Assembly (NCBI GenBank): GCA_963666865.1
Contig: OY763072.1
Coordinates: 842,572-906,571 of the forward strand
From: Dehalococcoidia bacterium
GTDB lineage: Bacteria > Chloroflexota > Dehalococcoidia > Lucifugimonadales > UBA3495
Direction of reading: 5' to 3'
Length of the DNA stretch: 64,000 bases
Shown: in pieces, positions 1-64,000 of the stretch
Numbering within the stretch: the first letter of the stretch is position 1
Layout of the letters: each line of letters opens with the position of its first letter
Notes under the pieces: generated by a model
Databases searched by the model: none
What the model was told of the DNA's origin: nothing
What the model saw: the letters and a program-made list of their open reading frames with translations, nothing else
Made by a program: the position numbers and the translations under genes

Positions 1-110
1 AACCTGCTGCGGATGATATCGCGAAACAGGGCGCCGTCGGGGATATATTCCTCCGGCGGACTGACAATAGGCCAAAGGTACGATAGCTCGTTGTAGAGGC
101 GCTGCGTCAT
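1..110 (-). CDS. 5' end (cut by window edge) of a probable class I SAM-dependent methyltransferase
   Basis: ATG at 110..108, 7 nt after the stop of the upstream gene. MTQRLYNELSYLWPIVSPPEEYIPDGALFRDIIRSR resembles methyltransferase N-termini. Only 36 codons are visible. Confidence 0.35.
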   Translation of the reverse strand, partial: MTQRLYNELSYLWPIVSPPEEYIPDGALFRDIIRSR

Positions 111-117
111 TGCTGGT

Positions 118-1085
<968 letters not shown>

Positions 1086-1099
1086 CGACGGCGGAACTG

Positions 1100-2631
1100 C
1101 ACCGTGATGGACCGCGAACAAAGCGTCCCTCAAGATCAGGAAGGTCGAGCCCGGTGAACCTCCGGCCGATGAGCTCGGTCCACCAGCTCTGGACGCTGCC
1201 CGCCCACGTCCTGACCGCGGCCAGGACGGACGGCCCGCTCTCCTCCGGCTCGGTGGACCGGGAACTCGTATCCCGGCAGTTGCCGTCGGACGAGTCGTAC
1301 TGGAGCGTGACGCCGATCTGGTCGATCCCGTCCCGGCCGTCGTTCACCGCAAGGTCAATCATGATGAAGCCATCGACGGTGTCCAGGTCCCTGGGGATGG
1401 TGCGGGACACCCGGATCACGCCCCAATAGGCCTCTCCGTCTTGACCGTGCTCACGGTGAAGTGGGCGTCCGCTATCTCGTCAAAGCCGGTGACGCGGTAG
1501 AACTGCAGCCGGTCGCCGTCCCGGGCGTAGGCGGTGACCCGGCCCACCTCCGTGCCGGCGCCCGCGTCGCTGCCGGCGGGCCATTCCAGGTCCACCGCGC
1601 CGTCCCTGGGGTGGCGGTCAGCCGGCTGGTGGCCTGGGGTTCCGGCCGCGTCGCCGGCGCGCCGGGACCGCCACCTGGTGGCCGGCCTGGTTGCCCAGCC
1701 CGGCGAAGTCGAGCATCACGTCGTTGCCGTCGCCGTCCCGGATGGGGTGTCCGCTCACTTCGAAGGGGTTGGCGGGGATGCCCACGCCGTTGTCGTCGCG
1801 GTCCCACTGCCCGACGGTGTAGTGGAACCGGAGGGTATCCGTGCCGCTGCCTCCGGCGAATTCCGCCTCCCGTGCCCCGGCGCCAATCTGGAGCCGCAGG
1901 GCAGGGGAGCCGGTTACGTACACGACTTTACTGAACTGGGCCTCGACCTCGATGACGTCTCCGGGCAGATAGGCGCCGGGGCCGTTCACCTGGGGAGTGG
2001 GCGCGGAGGTTATGGACAGGCCGGTCAGGCAAGGCGGGTTTTTCGCGGCGACGGCTTTCCAGTCTGGATTCAGCGAAAACTCGTTGTTGGCCGGCCGGTG
2101 GTCCAAGTAGGTGGCGGAGTGCTCGGTGTACCCGTCGGGGATCGTGTTGCCGTCGCACGGGAGGTCCCTTGGGGGCGGAGTATCGTCATCCCGGGTCCCG
2201 GTGCGCACGCAGTAGTCCTGGTGGTTCTTGATGGAACCGGTGACCGGCTCGGTGACGTCCCCGTTGAGTTCGGCGACGATGGTCCGCGTCTCGCCCTCGG
2301 ACTGGCGCAGGCCGACGCGGCGATATTCCTTGTGCTTGAGTTCGCCAATGTCCCACACGTCGGTCTGCAGGTCGTAGTCTTCCGAGTCGGCCCGGAGAAC
2401 TTCATCCCGGCTGGCAGCGTCACCGGGACCCGCACGGCCGGCGCGTGGTCCGGGCCGTGGTTCGTCGCGGTCACGGTGAAGGCCACCTGGTCACCCGCCG
2501 TCATCCCGCTCGCAGCCGGCGTCGCCTTCACCTCCAGGTCCGCCATGGGGCCGACGTGGAAGGTATAGGTCTCGGTGGCGCAAATCTCTGGTTGACGTTG
2601 TTGGTGTTGGGATCGCAGTCTTCGTCACCGT
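1100..2631 (-). pseudogene. distal part of a large secreted repeat/adhesin-like protein, separated from its 5' part by the IS and frameshifted
   Basis: DUF11-type segment (DLEVKATPAASGMTAGDQVAFTVTATNHGPDHAPAVRVPVTLPAGM) and adhesin-type repeat (TLRFHYTVGQWDRDDNGVGIPANPFEVSGHPIRDGDGNDVMLDFAGLGNQAGHQ) are spread over at least 3 frames (ORFs 2070..2546, 1618..2358, 829..1419). The 3' limit is uncertain. Confidence 0.55.
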
Positions 2632-2878
2632 CTAGTATTACAGTCGCGCTTAGTTTGATAGTATGAGCCCATGACTACTGGTGAGAGCGGAGGGGTTGGA
2701 GATGGGTCGGGCGTTGCTGGAGGGAGAGGCGGTCCTGAGGGAAGTGCTGGAGTGGGAAGTTGGGTTGCGGGCGCTGCACGAGCGTATCGGTCATCGTTTT
2801 AGTCGCAGTGAGTCGCGGCAGCGGGTTCTGTCGTACCTGCAAGGATTGCTGGGGTCGGTGGAGCGCAAGAACGGGTGG

Positions 2879-2893
2879 TCCGCCTGCGGCGGA
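2879..2893. repeat. TCCGCC-N3-GGCGGA palindrome (loop TGC) in IS701-like tnp
   Basis: tccgcctgcggcgga. Coincides with the switch from the 2681 frame to the 2875 frame. Confidence 0.9.
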
Positions 2894-2928
2894 CCGAGTA
2901 CGCTGGGGACGCCACCCCCGACGGGGTG

Positions 2929-2943
2929 TCCGCCGGAGGCGGA
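2929..2943. repeat. TCCGCC-N3-GGCGGA palindrome (loop GGA) in IS701-like tnp
   Basis: tccgccggaggcgga. In frame (SAGGG); the region is 2 aa longer than in the homologue at 55.6 kb. Confidence 0.9.
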
Positions 2944-3620
2944 CTGGCGGTGTACCACTGGGATGCGGATGAGGTGCGGGATGATCTGCAAGGGTACGTG
3001 GTGGAGCATCTGGGAGACCCAGAGGCGGTGCTGGTGGCGGATGAGACGGGGTTTCTGAAGCAGGGGAGGAAGTCGGTGGGGGTAAAGCGACAGTACAGCG
3101 GCACGGCGGGGAAGGTGGAGAACTGTCAGATCGGAGTGTTTTTGGCCTATGGCAGTTGTTACGGCGCCGCTTTTCTGGATCGGGAGTTGTATTTGCCCCA
3201 GGAATGGGCGGAGGATGTGGAGCGGCGGCAGGAAGCTGGGGTGCCGGAAGAGGTAATTTTCCATACCAAAGGGGAACTGGCCCAAACCATGATTGCCCGG
3301 GCGGTGTCGGCTGGGGTGCCCTTTGGCTGGGTGGCTGGCGATACGGTGTACGGCAACGACCGGCGACTGCGGCGGTGGCTGGCGGAGCAGAGCCTGCCCT
3401 ACGTGCTGGCGGTGAAGAGCAATGAGCCCCTGTGGGCCGACACGGAGCGTGGCTCGGCCCAGGTGGCGGCCCGGGAGTTGGCCCAGCAGATACCCGATGA
3501 CCAGTGGCAACGTCTCAGCGCTGGAGACGGGTCCAAAGGGCCACGCCTCTAAGATTGGGGCCGATTGCCGATCCGTCCCTGGTCAGAACCGGACCCGGGG
3601 CATTGGCTGTTGGTGCGTCG

Positions 3621-3635
3621 TCCGCCGCAGGCGGA
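3621..3635. repeat. TCCGCC-N3-GGCGGA palindrome (loop GCA) in IS701-like tnp
   Basis: tccgccgcaggcgga. Sits between HWLLVRR and TDPEDLAYY, which are in different frames. Confidence 0.9.
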
Positions 3636-3821
3636 CCGATCCCGAAGACCTGGCCTATTACGCCTGTTTTGGAGCGGCGGAAGTGCCGCTGGCCGAACTG
3701 GTGCGGGTGGCGGGCAGCCGCTGGATCATCGAAGATGCCTTCAAAGAAGCCAAGCAGGAAGTGGGTCTGGACGAATACGAGGTGCGCCGATGGGTGGGAT
3801 GGTACCGGCACATCACCCTGG

Positions 3822-3836
3822 TCCGCCTGAGGCGGA
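3822..3836. repeat. TCCGCC-N3-GGCGGA palindrome (loop TGA) in IS701-like tnp
   Basis: tccgcctgaggcgga. Sits between WYRHITL and [10 protein letters not shown], which are in different frames. Confidence 0.9.
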
Positions 3837-4102
3837 CTGGCCCATGCCTTTCTGGCAGCGACCCGGCGCTACGCCGTCGGTGGCCATGGCAAAAGGGGGC
3901 GGTCCCCCCGGGAGAACTCATCCCGTTGACCGTGTCCGAGGTCAGACTGCTGCTCTGCCGGCTGCTGTGGCTACCCCGAGGCAGTCCTGCCCTGACCATC
4001 CAATGGTCAGGATGGAGACGCCGGCATCAGGCCCGGGCTAGACAGTGTCATTACAAGAGACGCTTTCTGAGACTTTCACCACAAGCGCGACTGTAATATT
4101 AG

Positions 4103-6097
4103 GATCCAGACCAGGTCACGGTGACCCGGTTGGTCTCGGTTGATTCGTTTCCATTCGGGTTCCAGAAACGCAGGTAGTACGTGTGCGTTCCGGCCGTGCT
4201 CTTGGAGCGATACGCTGACCCGAACGCTCCGGATGCGCCTTCGCGGTCCGTTTCAGAGCCATTAGTCATCTCCACTAAGATGAAGGACAGTTGACTTGCG
4301 TGCACCGGCGGGTTTTGTATCGTTACGCTCAACTTCACTGATTGCCCAACGTTGGGAGAAGTATTGCTGACGTCTAGCGTGGCCTGGGAGATGGGACCCA
4401 CCTCGATCAGCACGCCGATGGTGTGGTCGACGGTGTCGTTGGCATCCTTGCCGTCGCTCACTCCCAGCGTCAGGTCGTAGGATGGTTCGGTTTCGTAACG
4501 CAGATTGGCGCCACTGGCGACTGCAACCTGGGCGTCGCCCGAGACCGACGATACGGTGCATTTGTCCGCGCCTGCCCCGGTCAGAGTGAAGGTCAGCGTG
4601 TCGCCGGAGTTGGGTTCCTTGACTGGTATCGGGTCACCCACAGGGGTTCCAGCCGGGGACTTATCCAGCACCGACCGCGTTATCTGGAACATCGGGTCCA
4701 CGTTGCCGCTGCTCACTACCGCGATCACAGCCGTGTTGTTCGACGGATCCGTGTCCAACACCGGCAACTTGTATTTCTCCACGGTCTTCCCGTTATCCTC
4801 GGTTTCCGTGATCTTCACGCGCTCCGTGGCGGATATGGCCGCTTTCAAGTCCAACTCCTGTCCGTGGGTCCCGCATCCACCGTGGCCTTGATGGTCAGGG
4901 TCTTCGAGGCGCCGGACGCCAGGCTGCCGGCGTCCCAGGTCCAGACACGATCGCTGTCGCTGTCGGCGAAGGTATCGCTGGCCGGGGCGTGAGACGAGTA
5001 GGTCAGTCCCGGAGGCAGAGTGACGTCAACGCTGGTTTCGGGCGCAGTCTCCGGGCCCGCATTGCTGGCGGTAATTGTGATGGTTACCGTGTCATTAGGC
5101 GAGGGGTTGTCCGGCGTGACCGTAGCCGTGACGCCGAGGTCGGCTTCTGCGACCACATGAATGATGTACGTCCGCATGTCGCTAGTCACGCTGTCATCCG
5201 GGCTTATGGGCTTCAGACCATCGGACCGTTTGGTAGCGTGGTTGGGGTTGCCCCTGATGTGCACCTGGAACTCGTAAGTGCCGCGGCTGGTGAAGAACAA
5301 CCTGGGGCGTTCGTACCCTCCGGACGCCACCTGCATTTCGGCGACCTGTGCATTGGTCGAATTCCATGGAAGAGTTTCCTTTCGTACGCGAGCGTGTACC
5401 TCGGGTCCTGCCTGTCGATATCAGTTTGGTGAACGTGGTCCAGCAGGTACTCGACCACGAAGCCGTCTTTTTCGTTCAGATCAGTCCAATCCAACGGATT
5501 CAGCAGGGCGGCGGAGAAGGTGATACACAAATCGTTGCTCGCGGGGGTCCCTTCCGGGGGACACGCCGGCAACGCCCATACGATGCCGTCGCCAACTCCA
5601 TCGGGCGTACCGTTGTCGTCGGTGTCGCGGTCTTCCTTAGCGTCGGCTATCCACAGGTCCCCGTACTTGGTCTTTGGATAGTCGGTTTCGTTCAGAGTGA
5701 CCTTGGCGCTATTCGGGATGGGGATGATGGTTTTATCGATGTCGATGCTGGACGGGAAGCGGTCATCCCTGGCCGTATGGCCTCCACGGCCTTTCTGCTC
5801 CGGAACGTGCGTCACCGTGGGCGGGCAGGAGGTGTTGGTCAGCTCCTTCTCGACCGGGTTCCAGTACACGTCGAACAGTGCGACGTGGACGGAATCGACC
5901 AAACTGACCGCCACATCGTTGGTATTGCCTTTCTCACCCGGACAAGGTTTAGGCGCAGCATGGCGCGGGGTTGGGGTCTTGCTCTGCGGTTGTGGCAGCA
6001 GGCTGTCGCTGCCGCCAGAGGTCGGGAGTGCGGTGGTGGCCAGGGCGGCCGCCGCAAAGACGGAAAGTTGCATTCTCTTTCGGTTCATGGTATTCAT
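4103..6097 (-). pseudogene. 5' part of the secreted repeat/adhesin-like protein (signal peptide, DUF11 and cadherin-like repeats), frameshifted and cut by the IS
   Basis: AAGGAGA precedes ATG 6097. Signal peptide MNTMNRKRMQLSVFAAAALATTALP. Frameshifts near 5340 and 4855 (ORFs 5213..6262, 4845..5336, 4099..4854). The present stop lies inside the IS inverted repeat. Confidence 0.7.
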
Positions 6098-6406
6098 ACC
6101 TTCGTATCTGTCTCCTTTTTGGAGGGGGTTCGGATGCCGGGGAGCACCAGGTGTCAGCCAGCGTTGCTCCCCATTTCTATTCCGTGCCGGACTTTTGCGT
6201 TTTGGGCTAGTCCAGCGACGTTTTCCGACACACGCGCGGATGGATTCGGATTTCCGGCGCATACCTGGAGCGGGCCGCCTCCGGGGCTGGCTCGTTGGGT
6301 GTGGAAGGCGGAAGCAAAGCCGTTGCCGGGGCCGCGGCGAACGCGGGCCGAGGGCAAGGCGCCGGGATGAAACGGTCAGCCAAGGCTGCTCCGTGGGACG
6401 CTTGGG

Positions 6407-7706
6407 ATGCGGCAGCCGGACGACCGCGACCGTGAGCTACAGATCCTGCGGAAACGCCTGTCCCGGCTCAGCGAGGCCAGCCGGCGGATCAACGAGAGCC
6501 TGGAGCTGGACACGGTGCTGCAGGAGGTGCTGGACAGCGCCCGCTCCCTGACCGGAGCCCGCTATGCCGTGATTACCACCCTGGACCCGGCCGGGCAGTT
6601 GGAGGACTTCCTGGCCTCCGGCCTGACTGCGGCGGAGGTTCGGGGCCTGTGGGAGATGCCCGAGGGGATCAGGTTCTTCGAGTACCTGAGCAACCTCCCG
6701 GGACCGCTGCGCGTCGGCGACTTTGCCGGCTACAGCCGGGCCATGGGCCTGCCCGAGTTCCGCCCGCCCGGCTCCCACGGGGGCTTCCTGATGGCCCCCA
6801 TCCGGCACCGGGGCGAGGGCGTCGGCAACATCTACCTGGCCAAGACCGAGCCCGGCGAGGAGTTCAGCCGGGAGGACGAGGAGACCCTGGTGATGTTCGC
6901 CGCCTCGGCGGCGCTGGTCATTGCTAACACCCGCCGGCACCGGGAGGAGCGGCGGGCCCGGGCCGACCTGGAGACCCTGGTCAATACTTCACCGGTGGGC
7001 GTGGTGGTCTTCGACGCCAGGGCCGGCGCGCCGTTGTACGTGAACCGGGGGCGCGGAGGATCCTGGGCGACCTGCGGACGCTGGACGGCGACCTGGAGCA
7101 GTTGTTGGAGGCGCTGACCTTCCAGCGGGCCGACGGGCGGGAGGTCTCTCCGGCAGAGTTCCCCTTGCCCAGGCCCTCAGCGCCGTCGAGACGGTACGGG
7201 CCGAGGAGATCGTCATCCAGGTGCCCGACGGCCGGTCGGTGACCACCCTCATCAACGCCACGCCCATCCACGCGGAGGATGGTAGTCTGGACAAGGTGGT
7301 GGTCACGTTGCAGGACCTGGCGCCCCTGGAGAATCTAGATCGGAGCGCCGTGCGCCGTCCACCGGCTGTGTCGCCGGCAGAGACTTTCATGCTGGGCGAC
7401 TTGACCTTGGATTACGCCCAGCGCGCGGTCAGCGTGGCCGGCCATCCGGTGCGTCTCACCCCCACGGAGTACGACCTGCTCTGCGAGCTGTCGGTCAACG
7501 CCGTGCGCGTGCTGACCTTCGACCACCTGGTGGCGCAGGTCTGGGGGCCGGAGCACTCCGGGGGCCGGGGGAGCGTGCGCACCTACGTGAAGCGGTTGCG
7601 CCGCAAGCTGGGGGAGGATGCCATCAGCCAGAAGTACATCTTCGCCGAACCCCGCGTCGGCTACCGCATGGGCCGGTCGGAAGCGTCGGGGGAGGCCGAG
7701 CAATAG
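6407..7706 (+). pseudogene. GAF-PAS-OmpR/PhoB winged-helix transcriptional regulator with two frameshifts
   Basis: GAF-like N-terminus (ORF 6407..7117); PAS-like middle section readable only after a shift near 7050 (ARRILGDLRTLDGDLEQLLEALTFQRADGREV) and a second near 7165; C-terminal trans_reg_C domain (LTPTEYDLLCEL...VRTYVKRLRRKLGEDA...VGYRM, ORF 7221..7706). Confidence 0.75.
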
Positions 7707-7931
7707 GCCGCCGGTTGCAACTTGGGTCGGCTGGCCCGGTGCGCGTCTGTCCACGCGTGAGCGAGCGCCAGTATGCGCGGTCCGCACAGTCGAAGTAGTT
7801 GTACTGCTTTCAGAGAGAGACACTACCGACAAATGCGGAGATTTCACGCCCAGCAGCGCGTGTGCTACAATGCGGTCACCGGGCGGGACGGCTGTGGTCC
7901 GCCCGACAACAAATGCCAGGGAGGTGCCACA

Positions 7932-8564
7932 ATGGCCGAATCCGATTTCACCGTTTATTACGACTTTCGTTGACCCTTCGTGTACAACGCTGCCATGTGG
8001 TGGGCGAAAGTACGCGAGAACACCGACCACGAAATCACCGTGGATCTGAAGCCGTTCTCGCTGGTTCAGGTAAATCACGACAACAACAATGACGACGGGT
8101 TCAAGTACTGGGAGCAGGACGACTCTGACAACACCCTGCTGGAACTCCGGGCCGGCATCGCCGCCCAGCGCCAGGGTGAGGAGATCTTCGACCGCTTCTT
8201 CATCAACCTGCTCAAGGCTCGCCACGAGGACCGCATTGACCTGACCGACGCCGATGCCATCAACGCGGTGGCCGAGGCCTCCGGCGTGGACATGGGCCAG
8301 TTCGCGGAAGACCTGGCCGACCCTGACGTCCTCCGGGAAATCGGCGAGAGTCACACCGAGGCTGTGGAAGTTCACGGCGCGTTCGGCGTCCCTCTGTACG
8401 TCTTCCCCAACGGCAACTCCGCCTTCGTCAAGATGTTCATTCCCTCCGACGACGAGTCCGGCGCCATCTATGACAACCTCGTCGAGATGATGGCCGACCA
8501 CAAGCACGTCGGTGAGGTCAAGCGGCCCTCCCCGCCGTGGCCCTACGAAGGTGTGCGCGGATAA
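7932..8564 (+). CDS. DsbA-like thioredoxin-fold oxidoreductase; candidate selenoprotein (in-frame TGA 7971..7973)
   Basis: GGGAGGTG lies 7 nt before ATG 7932. MAESDFTVYYDFR-TGA-PFVYNAAMWW..., same frame as ORF 7980..8564. The TGA falls at the Cys of the DsbA-type YxDxxCP(F/W) motif. GTG 7980 has no RBS. Confidence 0.6.
7977..8018 (+). promoter_or_regulatory. candidate SECIS-like hairpin downstream of TGA 7971
   Basis: Outer stem uucguguac/guacgcgag (9 bp including 2 GU); inner stem cgcugcc/ggugggcg with one bulged G; apical loop AUGU at +25..+28 from the U of UGA. Confidence 0.35.
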
Positions 8565-8580
8565 TCGTATCCCGACCGAG

Positions 8581-9315
8581 ATGAGTTCGCCCGGCGGACA
8601 TCGACCCGTCGCCGAACTGGAACAAGCCCTGGGCCTGAGCTTTCGGGACCGGGGCTTGTTGGTTCAGGCGCTGACCCACCGTTCCTACGTGAACGATACC
8701 GGCGGAACGGAAAGCGATTCCTACGAGCGACTGGAGTTCCTGGGCGATGTGGTGGTTCGCCTGATTGTCAGTGACGAGCTGTACCGTCGTCTGCCGGAAT
8801 GCAACGAAGGCGGTTTGACCCGACGGTTGGCGACACTGGTAAGCCAGCGCTCGCTGGCTGCCGCCGCGGCGACCATGGACCTGTCCGAGTACGTGCTGCT
8901 GGGACGGGGGGCCGAATCCACCGGCGACCGGTACAGCGACGGCGTTCGGGGCGACGTGATGGAGTCCGTAATCGCCGCCGTGTACCTCGACGCCGGTTAC
9001 GAAGCAACGGAGAGCTTCGTACTGGCTGCGCTGGCTGATGAGATTGATGCGGCGTGCCAATCCGACTGGAGGCCGGATAATCCCAAAGCGGAACTACAGG
9101 AGTTGCTGCAAGGACGAGGGCAACCCACTCCAACCTACCGCGTGGTCACATTCTCCGGTCCGGCGCACCAGCCGGAATTCACCGTTGAGGTAGCGTCGGA
9201 TGGCGACGTATTGGGCGTCGGCACCGGCCGGAGCAAGAACGCCGCCGAAACCGAAGCGGCGCGGGCGGCGTTGGCGGTCCTGACGAGTGGGCAATCGGGT
9301 GAGGGCAGTGGATAA
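8581..9315 (+). CDS. rnc: ribonuclease III
   Basis: ERLEFLGDVVV signature, dsRBD at the C-terminus (GPAHQPEFTVEV...GTGRSKNAAETEAARAAL). ATG at 8581. Confidence 0.9.
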   Translation: MSSPGGHRPVAELEQALGLSFRDRGLLVQALTHRSYVNDTGGTESDSYERLEFLGDVVVRLIVSDELYRRLPECNEGGLTRRLATLVSQRSLAAAAATMDLSEYVLLGRGAESTGDRYSDGVRGDVMESVIAAVYLDAGYEATESFVLAALADEIDAACQSDWRPDNPKAELQELLQGRGQPTPTYRVVTFSGPAHQPEFTVEVASDGDVLGVGTGRSKNAAETEAARAALAVLTSGQSGEGSG

Positions 9316-9371
9316 TCGGAGCATAATCTATAATAGAAACACCCACGCCATGGCTGTTGGGAGGAATGCTG

Positions 9372-9701
9372 ATGATTGAGCTGACTAAAGAGGTCAAACA
9401 GCAGGTAATCGACCTGGTCCGGGCCGACCTGGCCGAGAAGTTCGGCCCCGAAGACCCCATCGTGTTCGGCCCCATCGTCATAGATCCCAGACTCGACCCG
9501 GACGGGGATGAGTACTTCCATATCTACGTGGTCTATGACGGAGACGATGATCTGATGGAACCGCTGTGGACCGCAGATATGACCTGGCGGCTGTGGCCCA
9601 AGTTGACGGCCATGGGAATACCGGAGTCGCCGACCAAATCCTTCGTCGAGAAATCGGAGTGGGAAGAGGTTCTGGCGGAAAAGTTCCGTGAATCCCAATG
9701 A
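9372..9701 (+). CDS. small acidic hypothetical protein, upstream partner of a HEPN-like gene
   Basis: GGGAGG lies 8 nt before ATG 9372. The stop overlaps the next gene by 14 nt. No family recognised. Confidence 0.5.
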   Translation: MIELTKEVKQQVIDLVRADLAEKFGPEDPIVFGPIVIDPRLDPDGDEYFHIYVVYDGDDDLMEPLWTADMTWRLWPKLTAMGIPESPTKSFVEKSEWEEVLAEKFRESQ

Positions 9702-10173
9702 CCTGATTGACTCCGCCCGACAACGGGCCGGCGGAGCGGTCCCGCCCGGGCGAGGACGCCCACGGCAAACCGACCTGCAACGGGCGGTGAGCGACACCTA
9801 TTACGCTATGTTTCACACTCTGACAACCTGCGCAGCCAATGCACTGGTGGGAACCAGCCGCGCTGCCAGAAGGCAGCCGGAATGGCGTCAAATCTACCGT
9901 GCACTGGAACACGGCTATGCCAGGCGACAATGCAGCAACAATCGGGCACTTGCCCAATTTCCCACGTCGATACGGAGGTTCGGGCGTCATTTCGCAGACA
10001 CCCAACAGCTGCGCCATCTGGCCGACTATGACCCAGACAGCAACCTGACCCGCCGGGAAGTCCTACGTCTCATTAACGAAACCGAACAAATCACACAAGC
10101 ATTTGACCGTGCTCCCGCCGACCGCCGCCGCGCCTTCGCCATCTATGTCCTGTTCCGCACCCGGACAGCTTGA
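9688..10173 (+). CDS. HEPN-like domain protein (putative toxin of a two-gene cassette)
   Basis: All-helical; AVSDTYYAMFHTL...QQLRHLADYD resembles the HEPN core helix and the R..ADY motif. GTG start overlaps the upstream ORF. Confidence 0.45.
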   Translation: MNPNDLIDSARQRAGGAVPPGRGRPRQTDLQRAVSDTYYAMFHTLTTCAANALVGTSRAARRQPEWRQIYRALEHGYARRQCSNNRALAQFPTSIRRFGRHFADTQQLRHLADYDPDSNLTRREVLRLINETEQITQAFDRAPADRRRAFAIYVLFRTRTA

Positions 10174-10230
10174 CCCAGCGGGAACTGACAACTTGCCGCC
10201 TACCAACTCCGCTGATAACCTTTCCTCACT

Positions 10231-11190
10231 ATGTTTTCCATATTCAAACGCAACCGGGCGGAGACGAACCGCCAGCAGACCGACGCCGGAGTGAAACGCA
10301 GCCGGGACAGCTGGTTTGGCCGCATCCGCAACCTGTTCACATCCCGGGAGTTGGACGATTCCATCTGGGACGAAATCGAGGAAATTCTCATCTCCGCCGA
10401 CGTCAGCGTCGATACGACCATGGCGATGCTGGACGACCTGCGAGCCGATGTCCGGGCGGGTCGTGTTGGCGATGGGGAGGCTGCCTTCTCCCGGCTCAAG
10501 GAATTGCTGGCGGCGGAACTGGCCGCCGAGGACGACCCCGACGTGTGGCTGGATGACGACAGCATCGCCGCGCCCTACGTGATACTGGTTTGCGGCGTGA
10601 ACGGCGTGGGCAAGACCACCAGCATCGCCAAGCTGGCGCACCACTTCACCGCATCCGGCAAGAAGGTGATGTTGGGCGCAGCCGATACCTTCCGCGCCGC
10701 CGCCGAGGAGCAGTTGGAGATTCTTGGCGAACGGGCCGGTGTGGACGTGATCAGCCACCAGCACGGCGCCGACCCCGGCGCGGTGGCTTACGACGCCTGG
10801 CAGGCCGCTCACGCCAGGGGCGCCGACATCCTCATCGTTGATACCGCCGGCCGGCTTCATACCCGCAACAACCTGATGGACGAACTGCGCAAGGTGCGGC
10901 GGGTCATCAACGGCCTGGACGACGCTGCGCCCCACCAGGTGCTGCTGACCCTGGACGCCACCACCGGCCACAACGGCCTGACCCAGGCCCAGGCTTTCAC
11001 CGACGCCGTGGGCTGCACCGGCATCTTCCTGGCCAAGCTGGACGGCACCGCCCGGGGCGGCATCGTGCTGTCCATCCGCCGCGAGCTGGGCGTGCCCATC
11101 CTGTTCATCGGCACCGGCGAGGGCTTGGACGACATCGCGCCTTTCGACGCCCACGAGTTCGTTGATGCCATGCTCGCGCCGGCATCCTGA
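10231..11190 (+). CDS. ftsY: signal recognition particle receptor FtsY
   Basis: [20 protein letters not shown] and [14 protein letters not shown]-GTPase motifs. Confidence 0.9.
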
Positions 11191-11211
11191 CCCTATTTCC
11201 ATTCTCTGACC

Positions 11212-13680
11212 GTGCCGGACATCATCGCCTGGATCGCCGTCCTGTGGGCGCTGTCCCTGGTGGCGTTTCCTTTCGCGTCGGGCCTATGCGGGTTGGGGCG
11301 GTTGGCCGACCGAGGGTGGGCGGTATCCCGGGCGCTGGGGCTCCTCGCGTTGGGTTGGCTGCACTGGATCGGCGGAACCCTGGGAGTCATACCCAACTCG
11401 GCCGGCGGCATCGCCGGGGTGTTGGGGCTGTTGGCTATCGCGGCGGTGTGGCTGGCCTATCGACAGCGGGTGGAACTGGCCGATTTCTTCCGCCGCCGCT
11501 GGACGGTGGTGGCGGCCACCGAGCTGATGTTCCTGGCGGTGTTCGCTTTCTGGGCGCTGGTGATCAGCGAAGTCCCGGCCATCAATCACACCGAGAAACC
11601 CATGGACTTCGGCATCTTGAATGCCGTCGCCAACGCGGACGGGTTCCCACCGGAGGACCAGTGGCTTTCCGGTCACAGCATCGCCTACTACTACGGTGGA
11701 CACCACATGGCCGCGACGCTGGCGACGCTGACGGGAGTGGCTACCGATAAGGCGTACAACCTAGCGGTTGCGACGGTCCCAGCGATGCTGGCCGCCGGGT
11801 TGTTGGGGCTGGTGTACAACCTGCTGCGCTTTTCCGGCGCGCGGGTGGCTCCCGCGCTGGCGGTCGGCTCACTGGCGGCCCTGGGCGTGGTGATGCTGGG
11901 CAACCTGTCCGGCGTGCTGGAGCTGGCCTACGTCCGAGGAGTGGGCGGCGATTGGTTCTGGCAATGGGTGGGCATCAAGGGCCTGGAACCGCCGGCCGGT
12001 GGGGACGGTTGGTTGCCCGACGGTTTCTGGTGGTGGTGGCGCGGCACTCGGGTCATAGACACGCTGGCGGAAGGGGGCGCGTCGCTGGACTACACCATCA
12101 CGGAAGTTCCTTTCTTCAGCTTCCTGCTGGGAGACCTGCACGCCCACGTTACGTCTTTGCCTTTCACGGCGCTGGCCCTGTCCCTGGCCTTGGCCATGCT
12201 GGTGGCGGCGGAGCCGCCGGGGTTGGATTGGCTGCGCCGGCGTCCGGGAGAAGCCGCCGCGTTGGCGCTGACCCTTGGGGCGCTGGCATTCATCAACGCC
12301 TGGGACTTCCCGCTCTACGTAGCGATTGTGGCCATGGCCGCCACCGCGCATTGGTTGTCCTTTGGCCTGAGACCACAAGCTCCGGCTGCCTTTGATCTTT
12401 CAACCGGGGAAGGCTTATCCATCGGCAGCGCCTTGACGCAAGGGCTGGGTCGCGCGGCGTTACTGGCCATCGCATTGGCCGCCGCCGGGGTAGTGCTCTA
12501 CCTGCCTTTTTACGTATCCTTCGACAGCCAGGCCGGAGGTATTCTGCCCGTAACGGGTCCGGCGACGCGCCATTTCCTGTTCCTGGTGGTGATGGGAGTG
12601 CCGGCCGTGCTGGCGTCGGGTCTGGTGGCCCGGGCCGTGCTGGAAATGGGTTGGCCGACGGCGGAGTTGCGGAAACTGGGCTGGCCAGTATTGGCAGTGA
12701 GCCTCGCGCCCTTTTTCGTCTGGCTAATGGGGGTTGCCGTGTTGGTATCGGTTTCGACCAGCGACGTGAACCTGGCGGAAGGGTTGGTGTGGCGGCGTCT
12801 CACGCTGGCGGTACCCCTTCTGCTGGCGGGAGGACTGGCGGCGTATTGCGCTCTCGTGTTGTCCGCCGGACGCCGACCGATGCAGTGGCTCGTTTTCGCC
12901 CTGATCCTGGCGGCGGCCGGGTTCTATCTGCTGGCGGGCGCCGAGCTTTTTCGCATTTCCGACCTGTTCGGAAATCGGATGAACACCGTGTTCAAAGTGT
13001 ATTACCAGGCGTGGATCCTGTTGGGTATCGCCGGCGCCGTGGGGTTTTATTACATTGTGGCCGCTCCCATCCGGCGGCGGTGGGCGGATTACCGGGCCGG
13101 ACTATTGCGGGCCATTGGATTGGGATGGGCAGTGGTGGTTACGGCGCTGATGCTTGCATCCGCCTATTATCCTGTCGCGGCCGCGCTGGAACGGACGGGT
13201 TGGTTTCAGGACGGAGAAAGTTGGGCGGACAATACCCTCTCGGGACTGGATTACCTGCGACGCAGCGAGCCGGACGAGTATGACGCCATCAGGTGGCTGA
13301 ACACGTCGGCGGAACCCGGCCGCATCGTTGAAGCGGTCGGCGACGGGTACAGCGATTACGGAAGGATATCCGGCGCCACGGGCCGAGCCACGGTGCTAGG
13401 TTGGGAGGGTCATCAACAGCAATGGCGCGGCGAAGACCAGCGTAACCTGCTGGCCGGCCGGCGGCACGATGTAGCAACCATCTTTCAGGATGAGGACGGC
13501 ACCGAGGTGTTACGATTACTCCGGCTCTACGACGTGCGTTGGCTGGTGGTCGGTCCCCGCGAGCGGGAAACCTACGGCAGCGAAGTTGAGCAACGAATGG
13601 AGCAATGGGTTACGGAGGGATGGCTCACGCCGGAATTCTCATCCGGCGATATAGTCATCTACGAAGTCAGAAGTCAATGA
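11212..13680 (+). CDS. DUF2298 / Chlor_Arch_YYY-domain integral membrane protein (822 aa)
   Basis: Polytopic, with SIAYYYGGHH motif, long ORF, GTG start. Confidence 0.8.
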   Translation: MPDIIAWIAVLWALSLVAFPFASGLCGLGRLADRGWAVSRALGLLALGWLHWIGGTLGVIPNSAGGIAGVLGLLAIAAVWLAYRQRVELADFFRRRWTVVAATELMFLAVFAFWALVISEVPAINHTEKPMDFGILNAVANADGFPPEDQWLSGHSIAYYYGGHHMAATLATLTGVATDKAYNLAVATVPAMLAAGLLGLVYNLLRFSGARVAPALAVGSLAALGVVMLGNLSGVLELAYVRGVGGDWFWQWVGIKGLEPPAGGDGWLPDGFWWWWRGTRVIDTLAEGGASLDYTITEVPFFSFLLGDLHAHVTSLPFTALALSLALAMLVAAEPPGLDWLRRRPGEAAALALTLGALAFINAWDFPLYVAIVAMAATAHWLSFGLRPQAPAAFDLSTGEGLSIGSALTQGLGRAALLAIALAAAGVVLYLPFYVSFDSQAGGILPVTGPATRHFLFLVVMGVPAVLASGLVARAVLEMGWPTAELRKLGWPVLAVSLAPFFVWLMGVAVLVSVSTSDVNLAEGLVWRRLTLAVPLLLAGGLAAYCALVLSAGRRPMQWLVFALILAAAGFYLLAGAELFRISDLFGNRMNTVFKVYYQAWILLGIAGAVGFYYIVAAPIRRRWADYRAGLLRAIGLGWAVVVTALMLASAYYPVAAALERTGWFQDGESWADNTLSGLDYLRRSEPDEYDAIRWLNTSAEPGRIVEAVGDGYSDYGRISGATGRATVLGWEGHQQQWRGEDQRNLLAGRRHDVATIFQDEDGTEVLRLLRLYDVRWLVVGPRERETYGSEVEQRMEQWVTEGWLTPEFSSGDIVIYEVRSQ

Positions 13681-13713
13681 TACCCGGTACACACCGGCAA
13701 CCAGGAGGCAAAC

Positions 13714-14148
13714 ATGGAATTCAACGACGTAAGGCAGTTCTTTGCCAGCAACCACCGGGGCGTAATCAACACCTTCCGCCGGGACGGTTCGGCGCAGACC
13801 AGCATTGTGGTCTGCGGCGTGTCCCCCTTTGAGGGTGACGACGGGCCGATCTTCGTCACCGTCCGGGGCACATCCTACAAGGTGCGCAACCTGCGCCGGG
13901 ACAACCGTTGCAACGTGATGGCCGTGGCCGAGGACTGGCGGCAATTCGCGGTGGTGGAGGGCACGGTAACGCTGAACGACTACCAGAACACCGACGCCGA
14001 AGAGATGCGCCAGATGCTTCGCACCGCCTTCAGGGCCTGCGGCGACCACGAACACCCGGACTGGGAGGAGTACGACCGCGCCATGGTGCAGCAGGACGCG
14101 GTGATCGTGAGGCTCACGCCGGAGCGGGTGTACGGGCTGATACGGTAG
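13714..14148 (+). CDS. PPOX-class (probably F420-dependent) pyridoxamine 5'-phosphate oxidase family protein
   Basis: 144 aa; RGVINTFRRDGSAQTSIV...RNLRRDNRCNV pattern typical of this split-barrel family. Confidence 0.65.
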   Translation: MEFNDVRQFFASNHRGVINTFRRDGSAQTSIVVCGVSPFEGDDGPIFVTVRGTSYKVRNLRRDNRCNVMAVAEDWRQFAVVEGTVTLNDYQNTDAEEMRQMLRTAFRACGDHEHPDWEEYDRAMVQQDAVIVRLTPERVYGLIR

Positions 14149-14155
14149 CGCTGGG

Positions 14156-16396
<2,241 letters not shown>

Positions 16397-16515
16397 TCAT
16401 GAGCGTAGTAAGGGAAGGGGTTCAATAGGATGCTATGCTCTACAAGATCGGATAGGCAGTTAGGCACCATTTCACGGGGTCGCCGTTCCAGATCTCGCAG
16501 GAATCGGCCAGTGCA

Positions 16516-17304
16516 ATGTGTACATCATCATCACACAACAGGGCCATGGCTACCCTCAGCATCCTTGTCTGTGCAGACTACCCACGCGATTTGTCCTGCG
16601 GACATCGCCCACGTATTTTTGGGTGGATGAGACGCTGTAAGAAAACGGCGACCCTCGCTGAAGTCTGGCGCAACGATTGGACCCTAGTCAACGTCCGTTG
16701 TGAAGCCCACACCTTAAAGTGCCCCGAGTGGTGGCACACAGTTCCCATTCGGGACGCCGCCGCCCTCCAGCACCGCATGATCGCCATAGACATGATCCAG
16801 CGCGAGATCGATTGCTCCCTTAACTCTGATACCCCAGTCTCCAAGCGAGAGGCACTGAGCGATGCCATCCACATACTGAAGTCTGGTCTCCCGACGGCCT
16901 CGCAGCCACTCATAATCCCATATGCAAGGAGCGTCGATTCGAGGGGCTTGGTTACTCCCAGCCACATCGAAAAAAGGCAGCACCCACTCTGCGGGATCCG
17001 CTTCTATAGGAGCCCGAAAATATGCAAGAATAGAGCGACCCGCGCCGAGGTGCACGCGGTCTATGGGAATAGTGCCACAGTCCGTTGCGACGAGCACGAC
17101 TTCCTCGGTTTGAGGTCCGCTAAGTGGGATTACTTCGCGTCTATCGAGGATGCTGCCGAAGTCCAGATGCGGGCCATGGCCCTCGGGTTCCTAGAGTCCG
17201 AGAATAATTACCGCCTCGGCTCGGACGCTCCTGTCTCCCAAAGAGCGGCACTTCGCGAGGCCATGGACTGGCTTCTTAGGAAACTCTCTTCATATCGCCG
17301 CTAG
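16516..17304 (+). CDS. hypothetical protein made of two tandem copies of an unrecognised ~110-aa domain
   Basis: ATLAEVWRNDWTLVNVRCEAHTL...IRDAAALQHRMIAIDMIQ...SDTPVSKREALSDAIHIL aligns with ATRAEVHAVYGNSATVRCDEHDF...IEDAAEVQMRAMALGFLE...SDAPVSQRAALREAMDWL. Lower GC. Start uncertain (16516 or 16546). Confidence 0.5.
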   Translation: MCTSSSHNRAMATLSILVCADYPRDLSCGHRPRIFGWMRRCKKTATLAEVWRNDWTLVNVRCEAHTLKCPEWWHTVPIRDAAALQHRMIAIDMIQREIDCSLNSDTPVSKREALSDAIHILKSGLPTASQPLIIPYARSVDSRGLVTPSHIEKRQHPLCGIRFYRSPKICKNRATRAEVHAVYGNSATVRCDEHDFLGLRSAKWDYFASIEDAAEVQMRAMALGFLESENNYRLGSDAPVSQRAALREAMDWLLRKLSSYRR

Positions 17305-17342
17305 GATAACGGACGACAACCCGCCAAAAGGAGGCTTCCACC

Positions 17343-17873
17343 ATGCCCGCTGCCGCCGACGGCCTCATCTCCGCTTTGGAAAACAACTTCACCACCGTTG
17401 ACCTCGCGCTGAAAGATCTCACCGACGAGGAATTTCACCGCATCCCGGCGGACGACTGCAATTCGGTGGCCTGGATTCTCTGGCACCTGTCCCGGGTAAT
17501 AGACTCGTTCATCCACACCAGACTCCGGGACCTGCCCCAGCTGTGGGACGCCAACAACTGGGAGCGGCATTTCACCATGCCGGCCGATGGTGAAAGTCGC
17601 GGCTTGGGCTGGACGCACCAGATGGTATGCGACTGGCAACCCCCGGCCCGCAGCTTGCAAATGGACTACTTCGAGCAGGTCCGCACCGCCCTGCGGGAAT
17701 ACCTGCCATCGCTCACGGAAGCCCAGATGCAGCAGGCGAAGATCATCCCGCCGGTGTCGGAGCCGCGCAGCGTGGCGGCGGCGCTGGGGCAGATGACCTG
17801 GGACTGCGTTTCCCACGGCGGCCAGATCGCCTACCTGCGCGGGATGTACAAGGGCATGGGCTGGCACCGCTAG
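17343..17873 (+). CDS. DinB-family (four-helix bundle) protein
   Basis: 176 aa; WILWHLSRV and C-terminal H..G(Q)I.YLRG pattern. Confidence 0.65.
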   Translation: MPAAADGLISALENNFTTVDLALKDLTDEEFHRIPADDCNSVAWILWHLSRVIDSFIHTRLRDLPQLWDANNWERHFTMPADGESRGLGWTHQMVCDWQPPARSLQMDYFEQVRTALREYLPSLTEAQMQQAKIIPPVSEPRSVAAALGQMTWDCVSHGGQIAYLRGMYKGMGWHR

Positions 17874-17886
17874 GCGCCGGCCCGCT

Positions 17887-18918
17887 TCACCGCACCGGCG
17901 TTAGAGTGTCACGTAGAATACCCGCGCAGGTCTCCCACGAAAAATTCAGGGCGTATTCCCGAACTTGCTCGCGGTGGCACGCCATCGCCCGCCGGACTGC
18001 CGCGGCAAGGTCGTCGTCCAACGCGCCGGAAATGCCGTCGGCGACCACATCCCGTGGCCCGGTGACCGGGTAGGCCGCCACCGGCGTCCCGCAGGCCATG
18101 CTCTCGGTGATGACGTTGCCGAAGGTATCGGTGCGGCTGGGAAACACCATCACGTCGGCGGATGCGTAGAACTGGGCCAGCTCATGCCCGCGCTTGAAAC
18201 CGACAAAGGCGACCCGGTCGCCGTAGCGCTGTTCCAGTTCTTCCCGGTATGGGCCGTCCCCAACCACCCAGCAACGGTGGCCGGGGATTGACGCCAGTTC
18301 GCAAAATTCATCCACGCTCTTTTCCCGGCTGACGCGGCCAACGTACACCAGCGCGGCCTCTTTCGGGTTCGCCAGATCGTACCAACCTTCGGTGCGCGCC
18401 GACGGGTGGAACAGCGTCGAGTCGACACCGCGGGGCCATACCACCAGGTTGCTGAAACCTGATCTTTGCAGATCGTCCTTCACGCTCTGGGTCGGTGCCA
18501 GCGTATGTTCTGCGCCGCCGTGGAACCAGCGCATATACGCGGTCACCAGCCCGGAAGGAAATCCGTACATCTCCTTCACGTACTCCGGGAACCGGGTGTG
18601 GTAGCTGGTGGTGAAGCGAAAACCCCGGCGACCACACCAGAATCTAGCCACGGTTCCTAACGGTCCTTCGGTTGCGATGTGGACGAAATCGGGATTGATG
18701 TCGTCGAGGGCGCGGTAGATTCGCACCGGTTCTATCGCGAGCCGTACCTCCGAGTAACGGGGCAATCGCACGGTCCGGAACAGCGCGGGGTGGACCACAG
18801 TTACGTCAACATCCCGCTTTTCCAGTTGCGGTATGACGTTGTTGAAGGTGTTGACTACGCCGTTGACCTGTGGCGCCCAGGCGTCGGTGACCAGGGCCAA
18901 CCGGTATCGTTCAGCCAT
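17887..18918 (-). CDS. GT4-family glycosyltransferase
   Basis: 343 aa; N-terminal VTDAWAPQVNGVV and C-terminal E..G....E(S)MACG motif. Confidence 0.8.
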   Translation of the reverse strand: MAERYRLALVTDAWAPQVNGVVNTFNNVIPQLEKRDVDVTVVHPALFRTVRLPRYSEVRLAIEPVRIYRALDDINPDFVHIATEGPLGTVARFWCGRRGFRFTTSYHTRFPEYVKEMYGFPSGLVTAYMRWFHGGAEHTLAPTQSVKDDLQRSGFSNLVVWPRGVDSTLFHPSARTEGWYDLANPKEAALVYVGRVSREKSVDEFCELASIPGHRCWVVGDGPYREELEQRYGDRVAFVGFKRGHELAQFYASADVMVFPSRTDTFGNVITESMACGTPVAAYPVTGPRDVVADGISGALDDDLAAAVRRAMACHREQVREYALNFSWETCAGILRDTLTPVR

Positions 18919-18926
18919 TGGCGCGC

Positions 18927-19352
18927 TCAGGAAGGCCGGTCCCGACGCTCCTGCTCTCGCTCCTCCGCCTTGTCGCGCAGGGGACGCCCCTTGTCCGGGG
19001 TCGGGTCTTTCACCAGGCCGTAGATGGCGCGGCCTTCGTGGTCTTCAGGAAGATATTCCGTGATGGGCAGACCGCCCTCCGTCACGAAAAGCAGTCAATG
19101 ACAGTACTTGTAGATCTGCATATCGTCGCAGGCGCAGATCCAGGTGCGGTGCTTGATCTCCTCCGTCTTACAGGGGTAGAAGCGGCAGGGGCAGAGGGGT
19201 CGGCCGAGTTCATCAACGTTCTGGGCGAGGCCCAGGATTACGGATTCGGCGATTCCCTCTTCCGGGTGCGTGAATGTGCCCGACTTCTCGCAATAGCGTT
19301 CGACAAACAGGCGCATCCGCTGGATGGCTTTTTCACTGGGCTGGTCAGCCAA
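18927..19352 (-). CDS. ferredoxin-thioredoxin reductase catalytic-subunit-like protein; candidate selenoprotein (in-frame TGA 19097..19095)
   Basis: AAGGAG lies 7 nt before TTG 19352. ...GRPLCPCRFY..WICAC..YKYCH-TGA-LLFVTEGG... The frame stays open 55 more codons to TGA 18929..18927, 8 nt before the downstream GT start. The TGA replaces the last Cys of the FTR CHC(M/L)LF motif. Confidence 0.65.
19065..19077 (-). promoter_or_regulatory. candidate SECIS apical stem-loop
   Basis: mRNA GGGC-GGUCU-GCCC; loop at +25..+29 from the U of UGA. Extendable by further pairs with two 1-nt bulges. Confidence 0.4.
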
Positions 19353-19575
19353 TTCAATTCTCCTTGGTGTGTGCGGCTATAGTGTTTCAAACCCTTCGCA
19401 TGAGTGGTCGAAAACGTCGCTCAATGATAATGGGATATGTTCAACTCTGCAATGCCGCGCCGGTGTGCGGCGCGCCGGCTGCCTTGACGCCGAATGTTGC
19501 CGGGCCGACAATGTCTGTCGCGTTTGAAACGGCGCGACGCCCGATTTTGACATTCCGGCAGGAGGCCAAATCGAC

Positions 19576-20898
19576 GTGGATATAACCGTAATCGGCTTGG
19601 GTTACGTGGGCACGGTGGCCGCCGCCAGCCTGGCCGCCGCCGGGCACCGCGTGCTCGGGGTGGACATTGACCACGACCGGACAACTTTAATGCGGTCGGG
19701 CGCGATACCTTTCTACGAACCGGGGTTGCAGGAGATTATCCAATCCGCCGTAGCCACCGGCTGCCTGCGTTTCGCGCACCGTGACACCGTGGCCGGACCG
19801 TTAGGAGAGGTCGCGCTCATCGCCACCGGAACCCCGCAGACGGAAGGGGGAGCCGCCGACTTGAACCAGGTGCGTTCGGCGGTGTCCTGGATAAAGTCGC
19901 AGCCGTCCAGCAACCCGGTGATCGTGATGAAAAGCACGGTACCGCCGGGCACCGGACAACGCATCATCGAGCACGATTTGGCCGGCTCCGGGCTGCGCTA
20001 CGTTTCCAACCCCGAGTTCCTGCGGGAAGGGCAAGCGGTTGAAGACTGGCGGAACCCGGACCGCATCGTCGTCGGCGCCAATCCCGGCGACGGCGAAGCC
20101 ATCGCCGCGATCAAGGCCATGCACGTGGGCATCGAGGCGCCCTACATCATCACCGACATCACCAGCGCGGAGATGATCAAGTACGCCAGCAACGCCTTCC
20201 TCGCCACACGAATTTCCTTCATCAACGAGATAGCGTCCCTGTGCGACCGGGTGGGAGCGTCCATCGATGCCGTGAGCGACGGCATGGCCATGGATCCCCG
20301 TACCGGCGGACGCATTTACGCCGGCGTGGGATACGGCGGCTCGTGCTTCCCCAAGGACGTGCGCGCGCTGGACCACCTGGGCCTGACCAGCGGCGCCAAC
20401 GTGGAGCTGCTGCGCTCGGTCATCAACATCAACAACCGGCAAAGGCTGCTGCCGCTCTACGCCCTGCGCGAACGCTTTGACGCCAACATGGCCGGTCTGC
20501 GCGTCGCCGTGCTGGGACTGTCCTTCAAGCCCGATACCGACGACATCCGCGATGCTCCATCCCTCGACCTCATCCGGGCGCTGGTTGACGAGGGCGCCAT
20601 CGTGAGCGCCTATGACCCGGAGGCAATGGAGGCCGCCCGGCCACATCTGCCGCCCTCGGTACAGCTGGCCGAAAACGCCCTGGAAGCGGCCAACCAGGCG
20701 CAGGCCGTCGTCCTGATCACGGAATGGCGTCAGTTCGTCAACGCCGACTGGCGAGACATTGCCCGGTCCATGCGACCGCCTCGTTTCGTATTCGACGGGC
20801 GCAACGCACTGGATGCGGTGGATATGCAGCGACTCGGCTTTGAATATACCGGCGTGGGCCGCAACAACTTGAACGGGATAGGGGATGGTGGGCGGTAG
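19576..20898 (+). CDS. ugd: UDP-glucose 6-dehydrogenase
   Basis: 440 aa; VIGLGYVG Rossmann N-terminus and GGSCFPKD catalytic motif. GTG start. Confidence 0.9.
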   Translation: MDITVIGLGYVGTVAAASLAAAGHRVLGVDIDHDRTTLMRSGAIPFYEPGLQEIIQSAVATGCLRFAHRDTVAGPLGEVALIATGTPQTEGGAADLNQVRSAVSWIKSQPSSNPVIVMKSTVPPGTGQRIIEHDLAGSGLRYVSNPEFLREGQAVEDWRNPDRIVVGANPGDGEAIAAIKAMHVGIEAPYIITDITSAEMIKYASNAFLATRISFINEIASLCDRVGASIDAVSDGMAMDPRTGGRIYAGVGYGGSCFPKDVRALDHLGLTSGANVELLRSVININNRQRLLPLYALRERFDANMAGLRVAVLGLSFKPDTDDIRDAPSLDLIRALVDEGAIVSAYDPEAMEAARPHLPPSVQLAENALEAANQAQAVVLITEWRQFVNADWRDIARSMRPPRFVFDGRNALDAVDMQRLGFEYTGVGRNNLNGIGDGGR

Positions 20899-20962
20899 TG
20901 GACTCGAACCACTGACCTCTTGCGTGTCGAGCAAGTACTCTAACCAACTGAGCTAACCGCCC
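20886..20962 (-). tRNA. tRNA, anticodon GAC (Val) if the canonical 7-nt loop is assumed; CCA encoded
   Basis: Cloverleaf by hand: acceptor GGGCGGT/ACCGCCC, D arm GCTC..GAGT, anticodon stem CTTGC/GCAAG with loop TCGACAC, T arm AGTGG-TTCGAGT-CCACT, A73, CCA. Position 33 reads C, which is unusual. Confidence 0.8.
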
Positions 20963-21078
20963 GCATTCTGTTGCTGCATCATAGCATAGACCCTCATTGC
21001 CCTTCAATCGGCTGTTCAACATTTGGTAGCGTTCCGCATCAGGCGGTTTGATTTCGGTGGACGCCGTAGCTAGTCTGG

Positions 21079-21106
21079 GTAGGGGCGAATAATTATTCGC
21101 CCCTAC
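21079..21106. repeat. REP-like perfect palindrome GTAGGGGCGAATAATTATTCGCCCCTAC
   Basis: 28-nt perfect inverted repeat in the tRNA-pncB intergenic region. Shares GTAGGGGCG...CGCCCCTAC ends with the elements at 25.2 kb. Confidence 0.7.
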
Positions 21107-21237
21107 AGATTTCAGTCACCAAATCACAGCGTAACGTAGAGAACGCCGCCGGTTTGACACTGCCGCCGGCCCACCGGATAATGCTGGCATTCTCCGGTCT
21201 TTCGCCATCGATTTCTGCTGTCCGGTCAGGTCCTGCA

Positions 21238-22638
21238 ATGAGCACTCAAAGCGCCTCTACTTATCTGCCGGCGCCGGCCGGCGAGTTGGGTCTGCTCACG
21301 GATCTATACGAACTGACCATGGCTCAGTCGTACTTTGCCGAGGGAATGGACGGCGAAGCCACTTTCAGCCTCTATGTCCGCGAGTATCCGCCGGACCGAG
21401 GTTATCTGATCGCCGCCGGCGTTGACGACGCGCTTGACTGCCTTGCGGCATTGTCCTTCAATGCGGACAGCGTGGACTACCTGCGCGACACCGGCATCTT
21501 CACTGAGGATTTCCTCGAATACCTGGGGGATTTCCACTTCACCGGCTGCGTGCGAGCCATGCCGGAGGGCCGTCTCTTCTTCGCCGACGAACCAGCGCTG
21601 GAGGTGAGCGGGCCAATCATCGCGGCTCAGTTGGCGGAGACCATCGTCATCAACCAGATCCAGTACCAATCGTTGCTGGCCACCAAGTCGGCCCGGTGTG
21701 TCCAGGCGGCCCAGGGCCGGCCCATCGCCGATTTCGCCGCCCGGCGCACCCACGGCGGCGAAGCGGCGCTGCGCATGGCCCGCGTTTCGTACATCGCAGG
21801 ATTCGGGGCCACCAGCAACGTGCTGGCCGCCCGGCGGTACGGCATCCCGCCCACCGGCACCATGGCCCATTCCTACATCACCAGTTTCGACGACGAAGCC
21901 GACGCATTCCGCGCCTACTCCCGTATGTTCCCCGACCGGAGCATTCTGCTGTTGGATACCTACGACACCATCAACGCGGCCCACACGGCAGTCAACGTCG
22001 CCCGCGAGATGGAAGCCCAGGGAAATCGGCTGACCGGCGTGCGCCTGGACTCCGGCGATTTCTACGCGCTGAGCCGGCAGGTGCGCCGCATCCTTGACGA
22101 CGCCGGGTTGGACTACGTCCGCATCGTCGCCAGCGGCGGCTTGGACGAATACGCGCTGGAACGGCTCGTCCAGGGCGGCGCGCCCATCGATATGTTCGGC
22201 GTGGGCACACGGGTTGGGGTGTCCGCGGACGCTCCGTCGTGCGACATGGTGTACAAGATGGTGGGTTACAACGGCCGGCCGGTGATGAAACTCAGCGCGG
22301 GCAAGGCGTCGCTGCCCGGCGCCAAGCAGGTGTTTCGCCGGTATGACAGCGACGGAGTGATGGCGGGAGACGTTATAGGTCTTGACGGAGAGGAAGTTGG
22401 CGACTGTGAACCTCTGCTGGATACCGTGATGATTGACGGCGACCGCCTCAAACCACCGGAAAGCATCTCCGACGCCCGCCAGCGGGTCGCCCGTGGATTG
22501 GACGCACTGCCCGAGGAATATAAGAGCCTCCGTAGTCCGGCACGTTATACGGTATCCATCAGCGCCGGCCTGGAACGCCTGGAGGGGCGAATCCGCAAGG
22601 AGATTGCCACCCCCGCATCAAGTGCGCGGTCGCAATGA
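21238..22638 (+). CDS. pncB: nicotinate phosphoribosyltransferase
   Basis: LLTDLYELTMAQSYF N-terminus and MAHSY motif. ATG 21238 chosen within ORF 21154..22638. Confidence 0.85.
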   Translation: MSTQSASTYLPAPAGELGLLTDLYELTMAQSYFAEGMDGEATFSLYVREYPPDRGYLIAAGVDDALDCLAALSFNADSVDYLRDTGIFTEDFLEYLGDFHFTGCVRAMPEGRLFFADEPALEVSGPIIAAQLAETIVINQIQYQSLLATKSARCVQAAQGRPIADFAARRTHGGEAALRMARVSYIAGFGATSNVLAARRYGIPPTGTMAHSYITSFDDEADAFRAYSRMFPDRSILLLDTYDTINAAHTAVNVAREMEAQGNRLTGVRLDSGDFYALSRQVRRILDDAGLDYVRIVASGGLDEYALERLVQGGAPIDMFGVGTRVGVSADAPSCDMVYKMVGYNGRPVMKLSAGKASLPGAKQVFRRYDSDGVMAGDVIGLDGEEVGDCEPLLDTVMIDGDRLKPPESISDARQRVARGLDALPEEYKSLRSPARYTVSISAGLERLEGRIRKEIATPASSARSQ

Positions 22639-22665
22639 CAATGCTGCAGTAAGGAGCCTGATGCA

Positions 22666-24528
22666 ATGAAGATCGCCGTCTGCGTTAAATTTGTCCCCGT
22701 AGTTTCGCGCATCGAGTTCGACTATGAGAACAAGGTGATACAACGGGAGGGTGTGCCGTCGGAGATTAATCCCTTCGACCTGTTGGGCATCAACATGGCG
22801 GTGGACCTGAAAGACGGCGATGCAGACTCAATAATCGCTTTGTCAATGGGTCCACCCAACGCCGCCGAGGGCCTCACGCAGTGCTACGCGCTGGGCGCCG
22901 ACCGGGCCTTGCTGCTGTCCGACCGGGCATTGGCCGGCAGCGACACGCTGGCGACGGCGCAGGCCCTGGCCCTGGCCCTGCAGCGTGAGGCTCCCGACCT
23001 CATCGTCTGCGGACGCAACAGCAGCGACGCCGAGACCGGCCAGGTGGGGCCGGAAGTCGCTGAGCTGATGGGACTGCCCCACATCAGCAACGTCCGCAAG
23101 CTGGAGGTGGACCGCTCCGCTAACCGCATCACGGTCGAGCGCGTGACCGACGAGGGCTATCAGGTGCTGGAATGCGGGCTGCCCGCAGTGGTGTGCGTCA
23201 CGGAAGGGGCCGGCCAGGAACGCTATCCGGGTCGGGAGGAAATGGCCGAGGCGGAGGGCAAAGCCATTGAGCAGTTGACCTGCGCTGATTTGACCGATCC
23301 GCCACAGGCGGACTTGTTCGGACTGGAAGGCTCGCCCACGTGGGTTGAGGACATCCGCCTGGTGGAACCCGACCGGCTGGGTGTGGTGATCCGGGACGAG
23401 ACGCCGGAGGACGCGGCACGGCAAGTCGCTGATATGCTCCGGGAACGGCTGGCCACGATAACCGCCGCAGGAGAGCAGGGTTCCGGCGACGCGGCGGCGG
23501 TGCGCTACGCCGGCGGGGACCGAAGCATCTGGGTGTTGGCGGAGTTGGCGGGTGGCGGCGTGCGGCAGGTTACGCTGGAAATGCTGGGCAAGGCCCGGGC
23601 GCTCGCTCCAATCACCCAGAGCGAGGTGGTAGCGGTTGTTATAGGCGAAGGTGCGCCGGATGAGGCCATCACCGGGCAATTGGCGGAGTACGGCGCCGAC
23701 CGCATCCTGACGCTGGATACCACCGGGCTGGGTATGCTCTGCGGTCGCGGCGTGGCGGACACGCTGTCCGATGCCATCGCGCAATCCGCCTCCGGCGGAC
23801 CCTACGCCGTGCTGTTCGCGGCCACCGCCGACGGGCGGGATCTCGCCGCCCGCATCGCCGCCCGGCAACGCCTTGGCCTCACTGGCGACGCCATCGACCT
23901 GGAGATCAACGACGCCGGCCAGTTGGTGCAGTTGAAACCGGCCCTGGGCGGCAACGTGGTTGCGCCCATTCTGTCCAAAACCCTGCCGAACCTGGTCACG
24001 CTGCGGCCGGGCGTGCTGACGCCGGCAGCGCCGGAACCGGGTGCGACGGCGCCCGTAGAAGCCATCGCTCCATCACCCGCCGCCGGCTCCGACGCAACAT
24101 TGGTCAGCGAGCATCTTTCCGAGGAACACGGCGCGCTGGAACTCACCTCCGCCGAGGTGGTGGTCGGCCTCGGTATGGGGGTGACGGAAGAGGGAGTGCC
24201 CGCCGCGCAGAAGTTGGCGTCAAGCATAGGCGCGTCCATCGCTACGACCCGCAACGTGGTGCATTCCGGCTGGCTGCCGCATCACATCCAGGTGGGCATC
24301 AGCGGGCGCACCATCGCGCCGCAGGTCTATCTGGCGGTGGGCATCCGGGGAGCGTTCAACCACACCGTCGGCATACAGAAAGCCGGCATTATCCTGGCCA
24401 TCAATCGCAACCACCGGGCGGCCATCTTCCGCGCCGCCGACTACGGGATAGTCGGCGACTGGAACGAATACCTGCCGCCGCTGGTTGAGGCCATCGGCCC
24501 GGTACTGGCGGAGCACGGGCTGGGATGA
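22666..24528 (+). CDS. fused electron-transfer flavoprotein, EtfB (N-terminal) plus EtfA (C-terminal), 620 aa
   Basis: N-terminal MKIAVCVKFVP...NPFD...GPEVAELMGLPH (beta subunit). C-terminal PQVYLAVGIRGAFNHTVGIQKAGIILAINRN (alpha subunit FAD site). Confidence 0.8.
   Translation: MKIAVCVKFVPVVSRIEFDYENKVIQREGVPSEINPFDLLGINMAVDLKDGDADSIIALSMGPPNAAEGLTQCYALGADRALLLSDRALAGSDTLATAQALALALQREAPDLIVCGRNSSDAETGQVGPEVAELMGLPHISNVRKLEVDRSANRITVERVTDEGYQVLECGLPAVVCVTEGAGQERYPGREEMAEAEGKAIEQLTCADLTDPPQADLFGLEGSPTWVEDIRLVEPDRLGVVIRDETPEDAARQVADMLRERLATITAAGEQGSGDAAAVRYAGGDRSIWVLAELAGGGVRQVTLEMLGKARALAPITQSEVVAVVIGEGAPDEAITGQLAEYGADRILTLDTTGLGMLCGRGVADTLSDAIAQSASGGPYAVLFAATADGRDLAARIAARQRLGLTGDAIDLEINDAGQLVQLKPALGGNVVAPILSKTLPNLVTLRPGVLTPAAPEPGATAPVEAIAPSPAAGSDATLVSEHLSEEHGALELTSAEVVVGLGMGVTEEGVPAAQKLASSIGASIATTRNVVHSGWLPHHIQVGISGRTIAPQVYLAVGIRGAFNHTVGIQKAGIILAINRNHRAAIFRAADYGIVGDWNEYLPPLVEAIGPVLAEHGLG
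23785..23799. repeat. TCCGCC-N3-GGCGGA palindrome (loop TCC), the only copy outside an IS
   Basis: tccgcctccggcgga, in frame (SASGG) inside etfBA. Confidence 0.8.
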
Positions 24529-24629
24529 GTTTCCCGATACTCGGACTTACCACCAGCGATATGGCCCTAATCAGGCAATGAAACTGACGATTGATCGGAC
24601 CGCATGCATCTGGAGAAGGGGAAGACAAT

Positions 24630-25232
24630 ATGACGCAGGCCAGTCGATTGCGGAGCGGCAACGTAACCGCGCCCACTACCGGAGTTTCTGTTTACCAAGC
24701 CATCCATGACCGGCGGATGAACAACGAGTTTTCTGCCGAGGTTCCACCCCGGGAGGCGCTGCGGCGTATGCTCGAGGCGGCGGTGTGGGCGCCCAACCAT
24801 CGGCTCACCAATCCGTGGCGGTTCTTCGTGTTGGAGAAGGGTGGAGCCAAACGCGCCGAGGTGGCGCAACTGGCCTACGACAATCTCTTCGCCCGCAGCG
24901 ACAATCACGAGAACGCCGACGGCAGCCGTCAGCGGGTGCTGGATTCGCCGGCCCTGATCTATGTGTACAGCGTTCCAGGCGACAGCGAGGAAATGACCCA
25001 GGAGAACTACGCCGCCGCTTGCTGCGCCGTCCAGAACCTGCTGCTGGCCGCCGTGGCCGAGGGGCTGGCCGGCGACTGGAGCACGGGCAACACCACGCGG
25101 CACCCGAACCTGGCCGAGACGATGGGAGGTGAATCGGATTGGACGATGGTGGGCGCGCTGTTCATCGGCTACCCGTCTCGGCCCTCCGCTTCCGTGCGGG
25201 CGCCGGCTGACGAAGTTACGGCGTGGTTGTAG
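24630..25232 (+). CDS. nitroreductase-family oxidoreductase
   Basis: EAAVWAPNHRLTNPWRFFVL motif. GGAGAAGGGGA precedes ATG 24630. Confidence 0.75.
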   Translation: MTQASRLRSGNVTAPTTGVSVYQAIHDRRMNNEFSAEVPPREALRRMLEAAVWAPNHRLTNPWRFFVLEKGGAKRAEVAQLAYDNLFARSDNHENADGSRQRVLDSPALIYVYSVPGDSEEMTQENYAAACCAVQNLLLAAVAEGLAGDWSTGNTTRHPNLAETMGGESDWTMVGALFIGYPSRPSASVRAPADEVTAWL

Positions 25233-25298
25233 GGGCAACCCTTGTGGTTGCCCAACGGCAGGGGAGGCCACCCACGGGGCGACCACAAGGGTCGCCCC
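25229..25298. repeat. pair of inverted REP-like hairpins (GTAGGGGCAACCCTTGTGGTTGCCC ... GGGGCGACCACAAGGGTCGCCCCTAC)
   Basis: Two near-identical hairpin units in opposite orientation, directly after the nitroreductase stop. Confidence 0.75.
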
Positions 25299-25357
25299 TA
25301 CAAGTTGCCCGACATACGCTATACTAGCCCGCGATTTGTCTAGCGAGGAGCCTTGCC

Positions 25358-25864
25358 ATGGCCTGGAATGACATCATTGTTGAAACACTGAAGAAGTGGG
25401 ATACGTCGCTGATCGCGTACGTGCCCGACATCTCCATCGACCGGGTGACCAGCCTCATCGAGGCCGATCCGTACTTCCACCTGGTGTCCTGCACCCGCGA
25501 GGAGGAGGCCGTCGGCGTGGCGGTGGGGAGCTACGCGGTGGGCCGCAACGCCGCCGTGTTCATGCAGTCCAGCGGATTCGGCAACAGCATCAACGGCATC
25601 GCCAGCCTGTGCCTGCCGTCTCGCACGCCGATACCGATCTTTATGAACTTGCGCGGTCAGGTGGGCGAATTCAATATTGCCCAGGTCGCAATGGGACGGA
25701 ACACCAAGCCTATCCTGGATCTGTTCGGCATCGCCCACTACACCATCGAGAGCGAAGACCGCATGGATACGCTGCTGGACGGCGTGATGAAGCTGTGCCA
25801 CGCCCACCGCAACCCGGTGGCGATTTGCATGACCCCGATGCTCCACGGAGGCAAAATTGCTTAG
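25358..25864 (+). CDS. ThDP-dependent decarboxylase alpha subunit (sulfopyruvate/phosphonopyruvate decarboxylase-like)
   Basis: 168 aa N-terminal PYR domain; split-gene arrangement with the next ORF. Confidence 0.6.
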   Translation: MAWNDIIVETLKKWDTSLIAYVPDISIDRVTSLIEADPYFHLVSCTREEEAVGVAVGSYAVGRNAAVFMQSSGFGNSINGIASLCLPSRTPIPIFMNLRGQVGEFNIAQVAMGRNTKPILDLFGIAHYTIESEDRMDTLLDGVMKLCHAHRNPVAICMTPMLHGGKIA

Positions 25865-26414
25865 GTTCGACGCCACCCAAATGGTCCTGCGCCACGCCGG
25901 GGATTCCCCCATCGTGGGCAACCTCGGCCCCACCAGCGACGAGTTGTACCACGCCGGCCACCGGGACCGGAACTTCTATACCTACGGCAACATGGGGCTC
26001 TGCTCGTCCATCGCCCTGGGGATGGCCCTTTCCACCGACGACAAGGTGATTTCCCTGGACGGCGACGGGTCTCTATTGATGAACCTGGGTACGATAGCCA
26101 CCATCGGGCGGGAGAACCCGACCAACCTGGTCGTCGTCGTATGGGACAACGAAGCCTGGGCGCAGACCGGCGGCCAACCCAGCCACACCTCCACCAACAC
26201 CAACCTGGAAGAAGTGGCGAAATCCTGCGGCATCGCCAAGACCGTCACGGTCAGTGATCTGGAAACGCTGGAGGAAGCGTTCGGACGGGCCATGGCCGAG
26301 CCGGGCCCATGGTTCATCGTCGCCAAGATCGAGGAGGCGGAGCAGTACATGCCCGTCGCGCCGGTGGAGCCGGAGTTCACGCTGTACCGTTTTCGGAATA
26401 CCTACGTGGGGTGA
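25857..26414 (+). CDS. ThDP-dependent decarboxylase beta subunit
   Basis: GDGSLLMNLG ThDP-binding motif. Overlaps the alpha subunit by 8 nt (TTG start). Confidence 0.6.
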   Translation: MLRFDATQMVLRHAGDSPIVGNLGPTSDELYHAGHRDRNFYTYGNMGLCSSIALGMALSTDDKVISLDGDGSLLMNLGTIATIGRENPTNLVVVVWDNEAWAQTGGQPSHTSTNTNLEEVAKSCGIAKTVTVSDLETLEEAFGRAMAEPGPWFIVAKIEEAEQYMPVAPVEPEFTLYRFRNTYVG

Positions 26415-26426
26415 TGGGGAGTTCAA

Positions 26427-27458
26427 ATGAGCACTGGCGACAAATGGCTGGGGGAAGTAGCCCAGCGGATGAAAGAGGAGATGGAGGGTGGTAACGCCCC
26501 AGGCCCGGAACGCCTTACCGTTCGTGAACTTATCGGCAAGTATGGCTACGTTGTGCGGAAGGGGTATGTAAACAGCCGTATCCAAAACCGACTGGAGGAA
26601 CTGAATTTGCGCTCCGTGCCGGATTTCGCCATCGTTTGGGCAGGCACAACAGTTTCAATTGAACTGGATCCGGAGTTCAATGGGGTGTTTCCGGATTCAA
26701 ACCGCCCCGATCCCACCCATAGAATCGATTCACTCGGCGCGGCGCACAACAAGCCGATGAGTGTACACTCCAATGACCCTCTCATCACCGCTACGACAGT
26801 GATGCAGTTGCACGGTTACTCGCAGCTGCCTGTAACGGACACACCGGATACTCCCCGCACAGTGAGGGGAATTATCAGTTGGCAGTCTATCGGCACACGG
26901 TTGGTACTGGGACGTGATTGCCAAACGGTTAGTGACTGCATGGAACCCGCTCGGGAGATTTCCAAAGATGCCACTTTACTTGAGGCTGTCAGCATCATTG
27001 CAGAGCACGGTTACGTGTTGGTCAGAGACAGACAGGCGGGAAACATCATCAGCGGGATCGTCACGGTCAGCGACCTTGGCGAGCAGTTCGCGCAACTGGC
27101 CGGCCCATTCCTACTTGTCGGAGAGATAGAAGGCCACCTGAAAAACCTTATCCATCGGAAATTCACTCTCGCGGAGTTGAGAGGCCAGTCTAACGCTGAC
27201 GGACCCGGCAAGGAAATAAACGGCACAGCTGACCTCACGCTTGGCGAATATTGCCGACTGTTACAGAACCCAGGCAATTGGGAACGCCTGAATCTGAAAA
27301 TCGACCGGGGAGTATTTTCAGAGCACCTGGACACCGTGCGTGAGATACGAAACAATATAATGCACTTCAACCCTGATGGAATTGATGACGAAGATATACG
27401 TGTCTTACGGGACGTTGCCCGCTTCTTTGAGGACTTGGTGCGGATAGGGGCGATGTAA
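26427..27458 (+). CDS. three-domain protein: unrecognised N-terminal domain, CBS pair, C-terminal Swt1-like HEPN domain
   Basis: CBS-like LITATTVMQLHGYSQLPV and LEAVSIIAEHGYVLV. C-terminal VREIRNNIMHF (R-x4-H). Lower GC than both flanks. Confidence 0.55.
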   Translation: MSTGDKWLGEVAQRMKEEMEGGNAPGPERLTVRELIGKYGYVVRKGYVNSRIQNRLEELNLRSVPDFAIVWAGTTVSIELDPEFNGVFPDSNRPDPTHRIDSLGAAHNKPMSVHSNDPLITATTVMQLHGYSQLPVTDTPDTPRTVRGIISWQSIGTRLVLGRDCQTVSDCMEPAREISKDATLLEAVSIIAEHGYVLVRDRQAGNIISGIVTVSDLGEQFAQLAGPFLLVGEIEGHLKNLIHRKFTLAELRGQSNADGPGKEINGTADLTLGEYCRLLQNPGNWERLNLKIDRGVFSEHLDTVREIRNNIMHFNPDGIDDEDIRVLRDVARFFEDLVRIGAM

Positions 27459-27762
27459 AGTCGCAATCAACTGGTAAATAAGGAAAAGCCCCGGAGTAGT
27501 CTGGGACTTTTATACGGATTGGGAACTACCCCGGCCCTCAACGGCGATCCGTACCACTCCGAAACCGCCGCCCGCCGGCTCTGCCGGCGTTCAACGAAAA
27601 GCGACTACTGCGCAGTCCTTTTCGCCGGCCGTAACCATCCCCAATCTCATCTTGATGCTATACCACCCTGGTATCTCAGTCAACGTTTGCCAGCCCCGCC
27701 CGGTTGGTCTATCATTGGGACAGGCGGCTGGGGCCGCCGACTTACGCTTGTGGCGCCAGGAG

Positions 27763-28809
27763 ATGACCAGCCCGATGACCCAAGCTAACGTTACCGATAG
27801 CGCAGTTGCCGTCGCCATCGATGGAATTGGCGCTGAGCTGCCCGAGGGTTTGACTGCCGCCGACCTGGTTGAGGTTTGCCGCCAGATGATCCTTGTCCGC
27901 ACCATGGACGAGCGGATTTGGATGATGAACCGGCAGGGCAAGGTTCCCATCGCCGCATCGTCCCAGGGACACGAGGCCGCCGAGATGGGATCGCTGCTGG
28001 CCGCGCAGAAGGACGGCCACTGTTTCCTGTTCCCATACTACCGGGATTTGGCCCTTAAAATGTCCGCTGGGTTGACGCCGCGCCAGGTCATGCTTTCGTT
28101 CATGGGCAAGGAGGGGGAACCATATTCCGGCGCGCGTCAGTTCCCGCTGCAGGGCGCCGACCTGCCCCGGAACATCATCCAAATCTCCAACGTGGTCGCG
28201 GCTGGCCTCACTCAGAGCGTTGGGTACGCCCTGGGCAGCAAGATGATGGGCGAGCCAACCGTGACCATCTGCTACTTTGGAGACGGCGCGTCCAGCCAGG
28301 GCGAGACCCACGAAGCCATGAACTTCGCTTCCATCCACAAACTGCCCGTCCTGTTCATCTGTGAAAACAACAAGTACGCCATCTCCACGCCGCTGGAGGC
28401 GCAGATGGTCGTCAGCGACGTGGCCGCCCGCGCCGAGGGGTATGGGTTCCCCGGCTTCGTCATCGACGGCATGGACTTCGTCGCCTGCTACGAAGCGACA
28501 CGCCAGGGCATCGAGCACGCCCGACGCGTTGGGCCGGCGTTGGTCGAGATGAAGGTAGAGCGGTTCATGCCCCACACCACCGACGACGACGACCGCCGCT
28601 ACCGGGACCGGGACGCCCTGGACGCGGCCCGTCAATTCGACCCCGTGACAATGTTTCCGTCGCAGATGCTGGAGCGCGGTATCGTAACGCAGGAACAATT
28701 GGAAGAATTCCGCGCGGACGCGCTGCATCAGGTCAACGATGCCACCGACTTTGCCGACGCTGCCGAGCCCCCGGACGCATCCACCATCTACGATCACCTG
28801 TACGTTTAG
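27763..28809 (+). CDS. 2-oxoacid dehydrogenase E1 component alpha subunit
   Basis: ThDP motif YFGDGASSQGETHEAMNFA. Start ambiguous (27763 or 27775). Confidence 0.85.
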   Translation: MTSPMTQANVTDSAVAVAIDGIGAELPEGLTAADLVEVCRQMILVRTMDERIWMMNRQGKVPIAASSQGHEAAEMGSLLAAQKDGHCFLFPYYRDLALKMSAGLTPRQVMLSFMGKEGEPYSGARQFPLQGADLPRNIIQISNVVAAGLTQSVGYALGSKMMGEPTVTICYFGDGASSQGETHEAMNFASIHKLPVLFICENNKYAISTPLEAQMVVSDVAARAEGYGFPGFVIDGMDFVACYEATRQGIEHARRVGPALVEMKVERFMPHTTDDDDRRYRDRDALDAARQFDPVTMFPSQMLERGIVTQEQLEEFRADALHQVNDATDFADAAEPPDASTIYDHLYV

Positions 28810-28822
28810 GAAGGGCCACGTT

Positions 28823-29806
28823 ATGCCGGAAATGACTGTAATCGAAGCGGTGCGTTCCGCCCTCCACGAGGAAATGGAACGGGACGAGCGCGTGTTCGTC
28901 ATGGGCGAGGACGTAGGTCAGCGCGGCGGCGTTTTCCTGGCGACTCAGGGGTTCATTGAGGACTTCGGCCCGCAGCGGGTTATCGACACTCCCCTTGCCG
29001 AGGCGTCCATCATGGGCATCGCCCTGGGCGCGGCGTTCCGCGGCATGAGGCCCATTCCCGAAGTGCAGTTCTCCGACTTCGTCTGGCCCGGCGTCAACCA
29101 GTTGATCGGCGAGGCGGCCCGCGCCCACTATGGCACCAACGGCGCGCTGAAGGTTCCCATGACCGTCCGCATCCCCTACGGCGGTGGGATCCGTGGTGGC
29201 CTGTTTCACTCGCAGAACGTAGAAGCCCTGTTTTTCCACACGCCCGGTCTGGTTGTGGTCACCGCCTCGACGCCCTACGAGGCTAAGGGCCTGCTCAAGT
29301 CGGCCATCCGCGACGACAATCCGGTGATTTTCCTGGAGCACAAGAAGACCTACCGACTGGTGCGCGGCGAGGTGCCGGATGAGGAATACACCCTGCCCAT
29401 CGGCCCGGCGGACGTGAAACGTGCCGGCTCCAACGTAACGGTGGTCAGCTATGGGCTGGCGATGCACTACTGCCTGGCGGCAGCGGCAGCCGTGGCCGGC
29501 GACGGCATCAGCACGGAAGTGGTGGATCTGCGGACGCTCAAGCCGTTGGACACGGAAACCATCCTGGCGTCAGTGCAGAAAACCGGCAAACTATTGGTGG
29601 TTCACGAGGACAACATCAGCGGCGGCATTGGCGCTGAAATCGCGGCGTTGGCGGCGGACGAAGCATTCGAGTATCTGGACGCTCCCATCGCCCGGCTCTG
29701 CGGTCCCGACGTGCCTACCATGCCCTTTGCCCAGTCGTTGGAAGACGCCTATATGCCCAGCCCGGAGGCCATCGCCGCCGAACTGCGCCGGCTGGCCGCC
29801 TACTGA
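28823..29806 (+). CDS. 2-oxoacid dehydrogenase E1 component beta subunit
   Basis: MTVIEAVRSALHEEMERDERVFVMGEDVG, a typical E1-beta N-terminus. Confidence 0.9.
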   Translation: MPEMTVIEAVRSALHEEMERDERVFVMGEDVGQRGGVFLATQGFIEDFGPQRVIDTPLAEASIMGIALGAAFRGMRPIPEVQFSDFVWPGVNQLIGEAARAHYGTNGALKVPMTVRIPYGGGIRGGLFHSQNVEALFFHTPGLVVVTASTPYEAKGLLKSAIRDDNPVIFLEHKKTYRLVRGEVPDEEYTLPIGPADVKRAGSNVTVVSYGLAMHYCLAAAAAVAGDGISTEVVDLRTLKPLDTETILASVQKTGKLLVVHEDNISGGIGAEIAALAADEAFEYLDAPIARLCGPDVPTMPFAQSLEDAYMPSPEAIAAELRRLAAY

Positions 29807-29834
29807 TGGCACACCGGGACAAGCGAGGCCCGCC

Positions 29835-30551
29835 ATGACTTCCAAATTACGCCCGCCGGCATATCCGGAGACTGATCCGCTCTACCCACCCAACGAGGAG
29901 CCGCGTCCGGACGGAATGCGCCAGGAAATCGTCATTACCCAACAGTTGCACGTATTCAGAGAACTCTTCCGGGATCGCTCCGACGTGGTGATGAGCACCA
30001 ACAACTTCATTTACTACGAACAGGGCAACCCGCGCGCCCGCGTTGCGCCCGACTGGTACGTCTCATTTGGCGTCAACCCGGAGGCCATCATCAGCCGGGA
30101 ATCCTACCTGCTGTGGGAAGTGGGCAAGGTTCCTGAGTTCGTCCTGGAGATTGCCTCCAGAACCACCTGGCGCAATGATTTGGGCCGGAAACGCGACTTG
30201 TACGCCGCGCTGGGTATCACCGAGTACTGGCGTTTTGATCCCACTGGAAACCGTTACTATCCGGAACCTCTGGCCGGTGAACGCCTGATTGGTGGAGTGC
30301 ACCGACCCATTGAGACGAACACAGGCGCCGACGGCGTGATCAGCGGCTACAGCAGCGAGCTGGATGTTCTCATTTGTTGGGACAATGGGGAGTTTCGTTT
30401 GCGAAACCCACGCACCGGCGAAGACATACTCAGGTACGACGAAGAGCGGGCAGCACGGCTGGTTGCGGAAGCAGAACGTGATGCCGCCGCTGCGGAAAAT
30501 CAGCGCCTGCGTGAACGGCTGCGGCAGCTGGAAGCGCGAGACTCCGAATGA
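29835..30551 (+). CDS. Uma2-family (DUF820) endonuclease
   Basis: VAPDWYVSF...PEFVLEIASRTT...RKRDLYAALGITEYWRFDP PD-(D/E)xK-type core. Sits between the E1b and E2 genes. Confidence 0.8.
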   Translation: MTSKLRPPAYPETDPLYPPNEEPRPDGMRQEIVITQQLHVFRELFRDRSDVVMSTNNFIYYEQGNPRARVAPDWYVSFGVNPEAIISRESYLLWEVGKVPEFVLEIASRTTWRNDLGRKRDLYAALGITEYWRFDPTGNRYYPEPLAGERLIGGVHRPIETNTGADGVISGYSSELDVLICWDNGEFRLRNPRTGEDILRYDEERAARLVAEAERDAAAAENQRLRERLRQLEARDSE

Positions 30552-30561
30552 GGACTGACCA

Positions 30562-31950
30562 TTGGCTCAACTGATTGAACTGCCCCACGTCGGCGAAAGC
30601 GTCGTCGAGGGCACTATCGGCAAATGGCTCAAGCAGCCGGGTGACCGCGTGGAGCGGTACGACCCGCTGGTGGAGGTGGTCACCGATAAGGTGACCATGG
30701 AAGTCCCCTCGCCGGTGTCCGGGGAGCTGGTGCGCATAATAGCCCAGGAGGGCGAGACCGTTCCCATGGGCGCGCCTATCGCCGAGGTTGAAGACGGCAG
30801 CGGCCCGGCCAATGCCGCCGCGCCGGCGCCGCCGGCAGCTGCCACGTCGGCACAGCCGGCCTCTTCCACACCCGCATCATATCTCATCATGGACGCCCGC
30901 CCGGTGGGTCCAACGGGAGGGTCAGCGGTTGAAGCGCAGAGCCAGGAAGACGACGCCGTTCCTACCGAGGCCGTCCCGTCGGCGTTAACCCAACCTGCGC
31001 CTTCGGTGACCGTCGCTGCCGGCAGAGAACCTGCCGGCCAACGCGCGCCCAACCGCCTATCTCCGGCGGTGCGCCGCCTGGCCCGAGAACACAACCTGGA
31101 CGTCAGCCGCGTCGCCGGCACTGGTTTGGGCGGACGAGTCACTCGCAACGACGTGTTGCGCCACCTGGAAACGCAACCGACCAGCATCTCGCCACCCACC
31201 GCCCCAACTCCCAGCGCGCCGGCGCTAGCGCCCCAGCCAATGCCGGCCGGCGCCGACGAAGAGCGCATCCCGCTGACGCCGGTGCGACGGATGATCGCCG
31301 AGGCAATGGTGCGCTCCGTTACCCAGATACCCCACGCCTGGAGCATGGTAGAGGTTGACATCACCAACCTGGTCGGCCTCCGCAACCGGGAGCGCGAAAA
31401 GTTCCAACAGCGCGAAGGCGTCAATCTGACTTACCTTCCGTTCGCGCTCAAAGCGGTGGCGTCGGCCCTGAAAGACAACCCGACGCTGAACGCTAGCTGG
31501 GGCGAAGACCATATCGTGCTGAAACGGCGCATCAACTTGGGCATAGCCGTTGCCGCGCCCACCGGCTTGGTGGTGCCGGTAATCCACGACGCCGACCGGC
31601 TCAGCATCGCCGGCCTGGCCCACGCCGTCGCCGACCGGTCGGCCCGCGCTCGCGCCGGTTCCTTGCGTCTGGAAGACGTGCAGGGCGGCACCTTCACCGT
31701 GAACAACACCGGCGCGTTGGGTAGCGTCCTGGGCGGGCCTGTCATCAACCATCCCCAGGCCGGCATCCTGACCACCGAGGCGGTGCAGCAGCGGCCCGTG
31801 GTGATAAGCGACGCCATCGCCATTCGCTGGATGATGAACCTGTGCCTGTCCTTCGACCATCGGATCAACGACGGCGCAGAATCGGGAGCGTTCCTTCAGG
31901 CTGTCAAGGATCGCCTTGAGGCGATGGATGACGACACTCCCATCTACTGA
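30562..31950 (+). CDS. dihydrolipoamide acyltransferase (E2)
   Basis: Lipoyl domain (VVTDKVTMEVPSP), SPAVRRLA E3-binding domain, catalytic DHRINDG. Confidence 0.9.
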   Translation: MAQLIELPHVGESVVEGTIGKWLKQPGDRVERYDPLVEVVTDKVTMEVPSPVSGELVRIIAQEGETVPMGAPIAEVEDGSGPANAAAPAPPAAATSAQPASSTPASYLIMDARPVGPTGGSAVEAQSQEDDAVPTEAVPSALTQPAPSVTVAAGREPAGQRAPNRLSPAVRRLAREHNLDVSRVAGTGLGGRVTRNDVLRHLETQPTSISPPTAPTPSAPALAPQPMPAGADEERIPLTPVRRMIAEAMVRSVTQIPHAWSMVEVDITNLVGLRNREREKFQQREGVNLTYLPFALKAVASALKDNPTLNASWGEDHIVLKRRINLGIAVAAPTGLVVPVIHDADRLSIAGLAHAVADRSARARAGSLRLEDVQGGTFTVNNTGALGSVLGGPVINHPQAGILTTEAVQQRPVVISDAIAIRWMMNLCLSFDHRINDGAESGAFLQAVKDRLEAMDDDTPIY

Positions 31951-32659
31951 ACTGCTGGCGGCCAACGCGGCAGACGGGATCTGTCGCATCATCCATGCCG
32001 GCATGGTGCCATACCCCGAAGCGTGGGACTGGCAGGTCCGAATCGCCGATGAGGTTCGTGAGGGCTACGCCCCGGAGACCCTGCTGCTGCTGGAGCATCC
32101 CCATACCTACACCCGGGGTCGGTTGGCGCCCGATTCTGACCTGCTGTTGGACGCAAAAACCCTGGCGGCGCGCGGGGTCAGCGTGGTAGAAACCGACCGG
32201 GGCGGCCTGATTACCTACCACGGGCCAGGCCAACTGGTTGCGTACCCCATTATCAGGCTGCGTGGACGCGGTGGGCCGCATTGGTACGTGCGTCTGCTGG
32301 AGCAGGTCATCATACGCAGTCTGGGCGAGTTTGGCTTGCCGGCCACCGTAGTTGACAGGTTGACCGGTGTCTGGACTGCCGACGGGCAGCGGAAGATAGC
32401 GGCCATCGGCGTCAAAATAGCCGGCGGAATCGCGTACCACGGTTTCGCCATCAACGTGAACCCCGATCTGCGGATGTTCGCGGGGATTGTGCCGTGCGGG
32501 ATCCGCGACAGAACCGTAACCAGCATCGCCGCCGAGTTGGGTACGGCGCCATCAATAGCCTCGGTTGCGGAAGCTGTAGTGTCCGCATTCTGCGAGGTTT
32601 TTGCGCTGTGGCCCTTGCGTGATCTCTCTGGCAATCAAGCCTATCATTTGCGAAATTAG
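31928..32659 (+). CDS. lipB: octanoyltransferase LipB
   Basis: EHPHTYTRGR and ITYHGPGQLVAYPI motifs. The 5' end overlaps the E2 3' end. Confidence 0.85.
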   Translation: MTTLPSTELLAANAADGICRIIHAGMVPYPEAWDWQVRIADEVREGYAPETLLLLEHPHTYTRGRLAPDSDLLLDAKTLAARGVSVVETDRGGLITYHGPGQLVAYPIIRLRGRGGPHWYVRLLEQVIIRSLGEFGLPATVVDRLTGVWTADGQRKIAAIGVKIAGGIAYHGFAINVNPDLRMFAGIVPCGIRDRTVTSIAAELGTAPSIASVAEAVVSAFCEVFALWPLRDLSGNQAYHLRN

Positions 32660-32732
32660 TGACGCCTCCGCCCTTGACAAGACCGCTGTAGCGATGGGGA
32701 TAATTGGCCTGCGGTTCGCGAGGTGCAAACTC

Positions 32733-33332
32733 ATGAGCGAAATTAGCTTAATCAACGACGAACTCGCTGCGATGCGGGATTTCTTTTCCGAGGTTGTGCG
32801 TATCATCCCGAGCTTCGACATCACGAATCCTGACATTTTGCCGTATGGCCTAAAACCGCATACCCGCTCGGTTAGCTGGATAGCGGAACAGGTCATAGTG
32901 CAGCAGGCAAAATACAATCGTCAGGCGCTTGGCGTCGATGACGTGGATTTCAGTATGCCCGATACGAGCTTGCATGATTGCATCGTGTTGAAAAGCGAGG
33001 CGGAAAGGTATTACGTCAACATAAAGATTACCAATGCGAACGGACGAAGAAACAAGAATGATATTGCTGCGGTTGAGAAGCTGTTTATGCAGTACACGGC
33101 TATGCCCGATTATCGCTTGATTTATGCCGTTTTCGCTTTCACTTTTGACAACACTACCATATCGTTTGTACGCGACAGCATCCACACATTTTCACCTCAA
33201 TTCCTGCCGATCTATGTCAATCCACGAAACGATAAGATCCAGGCTTATTACCACGCCCCGCCGGAACCGAGGACTCGGCAAGAGTTTTTGGAACTACTGC
33301 AAAGCAATTCAAGGAGCATCGTCCTGCGATGA
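32733..33332 (+). CDS. putative type II restriction endonuclease (partner of the adjacent methyltransferase)
   Basis: 199 aa, low GC. ATGA overlap with the MTase start. No family recognised by eye; assignment is by context only. Confidence 0.4.
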   Translation: MSEISLINDELAAMRDFFSEVVRIIPSFDITNPDILPYGLKPHTRSVSWIAEQVIVQQAKYNRQALGVDDVDFSMPDTSLHDCIVLKSEAERYYVNIKITNANGRRNKNDIAAVEKLFMQYTAMPDYRLIYAVFAFTFDNTTISFVRDSIHTFSPQFLPIYVNPRNDKIQAYYHAPPEPRTRQEFLELLQSNSRSIVLR

Positions 33333-34096
33333 ACTACTCGATTTACAATGAGGATTTTCTATCCGGCGTAGGCCGTCTTGACAACGGCTCGGTGGATTTG
33401 GTTATCGCTGACCCGCCCTATTGCCTCGGCAAGGACTACGGGAACGATTCTGATATGATGGATCCCGCCGAATTTTTGGAATGGACCCAAGCATGGGTCG
33501 AGGCGGTTATGCCTAAATTAAAAGAGACCGGCAGTTTGTACGTTTTCACCACTTGGCGATTTTCACCGGAGATTTTTTCTTTTTTGAAAACTCGGATGAC
33601 GATGATTAACGAAATTATCTGGGACCGCAAAGTTCCCAGCATGGGCGGAACAACACGCCGATTCTCATCAGTGCATGACACCATCGGGTTTTTTGCTAAA
33701 TCCAAGAAATACTATTTTGATATAGATTCAGTACGGATCCCCTATGATGCGGAGACGAAAAAAGCGCGCACGAGGTCTATATTCGTTGGAAAAAAATGGT
33801 TGGAAGTTGGTTACAATCCCAAAGACGTTTGGAGCGTATCCCGGCTGCATCGATTGCATCGAGAACGCGAGGATCACCCAACACAAAAGCCGCTGGAAAT
33901 AGTAGAACGGATGGTGAAGTCCAGTTGCCCAGAATCAGGTGTTGTATTAGATCCGTTTGCCGGATCAGGCACGAGCGTAGAAGCTTGCTACAAGAATAAC
34001 CGTCAATGCATTGCTTTTGAAATAAGTTCATATTATTGCCAACTAATACGAGAACGCATTGCCCGTCTGACGGCGCAACCGACGTTGGGTCTATAG
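33329..34096 (+). CDS. beta-class N4-cytosine/N6-adenine DNA methyltransferase
   Basis: DPPY (VIADPPYC) precedes HPTQKP and VLDPFAGSGTS, i.e. motif IV before motif I. Confidence 0.85.
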   Translation: MNYSIYNEDFLSGVGRLDNGSVDLVIADPPYCLGKDYGNDSDMMDPAEFLEWTQAWVEAVMPKLKETGSLYVFTTWRFSPEIFSFLKTRMTMINEIIWDRKVPSMGGTTRRFSSVHDTIGFFAKSKKYYFDIDSVRIPYDAETKKARTRSIFVGKKWLEVGYNPKDVWSVSRLHRLHREREDHPTQKPLEIVERMVKSSCPESGVVLDPFAGSGTSVEACYKNNRQCIAFEISSYYCQLIRERIARLTAQPTLGL

Positions 34097-34120
34097 CTCG
34101 AGTTATGGCACAACTTTGCG

Positions 34121-35713
34121 ATGCAGTACGACGTAATCATCATTGGCGGCGGATCTGCCGGCTGCGCCCTGGCAACCCGGTTGTCGGAAAACCCCAACCG
34201 CTCGGTGTTGCTGCTGGAGGCCGGCCCCGACTACGCGGAGTTCGAGCAGTGGCCGGCGGAGTTGCGCGACGGAACCAGCCAGGATGCTTCCACCCCAGGC
34301 GGGCCGTTCAACTGGTCATACCGGGCTATTGGCACCGACCGCCAGCCCGAGCCGATGCACATTGCCCGGGGCCGAGTGATGGGCGGCTCCGGCGCCGTCA
34401 ACGGCCAGGTCTTCCTGCGGGGCCTTCCCGAGGACTATGATTCCTGGGCGGAGCAGGGCAACGACCAATGGGCTTACCGGCACGTGCTGCCCTTCTTCCG
34501 CAAACTGGAAATCGACGCCGACGCCCACGACGACTTTCACGGCAGTGATGGCCCGATACCGGTGGTGCGCGCCCCGCGAGAAGCCTGGCATCCCTTCCAG
34601 CACGCCTTCGCTCAAGCGTGCGCCGACCTGGGTTATCCCGAAGACCCGGACATGAACCATCCGTCTTCCGAGGGTTTTGGGCCGGCACCGATGAACAATC
34701 CGGCCGGCATACGCATGAGTTCCGCCCTGGCTTATCTGTCCACGGCGCGTCACCGCCTCAACCTGACGATACGAGGCAACGTCGTGGCGCGGCGGATACT
34801 GTTTGAGCGTGGTTCGACAGGCTCACCACGAGCGGGCACAGCACTGCGGGCGGTGGGTGTGGAGGTGGAAAGCGGCGGCGAGGTGTTCACGGTGGGAGGC
34901 GACGAGATCGCTTTGTGCGCCAGCGGCATCGCCTCGCCGCAATTGCTGATGCTTTCCGGCATCGGCCCGGCCGACCATCTGAACGACCTCGGCATTCCGG
35001 TGGCGCGCGACTTGCCGGGCGTGGGCCGGAATCTGCGGGACCATCCCTTGGTGTACGTGGACTCGGCGCTACATCATGACTACCTTCCCACCGATTTTTC
35101 CGGCTCCCGCATCCAGACCCTGCTGCGCTACACCACCGCCGGCTCCACGACGCGCAACGATATGCACGTATATGTCAACAACGTCGCGTCTGGGCCAAGT
35201 CCCCTGGGCAGTGGCCCCGGAGCAGAGCGGCCGATGCTGCGTATGACGTGCATCCTGCAAAACGCGGACAGCGACGGCGAGTTGCGCCTTGCCTCGGCGG
35301 ACCCTCATGACAAGCCACTGATCGACTACCGCTATCTGCGTAGCGAATGGGACCGGCAGAGGCTGCGGGATAGTGTCCGCCTTTGCCGTCGCATCCTCGA
35401 TCAGCCTTCCTTCGCCGGCATCTCTGGAGGGCCGCTTTCGCCGACCCCAGAAGAACTGGAGTCGGATGATGCGCTGGATGACTGGCTGCTCCGCAATGTG
35501 TTCACCACTTTTCACACGTCGGGGTCGTGCCGCATGGGGCCGGCCGGCGATCCTTTGGCGGTGGTGGACCAGTATTGTCGAGTGCATGGCGTCAACAACC
35601 TGCGAGTGGTGGATATTTCCATCTGCCCCAACGTGGTGCGGGCCAACACCAACGCCACGGCGATTATGATTGCGGAGCGCGCCGCCGGCTGGATTGGCAA
35701 CGGCGGCGGATAG
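34121..35713 (+). CDS. GMC-family FAD oxidoreductase (choline dehydrogenase-like)
   Basis: YDVIIIGGGSAGCALATRLSE and C-terminal HTSGSCRMG motifs. Confidence 0.85.
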   Translation: MQYDVIIIGGGSAGCALATRLSENPNRSVLLLEAGPDYAEFEQWPAELRDGTSQDASTPGGPFNWSYRAIGTDRQPEPMHIARGRVMGGSGAVNGQVFLRGLPEDYDSWAEQGNDQWAYRHVLPFFRKLEIDADAHDDFHGSDGPIPVVRAPREAWHPFQHAFAQACADLGYPEDPDMNHPSSEGFGPAPMNNPAGIRMSSALAYLSTARHRLNLTIRGNVVARRILFERGSTGSPRAGTALRAVGVEVESGGEVFTVGGDEIALCASGIASPQLLMLSGIGPADHLNDLGIPVARDLPGVGRNLRDHPLVYVDSALHHDYLPTDFSGSRIQTLLRYTTAGSTTRNDMHVYVNNVASGPSPLGSGPGAERPMLRMTCILQNADSDGELRLASADPHDKPLIDYRYLRSEWDRQRLRDSVRLCRRILDQPSFAGISGGPLSPTPEELESDDALDDWLLRNVFTTFHTSGSCRMGPAGDPLAVVDQYCRVHGVNNLRVVDISICPNVVRANTNATAIMIAERAAGWIGNGGG

Positions 35714-35783
35714 TCCCCCCGGCGCTAACCCTGATTGCGGACGTGGTTCATATACCGCGCTATAATCGGCTCTACCAGAGCTT

Positions 35784-35916
35784 GTTAACATTTTCCCGTC
35801 ATTCCCGCGAAAGCGGGAATCCAGAGAGCATAGAGTGAGGCCAACGTTCCTGTCGCAGAGGCTTTTCTGGGTTCCTGCTTTCGCAGGAACGACGGTGCGA
35901 TTCTCAAAATGTTAAC
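35784..35916. repeat. MITE/REP-like element with 11-bp terminal inverted repeats and two internal hairpins
   Basis: gttaacatttt (35784..35794) and aaaatgttaac (35906..35916). Hairpins attcccgcgaaagcgggaat (35801..35820) and gttcctgctttcgcaggaac (35871..35890). Confidence 0.5.
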
Positions 35917-35983
35917 AGACCCTAGAAACATTGGTAGATATTTGGACAGTGATGCTCTCAAAACATGACCGCAGGAGGGGATA

Positions 35984-37426
35984 ATGCTGGATTTGATTAT
36001 CAAGGGCGGGACCGTGGTCACTCCGGCAGGAGTTGGCCTCAAGGACGTCGGCATCCAGGGAGAGCAAATTGCCGCGGTGGTCGCCCCAGGTATCCTGGAC
36101 GATTTAGGCGCGGGGGAGGTGATTGACGCGACCGGAATGATTGTTCTGCCCGGTGGTATCGAACCCCACGCCCACATCAACGTGCCGGTGCCCGATTATT
36201 GGGCCGGCGGCGACGACGGCGTGTTCACCCAACCGCCGGAAGCCGCCAGCCGGGCCGCTGCCTTCGGCGGAGTGACGACCTTCGTGGACTTTGCCGGCGC
36301 GTTGCCGCTGACGCCGGGAGCGGTGCCGCCATCAGATCCCATCATGGCCCAGATTGAAACCCGACGGGACATTTTCCGTGGCCATTCCTACATAGACCAC
36401 ACCTTCCACTACATCCTGGCCGGAGCTATCCCACCCAGCACCATGGGCGAGATTGGCGAAGCTATCCAGTCCGGCGTCGCCAGTTTCAAGATTTTCACCA
36501 CCTTCCACGCCCGGGTTCCCATGGGACACCTTTGGGAGATTTTCCAGGAGGTGGGCAAACACGGCGGCATCATGGCCGTTCACGCCGAGGAAGATGACAT
36601 CGTCACTTACATGGAGGAAAAACTGGAACGGGAGGGCCGCGACCACGCCTCCAACCTGCACCTGGCCCACAACAACATCTCCGAGGACATCTCCTTCCGC
36701 AAGGTGGTTCGGCTGGCCCAGAAGACCGAAACGGGCATCTATTTCGTCCACACCACGGCCAAAGAGGGCGTGGCCGCCATCGCGGAAGCCCGGGCCGCCC
36801 AGCTGCCGGTGTACGGCGAGGCCCTGCACAATTATCTCGAGTTCACCTACGACGACTACCTGAAGCCCGACGGTTTGGCCATCCACACCTATCCGGCCAT
36901 CAAGTTCTCCGACGACCGCGATGCACTGCAGCAGGGATTGGTGGACGGCCCCATCTGCACCACCGCCACCGACGAATGGACCACCTACAAGAACGTCAAG
37001 CTGGCGGGAGACACCATCCGCACCCTGTGCGGCGGCCACAATGGCATCGAGACCCGGATGCCGGTGACCTATACCAAGCTGGCAGCCAACGGGCGCATCG
37101 ACCTGGAACGGTTCGCGGCCATCACCTCAACCAACGCCGCGAAAATCCTGGGCATGTACCCGCAGAAGGGCGCGGTTGCCGTGGGCAGCGACGCCGACAT
37201 CGTCATCTTCGACCCCAACCTGAAGAAGACAATAACGGTGGACGAGCTGCACGCCAACTCGGACTATTCCATCTGGGATGGTTTCGAGTGCGAAGGCTAC
37301 CCGATCATGACGCTGCTGCGGGGAAAGGTCATCGTGCGGGACGGGCAGTTGCTGGGCAGCTCGGACGACGGACGCTGGCTTTCCCGCAAAGTGGCGCCAC
37401 GGGTGATTACGCAGACGTCGGTGTAG
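35984..37426 (+). CDS. cyclic amidohydrolase (dihydropyrimidinase/D-hydantoinase-like)
   Basis: 480 aa; LIIKGGTVV...PGGIEPHAH metal-binding N-terminus. Confidence 0.7.
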   Translation: MLDLIIKGGTVVTPAGVGLKDVGIQGEQIAAVVAPGILDDLGAGEVIDATGMIVLPGGIEPHAHINVPVPDYWAGGDDGVFTQPPEAASRAAAFGGVTTFVDFAGALPLTPGAVPPSDPIMAQIETRRDIFRGHSYIDHTFHYILAGAIPPSTMGEIGEAIQSGVASFKIFTTFHARVPMGHLWEIFQEVGKHGGIMAVHAEEDDIVTYMEEKLEREGRDHASNLHLAHNNISEDISFRKVVRLAQKTETGIYFVHTTAKEGVAAIAEARAAQLPVYGEALHNYLEFTYDDYLKPDGLAIHTYPAIKFSDDRDALQQGLVDGPICTTATDEWTTYKNVKLAGDTIRTLCGGHNGIETRMPVTYTKLAANGRIDLERFAAITSTNAAKILGMYPQKGAVAVGSDADIVIFDPNLKKTITVDELHANSDYSIWDGFECEGYPIMTLLRGKVIVRDGQLLGSSDDGRWLSRKVAPRVITQTSV

Positions 37427-37576
37427 GAACGAGGGCGTAGCCGCAATGTCGCGGTTGGGTGACCATCGCCATTCCGGCGGTTAAAAAGAAGGAGCGGCCG
37501 GTCCCGAGGGGGAGTCGCTGAAGGAGCGGCTCGCTGCCGGTCGCTGGAGTACGATTTTACCGCTGTCAACCGCCGG

Positions 37577-37606
37577 TTGCAACAGGCAGCACGGTTTCGC
37601 TACAAT
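37577..37606 (+). promoter_or_regulatory. possible sigma70-type promoter for the EF-G-like gene
   Basis: TTGCAA-N18-TACAAT, 44 nt upstream of ATG 37650. Sequence match only. Confidence 0.3.
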
Positions 37607-37649
37607 CAGCCATTGGCATCTGATTGACGAACGAAAGAGGGGTAACACG

Positions 37650-39677
37650 ATGGCCGTATCCGCCAGTACCATTCGCAACGTCGCGCTGCTATCCCATAGC
37701 GGCGCGGGCAAGACCACCCTTGCCGAGACCATGCTGTTCAACGCCAAGGTGATTAACCGGATCGGCCGTGTTGAGGACGGCAACACCGTTTCCGACTACG
37801 AACCGGAGGAAGCCAAGCGTTCCGCCAGCGTGCAGACCAGTCTGCTGCGGTTCTCGGAGGGAGACAACAAGGTCAACCTGCTCGACACCCCGGGCTATGA
37901 CGAGTTCCTGGGCGAGGCCGTTGCCGCCGTCCGGGTGGTGGAATCGGCGATGATCCTGGTGGCCGCGCCCACCGGCGTTGACGTCGGCACCGAGCGCGCC
38001 TGGGACATGGCGCAGGAACGCGGATTGCCCATCGCCATCGTCCTCAACAAGATGGACCGGGAAAACGCGAGCTTTGAGCGCAACGTACAGGAACTGGTGA
38101 GCATCTTCGGCAACCGCTGTGTCCCCTTCCAGCTGCCCATCGGCGAAGCCCAGGATTTCACCGGCCTGGTGAGTGTCATCGACCCGCCGGCCGACATCCC
38201 TGCCGGGGTGGTGGGCGATTTTGATTCCGCCCGCGAGCGTCTCATTGAGGCGGTGGCAGAGTCCGACGACGCCCTGGCCGATAAGTACCTGGAAGGCGAG
38301 GAAATCACCGCCGCCGAGGTAACCGCCGGCGCCCGCGAAGCCATCCGCAACGGCGACCTGGTTCCCATCCTAGTGTCCTCGGCAACGCAGAACATTGGCG
38401 TCGAAGAACTGGTCCAAGTGATACACGATTTCCTGCCGTCGCCAGCCGACCTGCCGGCGACCTCCGGCGATGACGACATAACGGCCGACGCCTCCGGCCC
38501 CGCCGCCGCGCTGGTGTTCAAGACCACATCCGACCCCTTCGTGGGCAAACTGTCAATGTTCCGGGTCTATCGTGGTACGGCCCATTCCAACGGCGAGATC
38601 TATAACGTCAACAAGGGAGAGTCCGAGCGGTTGGGCCAGTTGTACCTGCCCCAGGGCAAGAACCAGGACAACGTGGCCGAGGTGGTCGCCGGTGACATCG
38701 GCGCTGTGGGCAAACTGAACGCCACCCTCACTGGGGACACGTTGGCCGCCAGCGACAATCGCGTTACGCTGACCGGCATTGACTTCCCCAAGGGCTTCTA
38801 CTCGCTGGCCGTGGTTCCGGCGACCCAGGCCGACCTGGACAAGATGAGCACCTCCCTGGCGCGCATCGTCGAGGACGACCCCAGCCTCCAGTTCACCCGC
38901 AACCCCGAAACCAGCGAGAGCCTGCTCACCGGCCTGGGCGAAGTGCAGATTGAAGTGGCCCTGGACCGCATCAAGCGCAAGTTCGGCGCCAGCCTCAACG
39001 TCAAGCTGCCCGTGGTCCCCTACCGCGAGACCATCACCCAGATCACCAACTCAGAATACCGGCACAAGAAGCAGACCGGCGGCAGCGGCCAGTACGGTCA
39101 CGTCCTGCTCCGGATCGAGCCGAAGACCCGCGACGAAGGCTTCGAGTTCGGCAACGAGGTGGTCGGCGGGCGCGTGCCCCGGGAGTTGATACCCGCGGTG
39201 GAAAAGGGCGTCGTCAACACGCTGAGAGAAGGCGTACTGGCCGGCTTCCCGGTGGTGGACCTGAAAGCCGTCATCTACGACGGCAGCACGCACCCGGTGG
39301 ACGGCAAACCCATCGCCTTCGAGATCGCCGGCAGCCAGGCCCTGCGTCAGGGTATGCAGAAGGCGTCGCCCGTGCTGCTGGAGCCCATCGTCCGGCTGTA
39401 CGTCACCGTCCCGGAGAACTACACCGGCGACATCATCAGCGACCTCAACGGCAAGCGGGGCCGCATCCTGGGCATGAACCCAGAAAACCGCTACACGGTA
39501 ATCGAGGCTGAGGTCCCCCAGGCCGAGGTGCAGCGCTACTCCCAGGACCTGCGCTCCATGACCGGCGGCCGCGGCTCCTACCGCTACGAGTTCGACCACT
39601 ACGAGCAGGTGCCGCAGAACATCGAGCAGCGCGTCATCGACACCGCCAAGCAGGCCAAGGAGGGGGCAACGGCTTAA
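37650..39677 (+). CDS. elongation factor G paralogue (EF-G2-like), 675 aa
   Basis: AHSGAGKTT-type G1 motif (LSHSGAGKTTL), DTPG, NKMD. Stand-alone, not in an rpsL-rpsG context. Confidence 0.85.
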   Translation: MAVSASTIRNVALLSHSGAGKTTLAETMLFNAKVINRIGRVEDGNTVSDYEPEEAKRSASVQTSLLRFSEGDNKVNLLDTPGYDEFLGEAVAAVRVVESAMILVAAPTGVDVGTERAWDMAQERGLPIAIVLNKMDRENASFERNVQELVSIFGNRCVPFQLPIGEAQDFTGLVSVIDPPADIPAGVVGDFDSARERLIEAVAESDDALADKYLEGEEITAAEVTAGAREAIRNGDLVPILVSSATQNIGVEELVQVIHDFLPSPADLPATSGDDDITADASGPAAALVFKTTSDPFVGKLSMFRVYRGTAHSNGEIYNVNKGESERLGQLYLPQGKNQDNVAEVVAGDIGAVGKLNATLTGDTLAASDNRVTLTGIDFPKGFYSLAVVPATQADLDKMSTSLARIVEDDPSLQFTRNPETSESLLTGLGEVQIEVALDRIKRKFGASLNVKLPVVPYRETITQITNSEYRHKKQTGGSGQYGHVLLRIEPKTRDEGFEFGNEVVGGRVPRELIPAVEKGVVNTLREGVLAGFPVVDLKAVIYDGSTHPVDGKPIAFEIAGSQALRQGMQKASPVLLEPIVRLYVTVPENYTGDIISDLNGKRGRILGMNPENRYTVIEAEVPQAEVQRYSQDLRSMTGGRGSYRYEFDHYEQVPQNIEQRVIDTAKQAKEGATA

Positions 39678-39708
39678 ACCTCAGTGGCGAAACCGTGCAA
39701 CAAATGAG

Positions 39709-39729
39709 GGGCGGGTTTGCAACCCGCCC
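39709..39729. repeat. REP-like hairpin GGGCGGGTT-TGC-AACCCGCCC
   Basis: 9-bp perfect stem, followed by TAC as in the other GGGGCG...CCCCTAC elements. Confidence 0.5.
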
Positions 39730-39751
39730 TACTGGTACTCAAAAGGATAGC

Positions 39752-40048
39752 ATGACAACGCAAGCAGCAGCCCCGCTACCAGGCGTAGAACAACGTCTGG
39801 CGAGCATCGAATCCCGTCTGGCCGCTCTGGAGGCCACGATGGCGTTGTTCATTGAGGAACAGCGGCAGTACCGGGAGGAACAACGCCATTACCGGGAGGA
39901 ACAGCGCGCCGAACAGCGCGAGTTCCGGCAAGAAAACAACGCCCGGTTGGGCCGAGTAGAAGCCAACCTCACCCGGATTTACCTCACTATCATCGGGCTG
40001 ATGGGTACCATCATCGTTGGCGGCATCATCCTCAGAGTGCTTGGCTGA
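39752..40048 (+). CDS. small coiled-coil protein with C-terminal transmembrane helix
   Basis: AAGGA lies 5 nt before ATG 39752. EEQRQYREEQRHYREEQRAEQREFRQ repeats, then IIGLMGTIIVGGIIL. Confidence 0.45.
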   Translation: MTTQAAAPLPGVEQRLASIESRLAALEATMALFIEEQRQYREEQRHYREEQRAEQREFRQENNARLGRVEANLTRIYLTIIGLMGTIIVGGIILRVLG

Positions 40049-40086
40049 CGAGACTCTTACCTATTCGTAGGCAACGAAGTCGAAGT

Positions 40087-40248
40087 TCCCCAGGCTGAAG
40101 CGCGGTGCTACTCCTTGGGCGTGCGCTCCATGACCGGCGGCCGCGGCTCCTACCGCTACGAGTTCGACCACTACGAACAGGTCCCGCAAAAATCGAGCAG
40201 CGGGTGATCGACACCGTCAAGCAGGCCGAGGAGGGGGCGACGGCGTAA
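40087..40248 (+). pseudogene. displaced duplicate of the EF-G-like gene 3' end
   Basis: 40123..40248 aligns with 39551..39677: the first 54 nt are identical, then about 10 substitutions and a 1-nt deletion (cagaacatcgag versus caaaaatcgag). Weaker similarity continues back to about 40087. Confidence 0.8.
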
Positions 40249-40275
40249 GCGGTGCTATTGCAGTCCCGAACGATG

Positions 40276-40299
40276 CGGCGGCAAGTCAGTTTGCCGCCG
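40276..40299. terminator. hairpin cggcggcaa-gtcagt-ttgccgccg, possible terminator
   Basis: 9-bp perfect GC-rich stem followed by tactttatctt on the + strand. Lies between convergent features. Confidence 0.4.
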
Positions 40300-40303
40300 T
40301 ACT

Positions 40304-41056
40304 TTATCTTAAGTTAGATAAGGAACCGCCACTCATGACGGTGAACAAACAGTGGTATGTGAACATTAGTTCCTTTCCAGATTCCGTCATCTCTTGCGGG
40401 AATTTCTTCAAAATAGAATCACGGTATTCGTCAAATTCCTTGCCCTGCATCAGTTCCTTGGCAGTGCGTATAATTTGGCCTATGTCCATTTTTCCTGAGA
40501 ATTCCTCGTACTCCTTGGGCAGGAGTTGCGGTGCGATCGTCCTAGCAAGGGATGCCTGAGTGGAAAAGTGGGGTATTGAACCGAAAAGACCCGGGGTCTT
40601 TTTGTTGATGAGAAATCTTTCCACCGTCCGACCGAGCGCAATTATCTTAGCGTCCCGCATTGACACTAACCGCAGCTCTTCCTCCAGTAACGGGTACCAC
40701 ACGGCCCAGCGCTCTTTACGAGTCTCCTTGGCTTGGGCGGTCGGCATCCCTCCCTTCGCTACATCGGTAACGTGACACGACTGACCGGCTCGGCACAGAT
40801 ATTTGCGCAGGCAGAATTGCATTAAAAAATCTTCGTAAGATGCCATGAAGTTTCGGGGGACGTTTGATGGGCCATCGGCTTGGCCCGTACCGGATGGCTC
40901 CATAGCCACCAAAACGAAATCAACCGGGCCCTTGGGCTCGACATTCGGGAGGTAATAACTCTTCTCCGGGTAATCTTTCAAAAGCGTTTGGTTGTCAATC
41001 TGAATCCGATCTTTGAATTTAAGCTCCAACGCCCTGTATCGTTCTTCGAAAGTCAT
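40304..41056 (-). CDS. hypothetical protein, possibly uracil-DNA-glycosylase superfamily fold
   Basis: 250 aa, low GC. VLVAMEPSG and GSIPHFS resemble UDG motifs A and B. Weak. Confidence 0.4.
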   Translation of the reverse strand: MTFEERYRALELKFKDRIQIDNQTLLKDYPEKSYYLPNVEPKGPVDFVLVAMEPSGTGQADGPSNVPRNFMASYEDFLMQFCLRKYLCRAGQSCHVTDVAKGGMPTAQAKETRKERWAVWYPLLEEELRLVSMRDAKIIALGRTVERFLINKKTPGLFGSIPHFSTQASLARTIAPQLLPKEYEEFSGKMDIGQIIRTAKELMQGKEFDEYRDSILKKFPQEMTESGKELMFTYHCLFTVMSGGSLSNLR

Positions 41057-41086
41057 ACCGATCTCCCGTTTACGAGCTGGTTGAGT

Positions 41087-42769
<1,683 letters not shown>

Positions 42770-42781
42770 GGGAGGCTCCTG

Positions 42782-43219
42782 TCAGTCGTGGATATCAATA
42801 GCCATAATGATGTGATTGGGGTATTTGGTCAACAACTCACGAGCCGCGGGTATTTTGGCTGGATCCGGCGGATGGAAAATATCGTAGCTATGGCGCATCA
42901 AACTCAATCGTTCGGTTGGTGTAAAGATTTCGGCCGGCCAGCCCTGTTCCTCGGGGTCAAGTTGCCGAACCACCGTTGCGTTGCCCGGAACATCCTTCCA
43001 CCATTCGTTCTGCATATCATGGGGCAGCGGCGTGCTGTCGGCCAACCCCGGGGCTAGCCTTTGGCTCCACCGGCCTCCTATGACATACCATCCCACCCGT
43101 TCCTGCCTGGGATCATCCAGGATGGCTTCCATGGACAAGCAGGCGGCAGTCATTTCGACCGCATCGGGGATGGCTTGTTGGGTCTGAACGTCGGTTACAA
43201 CCCAAGAGTACGTGTGCAT
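42782..43219 (-). CDS. hypothetical protein (145 aa)
   Basis: ATG 43219 lies 1 nt after the upstream stop. No family recognised. Confidence 0.4.
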   Translation of the reverse strand: MHTYSWVVTDVQTQQAIPDAVEMTAACLSMEAILDDPRQERVGWYVIGGRWSQRLAPGLADSTPLPHDMQNEWWKDVPGNATVVRQLDPEEQGWPAEIFTPTERLSLMRHSYDIFHPPDPAKIPAARELLTKYPNHIIMAIDIHD

Positions 43220-43220
43220 A

Positions 43221-43460
43221 TTACGTTGCCTTGTCGTTGCCACTGATCGATCTGATGCCGGCATTGCTGCCAAGACCCAACAGCACTCCCACCGAAACCT
43301 TGATAATCCAGTCGGCAGTAATGAGCATATCGGATTGGGCCGTCGTCAACTCGTCGTCAGGAATCGGCGAGAGCCAGATCCAAATGCCGAAGCCAACGGC
43401 AAGCAGCACTAACGGTGCGAAGAGCTGCACAAAGGCAGCCACCCGACGCGGGTTATTCAT
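43221..43460 (-). CDS. small membrane protein (79 aa)
   Basis: Two hydrophobic helices (FAPLVLLAVGFGIWIWL, VSVGVLLGLG). Confidence 0.4.
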   Translation of the reverse strand: MNNPRRVAAFVQLFAPLVLLAVGFGIWIWLSPIPDDELTTAQSDMLITADWIIKVSVGVLLGLGSNAGIRSISGNDKAT

Positions 43461-43481
43461 GGCGTGGAGTCTCTGTGACCA

Positions 43482-43622
43482 TCAGTATTCGGATACATCC
43501 GACCGACCGGCTTTGCCGCGATTGCTGCGATACAGCAAGACAATCCGCCATACGCATGCCACGAAACCGATGGCGCCAAGACCCACCAGGGTCATGCCGA
43601 TGTACGGCGCAAATTGTTCCAT
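43482..43622 (-). CDS. very small membrane protein (46 aa)
   Basis: MEQFAPYIGMTLVGLGAIGFVACVWRIVLLY... Below the ORF-track cutoff, read by hand. Confidence 0.3.
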   Translation of the reverse strand: MEQFAPYIGMTLVGLGAIGFVACVWRIVLLYRSNRGKAGRSDVSEY

Positions 43623-43669
43623 GACGATTGTCCTCCCGTTTTGTTACTATGGTACAGCAGGATTGCGCA

Positions 43670-43927
43670 ATGCCGTACCTGCTCGACAGCCTGGCAAGGA
43701 GCGCACGCGCGATGAGTTGGATCAGCAACGCCGTAAGGAGCGCACGCGCGATGCGTTGGGTTACCAACGCAATCTTTTTCGTCGGGGTGCCCGCCGGCAT
43801 TGTTGCAGGGCTTGACGTGGGCGGGCAATGGGACGTTCCCGAGTGGCTCCTTTACACGTGCGCCCTGGCCATCGCAGTAGTCCTGGTAGCCGGGATAGCA
43901 GTGGTCATTTTCGCCAAGGCGGACTAG
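43670..43927 (+). CDS. small membrane protein with a 33-nt tandem repeat
   Basis: ARSARAMSWISNAV / RSARAMRWVTNA repeat (about 43696..43761), then two hydrophobic helices. Confidence 0.35.
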   Translation: MPYLLDSLARSARAMSWISNAVRSARAMRWVTNAIFFVGVPAGIVAGLDVGGQWDVPEWLLYTCALAIAVVLVAGIAVVIFAKAD

Positions 43928-46797
43928 CTGACTCCCGCCGTATCAGGGCCCGGCCCCGCCCGCTCCAGGTTCAGCGCCAGCAGTCGTTCCAGTATCTCCC
44001 CGTCCGCCAAATCGGCCGGCCAGCCATACGCCTCGGCAACGGCGGCATCCAGGGCGGCGTGGGCGTTGCTCAGCCAGGTGGGACGCTGGTTGTAGAGATT
44101 GGTCAGCGTGCGGCGGCGTCCGCCGAGGCGGACTCCGCTGAGGTCCGTCGGATTCAGCCAGTTCTCCCGCAGGCGGTTCAGCTCAGCGGCGGCCGCGACG
44201 ATGGCCTCCCGCTGCTCGCCGGCGGGATGGGGGAAGGGGAAGGTTTCAAAGCACGTTGTTGGCGTGTAGCGCAGTCCGCTCGTCGCTTCACGCAGCTGAG
44301 TACCCATCGCCGTCGCCCAGAGAATGTGTATTCGGCTTTGCAACACTCCAAAGAAATAATCGTCATCACGAGCGAACACAATAATAGTAGCGTCAGGCAA
44401 TACCTCACCATCAATCCAACGAAACATCCGGTGTCTGGACACCATGCTGGTGCCAACGTAGCGTCCTAAACCGGCCAATGCCTGCCGCATACCGGGGCGA
44501 GCCTCGGCATGTATCCACCACAGTTGAGCGTAACGTTTTCTTCTGTTTTGAATCCTGTCGGGCTTTACATTCGCCGCAACATACTCAAAGGGTGCCTCGT
44601 ACAGAGCGGCATCGGACTCCGGCATATCTACGCCGAAGTCAATTATCCACATATGCCGGGAGCGCTGGTTAATGTCTCTGCCTATCATCCAACGCCTGAT
44701 GACATCACTGTTTGGCTTGCCGTGAGGATTGGGGGCACTCAACATCTCCTTCGCAACTTCGCCAGTTATTTCAAAAGGACCAACCTTCGTATCCCCCATG
44801 AAACTGATACTTGCATTTTCTTCCAGCCTCCGCGCCAGCGCCAAATCAGCCCCTGCCGTCAAGTCAACATTGATATTTGTAACCGCATGACCGTCCAGAT
44901 AGCGGTCAGTATCGCTCCCGTCGTCAAAACAGACGATGGAGACATGCACGGCGGCTCCCTCCAGCACCCAATCCTTATCTGACATGGCGGCAAAAATATC
45001 GCCGGTCTCTTTGATGCGAGCAAGCACCGGCCGGTTAGACTGGAACCGTATTGCTTGTGTCGCCAACAGGCCGGTCCGCTTGGTAGCGCCCGATGCAATC
45101 TGGCCCCGCGCTTTTTCGAACCAATAGCAGCACAGGTCGCTGTAGTTGGGAATGCGGTTGCCGTAAAGCGAGTACGCTGCACTTACGTAGTCATCGCCTA
45201 GCGACTCACGAAAAGGGAAATGGCCCAAAAACGGCGGGTTCCCCACGATAAACTCCGCCGCCGGCCATTCCGGTTCCGCGGGATGCTCCGGGTTAGACAG
45301 GTCAAGAATAGCGTCGGTCTGGCGGATGGTATCCAGCGGGGTCAGTATCGGGCGGTGGGTGTAGGGGAAGCCGTTGGCCTGGTGCCATTGGATGTAGCCA
45401 ATCCAGAGGGCGGTGCGGGTCAGTTCGGCGGCGTAGTGGTTGATTTCGAGGCCCAGCATCTGGTCGGGCTGCACCGTGGGCGTCAGGCCATGCCAGCCCT
45501 GGGCCGCGGCGAAGTCGATGACCTGTTTCTCCAAATCCAGCAGCGAGCGCAGGGCCAGGTAGAGGAAGTTGCCGCTGCCGCAGGCCGGGTCCAGCACGCG
45601 CACGCCGGCCAGCCGCTTCTGGAACTCCTCCAGCCGTTGCCGCGCCGGCGTATCGTCAGAAGCAGGATTCGCCGGATTGGTGGGATTGACCGGATTGGGG
45701 GGTTCTCCATCATTGAACGGCTCCAATCCTGATAATCCTTCAAATCCCGAAAATCCTGCTTCTGACAAAAGCTCCTCAATCTCCCGCCGGGCGGCGTCCC
45801 ACTCCCGGCGTAGCGGCTCCATCACTACCGGGTCAATGACCAGCATGATGTCGTCGGCGCCGGTGTAGTGGGCGCCCAGTTGGGAGCGTTTGGAGGCGTC
45901 CAGGGCTCGCTCGAACAGGGTGCCGAATATGGACGGCTCGATGTTGCGCCAGTTCTTCTGGGTGGCTTCGCCCAGCCGTTGCAGGGCGGTGGCGCTCAAT
46001 TCCACCGTGTCCCCGGATCCTTGACCAAATCCCTTGAACAGGTCCCCGTTGAAGTGGGGAATCTCGTCGGCCCCGAACAGGCCGCCGCCGGCCATTTGGG
46101 CAAAGAGGTCGGCCACGGCCTGATTGAACAAGTCCTGGCGGCGGAACAGTTGGCGCACGGTACGGGTGAACAGTCCCTCGGGCAGCAGTCCGGCGTCCTC
46201 GGCGTAGAGGCAGAAGACAATCTGGTTGAGGTAGCGGGCCAGCCGTTCCGGCCCCGTATCGGAGTACGGGGTGACGTTGTCTATGCGGGCCTCCATGTCG
46301 GCCACGATGTCGCGGAACAGGTCGGCGGTTTCCTGGGTAACCTGCTCCACCGTGCGGTTGGGGCGGAACTCGGCCGGCGCGAAAAAGGCGTTGCGCAGCT
46401 TGTCCAGATGTTCGGGCCGGTCCAGCTCAGCGACGGGGATCACGTGGAGGATGGTTTCCAAGCCCGGAAAGTTGGTGCGTATCCGGATGGTGTCGAAAGA
46501 CGACACGATGAGCAGGGGCGGCGTTTTCAGATAGACCTGGTAGCGTAGCAACTGGTTGATGGCTTCCGGCAGCTGCGCGTCGCTGCTTTTGAACTCCCAG
46601 CCGAACCGCTCCTCCAGGTAGGCGTCGGCAAAGCCGCCGGGCACCGCCTTCTCGAAGGTGAAAACCTCCGGGTTGCCGTAGGCCACCGGCGTGGGATGAC
46701 CCACCAGGGCGCAGATGTCCAGGAACATCTCCTGCGACGCCTGCTTCTCGCCGAAAGTGACTCCCTGCCACTTGGCGATGAACTGCTGGGGAGTCAT
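43924..46797 (-). CDS. MmeI-like type IIL restriction-modification enzyme (nuclease plus N6-adenine methyltransferase in one chain)
   Basis: N-terminal GFADAYLEERFGWEFKS (D...ExK as in the MmeI family), LDPACGSGNFL (motif I), GNPPF (motif IV), 957 aa. GGAG lies 9 nt before ATG 46797. Confidence 0.8.
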   Translation of the reverse strand: MTPQQFIAKWQGVTFGEKQASQEMFLDICALVGHPTPVAYGNPEVFTFEKAVPGGFADAYLEERFGWEFKSSDAQLPEAINQLLRYQVYLKTPPLLIVSSFDTIRIRTNFPGLETILHVIPVAELDRPEHLDKLRNAFFAPAEFRPNRTVEQVTQETADLFRDIVADMEARIDNVTPYSDTGPERLARYLNQIVFCLYAEDAGLLPEGLFTRTVRQLFRRQDLFNQAVADLFAQMAGGGLFGADEIPHFNGDLFKGFGQGSGDTVELSATALQRLGEATQKNWRNIEPSIFGTLFERALDASKRSQLGAHYTGADDIMLVIDPVVMEPLRREWDAARREIEELLSEAGFSGFEGLSGLEPFNDGEPPNPVNPTNPANPASDDTPARQRLEEFQKRLAGVRVLDPACGSGNFLYLALRSLLDLEKQVIDFAAAQGWHGLTPTVQPDQMLGLEINHYAAELTRTALWIGYIQWHQANGFPYTHRPILTPLDTIRQTDAILDLSNPEHPAEPEWPAAEFIVGNPPFLGHFPFRESLGDDYVSAAYSLYGNRIPNYSDLCCYWFEKARGQIASGATKRTGLLATQAIRFQSNRPVLARIKETGDIFAAMSDKDWVLEGAAVHVSIVCFDDGSDTDRYLDGHAVTNINVDLTAGADLALARRLEENASISFMGDTKVGPFEITGEVAKEMLSAPNPHGKPNSDVIRRWMIGRDINQRSRHMWIIDFGVDMPESDAALYEAPFEYVAANVKPDRIQNRRKRYAQLWWIHAEARPGMRQALAGLGRYVGTSMVSRHRMFRWIDGEVLPDATIIVFARDDDYFFGVLQSRIHILWATAMGTQLREATSGLRYTPTTCFETFPFPHPAGEQREAIVAAAAELNRLRENWLNPTDLSGVRLGGRRRTLTNLYNQRPTWLSNAHAALDAAVAEAYGWPADLADGEILERLLALNLERAGPGPDTAGVS

Positions 46798-46880
46798 AAC
46801 CACGCTCCATGTTGAATGATGCAAAGTCTGGGAGTTATGCTACCATTGACTGACGATTACTGCTGGACGGGTACTTAATT

Positions 46881-47237
46881 ATGGCATCGTTATCCTTGAG
46901 CTCTGAAACTGCCACGGTAAGCGAGTTGTTGGAACGGGCCCGGCAGGTTTTAAAAACTGACCCACCGGAGTCGCCGGCGTTGCTGCTTGCGGCGGTTAAC
47001 AAAACCCTGGCAGAGATAGCGCCCGGCGAGGATCCCGCCGCCGCCATCAAGCGATTGGCCTCAAAGTGGAACCGCTGGGGGATTGAGGCCGGCTACGAAT
47101 CCTTGCTGTACTACTACGAGGACAGCCTTGACCCGATCAGATTCAGCTTCTGGCAAGCGCCAGGATGGGAATGGGAAACTCATTTTTGGGAAGTAGCAGA
47201 CGATTTGGTCAGGATCCTGCAAGAAGGCAATGGCTGA
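46881..47237 (+). CDS. small hypothetical protein, upstream partner of the next gene
   Basis: 118 aa. ATGGCTGA overlap with the next ORF. Confidence 0.45.
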   Translation: MASLSLSSETATVSELLERARQVLKTDPPESPALLLAAVNKTLAEIAPGEDPAAAIKRLASKWNRWGIEAGYESLLYYYEDSLDPIRFSFWQAPGWEWETHFWEVADDLVRILQEGNG

Positions 47238-47679
47238 CCGGATTCCAGAGGATTACCTCCAATCGGCCCGGCGTCGCTTGGACAACGCCGCTGACTTGTA
47301 CCGGCAGGCATCAACTCGCCACTACGACGATGCTTTTCTCGAGCTGGCAGACGTGGCAATGCTGATATGGAGCGCCGGCATAGACGTACTGTCGGTGCTG
47401 ATGCTTCTTGATGGCCACACGCGTTTAGGCACATCCAGCGAGCGGCATCATTATCTGCGCTACGGTCTGCACACTCTTTATCCGCAACGGGATTTACGGT
47501 TTGCCTGGTCGCGGCTGGCAATGTTGCACAATTTCCAGCATAACCTGGATTTGCCGGAGCCGCAGTTTATAACAGCGTGCCACCGTAGCGGCCAGTTAAT
47601 CGGCGAACTCAACGGCCTGCTCCCCGCCAATCTGCGTTTGCCGGCGGAATCCTACACTTGGTTGCAGAACGTGCAGTAG
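47230..47679 (+). CDS. helical hypothetical protein, possibly HEPN-like
   Basis: 149 aa; SARRRLDNAADLY...RLAMLH (R-x4-H). Weak assignment. Confidence 0.4.
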   Translation: MADRIPEDYLQSARRRLDNAADLYRQASTRHYDDAFLELADVAMLIWSAGIDVLSVLMLLDGHTRLGTSSERHHYLRYGLHTLYPQRDLRFAWSRLAMLHNFQHNLDLPEPQFITACHRSGQLIGELNGLLPANLRLPAESYTWLQNVQ

Positions 47680-48927
47680 TTACTTAACCACCCGCACGAA
47701 CCGCCGCCGGCCGGCCCGCACTACGTCCCCCGCCGCCAGCGCCGGCGCCTCGCCGGACGCCACGGGCACCCGCTCGCCATCACTGCGTATCACTTCCACC
47801 GCGCCCTGGCTCACCAGCCGGCGCGCCTCGCTGTTGCTGGACGCCAGGCCGGTTTGTACCAACAGGTGGTTGACGGGCAGGCCGGCCACGTCGGCCAGGG
47901 CGACCTCCGGCATTTCGTCGGGCAGGTCGCGGCGCTGGACCACCTGCTCAAAATTGGCCTCGGCAGCGTTGGCAGCATCGGCGTCGTGGAAGATGGCGGT
48001 GATGCGGCGCGCCAGCCCTTTCTTAAAGTCCATGGGGTTGGCCGTTTCCGACTCCATCGCCTGCTGCATCTCGGCGATGTCGGCGTCGGGCACGTCGGTC
48101 AGGTACTCGTAGTAGGACGTGATCAGGCTGTCGGGCAGGGACATGAGCTTGCCGTACATGTCCTGGGGCGGCTCTTCCAGCGCGACGTAGTTGTCCAGGC
48201 TCTTGCTCATCTTCTGGACGCCGTCGGTGCCGACGAGAATGGGCATCATGAAGCACTGTTGTGGCGTCTGGCCCATCATGCCCTGCAACTCCCGGCCCAC
48301 CAGCAGGTTGAACATCTGGTCGGTGCCGCCGAATTCCACGTCAGATTCTATGACTACGGAGTCGTAGGCTTGCATCAGGGGATACAGCATCTCGGTGATG
48401 GCGATGGGCTGGTTCTGCGAGTAACGGTTGGCGAAGTCCTCCCGGTGCAGAAACTGGTTGATGGTGAAACGGCTGGTCAGCTCGATGACGTTGGCCAGGG
48501 TGAATTCGCCGAACCACTGGCTTTGCCACTCAACTTGCGTCCGTTCCCGGTCAACTACCTTGAAGAACTGGCGCATGTAGGACTCGGCGTTTTCCAGCAC
48601 CTCGGCGTGGGTGAGCATGGTGCGGGTCGCCGAGCGTCCCGAGGGGTCGCCGATCTGCGCCGTCCAGTCGCCGACGATGAGGATGACCTGGTGGCCCAGG
48701 TCCTGCAATTGGCGCAGCTTGCGGAGGCCCACCACGTGGCCCAGGTGGATGTCGGGCCGGCTGGGGTCGAAGCCCATCTTGAGGCGCAGGGGACGGCCAC
48801 GCTGCAGCATGGCCGTGAACTCCTCTTCGGAGATGATGCGGCTCACCCCGCGCCGGGTGATGGTGGACAGGTTTTCGGGGATCTGTACTTGGCTGGTCAA
48901 CACACACCTCGTATGCCGGGTCATCAA
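47680..48927 (-). CDS. tyrS: tyrosyl-tRNA synthetase
   Basis: HLGH and KMSKS class I motifs, C-terminal S4-like domain. The exact start is uncertain. Confidence 0.9.
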   Translation of the reverse strand: MMTRHTRCVLTSQVQIPENLSTITRRGVSRIISEEEFTAMLQRGRPLRLKMGFDPSRPDIHLGHVVGLRKLRQLQDLGHQVILIVGDWTAQIGDPSGRSATRTMLTHAEVLENAESYMRQFFKVVDRERTQVEWQSQWFGEFTLANVIELTSRFTINQFLHREDFANRYSQNQPIAITEMLYPLMQAYDSVVIESDVEFGGTDQMFNLLVGRELQGMMGQTPQQCFMMPILVGTDGVQKMSKSLDNYVALEEPPQDMYGKLMSLPDSLITSYYEYLTDVPDADIAEMQQAMESETANPMDFKKGLARRITAIFHDADAANAAEANFEQVVQRRDLPDEMPEVALADVAGLPVNHLLVQTGLASSNSEARRLVSQGAVEVIRSDGERVPVASGEAPALAAGDVVRAGRRRFVRVVK

Positions 48928-48939
48928 TTGACCGGCGGA

Positions 48940-49926
48940 TTAGGCGTGGTCCAGCCGGTCGTGTTCCTCAAGAATGGAGCGGGCGTTCGCCACGTCCCGG
49001 TTCATCTGCGTGATGAGCGCCTCGATGCCGTCAAAGGTTTCCTGTCCCCGGAGGCGGGAGACAAACTCCAGGCGCAGGTTCTCGTCGTAAATGTCGTCGG
49101 AGAAGTCCAGCAGGTGGGCCTCGATGAGGCGCTGGCTCAGGCCGAAAGTGGGCCGCACGCCGATGCTGGTAGCCGCCATGTGGCGCACGCCGTTCACCGT
49201 GGCGTAGGTGGCGTACACGCCATCGGCAGGGATCACAAAGTTCTGCGTCGGGATGATATTGGCCGTAGGGAAGCCCAGTTGCCGTCCCATCTTCGCCCCA
49301 TGCACTACCACGCCGTCGGTGGCGTAGGGACGGCCCAGCAGGTATTCCGCGCCGTCCACGTTGCCGTCGGCCAGGGCGTTGCGCACGCGGCGGCTTCGAA
49401 TGGCGGAGCCTTCCAGTTCCAGCGGCGGGACGGTTTCCACCCAGAAACCCATGGCTTGACCGCGCCGCCGCAGGTATTCCAGGTTGCCGCTGCGGTTGCG
49501 GCCCAGGGCGAAATCCGGCCCGGTCACGATGCCGCGCATGTGCAGGCAGTCCACCAGCAGATGCGTAAATTCGTTGGCGTCAAGGTTGGCCAGGTCGTTG
49601 GTGAACTCGACGCAGATGACACAGCCCACGCCGGCGTCGTAGAGGAGGCTCACCTTCTCCTCGGGGGTGATGATCTTGGTGACGGTGCGCTCCGGGTTCA
49701 CCACCTCGGCCGGATGGTTGCTGAAGGTGATGACGGTGGAAACAAGCGGCGGCGCCGCCAATTCAAACATCCGCTGGAGGAGATGCCGGTGCCCGCGATG
49801 CACACCGTCGAACACCCCAATGGTGATGATAGTGCCAGCGCCGAGAGGGGGCGCGGCTTCGGCCAATGCCTGGCGAAACGCCTCGCCGCCGGGCGTCCGT
49901 GGTTGGGCGTTTTGCGGAGTGGACAT
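48940..49926 (-). CDS. ribF: bifunctional riboflavin kinase / FAD synthetase
   Basis: GVFDGVHRGH, and GFPTANI in the kinase half. ATG 49926 chosen within ORF 48940..50001. Confidence 0.9.
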   Translation of the reverse strand: MSTPQNAQPRTPGGEAFRQALAEAAPPLGAGTIITIGVFDGVHRGHRHLLQRMFELAAPPLVSTVITFSNHPAEVVNPERTVTKIITPEEKVSLLYDAGVGCVICVEFTNDLANLDANEFTHLLVDCLHMRGIVTGPDFALGRNRSGNLEYLRRRGQAMGFWVETVPPLELEGSAIRSRRVRNALADGNVDGAEYLLGRPYATDGVVVHGAKMGRQLGFPTANIIPTQNFVIPADGVYATYATVNGVRHMAATSIGVRPTFGLSQRLIEAHLLDFSDDIYDENLRLEFVSRLRGQETFDGIEALITQMNRDVANARSILEEHDRLDHA

Positions 49927-50101
49927 TGCTGCGTGGCTGACCGGCGAACCGAATGGGCAAACGTCACGGAAGCCGCAGTTGGCGCGGTGCGCCCAGCGCA
50001 TGATTGGTCAAGAGTACGGGCTAATATCCACTGCGGCGCAGTATAGCGGCAACGATGGTAGCACACCCCCGGCAACCGGGCAAGCATGAACGGGAGCCGA
50101 G

Positions 50102-51290
50102 GCAGGGCTATCGCATATGAAAAATTGAGGTGTCAGGTAAGATAGCGTCCAAACTGCTGAGGTGGGGAGGACACCATGAGCGAGCTAGCGGACGTATTTG
50201 GCGATTTGGAAGACCCTCGGGCCGTCAATGCGCGTCTCCATTCCCTGCACGACATTCTGGTCATCGCTCTATGCACCATCGTCTGCGGCGGTCAGACTTG
50301 CACCGACATGGAGCTTTTCGGGCATTCCAAACGGGAGTTTCTGGAGTCCTTTCTGAATCTGGAAAACGGCATTCCCAGCCACGACACTTTCTCCCGGGTG
50401 CTGGGCAAACTGGATCCGGAAGCTTTCCAGCGGTGGTTTTTGAGGTTCATGGAACAGTTCGCTCAAGGGGTTCAGGGAGTGGTGGCCATGGACGGGAAGA
50501 CCTTGCGGCGTTCTTACGACCACGCGGCAGGACAGTCCGCCCTGCATCTGGTCAGCGCTTGGGCGGAAGAGCGGCGCCTGGTGTTGGGACAATTGGCCGT
50601 TGACGACAAGTCCAACGAGATTACGGCGTTGCCCAAGCTGTTGGAAATGTTGACCTTGCAAGGCAAGGTGGTTACCGTCGATGCCCTGAATTGTCAGCGT
50701 CAGATTGCTCAGCAAGTGATTGACCAGGAGGGCGACTACGCGCTAGCGTTGAAAGGCAATCAAGGTACGCTCTACGACGATGTAAAACTGTTTCTGGACG
50801 ACGCGGACACGCCGGCAGCTCAGGCCACCCAGGTCAGCAAGGGCCACGGACACATTGAAACCCGCACCGCCAGTATTAGCGACGACGTAGCCTGGCTGCA
50901 GGAATGGCACGACTGGCCGGGCTTGCAGGCCGTGGGTAAAGTAACAGCGGTCCGCCGTAAAGACGGCGACACCAGCGAGGAAACTCGTTATTACCTGCTG
51001 AGCCAGGCCTTCCCGCCGGAGCATTGCAACGACATCGTGCGCGGCCATTGGGGCATTGAGAACCGGCTGCATTGGGTATTGGACGTAACCTGCAACGAAG
51101 ACCAGGCGCGGAACCGGAAAGGGCATGGCGCGGAGAACCTGGCGTTGCTGCGTAAGTTGGCGCTGAATCTGGCGCGGTTGGAACCAAGCAAGGGGTCCAT
51201 GCGGGGCAAACTGAAACGGGCCGGTTGGGACAACTGCTTCCTCATCAACATCCTCTCCCAATTCACCAAAATCCATATGCGATAGCCCTG
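50102..51290 (+). mobile_element. ISAs1-family insertion sequence, apparently intact
   Basis: Perfect 17-bp inverted repeats cagggctatcgcatatg (50102..50118) and catatgcgatagccctg (51274..51290). Confidence 0.9.
50176..51285 (+). CDS. ISAs1-family (H-repeat-associated) transposase
   Basis: 369 aa uninterrupted; DPR...H.L.DIL, AMDGKTLRRS, DALNCQ and HWGIENRLHWVLDV motifs. Confidence 0.9.
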   Translation: MSELADVFGDLEDPRAVNARLHSLHDILVIALCTIVCGGQTCTDMELFGHSKREFLESFLNLENGIPSHDTFSRVLGKLDPEAFQRWFLRFMEQFAQGVQGVVAMDGKTLRRSYDHAAGQSALHLVSAWAEERRLVLGQLAVDDKSNEITALPKLLEMLTLQGKVVTVDALNCQRQIAQQVIDQEGDYALALKGNQGTLYDDVKLFLDDADTPAAQATQVSKGHGHIETRTASISDDVAWLQEWHDWPGLQAVGKVTAVRRKDGDTSEETRYYLLSQAFPPEHCNDIVRGHWGIENRLHWVLDVTCNEDQARNRKGHGAENLALLRKLALNLARLEPSKGSMRGKLKRAGWDNCFLINILSQFTKIHMR

Positions 51291-51659
51291 GGCCATCGTC
51301 AGACGCAAACGACCGGGGTCAAGCGCATTGGCGCCCCCGGTTCCTAGTAGGGGACCTCGCGCCGGCGCCCGCTCCCCAATTTGAGCAAACACGCCCGGTG
51401 GCAGCATCCTTCGCTTGTTATCGGTTCGCGGCCGCTGCGTCTTCCGTTGGAGTTGAAGGGCGGCGGCGGCTCGCGTTGCTGACCCGGTAACGGATCATAT
51501 CGTTACGCACATCAATATATGCTATTGATAACCTTTAGCATATCAGTATATTTTATATCGGCAAACAATCCTGAAACGCAACAAGTGCGCATGGCAATCA
51601 AAGCGAACCGGCGAGCGTCGTCGGGGCCTGGTTGACCGTGAACGCGACATGGAGGCCAC

Positions 51660-52553
51660 ATGAATACGACGTACCGCCCGGTGATCAAAATTCCGCTGCT
51701 AGTCGCGGCGACAGTGGCCGCTTTCCTGGCAGTCGCGCTGCTGGCGTCGCCAGCCCTGGCTCTGGAACCCACGCTGGAGCCGAGAGCTGAGCATGACGCG
51801 GAACCTACGACGCCCGAACCCACCGGGCTGACCGTTGACGACCAGCAGGGTTCCCTTGCGGTAGCGGTGGACTGGAACGACGTGGCTGGGGCGGACCATT
51901 ACCTGGTGCGGTGGGGGTTGGCGGATCACGACGAGGGGCTCAATGACGAAGTGGAGGTACAGTCCTCCCAGGCAGAGATCACCCTAGCGAACTACGGCGC
52001 CTGGATAGTGCGGGTTCAAGCGTGCGACGACGGAGGATGCGGGAGTCCCGCAGCAAAGGGGTTTGAGGTCAAGTCGGATGCCAATCCCGCACCGTCCTTC
52101 CCGGTTGCGACCAGCGGCCTGTCGTTCCAGGAGGGCGAGGAGATTACCGAGACCACACTGCCCGAGGGGCTGTCCTTCGACCCGGCGACCCGCGACATCA
52201 CCGGCGCGCCGACCGCGGCCGGCGGCTATTCCATGACCCATACCGCCTCCGACGCGGACGGCGACGAGGCATCATTTGTTTTCACCACAACCGTGGACGC
52301 GACGACGGAGCGGTCCGCTGGGCAACGGCAAATACGGACCTTTATCGGCTGGGCAGAACTGTCCAGGCGCACGCCCGACAATCTCAGCGTCTCCCGCAAA
52401 CAGCTCGCTTCCCAGTCGAGTCCTGAGATGGTCATATCCTGGGATGCGCTTGGGAGGAATGGCATTGTCCATCAGAATGGGGCCTATGAACTAGCGGGTT
52501 ACCCGGCACAGTTGTCTCGCGTCAACCCGATTTGCCGAATTGTCATCGATTAG
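51660..52553 (+). CDS. secreted protein with FN3-like and putative Ig-like (He_PIG-type) segments; the C-terminal third looks non-native
   Basis: Signal peptide IPLLVAATVAAFLAVALLASPALA; LPEGLSFDPATRDITGAPTAAGGYSMT. AT-rich promoter-like region upstream. Confidence 0.5.
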   Translation: MNTTYRPVIKIPLLVAATVAAFLAVALLASPALALEPTLEPRAEHDAEPTTPEPTGLTVDDQQGSLAVAVDWNDVAGADHYLVRWGLADHDEGLNDEVEVQSSQAEITLANYGAWIVRVQACDDGGCGSPAAKGFEVKSDANPAPSFPVATSGLSFQEGEEITETTLPEGLSFDPATRDITGAPTAAGGYSMTHTASDADGDEASFVFTTTVDATTERSAGQRQIRTFIGWAELSRRTPDNLSVSRKQLASQSSPEMVISWDALGRNGIVHQNGAYELAGYPAQLSRVNPICRIVID

Positions 52554-52689
52554 TTTTGCAGGTTCACCTCCTCTGACTGGCCCCGCTGCTGGGCTGCATC
52601 AGTCCGATAGCTGGGGACGCCGAACTCGAGGATGACGGCGTGGGTGCCAGCGCCACCTACGAGGCGCAGATGAGAGCCGTTTATAGACC

Positions 52690-53092
52690 GGCTCCGCCGC
52701 CTTCGTGCCTCCGCCTCCGGAAGACATCCCCGCCCTGCTGGACGACCTGATGGCCTTTTGCAACGACGACGGGCTATCTCCCTTGGCCCAGGCCGCCATT
52801 GCTCACGCCCAGTTCGAAACCATCCACCCCTTCGTGGATGGCAACGGGCGCGCCGGATGGTCACTGGTTCACCTGGTGCTGCGCCGACGTGGGATAGCAA
52901 CGCGGTTTCGGCCGCCGGTCTCCCTGGTCCTGGCGACGTGGGCAGAGGACTACGTAACGGGGCTTACGACCACTCGCTACGTCGGCGAACCCAGGCTCGG
53001 AGGCTGCCCACAAGGGCATGAATCGCTGGGTCGCCTTCTTTCCCGGAGCGTGCCGGCGAGCGGTGTCGGACGCCCGACAGTTCGAGGATCCG
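52690..53092 (+). pseudogene. Fic-domain protein remnant (N-terminal part missing, 3' end run into IS)
   Basis: AAFVPPPPEDIPALLDDLMAF...AHAQFETIHPFVDGNGRAG (Fic HPFxDGNGR motif). Stop at 52684..52686 in the same frame just upstream. Confidence 0.75.
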
Positions 53093-53207
53093 GGCCAGCT
53101 GAGATAGCGGGGTGAAGTGAGACCATGCTGGGCGAGCGATCCGACCAGAGGGGCCTGTGGGAGGCGGACCAGTTGTACTTGGATCTGGTGGGTAAGGACA
53201 CGTTCTA

Positions 53208-53222
53208 TCCGCCCATGGCGGA
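53208..53222. repeat. TCCGCC-N3-GGCGGA palindrome (loop CAT) in IS1182-like tnp
   Basis: tccgcccatggcgga, at frame switch 1. Confidence 0.9.
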
Positions 53223-53617
53223 CTGGCCTCGTTGCGGGGCCAGCTGTTCCGCGACGCCGACTTCGCCGAGCTGTACTGCCTGGACAATGGCCGGGTCAGC
53301 GTGCCGCCCAGCCTCCTGGCCACGGCGCTGCTGTTGCAGACCCACGACAAGGTGAGCGACGCCGAGGCCAAGGCTCGGGCCGACTTCGACATCCGGTGGA
53401 AGGTGGCGTTGGGGATTGAGATCGAGGATCGGCCCTTTGCCAAGAGCACACTGCAGGTGTTCCGTGCCCAGTTGATCCTGCACGACAAGGTGCGTGAGGT
53501 GTTCGAGCAGAGCCTGCGGTTGGCCCGTGAGGCCGGCTACCTGAAGGGAAAGCGTGGGATGCGGGTGGCGATGGACACGACGTACATCCTGGGACGCGGT
53601 GCGGTGAAGGACACCTA

Positions 53618-53632
53618 CCCGCCTGAGGCGGA
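53618..53632. repeat. (C)CCGCC-N3-GGCGGA palindrome (loop TGA) in IS1182-like tnp
   Basis: cccgcctgaggcgga, at frame switch 2. Confidence 0.9.
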
Positions 53633-54105
53633 TTGGCCGACGGCATCGTGAAGCTGATGCGGGCTTTGGCGGCGGTGGAGGGTATTCCGATGCGGCGCTG
53701 GGCGGAGGGCCACGGTTACAAACGCTACGTGGGCAGCAGCGTGAAGGGAGAGGCGGCCATCGACTGGTCCAACCGTCGGGCGCGGCGGAGGCTGTTGGGA
53801 CAGATTGTGGCGGATGCCGACCGGCTGCTGGAATTGGCCCGTCAGGCCCAGGACGCGTTGGACGCCGACAGCGCCGAGCGGCAGGCGATAGTTGACGCGG
53901 CGGAGTTGCTGGGCCAATTACTGCTCCAGGACGTGAAGCGTGGTGACGACGACGATAATGGTGACGGCGGGGTGAGCCTGAAAGAGGGTGTGAGCAAGGA
54001 CCGGATGGTGTCGGTGCACGATCCGGAGATGCGCCACGGCCACAAGAGCAAGAGCAAGAGCAAGCGCTTTGACGGGCACAAGGCCGCGGTGGTGGTGGAC
54101 ACCGA

Positions 54106-54120
54106 TCCGCCTCAGGCGGA
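54106..54120. repeat. TCCGCC-N3-GGCGGA palindrome (loop TCA) in IS1182-like tnp
   Basis: tccgcctcaggcgga, at frame switch 3. Confidence 0.9.
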
Positions 54121-54205
54121 TTGATCACCGCGGTGGACGTTTTGGCGGGCAACGCTGCCGACAATCTGGGAGCGCTGGAGTTGGTGGAGCAGAGCGAGGC
54201 CAGCG

Positions 54206-54220
54206 TCCGCCGCAGGCGGA
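54206..54220. repeat. TCCGCC-N3-GGCGGA palindrome (loop GCA) in IS1182-like tnp
   Basis: tccgccgcaggcgga, in frame (VRRRR). Confidence 0.9.
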
Positions 54221-54950
54221 TACCGGTGGTGGAGGCCATGGGTGACACTGCCTACGGCGACGGTGGCACCCGCCAGGCTTTCGCCGACGCGGGGCGCAAG
54301 CTGGTGGCCCGAGTGCCGGGCCGTCCCAACCGGAAGTGTTTCCCCAAGGAAGACTTCATCATCGACCTGACCCAGGGAAGTTGCACCTGTCCGGCGGGAC
54401 AGGTCACCTGCACCATCGTGCCGGCGGGGAAACGAACCGACAGTGCTGGGACGGTGCATCGTCTGCAAGCCTTCCGCTTTGACGGTGCGGTGTGCCAGGG
54501 CTGTCTGCTGCGGTCCCGATGCTTTACCGCCACAGGCAGGAAGGGAAGGCAGGTGCTGATCCACCCGCAGGAAGGCTTGTTGCAAGAGGCTCGGGCGTTG
54601 CAGCAGAGCGCTGACTACGACCAGTACCGGCAACTACGCGTGGTGGCGGAGCATCGACTGGCTCGGCTGGAGCAGTTGGGCATCCGTCAGGCCCGTTACT
54701 TCGGGCGGGTCAAGACCAAGTTCCAGTTGTACCTGGCCGCCACGGTGGCGAACTTAACCCTGATGGCCAACCAAACCGGTGTGGTCGGTAATTCTGGCGA
54801 TGGCTCCGACTGCATCGTCGCCACCGCTCAAATTGGCGGTAATCTCGGCGTGGGTCGGCACCTAACGACAACCCGGATGCTGGCTTGGCTCAGGTCGCCA
54901 ACACTGGCCCTATCTCTCTCTCCGATCAAGGCTTTCCGGCCCGCTTTCTA

Positions 54951-55833
54951 GCAGCCAGTAGCCCTTGCCCGGTTCTCTCAGGGGACGTATTTCCACGGCG
55001 GCCCAGTCGTAGACCCGGGGGCCTTTGGCTCCATCGCCGGCGCTGCATCTGATCCAGTCGGCCTCGTCAACCTGCGCCGTCAACCGGTCAGCCCTCACCT
55101 GTCTGGGACCCTTGTCCGTCAAAGCCTACAGCTTCTCGTTGCGCTTGATGGCCAGCACGTGGGGAATCCCCTGACGCTCCAGCCACAGCCGCAACTTGCG
55201 GTCACTGCCGTAAACCTCGTCCCCGGTAAACCAAGCGAAGGGAACACCCGATGCCAGAGCCCGCTCCAACATCTGCCGGGCCAGTTGCCCCTTGGTCTGA
55301 AAGCCAACGCTCTCAGGCACCCTGGCCTCGCGCCGCCGCTCCCGGTCATCAGCCCACACCTGGGGCAGGTACAGCTCCCGGTCCAGCAGTGTCCTGCTAT
55401 TGGCCGAGGCATAGGACAGGAATGCCCCAATCTGACAGTTCTCGATCCGCCCCGCCGTACCGCTGTACTGGCGCTGCACCCCAGCCGATTTCTCCCCTTT
55501 CTTGATGAATCCGGTCTCGTCCACCACCAGGACCGCATCTCCGTCGCCCAGATGCTCGACCACATACTGTTTCAGATCATCCCGGACCAGGTCCGCGTCC
55601 CAGATGTAACCCGACAGCAGGCGCTGCACACCGTAGGGAGTGGCGTCGCCCGCTTGCTCCGCCAACTGCCAGCCGTTCTTGCGTTCTACCGGGCTGAGCA
55701 ACCCTTTCAGATACTCCAGGGCCCGCCTGCGCGGCTCCGGCCGCTGAAACCTGCCTGCGATGCACTGGTGTACCCGCTCAATGCCCTCGGCCCACCGGGC
55801 GACCTCCGCCACCTCGTCTCTCCCAACAACCAT
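54951..55833 (-). pseudogene. IS701-family transposase remnant (copy 2), 3' third removed by the IS1182 insertion
   Basis: [21 protein letters not shown]...[32 protein letters not shown]...; in-frame TAG (NEKL*ALTDKG) where copy 1 has Trp. Ends at ...GKGYWLL next to the IS1182 end. Confidence 0.8.
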
Positions 55834-55940
55834 CGCCTCACCTCAACACTCCTTTTGCCTGAAATTCTACCCTCTTCTGATCTGCAACTGTAGTACTAGG
55901 GCGTGTTCACACTATGTAGCGCGGCATTATAACGCGGCGC

Positions 55941-56755
55941 ATGGAAATTACGGAAGAACAGTACCAACGGATCGCGCCGCACTTCCCCGTACAGCGAGGC
56001 AACGTCAGCATCCCCAACTTGCAGGTGTTGAACGCTATCCTCTACGTCAATGAGCACGGTTGCAAATGGCGGGGTTTGCCTCCGTCCTTTGGTGACTGGC
56101 ACACCATCTATACTCGGATGAACCGCTGGTCCAAAAAGGGCGTGCTGGATCGGGTTTTCGCGGCCTTGCAGGAGGAGGGAATTGTCCGGGTCAATGTGGA
56201 GGTGACGGCCTTGGACAGCACCAGCGTGAAGAGCCTGCCCCGTACTGGATACGGGGTGCATCCGGACGGCGCTGGGGCGCTCAAAAAAGCGGGTTGCAAG
56301 CCATCGGCAAGTCCCGGGGCGGCTGGAACACCAAAATTCATCTGGTTGCCATCCGCCTGGGGCGGAAGCGCAATGCGGTGACCCCGTATCAGGTACGGGG
56401 CAGGCTCTTTGCGCTGTCGCCCGGGGAAGCTCATGACGGGCCGGAGGGCCGCCGCCTGTTGGAAAGTTTGGGGCCGCAAGAACCTGGGACCAAGTTGCTG
56501 ATGGATCGGGCCTATGAAGGCAACCCCACCCGCGGGTTGGCGGTGGAATTGGGGTATGACCCGGTAGTGCCGCCGTTGCGCAGTCGGAAAGAACCCTGGG
56601 AATATGATCGGGAGATGTACAAAAGGCGGAACGAAGTCGAGCGACTGTTCCGGCGGTTGAAAAGGTTCCGCCGCATCTTCAACCGATACGACAAGCTGGA
56701 TGCGATTTTCAGCGGCTTCATCCTGTTCGCCCTCATCTACGATGCCCTGCAATAG
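55941..56755 (+). CDS. IS5-family transposase OrfA/OrfB (two frames; a -1 shift is needed)
   Basis: OrfA ...NAILYVNEHGCKWRGLP...; OrfB QAIGKSRGGWNTKIH...MDRAYEG...RNEVERLFRRLKRFRRIFNRYDK. Contains three short palindromic extra segments, so activity is doubtful. Confidence 0.65.
56238..56256. repeat. CCCCGTA-N5-TACGGGG palindrome (loop CTGGA) in IS5-like orfA
   Basis: Lies within an in-frame extra 8-aa segment (SLPRTGYG) relative to the expected VKxH..AAGA. Confidence 0.8.
56283..56289 (+). promoter_or_regulatory. A6G slippery run at the orfA/orfB overlap (possible programmed -1 frameshift or transcriptional slippage)
   Basis: ctc aaa aaa gcg. A -1 shift gives ...LKK-SGLQAIGKSRGG. Confidence 0.45.
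56352..56366. repeat. TCCGCC-N3-GGCGGA palindrome (loop TGG) in IS5-like orfB
   Basis: tccgcctggggcgga. Part of an extra segment of about 11 aa between HLV and FALSPGEAHD. Confidence 0.9.
56382..56400. repeat. CCCCGTA-N5-TACGGGG palindrome (loop TCAGG) in IS5-like orfB
   Basis: ccccgtatcaggtacgggg, 15 nt after the previous palindrome. Confidence 0.85.
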
Positions 56756-56774
56756 TGTGAACACGCCCTAACCC

Positions 56775-56890
56775 ATGATGCCTTCCATCGGCTCTGGACC
56801 TACTACGGCAAGCTCGACGAGGACGACCTTCAGCGGTTCGTGTCCACGGCCTCCGCGATACTGGCCAACTACGAGGCCATAAGACCGTGA
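56775..56890 (+). pseudogene. orphan 3' gene fragment
   Basis: HDAFHRLWTYYGKLDEDDLQRFVSTASAILANYEAIRP-stop, directly after the IS end, with no upstream continuation. Confidence 0.3.
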
Positions 56891-57083
56891 GAATAATCAG
56901 CCTTCAGGGAGGCATAGCCTACCTGAAGAAGACCACGTGTAGGAAAACCAAGTGTGTTCGGGCGGGAGGGAGCGAGAGCGCCGGGCAACCAACGCGATAT
57001 TGAGACTCACGCGCACCCATTTTGTCATCGCGAGGAGTGAAGCGACGTGGCGATCTCGTTCCCGCAGTAACGTTCCTTGCCTC

Positions 57084-57855
57084 TCACGGCGTCACCTCGT
57101 ACTCCACCTGCGCCACCTTTCGCTCCCCGTCGTACATCATTACCCAGTAACGGCCCGTAACCCACCGGTCGGGATCGGAAGGACCCAGCGGAGTTCTCCA
57201 CCAACCGCTGGTTCTTCCTGGCTGAAAATAAAAGTCGAAAATCTCCCTGTCAAATGCGAAGCCGTCCATGTAGTACTCCACTGTCTCAAGGGGAACGGAT
57301 ATGAGTTCGGTGGATTGGGAGAACTCGAACCTCCGGTACAAGTACACCCGGCCCTCGATCTCCTTGAGCTCCGAGATCGACACTTGGGACGTCCGCGTGT
57401 CCGCGTCCGCCGGCCATTCCTGGTCCAGCGAGATGAATGCGTCCGCAATCCGCCCGTTGATGCTCGGTAGGCTGGGATCTGCCGGCCGATCATCCAGGTA
57501 GCTCAGGTCGTACGGCTCGGTACCGTAGTACCACCGGTTGATCACTGTGTCCACCGCTGCGATAACATCAGGCCCGGCGCCCTTTTTGAACGCATCGTCC
57601 ACCGCGTCAATGCCACCGTGGACGCTCCGTCCCTTTGTCGCTCGGTACAGGTTGCGGAACCCTTGCTGGAACTGATCCCGTCCCAGCGTCCGGTACAGGT
57701 CCAGGAACAGCCGTTCCCCCAGCGAGTAGTTGCAACTGAACTCCGCCCAGTAGCCGCCGCCTGGGTTCTGGGGATCCGCTCGGTCCAACTCGCCCAGGTT
57801 TGCGTAGTAGGCGCATGGACCCCAGTCCGCGGTCAGCGGTGCGCCGGTGAGCGTG
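57084..57855 (-). pseudogene. C-terminal fragment of an unidentified (possibly peptidase-like) protein, 5' part removed at the IS1182 copy 2 junction
   Basis: Coding-like 257 codons (…YYANLGELDRADPQNPGGGYWAEF…). The apparent ATG at 57872 lies inside IS-derived sequence. Confidence 0.5.
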
Positions 57856-57872
57856 TTATCCACGGTGATCAA

Positions 57873-57887
57873 TCCGCCTGAGGCGGA
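57873..57887. repeat. TCCGCC-N3-GGCGGA palindrome (copy of 54106..54120)
   Basis: tccgcctgaggcgga. Confidence 0.9.
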
Positions 57888-58354
57888 TCGGTGTCCACCA
57901 CCACGGCGGCCTTGTGCCCGTCGAAGCGCTTGCTCTTGCTCTTGTGGCCGTGGCGCATCTCCGGATCGTGCACCGACACCATCCGGTCCTTGCTCACACC
58001 CTCTTTCAGGCTCACCCCGCCGTCACCATTATCGTCGTCGTCACCACGCTTCACGTCCTGGAGCAGTAATTGGCCCAGCAACTCCGCCGCGTCAACTATC
58101 GCCTGCCGCTCGGCGCTGTCGGCGTCCAACGCGTCCTGGGCCTGACGGGCCAATTCCAGCAGCCGGTCGGCATCCGCCACAATCTGTCCCAACAGCCTCC
58201 GCCGCGCCCGACGGTTGGACCAGTCGATGGCCGCCTCTCCCTTCACGCTGCTGCCCACGTAGCGTTTGTAACCGTGGCCCTCCGCCCAGCGCCGCATCGG
58301 AATACCCTCCACCGCCGCCAAAGCCCGCATCAGCTTCACGATGCCGTCGGCCAA

Positions 58355-58369
58355 TCCGCCTCAGGCGGG
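58355..58369. repeat. TCCGCC-N3-GGCGG(G) palindrome (copy of 53618..53632)
   Basis: tccgcctcaggcggg. Confidence 0.9.
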
Positions 58370-58764
58370 TAGGTGTCCTTCACCGCACCGCGTCCCAGGA
58401 TGTACGTCGTGTCCATCGCCACCCGCATCCCACGCTTTCCCTTCAGGTAGCCGGCCTCACGGGCCAACCGCAGGCTCTGCTCGAACACCTCACGCACCTT
58501 GTCGTGCAGGATCAACTGGGCACGGAACACCTGCAGTGTGCTCTTGGCAAAGGGCCGATCCTCGATCTCAATCCCCAACGCCACCTTCCACCGGATGTCG
58601 AAGTCGGCCCGAGCCTTGGCCTCGGCGTCGCTCACCTTGTCGTGGGTCTGCAACAGCAGCGCCGTGGCCAGGAGGCTGGGCGGCACGCTGACCCGGCCAT
58701 TGTCCAGGCAGTACAGCTCGGCGAAGTCGGCGTCGCGGAACAGCTGGCCCCGCAACGAGGCCAG

Positions 58765-58779
58765 TCCGCCATGGGCGGA
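58765..58779. repeat. TCCGCC-N3-GGCGGA palindrome (copy of 53208..53222)
   Basis: tccgccatgggcgga. Confidence 0.9.
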
Positions 58780-59304
58780 TAGAACGTGTCCTTACCCACC
58801 AGATCCAAGTACAACTGGTCCGCCTCCCACAGGCCCCTCTGGTCGGATCGCTCGCCCAGCATGGTCTCACTTCACCCCGCTATCTCAGCTGGCCCGGAGT
58901 ATAACCTCCACTTCGCCAGGCGGGGTTTCCGGCCAGCTTTCTAGGGCGTGTCGTCAAATTATTTTAGTCCAGAGTGCGATGGCGCGGATCTGGCAGTTAG
59001 CCAAGAAAGAAGCGGCTTTCTTGGCATATCGGGTCGCAACCCCGCGCCATTGCTTGAAGTTGCAAAATCCATTCTCCACCAAGTGCCGCGCCTGGTACAA
59101 ATCCCGGTCGTATTCCCGCTGCTCCCGACGGTTGCTCCGGGGCGGTTTCACCACGTTCATCCCCCACGATGATGCCATGGCCACGATTTGATTGGTGTCA
59201 TACCCTTTGTCCGCCAGCAGATGCTCCGCCGCGATACCCTCGATCAATGCCAGCCCCTGAGTACAATCGGCAGTGGCGCCTGCCGTCAGTATCATCCGCA
59301 CCGG

Positions 59305-59319
59305 TCCGCCTCTGGCGGA
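59305..59319. repeat. TCCGCC-N3-GGCGGA palindrome (loop TCT) in IS5-like tnp
   Basis: tccgcctctggcgga, between DAH and PVRMILTAG (frame switch). Confidence 0.9.
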
Positions 59320-59537
59320 TGAGCATCCACCGCCAGATGGAGCTTACTGTTCAGCCCCCTTTGGTGCGCGCGATGGCCTGGTTCCCGCCCACGGCGCCAG
59401 CAGCATGAAGATGCACCTTGATATGACTGGCGTCAATCATCAGCCACTCAAAATCGGGGTCGTCAATCACCGCTGCCAGCAACCAGTCCCACACGCCCCG
59501 GTCCCGCCAGCGGCAGTAGCGACGATGAGTGTTCTTC

Positions 59538-59552
59538 TCCGCCTTTGGCGGA
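59538..59552. repeat. TCCGCC-N3-GGCGGA palindrome (loop TTT) in IS5-like tnp
   Basis: tccgcctttggcgga, in frame on the coding strand (PPKAE) inside DYG-PPKAE-KNTHRRY. Confidence 0.9.
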
Positions 59553-59817
59553 CCGTAGTCTGGGGGAAGGTCCCGCCAAGGCGCGCCGGTGCGTAGTATC
59601 CAGAATACGGCGTTGAGAAACCGGCGGTTGTCCGGGGCGGGTCGGCCCACCTTGCCCGCGCCGCCGGGCAAAGGGGGGCGAGGATTTGCCAAACTCGGTC
59701 GGAAATGTCGTGCCGGCGATGTGATGCTGCCATATGCTACCCTGCCTTTGACCCATGTACAGCACCAATTTATCATTACACCTCAATTTGACGACACGCC
59801 CTAGCAGCAGTAGGTGG

Positions 59818-59849
59818 CCTTGCCCGAAAATCTGGCTTTTCGGGCAAGG
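59818..59849. repeat. 13-bp perfect hairpin ccttgcccgaaaa-tctggc-ttttcgggcaagg
   Basis: The left arm continues a short IS701-like fragment (cagcagtaggtggccttgccc, compare 54951 cagccagtagcccttgccc). Confidence 0.6.
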
Positions 59850-60223
59850 TTGTGATTATAGAATTATACACTTCAGGGGCCGTCCGTGTCAGTTTTGGTT
59901 GGCCCCCGCCTTGCCGGAAAAGTAGCAATGCAGCGGAATTTTCGGGCAGAATCGCGCAGTGGACGTTATCCTCCTCTAGAGCGTGTGGACAATTAACTCC
60001 AGCACCTTTGGGTGCCTTGGTCCACCGCTTTGTATACAGCGGTCCGACCTTGGGCCACGGACGCCTCCGCTATAGAGGACGCATACGCCAGAGAATCGAA
60101 GCCGACCATGCGCGCTCTCGCCAAAACTAGGACTGGGACTGGCTGTAGGGTGGCGACTACCTGTAGCGCAAAGGATGCTTCGTCCCCACTACCGCAGCGT
60201 TCGTTGCAAATATTTGCAAATAC

Positions 60224-60508
60224 CTATCTAGCGGGCACATCCAGAATTTTCGAGAGCCGCTTTTCGTCATAGGTTGGCGCGATTTCGTCGGACGGTTTTT
60301 GAAACTGGAGTAGCGAAATCGCCTGAACAGAGTACAGTGTGCCAATTTTCAGCGCGCTATGACGCGGGACAGACACCCGATGCTCACGTCCCCTGATGTT
60401 GGTGACCAGCCGCATATGGCTGCCCCTCTGCCGTACAACCCGGTAGCCATAGTGGCGGCGGAGTAGCCCGACCAACTCCTCGCCGGACATATCTCTGGGC
60501 AGCATCAC
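60224..60508 (-). CDS. hicA: HicA-family mRNA interferase toxin
   Basis: LPRDMSGEELVGLLRRHYGYRVVRQRGSHMRL...VPRHSALKIGTL. GTGATG start overlaps the hicB stop. Confidence 0.7.
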   Translation of the reverse strand: MMLPRDMSGEELVGLLRRHYGYRVVRQRGSHMRLVTNIRGREHRVSVPRHSALKIGTLYSVQAISLLQFQKPSDEIAPTYDEKRLSKILDVPAR

Positions 60509-60714
60509 ACCGCGACGACCTCGTCCTTCACCAGCCGCAGCCGCAGCGTTGCCGGCGCAGGCCCGTCATCAAAATGGCACAGTACGGCGTCTTGTGCCAT
60601 CAGCTTCAGTTCTTCCTAGGAGTCGCCCTGGGTGATGATGTCGTGTCCCACTGCCGCAGCATAATAGCCGCCTTCTTCGGCTTCATGCACTTCACAAACC
60701 ACCTCGTCCGGCAT
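60505..60714 (-). pseudogene. hicB: HicB-family antitoxin with in-frame amber codon
   Basis: MPDEVVCEVHEAEEGGYYAAAVGHDIITQGDS-TAG-EELKLMAQDAVL... TAG at 60618..60616, where the family usually has Leu (GDTLEEL). Confidence 0.6.
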
Positions 60715-60751
60715 AATCGACTTGCCTCCATTCAATTGCAGTGATCGTTAC

Positions 60752-61603
60752 CTAAACCAACACCACGTTGTCAATCAGCCGCACCGCCCCCAAGCGTACC
60801 GCCGTCGCCACCATCACCGGCTTGCCGTCCCGCATGGTTTCAACCGGTTTCATGCTGTCTGCATCCACGACGCTCACGTAATCCACCGCTTCTATTAGGG
60901 TCTCGCGTTCCAGGATGTTGAAGGCAGCTCGCTGTATTCTTCCCGCGTCCCTTTCGCCCCGGCGCCAAACATCCTCCGCCGCGCAGAGCGCACGGTACAC
61001 CGCCGGCGCCGCCTCCCGTTGCTCCGGCGTCAGGTAGGCGTTGCGGCTGCTCAGGGCCAGGCCGTCCGGCTCGCGGATGGTGGGCATGGTCACCACCTCG
61101 ACGCCCAGGTTCAGGTCGTCGTTCATCTTGCGGATGACCGCCACTTGTTGGCCGTCTTTCTGGCCGAAATAGGCCCGGTCGGGGCGCGTTATGGTGAACA
61201 GCTTGGCGACTACCGTGGCCACACCGCGAAAGTGGCCGGGGCGGGCCGCGCCTTCCATTCCCTCGGCCACCGCTCCCGGCTCTATCCAAGTGTCGAAACC
61301 TTGAGGATAAACTTCGTCGGGGGGTGGAACGAATACCAGATCCGTTCCTTCCGCCTCCAGCAGTTCCAGATCGCGTTCCAGGCTGCGCGGGTAGCGGGAG
61401 AAGTCCTCGTTGGGGCCGAATTGGGTTGGGTTGACGAATATGGACGCGGCTACGGTGACGTTGTCCGCCCGAGCCTGCCGCGTCAGCGAAAGGTGTCCAT
61501 CGTGGAGCGCGCCCATGGTCGGGACCAATCCTAGAGGACGCGCCGCCTCTCGACATGCCGCCATCATTTCCGCGCAGGTTTCGACAACCCTCATTCTGAG
61601 CAT
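60752..61603 (-). CDS. panC: pantoate-beta-alanine ligase
   Basis: VPTMGALHDGHLSL and FVNPTQFGPNEDF motifs. Confidence 0.9.
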   Translation of the reverse strand: MLRMRVVETCAEMMAACREAARPLGLVPTMGALHDGHLSLTRQARADNVTVAASIFVNPTQFGPNEDFSRYPRSLERDLELLEAEGTDLVFVPPPDEVYPQGFDTWIEPGAVAEGMEGAARPGHFRGVATVVAKLFTITRPDRAYFGQKDGQQVAVIRKMNDDLNLGVEVVTMPTIREPDGLALSSRNAYLTPEQREAAPAVYRALCAAEDVWRRGERDAGRIQRAAFNILERETLIEAVDYVSVVDADSMKPVETMRDGKPVMVATAVRLGAVRLIDNVVLV

Positions 61604-61644
61604 CCTCCCCTATTTTGCGAACACAGCTCCGCGACGTCGTTCAT

Positions 61645-63336
61645 TCACTCTGGAGGAAACAGCTCGTCAATCTCCCGCTGGATCCGCTCGGCGTCCGTTT
61701 CGTCCAGCACGGGTACGCCGGCCACACCAGTGCCGGGCGCCATGTCCGCGTAGAATGCCTCGTCGTAGTCCCGGGGGCGCACCACCACGGGCATGGGTAC
61801 GGCGTGGCCGAACACCAGCGCCTGCTGTTTGCTATCCAGGCGAGCCAGCACATTGCGGAGCTGGCCGGCGTCCCGCGCCCCCATCAGGACGGCGTTCAGA
61901 TCTCGGTCGTCGTTCAGGGCGCAGGACAGGCGGGTTCCCAGCTGGCTCATCACCTCGGAGTCGATGCCGCTGGGCCGTTGGTCAACGATCATCAGCGTGA
62001 CGTTGTACTTCCGCAGTTCCCTGGCGATGGCGCCAAAAATGGTTTGCGAAGCGATGCCCGGCGTGAGGAACTTGTGGGCCTCCTCGACGAATATCACCAA
62101 CGGGCGCGGTTCGTCTCCCTGCCCGCCGTCGGCCAATTCCTTGCGGCGCACCCAGGTGTCGTGTATCCGACGGGTCAGCAGGTTGCTGACCAGCACGTAG
62201 GCTGAGGTGTCGCGTCCGTACTGACCGAATTCCAGAACCACGTGGTTGCCCCGCTCCAACTGCTCGATGATGCCGCCGGCGCTGGCGGCGCCCTGGCCGC
62301 TTTCGGACAGAAAACCGAAGCGGCCCCACCGGGTCAGACGGTTGTGCAACGCGCCCAACGCCGCCCGGTTCACTCCGATGTCGGCTGCCAGATCCCCAAG
62401 GTCGGCAGCGCCGTGACCGACAAACTCGCTCAGCCAGCCGGCGCCGAAACGCTGCCGCAGGTTCCACGCTGCCGACGCTGCCACCTCGGACAACTGCAAC
62501 GATTCGCGCAAAATCTCAATATCGGACGGCTCCACTTCGTCATGGCCGATGCGCACAACGCCGTCGGGCGTAACCCCCCGTCGCCGGCTGCTCGCCTCGT
62601 CCAGGGTGAAAGTAACCACCCGGCTGGGGAAGAGCTGCTTCAATCCCTTTACTTGACGCCGGCGGTCGTTGTCCTGACCCTGCCAGCCGTATTCGCTTTC
62701 CATGTCAAAGACCAGCGACACCGCCTGGCCCTGTTTCACCAGCCCGGCCAGCAACATCCGGGCGAGGAACGTCTTTCCCGAACCCGATGCGCCGAACACG
62801 CCCACCGACCGGCTGGCCAGTGTCCCCAGATCCAGCCGAATGGACGCCGCGTCCATCCCTTGCGGCGAACCCAGGGCGAATGCGCTGTTCCGCTCCGCGT
62901 TGAACACGGCGTCAATGTCGGCCTGGGACGCGGCGAAGACGGGGGCGAAGTGTTCCGGTATCGACTTGGCCGGCTCGGCAAGACTTGCGCCGGAGCCATC
63001 CAGCCCAGCGGTCATGCTGGGCATCACCGACAGCTGCCCGTAAGCCATGGTACCGGCCATTACCTCGGCGATGTAACCGTCTGGTGTGTCCGGCGGGAAA
63101 TGACGCACGCTGTCGTCCACCGCGCGCAGCTCCAAGTCGGTCACCACGGCAAAGTACCGCCTCCGCCGACCCTGGACTGTTACGAACGAACCGACGGCGA
63201 TATCCTCAAGGGATGCGCCGCTAACCGTGTCGAGGCGAACGTCCAGCCCCCGGGACAGGGAACCGCCCACCACCATCCCCAAATGGCGCTGGCCATGGGC
63301 AATATATCCTTTGGACCTGTCACCGTTCAGAGTCAA
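61645..63336 (-). CDS. HerA/FtsK-like (DUF87) ATPase with N-terminal HAS-barrel
   Basis: 563 aa; Walker A GASGSGKT, Walker B-like VIFVEEAHKF, IVDQRPS. N-terminal barrel-like GMVVGGSLSRGLDVRL...GSFVTVQG..RYFAVVTDL. Confidence 0.75.
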   Translation of the reverse strand: MTLNGDRSKGYIAHGQRHLGMVVGGSLSRGLDVRLDTVSGASLEDIAVGSFVTVQGRRRRYFAVVTDLELRAVDDSVRHFPPDTPDGYIAEVMAGTMAYGQLSVMPSMTAGLDGSGASLAEPAKSIPEHFAPVFAASQADIDAVFNAERNSAFALGSPQGMDAASIRLDLGTLASRSVGVFGASGSGKTFLARMLLAGLVKQGQAVSLVFDMESEYGWQGQDNDRRRQVKGLKQLFPSRVVTFTLDEASSRRRGVTPDGVVRIGHDEVEPSDIEILRESLQLSEVAASAAWNLRQRFGAGWLSEFVGHGAADLGDLAADIGVNRAALGALHNRLTRWGRFGFLSESGQGAASAGGIIEQLERGNHVVLEFGQYGRDTSAYVLVSNLLTRRIHDTWVRRKELADGGQGDEPRPLVIFVEEAHKFLTPGIASQTIFGAIARELRKYNVTLMIVDQRPSGIDSEVMSQLGTRLSCALNDDRDLNAVLMGARDAGQLRNVLARLDSKQQALVFGHAVPMPVVVRPRDYDEAFYADMAPGTGVAGVPVLDETDAERIQREIDELFPPE

Positions 63337-63926
63337 GCCGATACTTCCCTTAGCAACGCTTGCAGCCTCAGCGGTTCGCTGGACAATTCGCCGGCCAGTG
63401 CCCTACCGGCTCGCGTCAAAAAGCCGCGCCTGTCGTCAACCGAGTTCGCCGCCCGGCGTAGGAATAACGCCAGCGCCGTGTCCCCGGCCGGCGTGCGGTC
63501 GGCCAACATCAGCCGAAGCCATCGCAGGTCGGAGGCGAATGCCGCCAGTTCAGTACGGTCGCAAGTAAAAACGAAAGAGTGCAATCCGGGAGGTTGATCG
63601 GGCAGGCCCGGTCGCGGGTCCATTCTATCGCTATATCCCACCACCACTGCCGCAAACCTGGTGGTCAGCATGGCGCTCAGCTGCGGATTGGCGGCGTAGA
63701 TTTCGTCTTCAGACTCCAACGCTTCTCCCCGGGGCGCCAGCGGTCGGGTCGGGTCCAGGGGTTCGTGCCGGATTTCCCGGACTACCGCATATATCGGAGG
63801 CTCGCCAACACGAAGCAACGCTCCCAAAGGCGGCGCCCCGTGCAGCCGGTAACACTGTGCCTCAATCCGCTGGGTATGCGATACCATGACCTCGCCCACC
63901 CGTTGCGCTATTTGATTTTCGAGCAT
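63333..63926 (-). CDS. hypothetical protein co-translated with the HerA-like ATPase
   Basis: 197 aa. 4-nt overlap with the ATPase start. The N-terminus (VGEVMVSHTQRIEAQCYRL...GALLRVGEPPIYAVVREI) also looks like a small beta-barrel. Not NurA-sized. Confidence 0.5.
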   Translation of the reverse strand: MLENQIAQRVGEVMVSHTQRIEAQCYRLHGAPPLGALLRVGEPPIYAVVREIRHEPLDPTRPLAPRGEALESEDEIYAANPQLSAMLTTRFAAVVVGYSDRMDPRPGLPDQPPGLHSFVFTCDRTELAAFASDLRWLRLMLADRTPAGDTALALFLRRAANSVDDRRGFLTRAGRALAGELSSEPLRLQALLREVSA

Positions 63927-64000
63927 GGCGGGATTTTAGCACGGCACAGAGCGGCTACGTCAGGGCAATCGCATCATAGCCTACCCCATCGTCACTCCGG

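Follow-up and report, generated by a model that had tools for sequence, protein, structure and literature searches.

Fifteen-nucleotide hairpins replace short dyad-symmetric sites in insertion sequences and other DNA of a Dehalococcoidia lineage

An IS701-like element in the genome of a Dehalococcoidia bacterium is interrupted by several copies of one short palindrome, which raises the question of what this palindrome is, how it came to lie there and whether it belongs to the element at all. The whole stretch of DNA that we analysed, called the window here, is 64 kb long with a G+C content of 62%. It contains 14 exact copies of TCCGCCNNNGGCGGA (TCCGCC-N3-GGCGGA), against an expected 0.04 in dinucleotide-preserving shuffles (maximum 1), in agreement with the preliminary description of this DNA, which had put the expectation far below one per 64 kb. 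The spacing between the arms is always 3 nt: other loops of 0-11 nt give no match in the window apart from a 2-nt case at 44119, the inverted order GGCGGA..TCCGCC is absent from it, and none of the other 6-bp stems with a 3-nt loop occurs in it more than twice. There is a single one-mismatch copy, at 53618..53632. In the window and in related loci the 12 stem bases are perfectly kept and the loop is free, with a skew toward GCA (6), AAA (6), GGA (5) and TCA (3), together 20 of 29 events in a hand tally with duplicates collapsed; this skew fits copying from a master copy or a structural constraint. The unit spans 15-17 nt, usually with a purine on one flank and a pyrimidine on the other, and as single-stranded DNA it is predicted to fold with a dG of -6.1 to -7.3 kcal/mol. 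Rfam reports no known RNA family at any of the hairpins, and full-text literature searches returned no description of the motif or the phenomenon. A scan of metagenome contigs for GTCCGCC-N3-GGCGGAC gave 120 matches, mostly single and unrelated, with the core embedded in long terminator-like palindromes in a few low-GC contigs. We also considered TCTCCC-N3-GGGAGA, enriched in three other genomes, as an analogous intragenic cassette and rejected it, as it forms the central part of an intergenic, REP-like repeat of greater length (CCCTCTCCC..GGGAGAGGGTTAGGGTGAGGGC).

Four copies lie in the IS701-like element, relatives of which encode an intact transposase of 407-410 aa. Its features are given below; here and later, hairpins are listed without a strand.

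2632..4102, plus strand: IS701-like element with terminal inverted repeats CTAGTATTACAGTCGCGCTT / AAGCGCGACTGTAATATTAG; transposase pseudogene
2879..2893: hairpin, loop TGC; about 7 nt (CAGTTGG) displaced, net +8, frameshift
2929..2943: hairpin, loop GGA; CAGCGGTTG displaced, net +6, in frame
3550..3552, plus strand: TAA nonsense codon, TAC in relatives; the sole non-hairpin lesion of this copy
3621..3635: hairpin, loop GCA; CAGCATCG displaced, net +7, frameshift
3822..3836: hairpin, loop TGA; CGCTG displaced, net +10, frameshift

This copy thus carries three frameshifting hairpins, one in-frame hairpin and one nonsense codon. An additional frameshift near 3890, without a hairpin, was considered and rejected because the intact relatives share the same stop codon. 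When the element is aligned with nine related copies from other Dehalococcoidia MAGs, each of the four hairpin sites is in the empty state in eight or nine of them. The IS701 copy of one related locus (L012) has its own, independent hairpin at the site equivalent to 2929 (L012 10223, loop CCA, net +9); the two events have a common right boundary and different left boundaries, both obey the target rule set out below, and the L012 ORF is intact despite its in-frame hairpin. The second IS701-like copy of the window (54.95-55.9 kb, minus strand) has a 14-residue reading at the matching site, without a hairpin.

The preliminary description had reported four copies with these positions and loops, three of them at frame changes, a second IS701-like copy without hairpins, and insert lengths that differ modulo 3 and so have no fixed value. 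Positions and loops match ours, the frame changes are real at 2879, 3621 and 3822 (the hairpin at 2929 being in frame), the second copy holds no hairpin, and the alignment with the nine relatives gives +8, +6, +7 and +10. It had also named conservation of the motif as IS701 coding sequence as evidence against its reading; the related copies are empty. Judged from these alignments, the view that the hairpins do not belong to the IS701 coding sequence and caused its frame changes is supported. Hairpins that sit exactly at frame changes, as three of the four IS701 hairpins do, could also be recoding signals (programmed frameshift or translational bypass) that allow the interrupted transposases still to be made, and they do recall the GC clusters or 'byp' elements of yeast mitochondria. 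The latter are organellar, 27-55 nt long and tolerated by translational bypass; they share with the Dehalococcoidia hairpins the invasion of coding sequence by small GC-rich hairpins, but there is no evidence of bypass for the latter. A recoding element would leave the gene otherwise intact and shift it consistently, whereas here the shifts are +8, +7 and +10, with mixed directions modulo 3, half of the insertions preserve the reading frame, take-off and landing codons that match are not seen, and the same gene has the TAA codon at 3550. Because of this extra nonsense codon and the mixed shifts, we exclude recoding as hardly credible.

The remaining window copies comprise two in a gene for an electron transfer flavoprotein (ETF) and eight in IS1182-like, IS5-like and IS701-like fragments of an IS nest at 53.1-59.8 kb. 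A 973-nt inverted duplication with 100% identical arms accounts for two of the eight.

53208..53222: hairpin, IS1182-like transposase; net +8; identical copy at 58765-58779 in the inverted duplicate
53618..53632: one-mismatch copy CCCGCCTGAGGCGGA; duplicate at 58355-58369
54106..54120: hairpin, IS1182-like transposase; net +8; duplicate at 57873-57887
54206..54220: hairpin, IS1182-like transposase; in frame, net about +9
56352..56366: hairpin, IS5-like transposase (DUF4096/DDE_Tnp_1); adjoins a hairpin of a second family at 56383
57873..57887: hairpin, truncated inverted IS1182-like copy; duplicate of 54106
58765..58779: hairpin, inverted duplicate (973-nt arms); duplicate of 53208
59305..59319: hairpin, second IS5-like transposase (minus strand); CATACCG displaced, net +8
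59538..59552: hairpin, the same second IS5-like copy; CAGTCC displaced, net +9

The second hairpin family, (GT)CAC-CCCGTATCAAGTACGGG-GCAGGCTCT (or with a GTGACGTT tail), is found in the window at 56383-56399, 56239-56255 and 46253-46270. It is widespread in Dehalococcoidia loci (L003 at 6264 and 8412, L014 at 1481, L075 at 11542, L033 and L048), behaves like a true insertion of 24-26 nt, and has copies in intergenic DNA and transposase genes as well as an in-frame one in an MmeI-like gene. Twice a member of this family is found no more than 20 nt from a TCCGCC hairpin.

The two copies outside insertion sequences lie in an intact fused gene, and here the order of gain can be followed.

22666..24528, plus strand: fused ETF beta-alpha gene (Pfam), intact, 620 aa, with two in-frame hairpins
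23298..23312: hairpin, loop ACA; DLS changed to PPQAD, net +6; filled in L002 and L003, empty in L001 and about 115 other homologues
23785..23799: hairpin, loop TCC; CAGCCT displaced (QP changed to SASGG), net +9; filled only in the window and L003

The related loci compared all come from Dehalococcoidia bacterium MAG records, and the close ETF homologues are from Chloroflexota, in which the beta-alpha fusion (615-625 aa) is conserved in more than 100 homologues. Two proteins of the window were also looked up by exact sequence, which gave no match. At 94% amino acid identity, L001 has both sites empty; L002 has only the first filled and the site at 23785 empty; L003 and the window have both filled. 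The length of the protein rises along this series from 615 to 617 to 620 aa, and both sites are empty in the roughly 115 more distant homologues. Where L002 and the window share an orthologous hairpin the loop differs and the stems are perfect. A 5-residue ETF insert found in other lineages ('RNSDGIL') was examined as a hairpin family with another stem and rejected, its DNA (CGTAACTCTGATGGAATCTTG) not being palindromic. Because the related IS701 copies are empty and the ETF series passes from empty through one-filled to two-filled, these sequence comparisons establish the hairpins as derived, recent and sequentially gained.

We then asked where else the hairpin occurs. In 1.7 Mb of related DNA there are 37 perfect copies, mostly in the window and in loci L012 (7 in 21 kb), L014 (7 in 11 kb) and L201. 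High density is limited to the window lineage, to OY762251.1 (which holds L012 and L201) and to JAGWBI01 (L014), with sporadic copies in four other genomes; genome bab385ab has no hairpin in about 490 kb that include more than 20 IS701 copies. The same insertions recur in assemblies of different samples, with contig names typical of different assemblers, and the hairpins are therefore not artefacts. Insertion sequences make up 15% of the window and hold 12 of its 14 copies, or 10 of 12 independent events (binomial P = 2.5e-7 against a uniform spread); a uniform distribution of the motif, which the preliminary description had named as counter-evidence, is thus not what we find. The transposase genes with copies belong to at least five IS families, and those of L012, L014, L017, L006 and L027 are of IS630, IS4-like, IS701 and ISAs1 types. 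Two diverged IS630-like copies in L012 have one hairpin in common and differ in four others, and L014 has four hairpins within 240 nt. An IS4-like element has one hairpin with the same loop at the same site in three genomes, from which we conclude that active IS elements carry in-frame copies along with them; half of the events in IS DNA keep the frame. Eukaryote-like proteins (fibronectin type III, TPR, serpin) are encoded beside the IS nests of L012 (82-618 and 19568-21247) and L014 (3335-4489).

Such a focus on insertion sequences could reflect a host defence that recognises IS elements or transposition intermediates and disables their transposase genes with a hairpin, as a bacterial analogue of repeat-induced mutation. 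The enrichment just given, the striking of at least five unrelated IS families, the four hairpins among the five lesions of the IS701 copy and the absence of copies from ordinary intergenic DNA of the window all speak for it. However, two hairpins lie in a single-copy housekeeping gene (ETF), and in L201, a housekeeping region of OY762251.1, one arm of an intergenic MITE-like palindrome some 150 nt long holds three perfect copies and a decayed one. Conversely, the second IS701 fragment and an intact ISAs1-type transposase at 50176-51285 (DDE_Tnp_1_assoc and DDE_Tnp_1), presumably young or active, are without hairpins, half of the IS events are harmless to the frame, and the hairpin of the L012 IS701 copy leaves its ORF intact. 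A rough rate taken from the L012 IS630 pair suggests that an unbiased process with purifying selection could give about two tolerated events per 56 kb of genes. We consider defence rather improbable. Because copies lie in the ETF gene and in the L201 MITE-like repeat, IS pseudogenes can be read as a sink of tolerated DNA and not as a target, and the apparent IS focus is probably such a sink effect. The preliminary description had said that the hairpins 'litter' an IS701-like transposase; their enrichment in IS DNA holds, and the targeting that the word suggests is not supported. One observation counts against a neutral sink, which predicts a few copies in ordinary intergenic DNA: the window has none. 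As for L201 itself, its intergenic stretch at 6400-8460 is packed with repeats, among them tandem units of 37 nt and 23 nt (TGTCATTGCGAGCGCAGCGCGGCAAT...) and palindromes some 150 nt long, and lies upstream of an NAPRTase gene where relatives encode a UDP-glucose dehydrogenase, none being called in L201.

To define the event itself we paired 24 hairpins with a related empty site (the related loci offered none for the hairpin at 56352), and all counts of geometry and signature rest on these pairs. In every one the 15-mer displaces native sequence, 5-14 nt long, with 6 nt in eight pairs (the mode) and 7 nt in four, and none of the 24 shows a target duplication. The commonest net length change is +9, with +8, +10, +7, +6, +4, +3 and +1 also present; part of the 5-14 nt spread may come from divergence between filled and empty copies. 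The displaced segment starts with C(A/G) in 20 of 24 pairs, preceded by a purine at -1 in 23, and ends with (T/C)G in 14, followed by a pyrimidine at +1 in 21. The boundaries therefore form a two-fold symmetric signature, R^C(A/G)...(T/C)G^Y, in which the left half-site has a P of about 1e-15 against a background RCR frequency of 0.097, and the right half-site, complete in 11 of 24 by hand recount, an estimated (not computed) P of roughly 1e-5. The variable length of the 'insertion' in the preliminary description thus stands, whereas pure insertion gives way to replacement, and its proposed xAT or xAC left flank to a purine before the hairpin and the signature above.

Template switching during replication or repair could in principle make such changes with no dedicated enzyme, if quasi-palindrome correction, templated by an ectopic hairpin copy, converted short native dyads into the perfect motif. 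Consistent with this, the events are complex, combining substitutions with an indel, the native L014 sites TCGGTTACCGA, CACCGCCGTGGGCG and CGCCCAAGGACG are already mini-palindromic or motif-like, and by our own count some two thirds of the sites have a complementary pair (C...G) as first and last displaced base. Overall, though, similarity to the motif is no greater in native sites than in random sequence (P = 0.21), a result on which we also rejected targeting of motif-like pseudo-sites. Classical correction copies a local arm and so cannot produce 12 identical stem bases across more than 25 sites that are unrelated, and the confinement to a few lineages argues for a specific factor and against template switching, to which we assign a low probability.

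The hairpins could also be excision footprints of a larger cut-and-paste transposon with TCCGCC.../...GGCGGA termini. Footprints of the Tc1/mariner type are short palindromes derived from both ends with a variable centre, and so are similar in form, and in-frame ones would be selected in a useful gene such as ETF. Known footprints, however, keep an added target duplication together with the terminal bases of the transposon, whereas native bases are lost here. The loop is always exactly 3 nt, and the four L014 events in 240 nt would need four separate cycles of insertion and excision. The hairpin-rich loci also contain no longer element with such termini: all pairs of TCCGCC...GGCGGA with arms of at least 14 nt prove to be two hairpins, except for a weak pair with two mismatches in L003 (205/1322), which seems fortuitous and overlaps a housekeeping gene. 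We therefore regard footprints as very unlikely.

That the 12 stem bases are perfect, the loop is free and the window has only one decayed copy would also suit a functional site under selection, either for binding of a dimeric protein or as back-to-back Type IIG restriction-modification sites. The hairpin arm GGCGGA is the recognition sequence of EciI, and an intact gene at 43924-46824 of the window (minus strand) codes for a Type IIG restriction-modification protein of the MmeI family, 966 aa long. Selection nonetheless fails to explain the origin of 15-nt events or their build-up in dead transposase genes, single half-sites are common and unavoided (67 TCCGCC and 95 GGCGGA in the window), and youth explains perfect stems equally well; a selected site seems to us quite improbable. 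The MmeI-like gene itself holds the TCCGCC-NN-GGCGGA at 44119, a CCCGTA hairpin at 46253 and a 112-nt palindromic element (45655-45766), and its ORF remains open. This last element is a MITE-like palindrome with arms rich in GGATT/AATCC (GTCAGAAGCAGGATT...AATCCTGCTTCTGAC) that recurs in L201 (6802-6885 and 8309-8422); it is inside the MmeI-like ORF in the window and intergenic in the relative. Elsewhere in the window, a 117-nt direct repeat with 85% identity (39503-39619 and 40075-40191) flanks the end of an EF-G-like gene region.

What the comparisons establish is an ongoing process, specific in sequence and restricted to a few lineages, that replaces a dyad-symmetric target without duplicating it. 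The reading that we prefer, with a probability of about 0.5, is that the hairpin is an ultra-short cassette, mobilised in trans or written by an enzyme, that takes the place of a short dyad-symmetric target and is retained at sites that tolerate it. A sequence-specific activity acting in trans would currently be writing TCCGCC-NNN-GGCGGA into one Dehalococcoidia lineage, cutting the target at the two symmetry-related positions R^C(A/G)...(T/C)G^Y, with 6 bp as their commonest spacing, removing the bases between the cuts and putting in the 15-mer. The absence of a target-site duplication and the modal net change of +9 follow from such an exchange of the intervening bases for the 15-mer. We infer that the reaction may take place at the foot of small single-stranded DNA hairpins, where a weak native mini-palindrome would be exchanged for the strong cassette, by analogy with the action of HUH/Y1 enzymes on REP sequences and IS200/IS605 ends; the data would be matched just as well by a symmetric dimer working on double-stranded DNA. 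Existing genomic copies or a dedicated template could provide the cassette. Copies would then persist in dead or dispensable transposase genes, in intergenic MITE-like repeats and, rarely, at in-frame housekeeping sites, and in-frame copies within intact IS elements would be multiplied by transposition. Two features sit uneasily with the cassette, namely a displacement range of 5-14 nt, which is loose for a precise recombinase, and the lack of a conserved flanking tetranucleotide of the REP/RAYT kind. The search for the enzyme covered about 0.2 Mb of hairpin-rich DNA, less than 5% of such a genome, and no candidate emerged: neither the scanned ORFs of the window, L012 and L014 nor the precomputed Pfam matches of L001, L003, L200 and L201 include a Y1/HUH transposase (PF01797) or a reverse transcriptase. 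A bolder version of the cassette reading, which we hold as unlikely though less so than the alternatives above, is a new Dehalococcoidia enzyme system performing a 'cut two symmetric sites and replace' edit, in which about 6 bp are swapped for a fixed 15-nt palindrome that could come from one template or oligonucleotide used on both strands. The hairpin would then be the smallest mobile or written DNA unit known, and its transposition would follow a new chemistry in which the target is a dyad, the target site is deleted and the encoded ends do not exceed 6 bp; the host might use or tolerate the system to inactivate IS elements.

How does this hairpin compare with known small repeats? The small dispersed repeats (SDRs) of Nostocaceae are reportedly hairpin-forming and apparently mobile, lying in IS elements, MITEs and genes, and are said to have been recognised by comparing interrupted with uninterrupted paralogues, with at least one family entering a short palindrome (HIP1). 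SDRs are not known to encode a protein. SDR4-6 are reported to be cyanobacterial repeats of 21-27 nt (Elhai et al. 2008, as cited in PMC3116915 and PMC5861425). A hairpin of under 30 nt that is present or absent among similar paralogues or orthologues marks the group, and the Dehalococcoidia hairpin is likewise present or absent in this way; the SDRs differ from it in their 21-27 nt, as against 15-17 nt with a free 3-nt loop and about 6 nt replaced at an R^CR...YG^Y dyad. REP/REPIN sequences, mobilised by RAYT (Y1 HUH) proteins, are 20-40 nt long, extragenic, tagged with GTAG/CGTC, often arranged as inverted doublets and near a RAYT gene (PMC3116915, PMC3733652). They resemble the Dehalococcoidia hairpins in being short, GC-rich and lineage-specific, with a conserved stem, a variable loop and presumed mobilisation in trans via single-stranded DNA. 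None of the 37 copies has a GTAG or CGTC tag, however, the flanks showing only R at -1 and Y at +1, and whereas REPs are mostly extragenic and form inverted doublets, nearly all copies here are inside ORFs with no regular doublet spacing.

Larger elements offer looser parallels. Rickettsia palindromic elements are said to be ancient, 100-150 bp long and in frame in protein-coding genes. The hairpins share with them the character of a palindromic selfish repeat that can lie in frame in genes, including housekeeping genes, without destroying them, but are 15 bp, recent and mostly frame-breaking. MITEs are likewise non-autonomous, end in terminal inverted repeats and nest in other repeats; they exceed 50 bp and have target-site duplications, whereas here native bases are deleted and only 6-bp arms conserved, and the hairpin-rich loci hold no longer TCCGCC/GGCGGA-ended element that could be a parent IS with shared termini. 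The closest described repeats are the Nostoc SDRs and REP/REPIN sequences, and like them the Dehalococcoidia hairpin is a tiny repeat that spreads and codes for nothing; it is shorter than any of these and lacks the features that define REPs (tag, extragenic location, doublets) and MITEs (target duplication, parent IS). It may be among the smallest mobile-like DNA repeats seen in bacteria, and the chemistry behind it has a real chance of being new.

If the hairpin is mobile, the size limit for a mobilisable DNA unit falls to about 15 nt, with an insertion geometry, the replacement of a short dyad without duplication, that standard transposition mechanisms do not predict. In uncultured Chloroflexota the hairpins create frameshifts or in-frame inserts of 2-3 residues (+6/+9 nt) in genes, lesions that can be mistaken for assembly errors or ordinary pseudogenisation. 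The empty, one-filled and two-filled alleles across genomes that are 94-98% identical provide a natural time course, which comparative genomics could use in a search for the responsible gene.

Follow-up and report, generated by a model that had tools for sequence, protein, structure and literature searches.

A DsbA-like gene with a predicted selenocysteine-encoding UGA at its active site in marine Dehalococcoidia

DsbA-like selenoproteins have been described in several forms. The UxxC proteins (form 1, or DsbA 1 and DsbA 2; Sargasso Sea 2005, PMC1088965; 2026 review, PMC13188914) have the Pfam DSBA fold, selenocysteine (Sec) at the N-terminal Cys position, a retained resolving Cys and a SECIS element directly downstream in the coding region. 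The GOS DsbA 3 (UxxV) proteins, defined in Table 2 of their original description (Zhang & Gladyshev 2008, PLoS Genet, PMC2398784), were published as five short-read sequences without genome context together with 72 Cys homologs. A further entry of the 2026 review is "form 2 (DxxUP)"; NCBI gives its representative, MDP6049977.1, the name crotonase family protein (PMC13188914). Among Cys-containing proteins, DR2335 of Deinococcus radiodurans (PDB 7DK9) is a cytoplasmic protein with a single-nucleophile motif (FDFL-C-PYAW) and no second Cys; as no functional data have been reported for DR2335 (PMC8945050), it gives no clue to the substrate. Rv2466c (a mycoredoxin-dependent nitroreductase), FrnE, DsbM, GST-kappa and HCCA-isomerase share the fold class, are likewise found in the cytoplasm and work together with a low-molecular-weight thiol, either mycothiol or glutathione.

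The bacterial SECIS (bSECIS; Zhang & Gladyshev consensus, with E. coli fdhF as the prototype) is a stem-loop that closely follows the UGA on its 3′ side and lies inside the coding sequence. Recent criteria specify an apical loop of 3-9 nt, an upper stem of 4-16 bp, a position 16-37 nt after the UGA and a minimum free energy (MFE) of ≤ −7.5 kcal/mol, with a G in one of the first two loop positions that is usually followed by G or U, and a subset of elements departs from this consensus model (PMC13188914). The Sec trait is present in many Chloroflexi. BSepDB, for which a genome must have at least 2 Sec-pathway genes, contains Dehalococcoidia MAGs with 46-49 selenoprotein genes, and SelA and SelB occur together in most sponge-symbiont bins.

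We analyzed a 64-kb stretch of Dehalococcoidia DNA (hereafter the window) around a DsbA-like reading frame interrupted by TGA. Positions 7932-8564 on the plus strand very probably constitute one gene, encoding a 210-residue cytoplasmic DsbA 3 (UxxV) selenoprotein of marine Dehalococcoidia/SAR202. The TGA at 7971-7973 is real and almost certainly encodes Sec at the DsbA-like active site. The original prediction had arrived at the same Sec reading, and the tests of it that could be run were favorable. The features of the locus are as follows.

7919-7926, plus strand: Shine-Dalgarno sequence GGGAGGTG, read from the sequence; a GGAGG-type Shine-Dalgarno lies at the same place in 80/80 related genome loci
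7932-8564, plus strand: probable selenoprotein coding sequence of 210 codons including Sec14, with stop codon TAA at 8562-8564 (translation, Pfam, BLASTP)
7932-7970, plus strand: 13-codon N-terminal segment MAESDFTVYYDFR, encoding strand β1 of the thioredoxin fold (conservation, AF2)
7971-7973, plus strand: predicted Sec-encoding UGA, codon 14, at the nucleophilic-Cys position of the helix α1 N-terminus
7988-8006, plus strand: conserved stem-loop, candidate bSECIS core (pairing, covariation, loss in Cys forms)
7977-8018, plus strand: extended hairpin with a lower stem below the core (MFE; poorly conserved in the family)
7968-8009, plus strand: suppressed synonymous variation over codons 13-26, including the CGT 5′ of the UGA (synonymous entropy)

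Direct reading of the sequence confirmed the predicted layout, in which ATG 7932 is followed by 13 codons, the in-frame TGA and a frame that stays open (PFVYNAAMWWAKV...) to its end at 8564. The strong ribosome binding site that had been placed before this ATG is present, with a spacer of 5 nt and not the 7 nt originally given. Residues around Sec14 translate as YYDFR-U-PFVYNAAMWWAK; the motif at the TGA is U-P-F-V, Val17 lies three residues past Sec14, and there is no Cys anywhere in the protein. Across homologs, the stop codon of the gene is TAA (n = 55), TAG (n = 25) or TGA (n = 1). The gene order DsbA-like, rnc, ftsY, DUF2298 is shared with orthologs, and the ORFs of the rnc-ftsY gap had no Pfam matches.

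With Cys placed at the TGA, the protein matches Pfam DSBA (PF01323, E = 9e-16), with an additional weak Rv2466c-like match; a search of NCBIfam 20, selenoprotein models included, matched 0 families. BLASTP against JCVI_READ_1592875, listed under "#DsbA 3 UXXV" in PMC2398784, gave 50% identity over 202 residues (E = 8e-74), with the U of that read aligned to the TGA. PF01323 and the motif U-x-x-V place the protein in the DsbA 3 (UxxV) family, with which it shares the motif FDFR-U-PFVYN. Compared with the published GOS set, the window gene comes with a 64-kb Dehalococcoidia context, and the Sec form makes up the large majority of its close orthologs. The earlier statement that DsbA-like selenoproteins were already known from metagenome surveys proved right down to the exact UxxV subfamily. 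Because a 2008 study of ocean metagenomes had already predicted selenoproteins of this family, the UGA gene described here is a well-supported but ordinary case, and neither the protein family nor the recoding mechanism is new.

An AF2 model of a natural Cys ortholog (P0018, pLDDT 89.8) assigns residues 6-10 to strand β1 and positions Cys14 at the N-terminus of helix α1. As β1 begins at residue 6, the N-terminus is too short to hold a signal peptide; the CPHC-type dithiol motif of classical periplasmic DsbA is likewise missing, and the protein has a single redox residue. The UxxC selenoproteins retain a resolving Cys three residues after Sec, whereas the window protein has Val at that position and no other Cys, and its chemistry must therefore be of the monothiol type. 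The nearest solved structure is that of DR2335 (phmmer E = 6.5e-16, Foldseek TM 0.77), which has Cys instead of Sec and ~27% identity to the window protein; the phmmer alignment spans residues 7-201, including ...IRRPVP. The window protein also has the C/U-P-aromatic-x motif, DsbA fold and C-terminal (E/I)KRP segment of the DR2335-like single-Cys clade, and 43 of 45 full-length distant relatives read C-P-aromatic-x without a second Cys. Rv2466c, FrnE and DsbM, in contrast, use CPWC-type dithiol motifs and are 17-22% identical to the window protein. The original description as DsbA-like or mycoredoxin-like holds insofar as this is a cytoplasmic, single-Sec, monothiol-type DsbA-like protein, but it is neither a classical CxxC DsbA nor a mycoredoxin. 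Relatives of ~415 aa were also considered as "crotonase" fusions; this assignment was rejected, as they are fusions to dephospho-CoA kinase (CoaE).

TGA occupies codon 14 in 80/80 species-representative Dehalococcoidia/SAR202 genomes, at protein identities from 98% down to 59%. Of the metagenome contigs, 77 were scorable and 76 of these have the TGA, which is also kept in more distant relatives (44-47% identity); start and leader are conserved along with it in all three sets. A few rare orthologs, located in the same synteny, carry TGT or TGC (Cys) at exactly this codon and read FYDFR-C-PFVYN, as expected from the claim that the TGA lies on the nucleophilic Cys codon. Cys is the only alternative codon meaning observed at the site in orthologs. 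The site also aligns with the Cys of the DR2335 motif, for which a deposited mutant (7DKA) is C24S. On sequence grounds, a UGA that replaces a catalytic Cys and has Cys as its only alternative is the classical Sec/Cys signature.

Constraint on synonymous positions is concentrated around the UGA. Each of the 78 distinct genome sequences has CGT as the preceding codon, as do the remaining displayed TGA-form locus sequences apart from L084 (AGC, Ser), and CGC precedes the Cys codon in 6 of 7 Cys forms. Normalised synonymous entropy over codons 13-26 is 0.279 versus 0.584 for the rest of the gene, the lowest of 162 sliding windows, and 0 of 20,000 permutations gave a value as low.

Downstream of the UGA, a 7-bp upper stem (7988-7994 paired with 7999-8006, with one bulged base on the 3′ side) closes a 4-nt apical loop, AUGU, at 7995-7998 (+25 to +28 from the U of the UGA). 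Across relatives, 92.3% of upper-stem cells are paired, compared with 20-77% in slid controls. Counted without a tree, the upper stem has 25 double-sided changes versus 9.1 ± 2.2 in shuffles (0/500), carried by a few of its pairs; pair 7988-8006, for example, is C-G in 62 of 93 sequences and U-A in 24 of 93, both at synonymous third positions. The helix is broken in 7/7 distinct Cys forms, and the fixed-structure energy is −8.4 ± 1.4 kcal/mol in the 93 Sec forms versus −3.0 to +2.0 kcal/mol in the 7 Cys forms. By these comparisons, the upper stem-loop is conserved and specific to TGA forms. The candidate SECIS is an unusually clean natural example, with double-synonymous compensatory changes and matched Cys orthologs that lack the helix, and data of this kind could help train selenoprotein predictors.

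The hairpin originally proposed at 7977-8018 with loop AUGU does form in the local segment of the window (MFE −17.8 to −18.4 kcal/mol). Its upper half is the conserved part, but its lower stem (7977-7985/8010-8018) is not conserved, being only 78% paired over 65 sequences and having mostly lost the pairing at its center. As a single sequence, the hairpin is not significantly more stable than shuffled versions (z = −1.26; 23 of 200 equalled or exceeded its stability), so its significance derives only from the comparison across relatives. The full 42-nt hairpin, tested in two registers, was rejected as the core element because conservation of the lower stem is confined to the clade of the window. 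An alternative RNAalifold helix, CGUUG/CAACG, which includes the UG of the UGA, was rejected as it shows no covariation.

Measured against the bSECIS model, the window element matches in its small loop (4 nt), 7-bp upper stem, distance from UGA to loop (21 nt) and stability (−17.8 kcal/mol). It differs from the consensus in the single bulge on the 3′ strand and in having G at loop position 3, such that the loop rule is not strictly followed; binding of SelB is predicted. The loop is GUGU in 54 of 93 distinct relatives and GUCU in one, and both of these fit the rule. Rfam 15 returned no SECIS or other relevant match, either at gathering thresholds or at E ≤ 10 on positions 7850-8150.

We propose that translation begins at ATG 7932 and that the UGA is decoded as Sec, and not as a stop, because the stem-loop at 7988-8006 acts as a bSECIS. 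Following the established bacterial mechanism, SelB, carrying GTP and Sec-tRNA(Sec), would be recruited to the ribosome by the stem-loop. Sec14 would then take the place of the nucleophilic Cys of CxxC proteins, in a thioredoxin fold that carries a helical insertion of the DsbA type. As Sec14 is the only redox residue, the catalytic cycle could not use an intramolecular disulfide. The selenolate would most likely attack a disulfide, a mixed disulfide or an oxidised substrate, and a thiol from outside the protein, belonging to a low-molecular-weight compound or to a partner protein, may resolve the selenenylsulfide or selenenic acid that forms. Such a cycle would resemble monothiol glutaredoxin, mycoredoxin or bacilliredoxin chemistry.

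Read-through without Sec would instead insert Trp, Cys or Gly, through a tRNA that is a suppressor or near-cognate or through reassignment of the codon in this lineage, with the hairpin as a general stimulator. A tblastn search with E. coli SelA, SelB and SelD gave no matches to selA, selB or selD in the window and all examined locus flanks, and no tRNA-Sec (selC) was found in the window, where ARAGORN gave only tRNA-Val and Rfam gave none; Sec machinery is thus attributed to the source genome from the lineage literature only. This result fits non-Sec read-through, as do the departure of AUGU from the bSECIS loop rule and the rendering of the codon as W by one pipeline (P0022). However, TGA terminates the DUF2298 gene (822 aa in the window versus 825 and 802 aa in relatives) as well as the GAF-domain and GT4 genes, which have full-length domain matches and homolog-like lengths. 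UGA is therefore not reassigned. The exclusive exchange with a catalytic Cys, the canonical SECIS spacing of the hairpin, the documented use of Sec in this selenoprotein-rich lineage and the listing of the family as a selenoprotein also argue against non-Sec read-through, which we consider very unlikely.

Still less probable is an arrangement of two products, in which TGA 7971 closes a 13-codon upstream ORF, and GTG 7980 or ATG 7995 serves as the start of a truncated DsbA-like protein. Public gene calls do begin MWWAKV, VYNAA or MYNAA, yielding "hypothetical proteins" of 189-194 aa, and other TGA codons of this genome act as stops. Neither GTG 7980 nor ATG 7995, however, is preceded by a purine-rich Shine-Dalgarno sequence, and in the AF2 model the truncated form would lose β1, the active-site residue and the start of α1, in agreement with the original objection to GTG 7980. 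The Pfam DSBA match already begins at residue 8, upstream of both alternative starts. No ortholog was found to begin at the equivalent of GTG 7980; the 80 genome loci each retain the Shine-Dalgarno, an ATG or GTG start and the 13-codon leader. The leader residues (F/Y)YDFR are invariant while third codon positions vary, as in protein-coding sequence, and in the Cys orthologs the N-terminal segment is continuous with the remainder of a 210-aa protein. The conservation of the leader that the Sec reading called for is thus observed, and from its pattern of substitution the segment at 7932-7970 is part of the protein and not a separate leader ORF.

In one sequence taken alone, a stop within the frame at codon 14 would usually indicate a pseudogene, a nonsense mutation or a sequencing error in a DsbA-like gene of the ordinary Cys type. 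The chance of this is negligible here: the same TGA recurs in >150 independent loci that come from different species and samples, their identities of 59-98% mean that they are not duplicates produced by assembly, and the frame beyond the TGA is intact and evolves under purifying selection.

Returning to the selenoprotein reading, the Sec form has come close to fixation throughout SAR202 and sponge Dehalococcoidia, a marine clade that is abundant worldwide, and distant Cys-type relatives occur fused to CoaE. Together these observations raise the possibility of a CoA-linked function. It is conceivable, though improbable, that the family is a selenium-dependent oxidoreductase for which coenzyme A, or some other thiol of low molecular weight, acts as the resolving partner, for example in removing CoA-protein mixed disulfides. 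If so, the activity would have no described precedent among DsbA-like proteins or selenoproteins. The coaE gene is not close to the DsbA-like gene in the window or at any examined locus.

The value of the finding is mostly practical. Public records truncate the gene or call it "hypothetical" (e.g., MYC29136.1, MBM3943305.1), and the truncation by annotation pipelines is explained by the lack of a matching Rfam or NCBIfam model. Accordingly, the selenoproteomes of SAR202 and sponge Dehalococcoidia are under-annotated by standard pipelines.

The second redox gene that had been predicted to carry a TGA at a catalytic Cys does exist ~11 kb away, which favors the Sec reading. It is an FTR-like gene on the minus strand (18927-19352) with TGA at 19095-19097, which converts CHC to CH-TGA. 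The hairpin of matching spacing claimed for this gene can form with a GGUCU loop that likewise begins 21 nt after the UGA, but it does not appear in the MFE fold of a larger region. Our result supports a picture of marine Dehalococcoidia investing heavily in selenium-based redox proteins. A codon-usage scan of the window for further TGA-bridged genes identified the FTR-like gene only.

The DsbA-like gene at 7932-8564 is very probably translated through its in-frame TGA by insertion of selenocysteine (Sec). Comparative analysis identifies it as a genuine selenoprotein gene under strong conservation, one more in a family described as early as 2008. The features of the gene and of its RNA are the following.

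7919-7926, + strand: Shine-Dalgarno sequence GGGAGGTG, read directly, followed by a 5-nt spacer and then ATG 7932
7932-7970, + strand: 13-codon leader MAESDFTVYYDFR, read directly, upstream of the TGA
7971-7973, + strand: in-frame TGA, codon 14
up to TAA 8562-8564, + strand: downstream same-frame ORF PFVYNAAMWWAKV..., open throughout
7988-8006, + strand: conserved upper stem-loop, 7 pairs with one 3'-side bulge and a 4-nt loop

This arrangement is as in the original prediction except for the spacer, which measures 5 nt rather than 7 nt, and the alternative start, GTG 7980, indeed has no Shine-Dalgarno sequence ahead of it. Translated with Cys at the TGA, the gene yields a 210-aa product in which the Pfam DSBA match (PF01323, E = 9e-16) begins at residue 8, upstream of every alternative start codon; a weak Rv2466c-like Pfam match is also present.

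Protein searches returned homologs of 210 aa with ...FYDFR-C-PFVYNA... and homologs of 189-194 aa, all of which start just past the active-site motif (MWWAKV, VYNAA or MYNAA) and are, as their DNA reveals, truncated gene calls. Codon 14 is TGA in 80/80 loci, the best 80 of 389 relatives in species-representative genomes, all of them Dehalococcoidia, SAR202 or Chloroflexota MAGs and many at chromosome level. Ahead of the TGA, each has a GGAGG-type Shine-Dalgarno sequence, a start codon (ATG or GTG) and a leader whose last residues are (F/Y)YDFR, at protein identities from 98% down to 59%. The TGA is also found in relatives of 44-47% identity (YYDFR*PYVYN, FFDYS*PFVYN), and P0022, a homolog with W at the site in its protein record, reads TGA in its DNA. 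Although the query leading the metagenome scan was a Cys form (an ortholog with TGT or TGC at codon 14), TGA still predominated (76 TGA, 1 TGC, 3 loci unscorable). That Sec is nearly fixed among close orthologs is new from this analysis. Codon 14 itself is TGT or TGC in eight Cys-form loci (7 distinct sequences), and at least two of them (L085, L169) share with the Sec loci the downstream order DsbA-like, RNase III, FtsY, DUF2298. Leader residues Y10, D11, F12 and R13 are invariant and third codon positions vary, the pattern expected of translated sequence.

Taken together, these comparisons exclude a separate leader ORF, a sequencing error and a nonsense mutation. Nor is TGA reassigned in this organism: housekeeping genes in the window terminate at TGA with full-length domain matches, the DUF2298 gene ends at TGA after 822 aa (825 and 802 aa in relatives), genes for a GAF-domain protein and a GT4 glycosyltransferase likewise end at TGA, and the stop of the DsbA-like gene itself across homologs is TAA in 55, TAG in 25 and TGA in 1.

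Selenocysteine insertion had also been proposed from a hairpin at 7977-8018, which folds at about −18 kcal/mol with loop AUGU at 7995-7998. Its stability in the window sequence alone does not exceed that of shuffled controls (z = −1.26), so the hairpin seen in one sequence is real but carries no significance of its own. Among 84 distinct CDSs aligned by codon, codons 13-26 have a normalised synonymous entropy of 0.279, against 0.584 elsewhere in the gene; of 162 sliding windows this one is the lowest, and 0/20,000 permutations reached so low a value. Across 65 distinct sequences the upper stem is paired in 92.3% of cells (slid controls, 20-77%) and shows 25 double-sided changes where shuffles give 9.1 ± 2.2 (0/500). 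In a set of 93 distinct sequences, 62 have C-G and 24 have U-A at pair 7988-8006, and each of its two columns is a synonymous third position (AAC/AAT, Asn; GCG/GCA, Ala). At pair 7992-8001, 82 have G-C, 10 have G-U and 1 has A-U. The apical loop reads GUGU in 54 sequences and AUGU in 37. The upper stem-loop of the predicted hairpin is thus conserved and its lower stem (7977-7985/8010-8018) is not, with 78% of cells paired and few of its central pairs intact beyond the window's clade.

Each of the 7 distinct Cys forms lacks 2-3 of the 7 pairs of the upper helix, and their fixed-structure energies run from −3.0 to +2.0 kcal/mol, against −8.4 ± 1.4 for Sec forms (n = 93; weakest −4.8). It follows that the constraint is a property of the TGA forms, not a general effect of the 5' end. 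By published criteria for bacterial SECIS (bSECIS) elements (spacing 16-37 nt, G within the first two loop positions; PMC13188914), the window element conforms in loop size, stem length, spacing (21 nt) and energy; its AUGU loop departs from the strict G rule, and the majority GUGU variant conforms. This cleanly defined conserved SECIS core, with Cys-form controls, is new from this analysis and, together with the conserved TGA and the Cys orthologs, supports the selenocysteine reading originally proposed. The Arg codon 5' of the site (7968-7970) is CGT in 78/78 distinct genome sequences and in all other TGA-form locus sequences shown except L084 (AGC, Ser), and CGC in 6/7 Cys forms; the CGT preference may reflect a codon-context effect on recoding. 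RNAalifold proposes a helix of CGUUG with CAACG that takes in UG from the UGA and shows no covariation.

A second TGA-containing redox gene lies in the window:

18927-19352, − strand: FTR-beta-like (ferredoxin-thioredoxin-reductase) gene, TTG start after AAGGAG

Its TGA (19095-19097) replaces the last Cys of CHC (CH-TGA). The hairpin GGGC-GGUCU-GCCC (−12.2 kcal/mol with its lower stem) places its loop 21 nt past the UGA, the spacing also seen in the DsbA-like gene. Against NCBIfam NF041072, "FtrB family double-selenoprotein", the FTR-beta-like gene scores only 47.5 bits, where the cutoff is 160, and it contains a single TGA, not two; an FTR selenoprotein was already reported from GOS in 2008 (PMC2398784). 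A search for selA, selB, selD and tRNA-Sec found none in the 64-kb window or any fetched flank; the sole tRNA and sole Rfam gathering-threshold match in the window is tRNA-Val (GAC; 20886-20962, −). Indirect support for Sec machinery comes from the FTR-beta-like gene and from the lineage. Dehalococcoidia MAGs in BSepDB (2026), which admits only genomes with at least 2 Sec-pathway genes, have 46-49 selenoprotein genes listed. Most sponge-symbiont bins contain SelA together with SelB, and many Chloroflexi, including Dehalogenimonas, have the Sec trait. One BSepDB Dehalococcoidia MAG shares UUID-style isolate naming with loci found here.

The AlphaFold2 model of P0018, the closest natural Cys ortholog (64% identical; pLDDT 89.8, pTM 0.87), places beta1 at residues 6-10, Cys14 at the N-terminus of helix alpha1, and a DsbA-type helical insertion followed by strands after a G-V-P loop, leaving no room in the model for a signal peptide. 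The best solved match by sequence and fold is Deinococcus radiodurans DR2335 (7DK9; C24S mutant 7DKA; phmmer E = 6.5e-16, Foldseek TM 0.77), which also has a single Cys (FDFL-C-PYAW) and no functional data according to a 2022 review (PMC8945050). Next come the cytoplasmic DsbA-like proteins Rv2466c, YjbH, GST kappa, HCCA isomerase, FrnE and DsbM. An exhaustive profile search gave 1,004 cluster representatives at E ≤ 1e-3 (75 at E ≤ 1e-30). Where a full-length hit has a recognisable motif, it is C-P-aromatic-x and lacks a second Cys in 43/45 cases. The predicted fold belongs to the single-Cys DR2335 clade, a recognition new from this analysis. Because the window protein contains zero Cys residues, Sec14 would be its only redox residue and the mechanism would have to be of monothiol type, with an external thiol resolving the Sec14 intermediate.

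The original prediction was right that DsbA-like selenoproteins, which rank among the top bacterial selenoprotein families, are already known: a Sargasso Sea study of 2005 reported UxxC forms (PMC1088965), and GOS 2008 lists "DsbA 3, pfam01323, UxxV" with 5 selenoprotein sequences and 72 Cys homologs (PMC2398784). The supplementary entry JCVI_READ_1592875 ("#DsbA 3 UXXV"; ...SIYFDFR-U-PFVYNVAVWL...; PMC2398784) is 50% identical to the window protein over 202 residues (BLASTP E = 8e-74) with its U aligned to the window TGA, so the family has already been published as a predicted selenoprotein; a 2026 review also names a "form 2 (DxxUP)" DsbA-like selenoprotein (PMC13188914). Also new here are the setting of the gene, taxonomic (Dehalococcoidia/SAR202) and genomic (adjoining rnc-ftsY), and its truncation in public annotation. 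Pipelines treat the TGA unevenly: one ENA record (P0022 / L086) reads Trp, and NCBI and most others shorten the gene to a "hypothetical protein" of 189-194 aa (e.g. MYC29136.1, MBM3943305.1).

The rnc-ftsY gap is about 915 nt in the window (9316-10230), with ORFs lacking Pfam matches, versus 32-69 nt in the related loci L081, L082 and L085. Three distant cluster representatives of about 415 aa (P0143, P0152, P0230) fuse a single-Cys DsbA-like domain to CoaE (dephospho-CoA kinase; Pfam E around 1e-46 to 1e-49), a faint hint that the family may be tied to coenzyme A in Rosetta-stone fashion; neither the window nor any fetched locus has coaE next to the DsbA-like gene. At one Cys-form locus (L174, JGI 3300042194), the ortholog lies between genes of two peroxidase families, AhpC/Redoxin upstream and OsmC downstream, which hints weakly at a peroxide-stress role. 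The window also encodes a DinB_2 / mycothiol-S-transferase-like protein (17343-17873, +; Pfam E = 9.5e-16 and 8e-11), of a family type that uses low-molecular-weight thiols, which may bear on the thiol that this organism makes.

Follow-up and report, generated by a model that had tools for sequence, protein, structure and literature searches.

A ferredoxin-thioredoxin reductase homologue with a probable selenocysteine in its third cysteine motif, from a Dehalococcoidia bacterium

The window (the whole 64-kb stretch of DNA analysed here, from a marine, SAR202-type Dehalococcoidia bacterium) contains a gene for a 141-residue, single-subunit homologue of the catalytic chain of ferredoxin-thioredoxin reductase (FTRc), in which codon 86 is UGA and is very probably translated as selenocysteine (Sec). 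Sec insertion is what we infer from comparison of gene sequences. A preliminary description of this DNA had proposed Sec at the last Cys of a CHC motif, with a hairpin just downstream, and the proposal is supported by Sec/Cys pairs among relatives, by dN/dS ratios, by the hairpin itself and by tRNA-Sec genes in the clade.

The coding sequence occupies 19352..18927 on the minus strand (141 residues plus the stop). A ribosome-binding site, AAGGAG (19365..19360), is followed after a 7-nt spacer by a TTG start codon (19352..19350), whose position is common to the orthologues, these starting with TTG, GTG or ATG. The peptide reads ...GRPLCPCRFY...ICAC...YKYCH up to the in-frame TGA at 19097..19095, and the frame stays open for 55 further codons (LLFVTEGGLPITEYLPEDHEGR...RDRPS) to the true stop, a TGA at 18929..18927 that lies 8 nt ahead of a gene for a GT4 glycosyltransferase (ATG at 18918). 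With Sec written as U, the motifs of the translation are C54-P-C56, C73-A-C75 and C84-H-U86; codon 56 is TGC, and among the motif positions TGA is found at codon 86 only. All of these elements of the preliminary description were reproduced from the sequence. It had also foreseen that ORF callers would report only a truncated 85-aa product, and indeed they divide the gene into pieces of 85 aa and 52 aa (or 32 aa). Its view of the 3' end as a normal operon junction held in part: the 8-nt spacing stands, but we rejected an operon link, because the GT4 gene is present in only some strains (the window and related loci L003, L007 and L008, and not L001, L002, L004 or L005).

Family membership was clear. 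Translated with Cys at the TGA, the protein scored 74.6 bits against Pfam PF02943 (FeThRed_B; cut-off 22 bits), and the truncated 85 aa alone scored 60.9 bits. FTRc chains of known structure matched residues 3-92 (7BZK, E 3e-23; 1DJ7, E 7e-20). The six-position pattern C54-P-C56, x16, C73-A-C75, x8, C84-H-[TGA]86 pairs one-to-one with Cys55/57, Cys74/76 and Cys85/87 of 1DJ7, the middle motif being CAC instead of CPC and the sixth position being the UGA. Codon 86 thereby aligns with Cys87 of Synechocystis FTRc (an offset of +1), and homologues have Cys in that column, which places the TGA on the last Cys of the CHC motif as first described. Full-length, 141-aa Cys orthologues are 76-87% identical to the window protein. 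The expectation that the 55 downstream codons would be conserved with FTRc C-termini was borne out for these orthologues; with classical FTRc the alignment takes in no more than roughly the first 7 codons, the Pfam and PDB matches stopping near residue 92, and the remainder forms a C-terminal extension conserved solely inside the 141-aa subfamily.

Compared with canonical FTRc of cyanobacteria and chloroplasts (PDB 1DJ7, 2PVO and 7BZK), the window protein has the same motif spacing (C-P-C, x16, C-x-C, x8, C-H-C/U) and nearly the same residues past the third motif, L-L-F where FTRc has M-L-F. It differs in having CAC for CPC, Sec at the Cys87 position where FTRc is all Cys, and a C-terminal extension of 49 residues. 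Canonical FTRc, moreover, pairs with a variable subunit to form a heterodimer, whereas the host of the window gene is a non-photosynthetic Dehalococcoidia bacterium. No match to the variable subunit (FeThRed_A) was found among the ~45 window ORFs scanned with Pfam, and according to PMC9025218 only oxygenic phototrophs possess this subunit (FTRV); the window protein is therefore an FTRc homologue and not a classical heterodimeric FTR. AlphaFold modelled the closest Cys orthologue with no more than moderate confidence, the pLDDT being 70 and falling to 47-62 in the cluster region. A further parallel is offered by PDB 4TPU, which we take to be a Methanosarcina fusion of an FTR-like domain and rubredoxin, a single-subunit, FTR-like disulfide reductase of a non-phototroph. 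The two share an FTRc-type domain that lacks a variable subunit and a non-photosynthetic host, and their match is weak but significant (E 9e-5); 4TPU differs in being all Cys, in carrying the fused rubredoxin domain and in being only distantly related.

Relatives supply the Cys/Sec pairs that a selenoprotein family should contain. In 80 species-representative genomes codon 86 was TGA in 38, TGC in 37 and TGT in 5 (38 Sec-forms to 42 Cys-forms), and all frames were intact. That TGA should recur so often at this one codon, with the downstream frame intact, is far beyond chance. Further TGA lineages of the gene were found in two other synteny contexts.

A tRNA for Sec decoding is present in the clade. 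The preliminary description had named tRNA-Sec as a gene to look for; none lies within the 64-kb window, but related genomes carry it, with scores of 64.7-70.9 bits against Rfam RF01852 (gathering score 47). In 17 related genomes the tRNA gene and the FTR gene are 4-5 kb apart. Both of the ~4.0-Mb contigs (ERZ25068633 ctg160185 and ctg160186) that encode an 85-aa fragment identical to that of the window carry the tRNA gene too; over the syntenic region these contigs share ~92% identity with the window, which makes their carriers sister species and not the window strain. The clade tRNA-Sec has a UCA anticodon, a G73 discriminator and a CCA end. Searches by tblastn with E. coli SelA, SelB and SelD gave no match in the 64-kb window, and none was found in ~1.8 Mb of related loci, which make up <1% of each genome; one weak SelD-like match there (locus L087) was rejected as ThiL adjoining TsaE.

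Decoding of the UGA as something other than Sec, whether by a reassigned code (Trp or Gly) or as Cys by a tRNA-Sec-like tRNA(Cys), we consider very unlikely. In its favor, six database proteins read CHW here, the TGA having been translated with table 4, and SelA and SelD were missing from the related loci searched. However, the code is not reassigned, since 37 of 64 orthologues of this very gene end at an ordinary TGA stop, as do many window genes; nor is the residue aligned to codon 86 in relatives ever Trp or Gly, being always Cys. A tRNA-Sec-like tRNA(Cys) system can insert Cys at UGA, and CysRS requires a U73 discriminator. The UCA-anticodon tRNA of the clade scores as tRNA-Sec, and its G73 is as expected for charging by SerRS. 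Recoding of UGA to Cys in Dehalococcoidia receives no mention in PMC5424206. BSepDB, for its part, records the Sec pathway in the related Dehalococcoidia genome behind locus L094, and credits this and other related Dehalococcoidia with 46-49 selenoproteins, which puts them among the bacteria richest in such proteins.

If instead the TGA were a true stop, the gene would be a pseudogene of recent origin, or else it would encode a functional truncated protein of 85 residues, with an unrelated small ORF behind it. This is less likely still. The separate products called by ORF callers fit it, and TGC or TGT needs to change at just one base to become TGA; but the truncated product would be left without half of its redox pair, and the TGA has been kept in 38 species-level lineages at dS ~1. 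Among 64 distinct TGA-form genes, dN/dS was 0.079 upstream and 0.091 downstream of the TGA (dS ~0.9-1.2), with no extra stops. Codon 86 was TGA in 64 of these 64 and never TAA or TAG, yet the real terminator was TAA or TAG in 27 (TAA 10, TAG 17). Because dN/dS is alike on the two sides, extra stops are lacking and the terminal stop varies while codon 86 does not, we interpret the downstream part as translated, under purifying selection like that on the upstream part. In the lineage designated C, the longest ORF called past the TGA has only 32 aa, though all 55 codons are conserved there. What relatives carry, then, is no decaying truncated gene; their frame, TGA included, is intact and under purifying selection. 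The TGA is one base off the Cys codon carried by 42 of 80 relatives, yet the chance that it is a TGC or TGT wrongly sequenced or assembled is negligible, since the same base turns up across many independent samples and technologies, in contigs of a long-read assembly covered 34x and 36x, and in 64 gene sequences distinct from one another. The assemblies thus uphold the TGA: an identical 85-aa product is encoded on 11 contigs from at least six assemblies, long-read contigs of ~4 Mb included.

Under the Sec reading, a recoding signal is expected in the mRNA, and a SECIS-like hairpin is predicted at 19088..19057 (minus strand). Its lower stem would pair 19088..19082 with 19063..19057 and its upper stem GGGC (19077..19074) with GCCC (19068..19065), closing an apical GGUCU loop at 19073..19069, which is +25..+29 counted from the U of the UGA; GGGC-GGUCU-GCCC (19077..19065) and the loop position had been noted before and were reproduced. 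Folding of the RNA downstream of the UGA gave the hairpin, with -11.7 kcal/mol for 19086..19055. Over the region +8..+48 the native sequence folded at -14.4 kcal/mol, against -8.2 +/- 2.4 for synonymous recodings, 1.5% of which folded as well. The hairpin was also stronger in Sec-forms than in Cys-forms, with mean energies of -11.0 kcal/mol in 38 and -5.5 kcal/mol in 42, respectively (Mann-Whitney p = 1e-10, relatedness ignored). We relied on these two comparisons, of Sec-form with Cys-form energies and of native with recoded sequences, in place of classical covariation, which was not seen at fixed columns across lineages because the stems slide in register; stem sequence varies too. A hairpin with a GGUCU loop is thus present in Sec-forms and absent from Cys-forms, with support that is uneven across lineages: about one quarter of Sec-form sequences fold no better than their synonymous recodings. 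The only sharp codon-level signal over the hairpin was at Gly94, where GGU is used by 51 of 64 Sec-form genes and 2 of 42 Cys-form genes. Synonymous change was lowered across the whole region, with no specificity for the hairpin: Sec/Cys entropy ratios are lower elsewhere in the gene. When the whole region 19100..19035 was folded, z was only -1.67, and the minimum-energy structure pairs the UGA itself; this fold carries no weight in the argument.

The preliminary description had likened the loop to that of the E. coli fdhF SECIS, and correctly. In K-12 fdhF, GCAGGUCUGC lies at +19..+28, with GGUCU at +22..+26; the window loop is exactly 3 nt further downstream. Both hairpins lie directly downstream of the UGA and have a GGUCU apical loop, and the identical fdhF 10-mer occurs in a sister lineage of the window gene; with the loop shared, cross-recognition in E. 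coli is plausible. The predicted window hairpin differs from that of fdhF in its loop position, in an upper stem of only 4 bp and in an asymmetric internal loop.

A mechanism can be proposed. SelB carrying Sec-tRNA(Sec) would bind the hairpin (10-41 nt past the UGA, GGUCU loop at +25..+29) and deliver Sec to the ribosome at codon 86; translation would then run on for 55 codons to the stop at 18929..18927. We infer the cluster chemistry, electron donor and substrate of the product. By homology with Synechocystis FTRc, Cys54, Cys73, Cys75 and Cys84 would hold a [4Fe-4S] cluster, and Cys56 and Sec86 would be the redox-active pair, with a selenenylsulfide in place of the disulfide. The same homology would make Sec86 the cluster-side partner, transiently bonded to the cluster in two one-electron steps, and Cys56 the residue that attacks the substrate disulfide, the substrate probably being a thioredoxin-like protein.

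A Sec-containing FTR homologue is not new in kind. No such FTR was known to the preliminary description, but the Global Ocean Sampling (GOS) metagenome had yielded two FTR homologues with Sec, which were first reported in 2008 (Zhang & Gladyshev 2008; PMC2398784, Dataset S2) and have been curated as NCBIfam NF041072, FtrB family double-selenoprotein. The report and the model alter the novelty of the FTR-like selenoprotein and not its interpretation. The window gene falls outside the two-Sec family of NF041072, in a separate subfamily of 141-aa proteins that have one Sec (CPC...CAC...CHU). Its protein gave only a partial match to that model (47.5 bits), failing the equivalog cut-off of 160 bits, and was 31% identical over 94 residues to a GOS protein. 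Both are FTRc homologues from marine bacteria, both have Cys-containing relatives, and in both the third motif has UGA in place of its last Cys (C-x-U). The GOS and NF041072 proteins differ in length (~104-121 residues) and have two Sec (CPU...CPC...CIU), so that both redox partners are Sec; the window protein, of 141 residues with its conserved C-terminal extension, keeps Cys in the first motif (CPC), has CAC as the middle motif and carries the single Sec of CHU.

We tentatively suggest, as a possibility that we would not yet favor, that the single-Sec form CPC...CAC...CHU is a distinct, uncatalogued subfamily, widespread in marine and sponge-associated Dehalococcoidia, which arose from Cys forms at least four times and in which selenium, in place of sulfur, transiently bonds the [4Fe-4S] cluster while the residue that attacks the substrate stays Cys. 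If so, the single-Sec, two-Sec and all-Cys forms would make up a natural series that separates the roles of the two redox residues. Were the enzyme expressed, it would be a natural one with selenium adjoining, and probably bonding, a [4Fe-4S] cluster during catalysis, open to direct comparison with its all-Cys and two-Sec relatives.

For annotation, the consequence is that at least 38 species-level genomes show this gene as two pieces, an 85-aa "FTR" fragment plus an ORF of 32-52 aa that means nothing, or have it mistranslated as CHW, and that NF041072, the sole curated selenoprotein model for the family, misses the single-Sec form. SAR202-type Dehalococcoidia, which abound in the ocean and in sponges, have large selenoproteomes, and to these is added a well-supported iron-sulfur disulfide reductase, with repeated switching from Cys to Sec at one catalytic position. 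To selenoprotein specialists this is a finding of an expected type and no surprise.

The window holds a second selenoprotein gene, which supports the decoding of UGA as Sec in this organism. It is DsbA-like and lies at 7932..8564 on the plus strand, with an ATG start at 7932 preceded by GGAGG (7920..7924) and an in-frame TGA at 7971..7973 within the motif D-F-R-U-P-F-V. With this TGA read as Cys, the protein matched the Pfam DSBA profile over profile positions 4-176 at 58.6 bits, against 41.9 bits for the truncated ORF. The TGA is kept in related loci L013, L014 and L047, and a hairpin places its loop at +25..+28. The motif fits the known selenoproteins "DsbA 3 UxxV" and "DsbA-like form 2 DxxUP".

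A scan of the window for further in-frame TGAs in Cys motifs returned mostly off-frame shadows. One Sec candidate, the TGA at 60507..60505, was rejected as the normal stop of a HicB-like ORF that overlaps the start of HicA. ORF callers cut the DsbA-like gene short as well, and the resulting 189-aa product was found in a cluster of 152 members.

The minus-strand gene at 19352..18927, similar to the catalytic subunit of ferredoxin-thioredoxin reductase (FTR), is very probably a genuine selenoprotein gene. This was the interpretation of the preliminary description, that its in-frame TGA at codon 86 (19097..19095) encodes Sec, and it is supported by conservation of the TGA, downstream dN/dS, a hairpin and tRNA-Sec genes in the clade. 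Seven nt separate the ribosome-binding site AAGGAG (19365..19360) from the TTG start codon (19352..19350), and 85 sense codons, the last ones ICACDDMQIYKYCH, precede the TGA; beyond it the frame is open for 55 codons (LLFVTEGGLPITEYLPEDHEGRAIYGLVKDPTPDKGRPLRDKAEEREQERRDRPS) up to TGA 18929..18927. All these elements, along with the hairpin and the junction to the next gene, were present as described.

When the TGA is translated as Cys, Pfam PF02943 (ferredoxin-thioredoxin reductase catalytic chain) matches the product at 74.6 bits (cut-off 22), versus 60.9 bits for the 85-aa N-terminal part alone, so the match crosses the TGA. Solved catalytic subunit (FTRc) chains were also matched, from Arabidopsis (7BZK, E 3e-23) and Synechocystis (1DJ7, E 7e-20). 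In FTRc, Cys55, 74, 76 and 85 are the [4Fe-4S] cluster ligands, and the redox-active disulfide joins Cys57 to Cys87, the cluster-side partner. At a one-residue offset, C54/C56, C73/C75 and C84/TGA 86 of the product align to Cys55/57, 74/76 and 85/87 of FTRc. The TGA thus falls on the last Cys of the CHC motif, as proposed, and column 86 held Cys in 16/16 homologues aligned. A protein search yielded 2,490 homologues, the top ones 141 aa long with 76–87% identity and some labeled Chloroflexota or SAR202. Pfam and PDB matches stop at about residue 92; residues 93–141 form a C-terminal extension common to close orthologues only. Residue 61 (RFYPCK; codon ~19172..19170, minus strand) is an additional Cys in a portion of the Sec clade that includes the window; in most relatives it is Asp or Ser.

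Sequencing error as the source of the TGA was ruled out, because the same TGA occurs on 11 contigs and in other lineages. The 11 contigs (from at least six assemblies, and including two ~4.0-Mb long-read contigs) encode the exact 85-aa truncated product. Ten loci with this product differ from the window by 3–17 nt across the FTR gene; among variable sites 3' of the TGA, synonymous changes account for 13 of 15 codons and third codon positions for 14 of 15 bases. The other lineages, two in number, have different gene neighborhoods, TatABC with lipoamide dehydrogenase/E1 in one and PrpD with glyoxalase/thiolase in the other.

Relatives were also checked for decay of the truncated gene. Taking one genome per GTDB species gave 80 loci, mostly from Dehalococcoidia and SAR202 MAGs, several of them from sponges. 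Codon 86 was TGA in 38 (Sec-forms), TGC in 37 and TGT in 5 (Cys-forms), and in 80/80 the frame was intact as far as ...RPS-stop. For 64 distinct TGA-form genes, dN/dS was 0.079 upstream of the TGA, 0.091 downstream and 0.078 for the C-terminal extension alone, with dS ~0.9–1.2, and none of the 64 had a further in-frame stop. Intact frames, downstream constraint and lack of extra stops rule out the pseudogene reading. While codon 86 is TGA in 64/64 of these genes, their terminal stop drifts over all three codons (TGA 37, TAA 10, TAG 17), a signature of recoding. A rough NJ gene tree placed the window within a large clade of 37 species, all Sec-form; three smaller Sec lineages fall amid Cys-forms, which with a Cys root amounts to at least four state changes. 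Six "full-length" database proteins of the FTR-like family read CHW at the Sec position, indicating that some pipeline applied translation table 4 to this TGA.

The candidate SECIS hairpin is at 19088..19057 on the minus strand (UUCGUGA / CGGA / GGGC-GGUCU-GCCC / A / UCACGGA), with its apical loop at +25..+29 from the UGA. The proposed resemblance to fdhF was confirmed on E. coli K-12, where GCAGGUCUGC occupies +19..+28 after the UGA, hence GGUCU +22..+26, so that the window loop is one codon further downstream; the fdhF 10-mer occurs identically in a sister lineage. All Sec lineages retain a hairpin whose loop is G-rich (GGUCU, GGUC, GGU, GGA or CGGGC) and lies at ~+24..+29. Because their stems vary in both register and sequence, covariation of the classical kind is not countable. 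Mean folding energy over +8..+48 was −11.0 ± 2.9 kcal/mol in 38 Sec-forms versus −5.5 ± 2.2 in 42 Cys-forms (Mann-Whitney p = 1e-10, a value that ignores relatedness). In the window this stretch folds at −14.4 (the shorter 19086..19055 at −11.7 kcal/mol), versus −8.2 ± 2.4 for synonymous recodings of the same peptide, 1.5% of which fold equally well. Recoding z-scores averaged −1.26 in Sec-forms and +0.50 in Cys-forms, with the excess stability absent in about one quarter of Sec-forms. For Gly94, whose codon forms the loop, GGU is used by 51/64 Sec-form genes versus 2/42 Cys-form genes. Identification of the hairpin as a SECIS is well supported but not proven.

Decoding capacity was sought in the window and its relatives. 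The only tRNA gene in the window is a tRNA-Val. SelA, SelB and SelD were found neither in the window nor in the related DNA examined (<1% of each genome); one weak hit in related loci was rejected as ThiL. In 17 related genomes (15 of them Sec-form; the other two, L038 and L039, Cys-form), ARAGORN detected tRNA-Sec 4.3–5.4 kb upstream of the FTR gene, with confirming Rfam RF01852 scores of 64.7–66.4 bits (gathering score 47). A fused TrmA/Maf gene always adjoins it, and with the TrmA/Maf protein as anchor the orthologous locus was located on each of the two ~4.0-Mb contigs (those of loci L001 and L002). Both encode the identical 85-aa FTR fragment and both carry tRNA-Sec, at L117 (ctg160186) 9375..9471 (RF01852, 70.9 bits) and at L120 (ctg160185) 2375..2471 (ARAGORN), each on the minus strand. 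Their ~92% identity to the window over a syntenic 14–15 kb marks sister species, not the same strain; in these, 14 nt separate tRNA-Sec from a thioredoxin gene. A minus-strand tRNA-Sec gene was likewise mapped at L118 2800..2896; the loci with tRNA-Sec also include L052 (5745..5841, minus strand) and 16 others. The clade tRNA is a canonical tRNA-Sec, with UCA anticodon, long variable arm, G73 discriminator and encoded CCA end. A phage-type integrase gene neighbors the tRNA-Sec gene at L118, suggesting that the latter is used as an integration site. BSepDB (PMC13326102) lists Dehalococcoidia bacterium UBA1141, with 49 selenoproteins, among the ten most selenoprotein-rich bacteria; also in the top ten, with 46, is isolate 10f4566d-ab44-49ae-b774-fc9f760c6436, the genome behind locus L094.

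SelB and Sec-tRNA(Sec) would bind the hairpin and insert Sec at codon 86, allowing the ribosome to complete a 141-residue protein. By homology, four Cys would hold the [4Fe-4S] cluster, and Cys56 and Sec86 would form a selenenylsulfide reduced in two one-electron steps, Sec86 bonding transiently to the cluster as Cys56 attacks the substrate disulfide. The electron donor may be ferredoxin and the substrate perhaps a thioredoxin. No gene for the classical FTR variable subunit turned up among ~45 window ORFs scanned with Pfam, in keeping with its reported restriction to oxygenic phototrophs (PMC9025218).

The preliminary description knew of no Sec-containing FTR. The kind is in fact known: such homologues, from Global Ocean Sampling (GOS) data, were one of seven new selenoprotein families in 2008 (PMC2398784), and 2022 and 2026 reviews include them. 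Two GOS sequences (Dataset S2, PMC2398784) belong to the same family (CPU ... CPC ... CIU, 104 aa; one read truncated), curated by NCBIfam as NF041072, "FtrB family double-selenoprotein". The window gene therefore adds a member rather than a novel kind. Its predicted working is similar to that of NF041072 proteins, yet it falls outside that equivalog, with 31% identity to the family, 47.5 bits against a 160-bit cut-off, and Cys where NF041072 proteins have the first redox-active Sec (CPU). It belongs, as a single-Sec member, to another FTR-like subfamily. In the 2026 inventory, forms with a differing Sec position count as separate subfamilies, and the only FTR listed is the two-Sec one. BSepDB, whose homology searches with known families covered Dehalococcoidia genomes, may nevertheless list the gene already; chances are roughly even that the single-Sec subfamily has so far gone uncatalogued. 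A selenoprotein specialist would not be surprised; the value lies in better annotation and in the neat comparison that nature offers here for Fe-S/Se chemistry.

Directly downstream, 8 nt beyond the FTR terminator, is the ATG of a GT4 glycosyltransferase gene (17887..18918, minus strand). The spacing that had been taken for a normal operon junction stands, but the GT4 gene is strain-variable (present in the window, L003, L007 and L008; absent from L001, L002, L004 and L005), so the tight junction is no sign of a functional operon, and we rejected a functional link between the two genes.

The window has a second selenoprotein gene, DsbA-like, at 7932..8564 on the plus strand. For the DSBA-domain ORF as called (start 7980 or 7995), the Pfam match does not begin until profile position 80. 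Extending its frame upstream reveals a good RBS, GGAGG (7920..7924), followed by ATG (7932..7934), MAESDFTVYYDFR, TGA (7971..7973) and then PFVYNA...; reading the TGA as Cys extends the match to profile positions 4–176 and raises it from 41.9 to 58.6 bits. A hairpin loop lies at +25..+28, and the TGA is kept in L013, L014 and L047. ORF callers shorten the product to 189–194 aa, and the 189-aa form belongs to a 152-member cluster. Its D-F-R-U-P-F-V motif agrees with two known selenoprotein classes, "DsbA 3 (UxxV)" in the GOS study and "DsbA-like form 2 (DxxUP)" in the 2026 inventory.

Other features of the window were noted. A 620-aa protein with ETF and ETF_alpha domains (22666..24528, plus strand) resembles a fusion form of electron-transfer flavoprotein, and its position is conserved in every related locus. 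Separate adjacent ORFs of 168 and 185 aa for N- and C-terminal thiamine-pyrophosphate domains (25358..26414, plus strand), followed by a CBS-domain protein, look like a split TPP-dependent decarboxylase. An MmeI-like fused restriction-modification enzyme of 966 aa (43924..46824, minus strand) has helicase-spacer, methyltransferase and target-recognition domains. HicA-like toxin and HicB-like antitoxin genes (60224..60735, minus strand; HicA-like ORF 60224..60508, HicB-like upstream) share a GTGA stop/start overlap, and the HicB-like part is apparently split across two frames. A perfect 973-nt inverted repeat (53089..54061 and 57926..58898, arms 3,864 nt apart) sits in an IS-rich stretch with transposase ORFs at 50176..51285, 53232..54951, 55126..55833, 56294..56755 and 57084..58755, and could be either a composite-transposon-like structure or an assembly effect.

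Follow-up and report, generated by a model that had tools for sequence, protein, structure and literature searches.

Fixed 15-nucleotide hairpins occupy the frame breaks of transposase genes and replace short target segments in a Dehalococcoidia genome

How does a transposase gene come to be broken three times, each time at the same kind of small palindrome? The question was raised by a 64,000-nt stretch of Dehalococcoidia contig OY763072.1 (hereafter the window), from a marine, sponge-associated SAR202 (Chloroflexota) bacterium. The first-pass annotation had noted in an IS1182-type transposase gene a hairpin at every frame break, a fourth palindrome in frame, and a truncated inverted copy of the element in which the three hairpins recur, loops unchanged. 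Each of these observations was borne out [Table 1].

Copy A of the IS1182-type element is 5′-truncated, its left inverted repeat being missing and its right inverted repeat ending at position 54951. The transposase reading frame (53125..54951) is interrupted three times, the breaks reading PPMAD, PPEAD and PPQAD. Removal of 14 nt at each of the first three sites yields a single 594-aa ORF over the same interval, with Pfam domains DUF772, DDE_Tnp_1 and DDE_Tnp_1_6 and 6623 homologues, the best 46 listed of which are 80-90% identical and nearly all full-length. These domains and close full-length homologues place the element in the IS1182 family, and neither a complete pair of terminal inverted repeats nor an intact ORF is present. 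The 14-nt deletion proposed at first pass thus restores the frame but not a family-typical protein: 20 intact homologues (76-93% identity in the alignment) read GL, NL and SQ at the three broken positions, and what had been described as a clean 14-nt insert proved to stand in place of 6-7 nt of the intact sequence. Since each hairpin overwrites 5-9 target bases, excision of 14 nt mends the frame and not the protein. The stem of hairpin 2 is only 5 bp long because its first base is C, and hairpin 4 changes A-DV to VRRRRI in the protein. The site of hairpin 3 is also filled in related loci L047 (loop CCA) and L048 (TGCGCC-TGA); the idea that it might be a universal hot spot was dropped, the breaks found there in L049-L052 being ordinary 1-nt frameshifts. 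Copy B retains an intact left inverted repeat (58926..58945), is truncated 16 nt past hairpin 3 and lacks the 3′ 40% of the element. Between the two copies there are two substitutions and one 6-nt gap, and no difference in the three hairpins or their loops, in agreement with the earlier proposal that the hairpins are older than the duplication. Three +8 events and one +9 event struck the IS1182 element, and the duplication came later. Both copies are dead fragments, and their hairpins are lesions, not removable inserts.

Table 1. Positions of the hairpins and of the elements and gene that carry them. The slash marks the start of the replaced segment; net values are in nt.
Feature	Position	Strand	Replaced segment, effect or basis
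IS701-like (DDE_5) element	2633..4104	+	aligned to L054 (92.4% nt identity), L175, L176
Hairpin, loop TGC	2879..2893		replaces G/CAGTTAG (7 nt), net +8
Hairpin, loop GGA	2929..2943		replaces G/CAGCGGTTG (9 nt), net +6, in frame
Hairpin, loop GCA	3621..3635		replaces G/CAGCATCG (8 nt), net +7
Hairpin, loop TGA	3822..3836		replaces CCCTG (reverse complement G/CAGGG, 5 nt), net +10
EtfB-EtfA fusion gene, 620 aa	22666..24528	+	Pfam ETF + ETF_alpha; 44 orthologous loci
ETF hairpin A, loop ACA, reads PPQAD	23298..23312		replaces ~9 nt (DLS in orthologues), net +6
ETF hairpin B, loop TCC, reads SASGG	23785..23799		replaces G/CAGCCT (QP), net +9
IS1182-type element, copy A	53089..54951	+	aligned to intact elements L001, L002
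Hairpin 1, TCCGCC-CAT-GGCGGA	53208..53222		replaces (Y)GGCCTG (codons GL), net +8, frameshift
Hairpin 2, CCCGCC-TGA-GGCGGA	53618..53632		replaces AATCTT (codons NL), net +8, frameshift
Hairpin 3, TCCGCC-TCA-GGCGGA	54106..54120		replaces CAGYCAA (codons SQ) at A/CAG, net +8, frameshift
Hairpin 4, TCCGCC-GCA-GGCGGA	54206..54220		replaces CCGATG, net +9, in frame
IS5-like element A	55941..56755	+	DUF4096 + DDE_Tnp_1
Hairpin, loop TGG, reads IRLGR	56352..56366		pattern match
IS1182-type element, copy B	57863..58945	-	inverted; 99.2% identical to copy A over 1042 nt
Counterpart of hairpin 3	57873..57887		pattern match + alignment
Counterpart of hairpin 2	58355..58369		pattern match + alignment
Counterpart of hairpin 1	58765..58779		pattern match + alignment
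IS5-like element B, broken	58954..59776	-	DUF4096 + DDE_Tnp_1
Hairpin, minus-strand loop AGA, frame break	59305..59319		between ...LHLAVDAH and VRMILTAG; net +8 inferred from reading frames
Hairpin, minus-strand loop AAA, in frame	59538..59552		YG-PPKAE-KN

The hairpin is not peculiar to the IS1182-type element but recurs in IS701-like and IS5-like elements and in the EtfB-EtfA gene. It is a 15-nt perfect palindrome, R-TCCGCC-NNN-GGCGGA-Y, with a 6-bp stem and a 3-nt loop, the loop being 3 nt long in 14/14 perfect copies. A search of the window for the hairpin pattern returned 30 strand-matches corresponding to 16 sites, where shuffles of the window gave 0.23 expected sites and at most 2; hairpins with this stem make up 14 of the window's 42 palindromes with a 6-bp stem and a 3-nt loop. 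Four unrelated gene families, and other genomes too, have the same stem hexamer; the flanks are target-derived, with nothing common to all of them beyond R...Y. Across the family, the hairpins are read as PPxAD (five), SAxGG (three) and RxxR (two), and they cluster locally, 50-930 nt apart in the same genes. Loops tend to be TGN or NCA, as in 8 of 13 unique events. Seven of the 13 fit one-base deletions of a perfect 16-mer, TCCGCC-TGCA-GGCGGA, but no such parent exists and this origin was rejected. A tRNA or other known RNA source was likewise set aside, the window holding one tRNA-Val and no other Rfam match, and so was a link to phages, a scan of viral contigs having returned almost only single, chance-level matches.

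Comparison with hairpin-free homologues was possible at 11 pairs of filled and empty sites, drawn from the IS1182-type (L001, L002), IS701-like (L054, L175) and ETF (L041, L042) loci. Each hairpin takes the place of 5-9 target bases, for a net gain of 6 to 10 nt, the inserted unit being a 15-mer or, at one site, a 14-mer. No target-site duplication was found at the aligned pairs. On one strand, the replaced segment begins R/CAG at 8 of the 11 sites and typically takes the form C...G; given a background of 0.021 RCAG per nt, P is ~6e-12, or ~4e-8 when a three-fold slop in the placement of the boundary is allowed. These eleven pairs qualify the hairpin as a micro-element of the small-dispersed-repeat kind, shorter than 30 nt and inserted as judged from orthologous empty sites. 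Each copy entered existing DNA by a replacement (deletion-insertion) event.

The IS701-like element retains both inverted repeats and the -1-frame C-terminal extension of its family, and is a pseudogene with four hairpins and a TAC>TAA nonsense codon (3550..3552). Site 2879 was hit independently in L176, the IS701-like lineage of which is only 82% identical to that of the window; the L176 hairpin has loop GCA and replaces 6 nt (net +9). Locus L176 also has a hairpin at site 3621, with loop ACA, and another at site 3822, with loop TGA; the latter site is filled in L054 (loop CGA) and free of the hairpin in L175. A search of JGI metagenomes for further IS701 copies returned one distant match only. 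ETF hairpin A recurs with an identical loop in L042, an independent MAG, but not in L003, L004, L041 or L044, and ETF hairpin B is absent from 8/8 orthologues aligned, including the closest relatives and L042. Altogether, 41 of the 44 related ETF loci are without a hairpin. Among the 0.94 Mb scanned (the ETF loci plus L001 and L002) there were four copies in all, and copies with one or two mismatches occurred only at chance level.

At the six shared sites, stems differ at 1 of 72 positions whereas loops differ at 4 of 18 and flanks by 18.5% (P = 7e-6). This conservation of the stem amid diverged flanks would be best accounted for by sequence-specific recognition, and lends its support to the reading preferred below. 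Hairpin modules occur generally in these genomes. In L004, multicopy REP-like units contain the TCCGCC hairpin at the place taken by CGACG in the window's unit. A second palindrome family, CCCCGTA-N5/6-TACGGGG, was observed twice in IS5-like element A and once in a restriction-modification gene, and L033 and L041 have REP-like units with it at their centre.

The window's hairpins are very unevenly distributed. Fourteen of the 16 lie in five IS elements or fragments belonging to three IS families, and the other two lie in frame in the EtfB-EtfA gene, which is an ordinary single-copy gene. Density is thus 14 copies in 6.9 kb of IS DNA versus 2 in the 49 kb occupied by ordinary coding sequence, and the possibility raised at first pass that the motif might be equally common in ordinary genes did not hold. 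The ~8 kb of non-coding or unassigned DNA in the window contains no copy, against ~17 predicted from the IS density (P ~2e-8), so that all 16 fall within coding or IS DNA. Most copies in non-essential DNA shift the frame. Hitch-hiking combined with selection may not fully account for this bias towards the IS compartment.

How the hairpins arose is, in our judgment, somewhat better than evenly explained by a lineage-restricted micro-element that resembles REPs and small dispersed repeats, is written by sequence-specific replacement and persists mainly in IS genes. The 15-mer would be a non-autonomous element of minimal size, comparable to REPs and to the small dispersed repeats of cyanobacteria, and a trans-acting enzyme with sequence specificity, the gene for which would lie outside the window, would recognize its hairpin or inverted repeat. 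The nearest model may be a HUH/Y1 single-strand transposase of the RAYT or IS200/IS605 type, cutting at short specific sites beside hairpins without duplication. Neither the window nor the related loci examined yielded a HUH/Y1 or reverse-transcriptase gene. Known HUH transposition leaves the target intact; we know of no precedent among HUH transposases for the loss of 5-9 target nt and, to our knowledge, no known transposition chemistry fits the replacement signature. The junctions showed no microhomology of the sort expected from a simple copy-choice route. Hairpins inside IS elements would hitch-hike as the IS transposes or passes between genomes, which would help to explain their concentration in IS DNA.

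The same IS bias could also mean that the elements are being tagged or inactivated. A host system, or one of a competing mobile element, would cut at R/CAG and seal the break with the 15-mer, acting as a hairpin-tagging mutator in which a predicted, hitherto undescribed enzyme system replaces R/CAG(N2-6) with the fixed 15-nt hairpin and so disables or marks mobile elements. Such a system would prefer transposase genes of the IS4 superfamily and other multicopy DNA, and the invariant stem would be kept because a protein binds it. The 14 of 16 copies in the 6.9 kb of IS DNA fit this proposal, as do the location of all five L176 copies in two IS701-like copies (there are none in the remaining 18 kb of the locus, even though further broken genes and an IS630-type element lie there), the copies in the multicopy REP-like units of L004, and a stem conserved while flanks and loops drift. 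We nevertheless regard it as unlikely, given that ETF carries two copies, that an intact ISAs1-like transposase gene in the window (50176..51285) is free of hairpins, that some hairpin-bearing transposase ORFs are still open (P0288, P0241), that no gene is known to be associated, and that hitch-hiking on active IS lineages can inflate IS counts without any targeting. Quite unlikely, too, is that the 15-mers are scars of the imprecise exit of a larger transposon with TCCGCC... and ...GGCGGA termini, their 3-nt centre being a repair junction: constant arms, a variable centre, small losses typical of end-joining without duplication, and the ability of one site to be struck repeatedly would all follow, but arms of always 6 nt and centres of always 3 nt are too regular for end-joining, none of the window's IS elements ends in TCCGCC/GGCGGA, and neither the window nor ~1.3 Mb of related loci showed a longer element with such termini.

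The first-pass annotation had viewed the palindromes as locally generated, and in such a scheme the hairpin would be built at a break by template switching or fold-back synthesis, its loop being taken from the target. The local clustering of copies is compatible with this, and the loop trinucleotide or its reverse complement lies in or beside the replaced segment in ~6/10 events by our own tally, which is only marginally above chance, so that we do not claim that loops are copied from the target. This origin is nevertheless very unlikely: the same stem hexamer recurs in four unrelated gene families and several genomes without being derived from the flanks, the target is R/CAG, and no junction microhomology was seen. 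Local fold-back was rejected on the strength of pre-insertion sequences that hold neither hairpin arm at the 11 sites and of the GGCGGA hexamer, which outside hairpins is neither avoided nor enriched in the window and its relatives. The hairpins are a single lineage-restricted element family with a defined target and not local fold-back products. GGCGGA is also the recognition site of EciI, which cuts at 11/9 (PMC3899748), and the hairpins might be selected protein-recognition sites such as the paired inverted sites of a Type IIG/IIL restriction-modification enzyme; the window has an MmeI-like gene (43924..46824), the stem is conserved, and a pyrimidine follows GGCGGA in 24 of 26 half-sites. 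We consider this very improbable indeed, because GGCGGA frequency is normal elsewhere, the flanking R and Y come from the target, the residues that set specificity in the MmeI-like protein correspond to none of the known codes, and frameshifting +8 insertions in IS copies that are dead cannot be the product of selection. That the transposase might still be made, with the hairpins taken out of the RNA or skipped during translation, was suggested by the common PP-x-AD phase of the three IS1182 breaks and by the single ORF obtained upon removal of 14 nt at each. Hairpin removal cannot recreate the protein, however, the 6-7 native nt encoding the nearly invariant GL, NL and SQ having been overwritten (net +8), and an intron or bypass-type insert was rejected on these grounds. 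With phase varying across the family, net lengths ranging from +6 to +10, both IS1182 copies truncated at one end and a nonsense codon in the IS701-like copy, the notion that the hairpins do not abolish expression is scarcely credible and already close to refuted. An assembly or consensus artefact at hairpin-forming sequence has negligible probability: nothing was found in its support, and independent assemblies made by different projects (L042, L047, L048, L054, L176) have identical copies at the orthologous positions. Because these assemblies share some copies and are without others, the copies are real and recent.

If the description of a sequence-specifically written micro-element holds, few insertional repeat elements known from prokaryotes would be as small as the hairpin. 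Its fixed 6-3-6 structure, R/CAG target and overwriting without duplication offer a handle for finding the enzyme. "Frameshifted" transposases and odd insertions of 2-3 residues in sponge-associated SAR202 genomes can have one cause, and a simple motif search flags such frameshifts and insertions in genome annotation. Should hitch-hiking fail to explain the strong IS bias, a new way of restraining mobile DNA would come into view.

Several known systems resemble the hairpin in part. Fungal mitochondria have GC clusters, double-hairpin elements and 'byp' elements, organellar sequences of 30-80 nt, some of which ribosomes bypass; like the hairpin, they are short, GC-rich, hairpin-forming and able to invade coding sequence, but the hairpin destroys native codons, so that bypass cannot rescue the protein. 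MITEs have terminal inverted repeats and a target-site duplication and are 50-500 bp long, whereas the hairpin is 15 nt long, has no duplication and loses target bases. The cyanobacterial small dispersed repeats that Elhai and co-workers reportedly described in 2008 (Genome Res 18:1484, cited in PMC3116915) are said to be 21-27 nt long, dispersed, partly palindromic and nested in repeats and genes, and to have been shown mobile by comparison of orthologues. Going by that description, the likeness lies in very small dispersed repeats whose mobility is read from orthologous sites, and the difference in the 15-nt length, the perfect 6-3-6 form, the phylum, the R/CAG replacement target and the strong IS bias. 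Rickettsia palindromic elements insert into protein-coding genes and survive as in-frame additions (PMC10969869), as do the ETF copies and IS1182 site 4; they are, in contrast, ~150 bp long and encode a peptide module, whereas the 15-nt hairpin adds a net 2-3 codons when in frame and is mostly frameshifting. With REPs, which are mobilized by RAYT/TnpA-REP (HUH Y1) transposases, the hairpin has in common short, GC-rich, perfect palindromes with a 3-4-nt loop, a high copy number and restriction to a lineage. REPs are defined as palindromes of 20-50 nt (PMC8266576), a range below which the hairpin falls, although the smallest consist of a 10-nt palindrome interrupted by 4 nt or a 16-nt one interrupted by 3 (PMC8266576; PMC3733652). 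The hairpin further differs in being without the conserved GTAG or CGTC tetranucleotide tag that defines REPs at the hairpin's foot, in lying inside genes where REPs are mainly extragenic, in deleting 5-9 target nt at R/CAG, and in having no RAYT gene in the window or related loci examined. RAYT cleavage takes place at a CT or CA dinucleotide adjoining a small perfect palindrome (PMC8266576), a precedent for the chemistry proposed above, and cutting by RAYT/TnpA-REP leaves no target duplication (PMC8266576; PMC3733652).

Palindromes were confirmed at all four sites of the IS1182-type element (copy A), and the first three coincide, as the first-pass annotation had claimed, with the frame changes of its transposase, where they are translated as PPMAD, PPEAD and PPQAD. 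Deletion of 14 nt at each of these breaks, the repair proposed there, restored a single 594-aa ORF with a DUF772/DDE_Tnp_1/DDE_Tnp_1_6 architecture but left two nearly invariant residues absent per break. Intact homologues are plentiful, the best 120 matches being 72-90% identical to the repaired protein and mostly full length; their residues are KDTFY-GL-LASL, KDTY-NL-LADG and VDTD-SQ-LITA across the three breaks, and SEASA-DV-PVVE at the fourth site versus SEAS-VRRRRI-PVVE in the window. The inverted copy (copy B) is 99.2% identical over 1042 nt, set apart by two substitutions and a single AAGAGC unit, and has each of the three hairpins with its loop unchanged. These three were all in place before the duplication and, among the options that had been offered, copying of an already disrupted element was the right one. 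Copy B stops 16 nt past hairpin 3, which places a deletion end-point beside the palindrome.

The exchange at the target was defined at 11 distinct sites by DNA alignment to hairpin-free elements and orthologues from related assemblies (loci L001/L002 for IS1182, L054/L175 for the IS701-like element and L041/L042 for the EtfB-EtfA fusion gene, ETF). Alignment delimited the extra DNA but, rather than a clean 14-nt insert, it revealed a 15-mer overwriting 5, 6, 7, 8 or 9 native nt, with net gains of 10, 9, 8, 7 or 6 nt, respectively. At 53618 the first base is an unchanged C, so that the insert there is equally readable as a 14-mer. Target-site duplications were absent at all 11 aligned sites. 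Since native nucleotides are overwritten, excision of the hairpin cannot restore the gene and, nearly invariant residues being missing as well, the read-through entertained by the first-pass annotation was judged wrong. The replaced stretch starts at purine|CAG, on one strand, in 8 of the 11 sites (P about 6e-12 for an RCAG background of 0.021 per nt, about 4e-8 with generous boundary slop); the hairpin is flanked by R...Y, and what is lost mostly has the form C...G. Given this start and these flanks, one boundary is fixed exactly, and the position of the other varies by a few bases.

The hairpin is not specific to the IS1182 element. The window holds 16 sites versus 0.23 expected, a huge over-representation, and TCCGCC accounts for 14 of its 42 palindromes of the 6-bp-stem, 3-nt-loop type. 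Loop length was 3 nt in 14/14 perfect copies, loop sequence was non-random (TGN or its complement NCA in 8 of 13 unique events; chance level 0.125), and single-stranded DNA folding of the units gave -5 to -8 kcal/mol. Copies with one or two mismatches did not exceed chance level, so that decayed elements form no tail. The distribution is biased towards IS DNA, with 14 copies (11 unique events) in 6.9 kb, two in 49 kb of other coding DNA and none in the roughly 8 kb that is non-coding or unassigned (P about 2e-8).

Hairpin sites and neighbouring features (window positions unless a related locus is named)
Feature	Position	Remarks
IS1182-type copy A	53089..54951 (+)	Hairpins 53208, 53618, 54106, 54206 (sites 1-4); without left end
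IS1182-type copy B	57863..58945 (-)	Without right 40%; end at 57856-57890
AAGAGC repeat	54038-54061 (A); 57930-57950 (B)	Extra unit in A (KSKSKS vs KSKS), a simple repeat slippage; KSKS common to B and intact homologues
ORF adjoining copy B	57084..57872	TTG start supplied by IS remnant
Fic-domain gene fragment	52705-53115	Cut off by copy A
ISAs1-like transposase	50176-51285	Intact (DDE_Tnp_1_assoc + DDE_Tnp_1), hairpin-free
Broken IS701-like element	2633..4104	Hairpins 2879, 2929, 3621, 3822
Nonsense codon, IS701-like	3550-3552	TAC>TAA (GPRL*DW vs GPRLYDW in homologues), independent of hairpins
IS5-like element A	55941..56755 (+)	Hairpin 56352
IS5-like element B	58954..59776 (-)	Hairpins 59305, 59538
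ETF, ordinary gene	22666..24528 (+)	In-frame hairpins 23298 (A, PPQAD) and 23785 (B, SASGG)
ETF orthologue	L042:~10770	22-nt gap in EtfB-EtfA linker vs all other orthologues; match length not a multiple of three; may be frameshift or assembly error
DDE_5 transposase gene	L175:20287	TCCGCC-TCT-GGCGGA in open ORF (456 aa); genome OZ242004, hairpin-free at its ETF locus (L045)
MmeI-family (Type IIL) restriction-modification gene	43924-46824 (-)	Intact, 966 aa; 2-nt-loop variant TCCGCC-GA-GGCGGA at 44119
CCCCGTA-N5/6-TACGGGG, window	46253-46274, 56239-56257, 56383-56401	
CCCCGTA-N5/6-TACGGGG, relatives	L010:16634, L033:20630, L041:1147, L054:142	
Seven tandem 70-bp repeats	L004:5288-5760	TCTCCC-CTTGT-GGGAGA hairpin in each; adjoin arrays of REP-like unit GCGAGCGAAGCG(C/T)GGCAATCTCGG

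The window genome belongs to SAR202/Dehalococcoidia and its closest matches are MAGs, many of which we take to be sponge-derived, judging by accession series and isolate names. The hairpin is restricted in lineage: 41 of 44 related ETF loci had no copy, and the whole scanned set (0.94 Mb, L001 and L002 included) had four. L042, an independent assembly with 94% ETF identity, carries hairpin A with the same loop and lacks hairpin B, which shows the hairpins to be real and inherited, with gain still under way. Hairpins also recur at shared sites in other assemblies. IS1182 site 3 is also filled in the diverged IS copies of L047 (loop CCA) and L048 (TGCGCC-TGA), and is thus probably the oldest of the element, the hairpins at sites 1, 2 and 4 being private to the window's lineage; IS701 site 3822 is also filled in L054 (loop CGA) and L176 (loop TGA), and site 3621 in L176 (loop ACA). 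At 2879, L176 has a +9 junction versus +8 in the window and an inverted loop, and so was hit independently at this same G|CAG. Over the six shared sites, one of 72 stem positions and four of 18 loop positions differed, against a flank divergence of 18.5% (stem versus flank P = 7e-6). It is the stem sequence itself, beyond its pairing, that is under constraint or constantly renewed, and this points to a sequence-specific partner.

The C-terminal ~55 residues (ELIPLTVPEV...HYKRR) of the IS701-like family are encoded in the -1 frame past a GGCAAAAGGGGG run, at window 3840-3935 and at the equivalents in L054, L175 and L176. Homologues mostly end at 398 aa, with fused forms in a few cases (P0242, P0332); the extension may reflect programmed frameshifting. 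At 3822, the +10 hairpin shifts the upstream ORF straight into this frame. IS1182-type ORFs of many assemblies, dozens in all (P0131, P0133, P0136, P0144, P0147, P0150 and others), terminate at one shared position, ...LPGNA with PH*, MD* or IH* after it, a pattern that points to a break that has recurred or to a sister subfamily naturally organised as two ORFs.

The window also holds a second palindrome family, CCCCGTA-N5/6-TACGGGG, to which outer arms (GAGCCTG/CAGGCTC) are added in some cases: two copies fall in IS5-like element A, translated as SLPRTGYG and TPYQVRGRL, and one in the MmeI-like gene, for whose product an MmeI structure alignment gave no predicted recognition sequence. In L033 and L041 this family makes up the middle of REP-like units (GTCATTGCGA...GGCAATCTCG), and three such units in L004 have the TCCGCC hairpin where the window unit (57024) has CGACG. 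Entry of small hairpin modules into genes, IS elements and the tips of other repeats is thus a general trait of the lineage.

The IS bias can in part be put down to hitch-hiking of hairpins on IS elements; hairpin-bearing ORFs, P0241 and P0288 among them, are still open and have spread. Given the empty non-coding and unassigned compartment, however, IS or multicopy DNA may also be genuinely targeted. A local origin of the hairpins, as put forward in the first-pass annotation, was judged wrong. A fixed 6-3-6 hairpin enters by R|CAG-anchored replacement without duplication, and we infer a trans-acting enzyme that would recognise the hairpin or inverted repeat plus a short target. Among known chemistries, the nearest is that of the HUH/Y1 family (RAYT, IS200/IS605), whose enzymes use single-stranded hairpin substrates and cleave CT/CA or tetranucleotide sites without generating a duplication (PMC8266576). 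Counting against this model, HUH/Y1 systems delete no target bases, unlike TCCGCC hairpin sites, the GTAG tag is missing from the hairpin, and no HUH/Y1-type gene was found within the 64-kb window. The TCCGCC hairpin, whose replacement signature is without precedent, is a new, very small variation on the theme of palindromic repeat elements.
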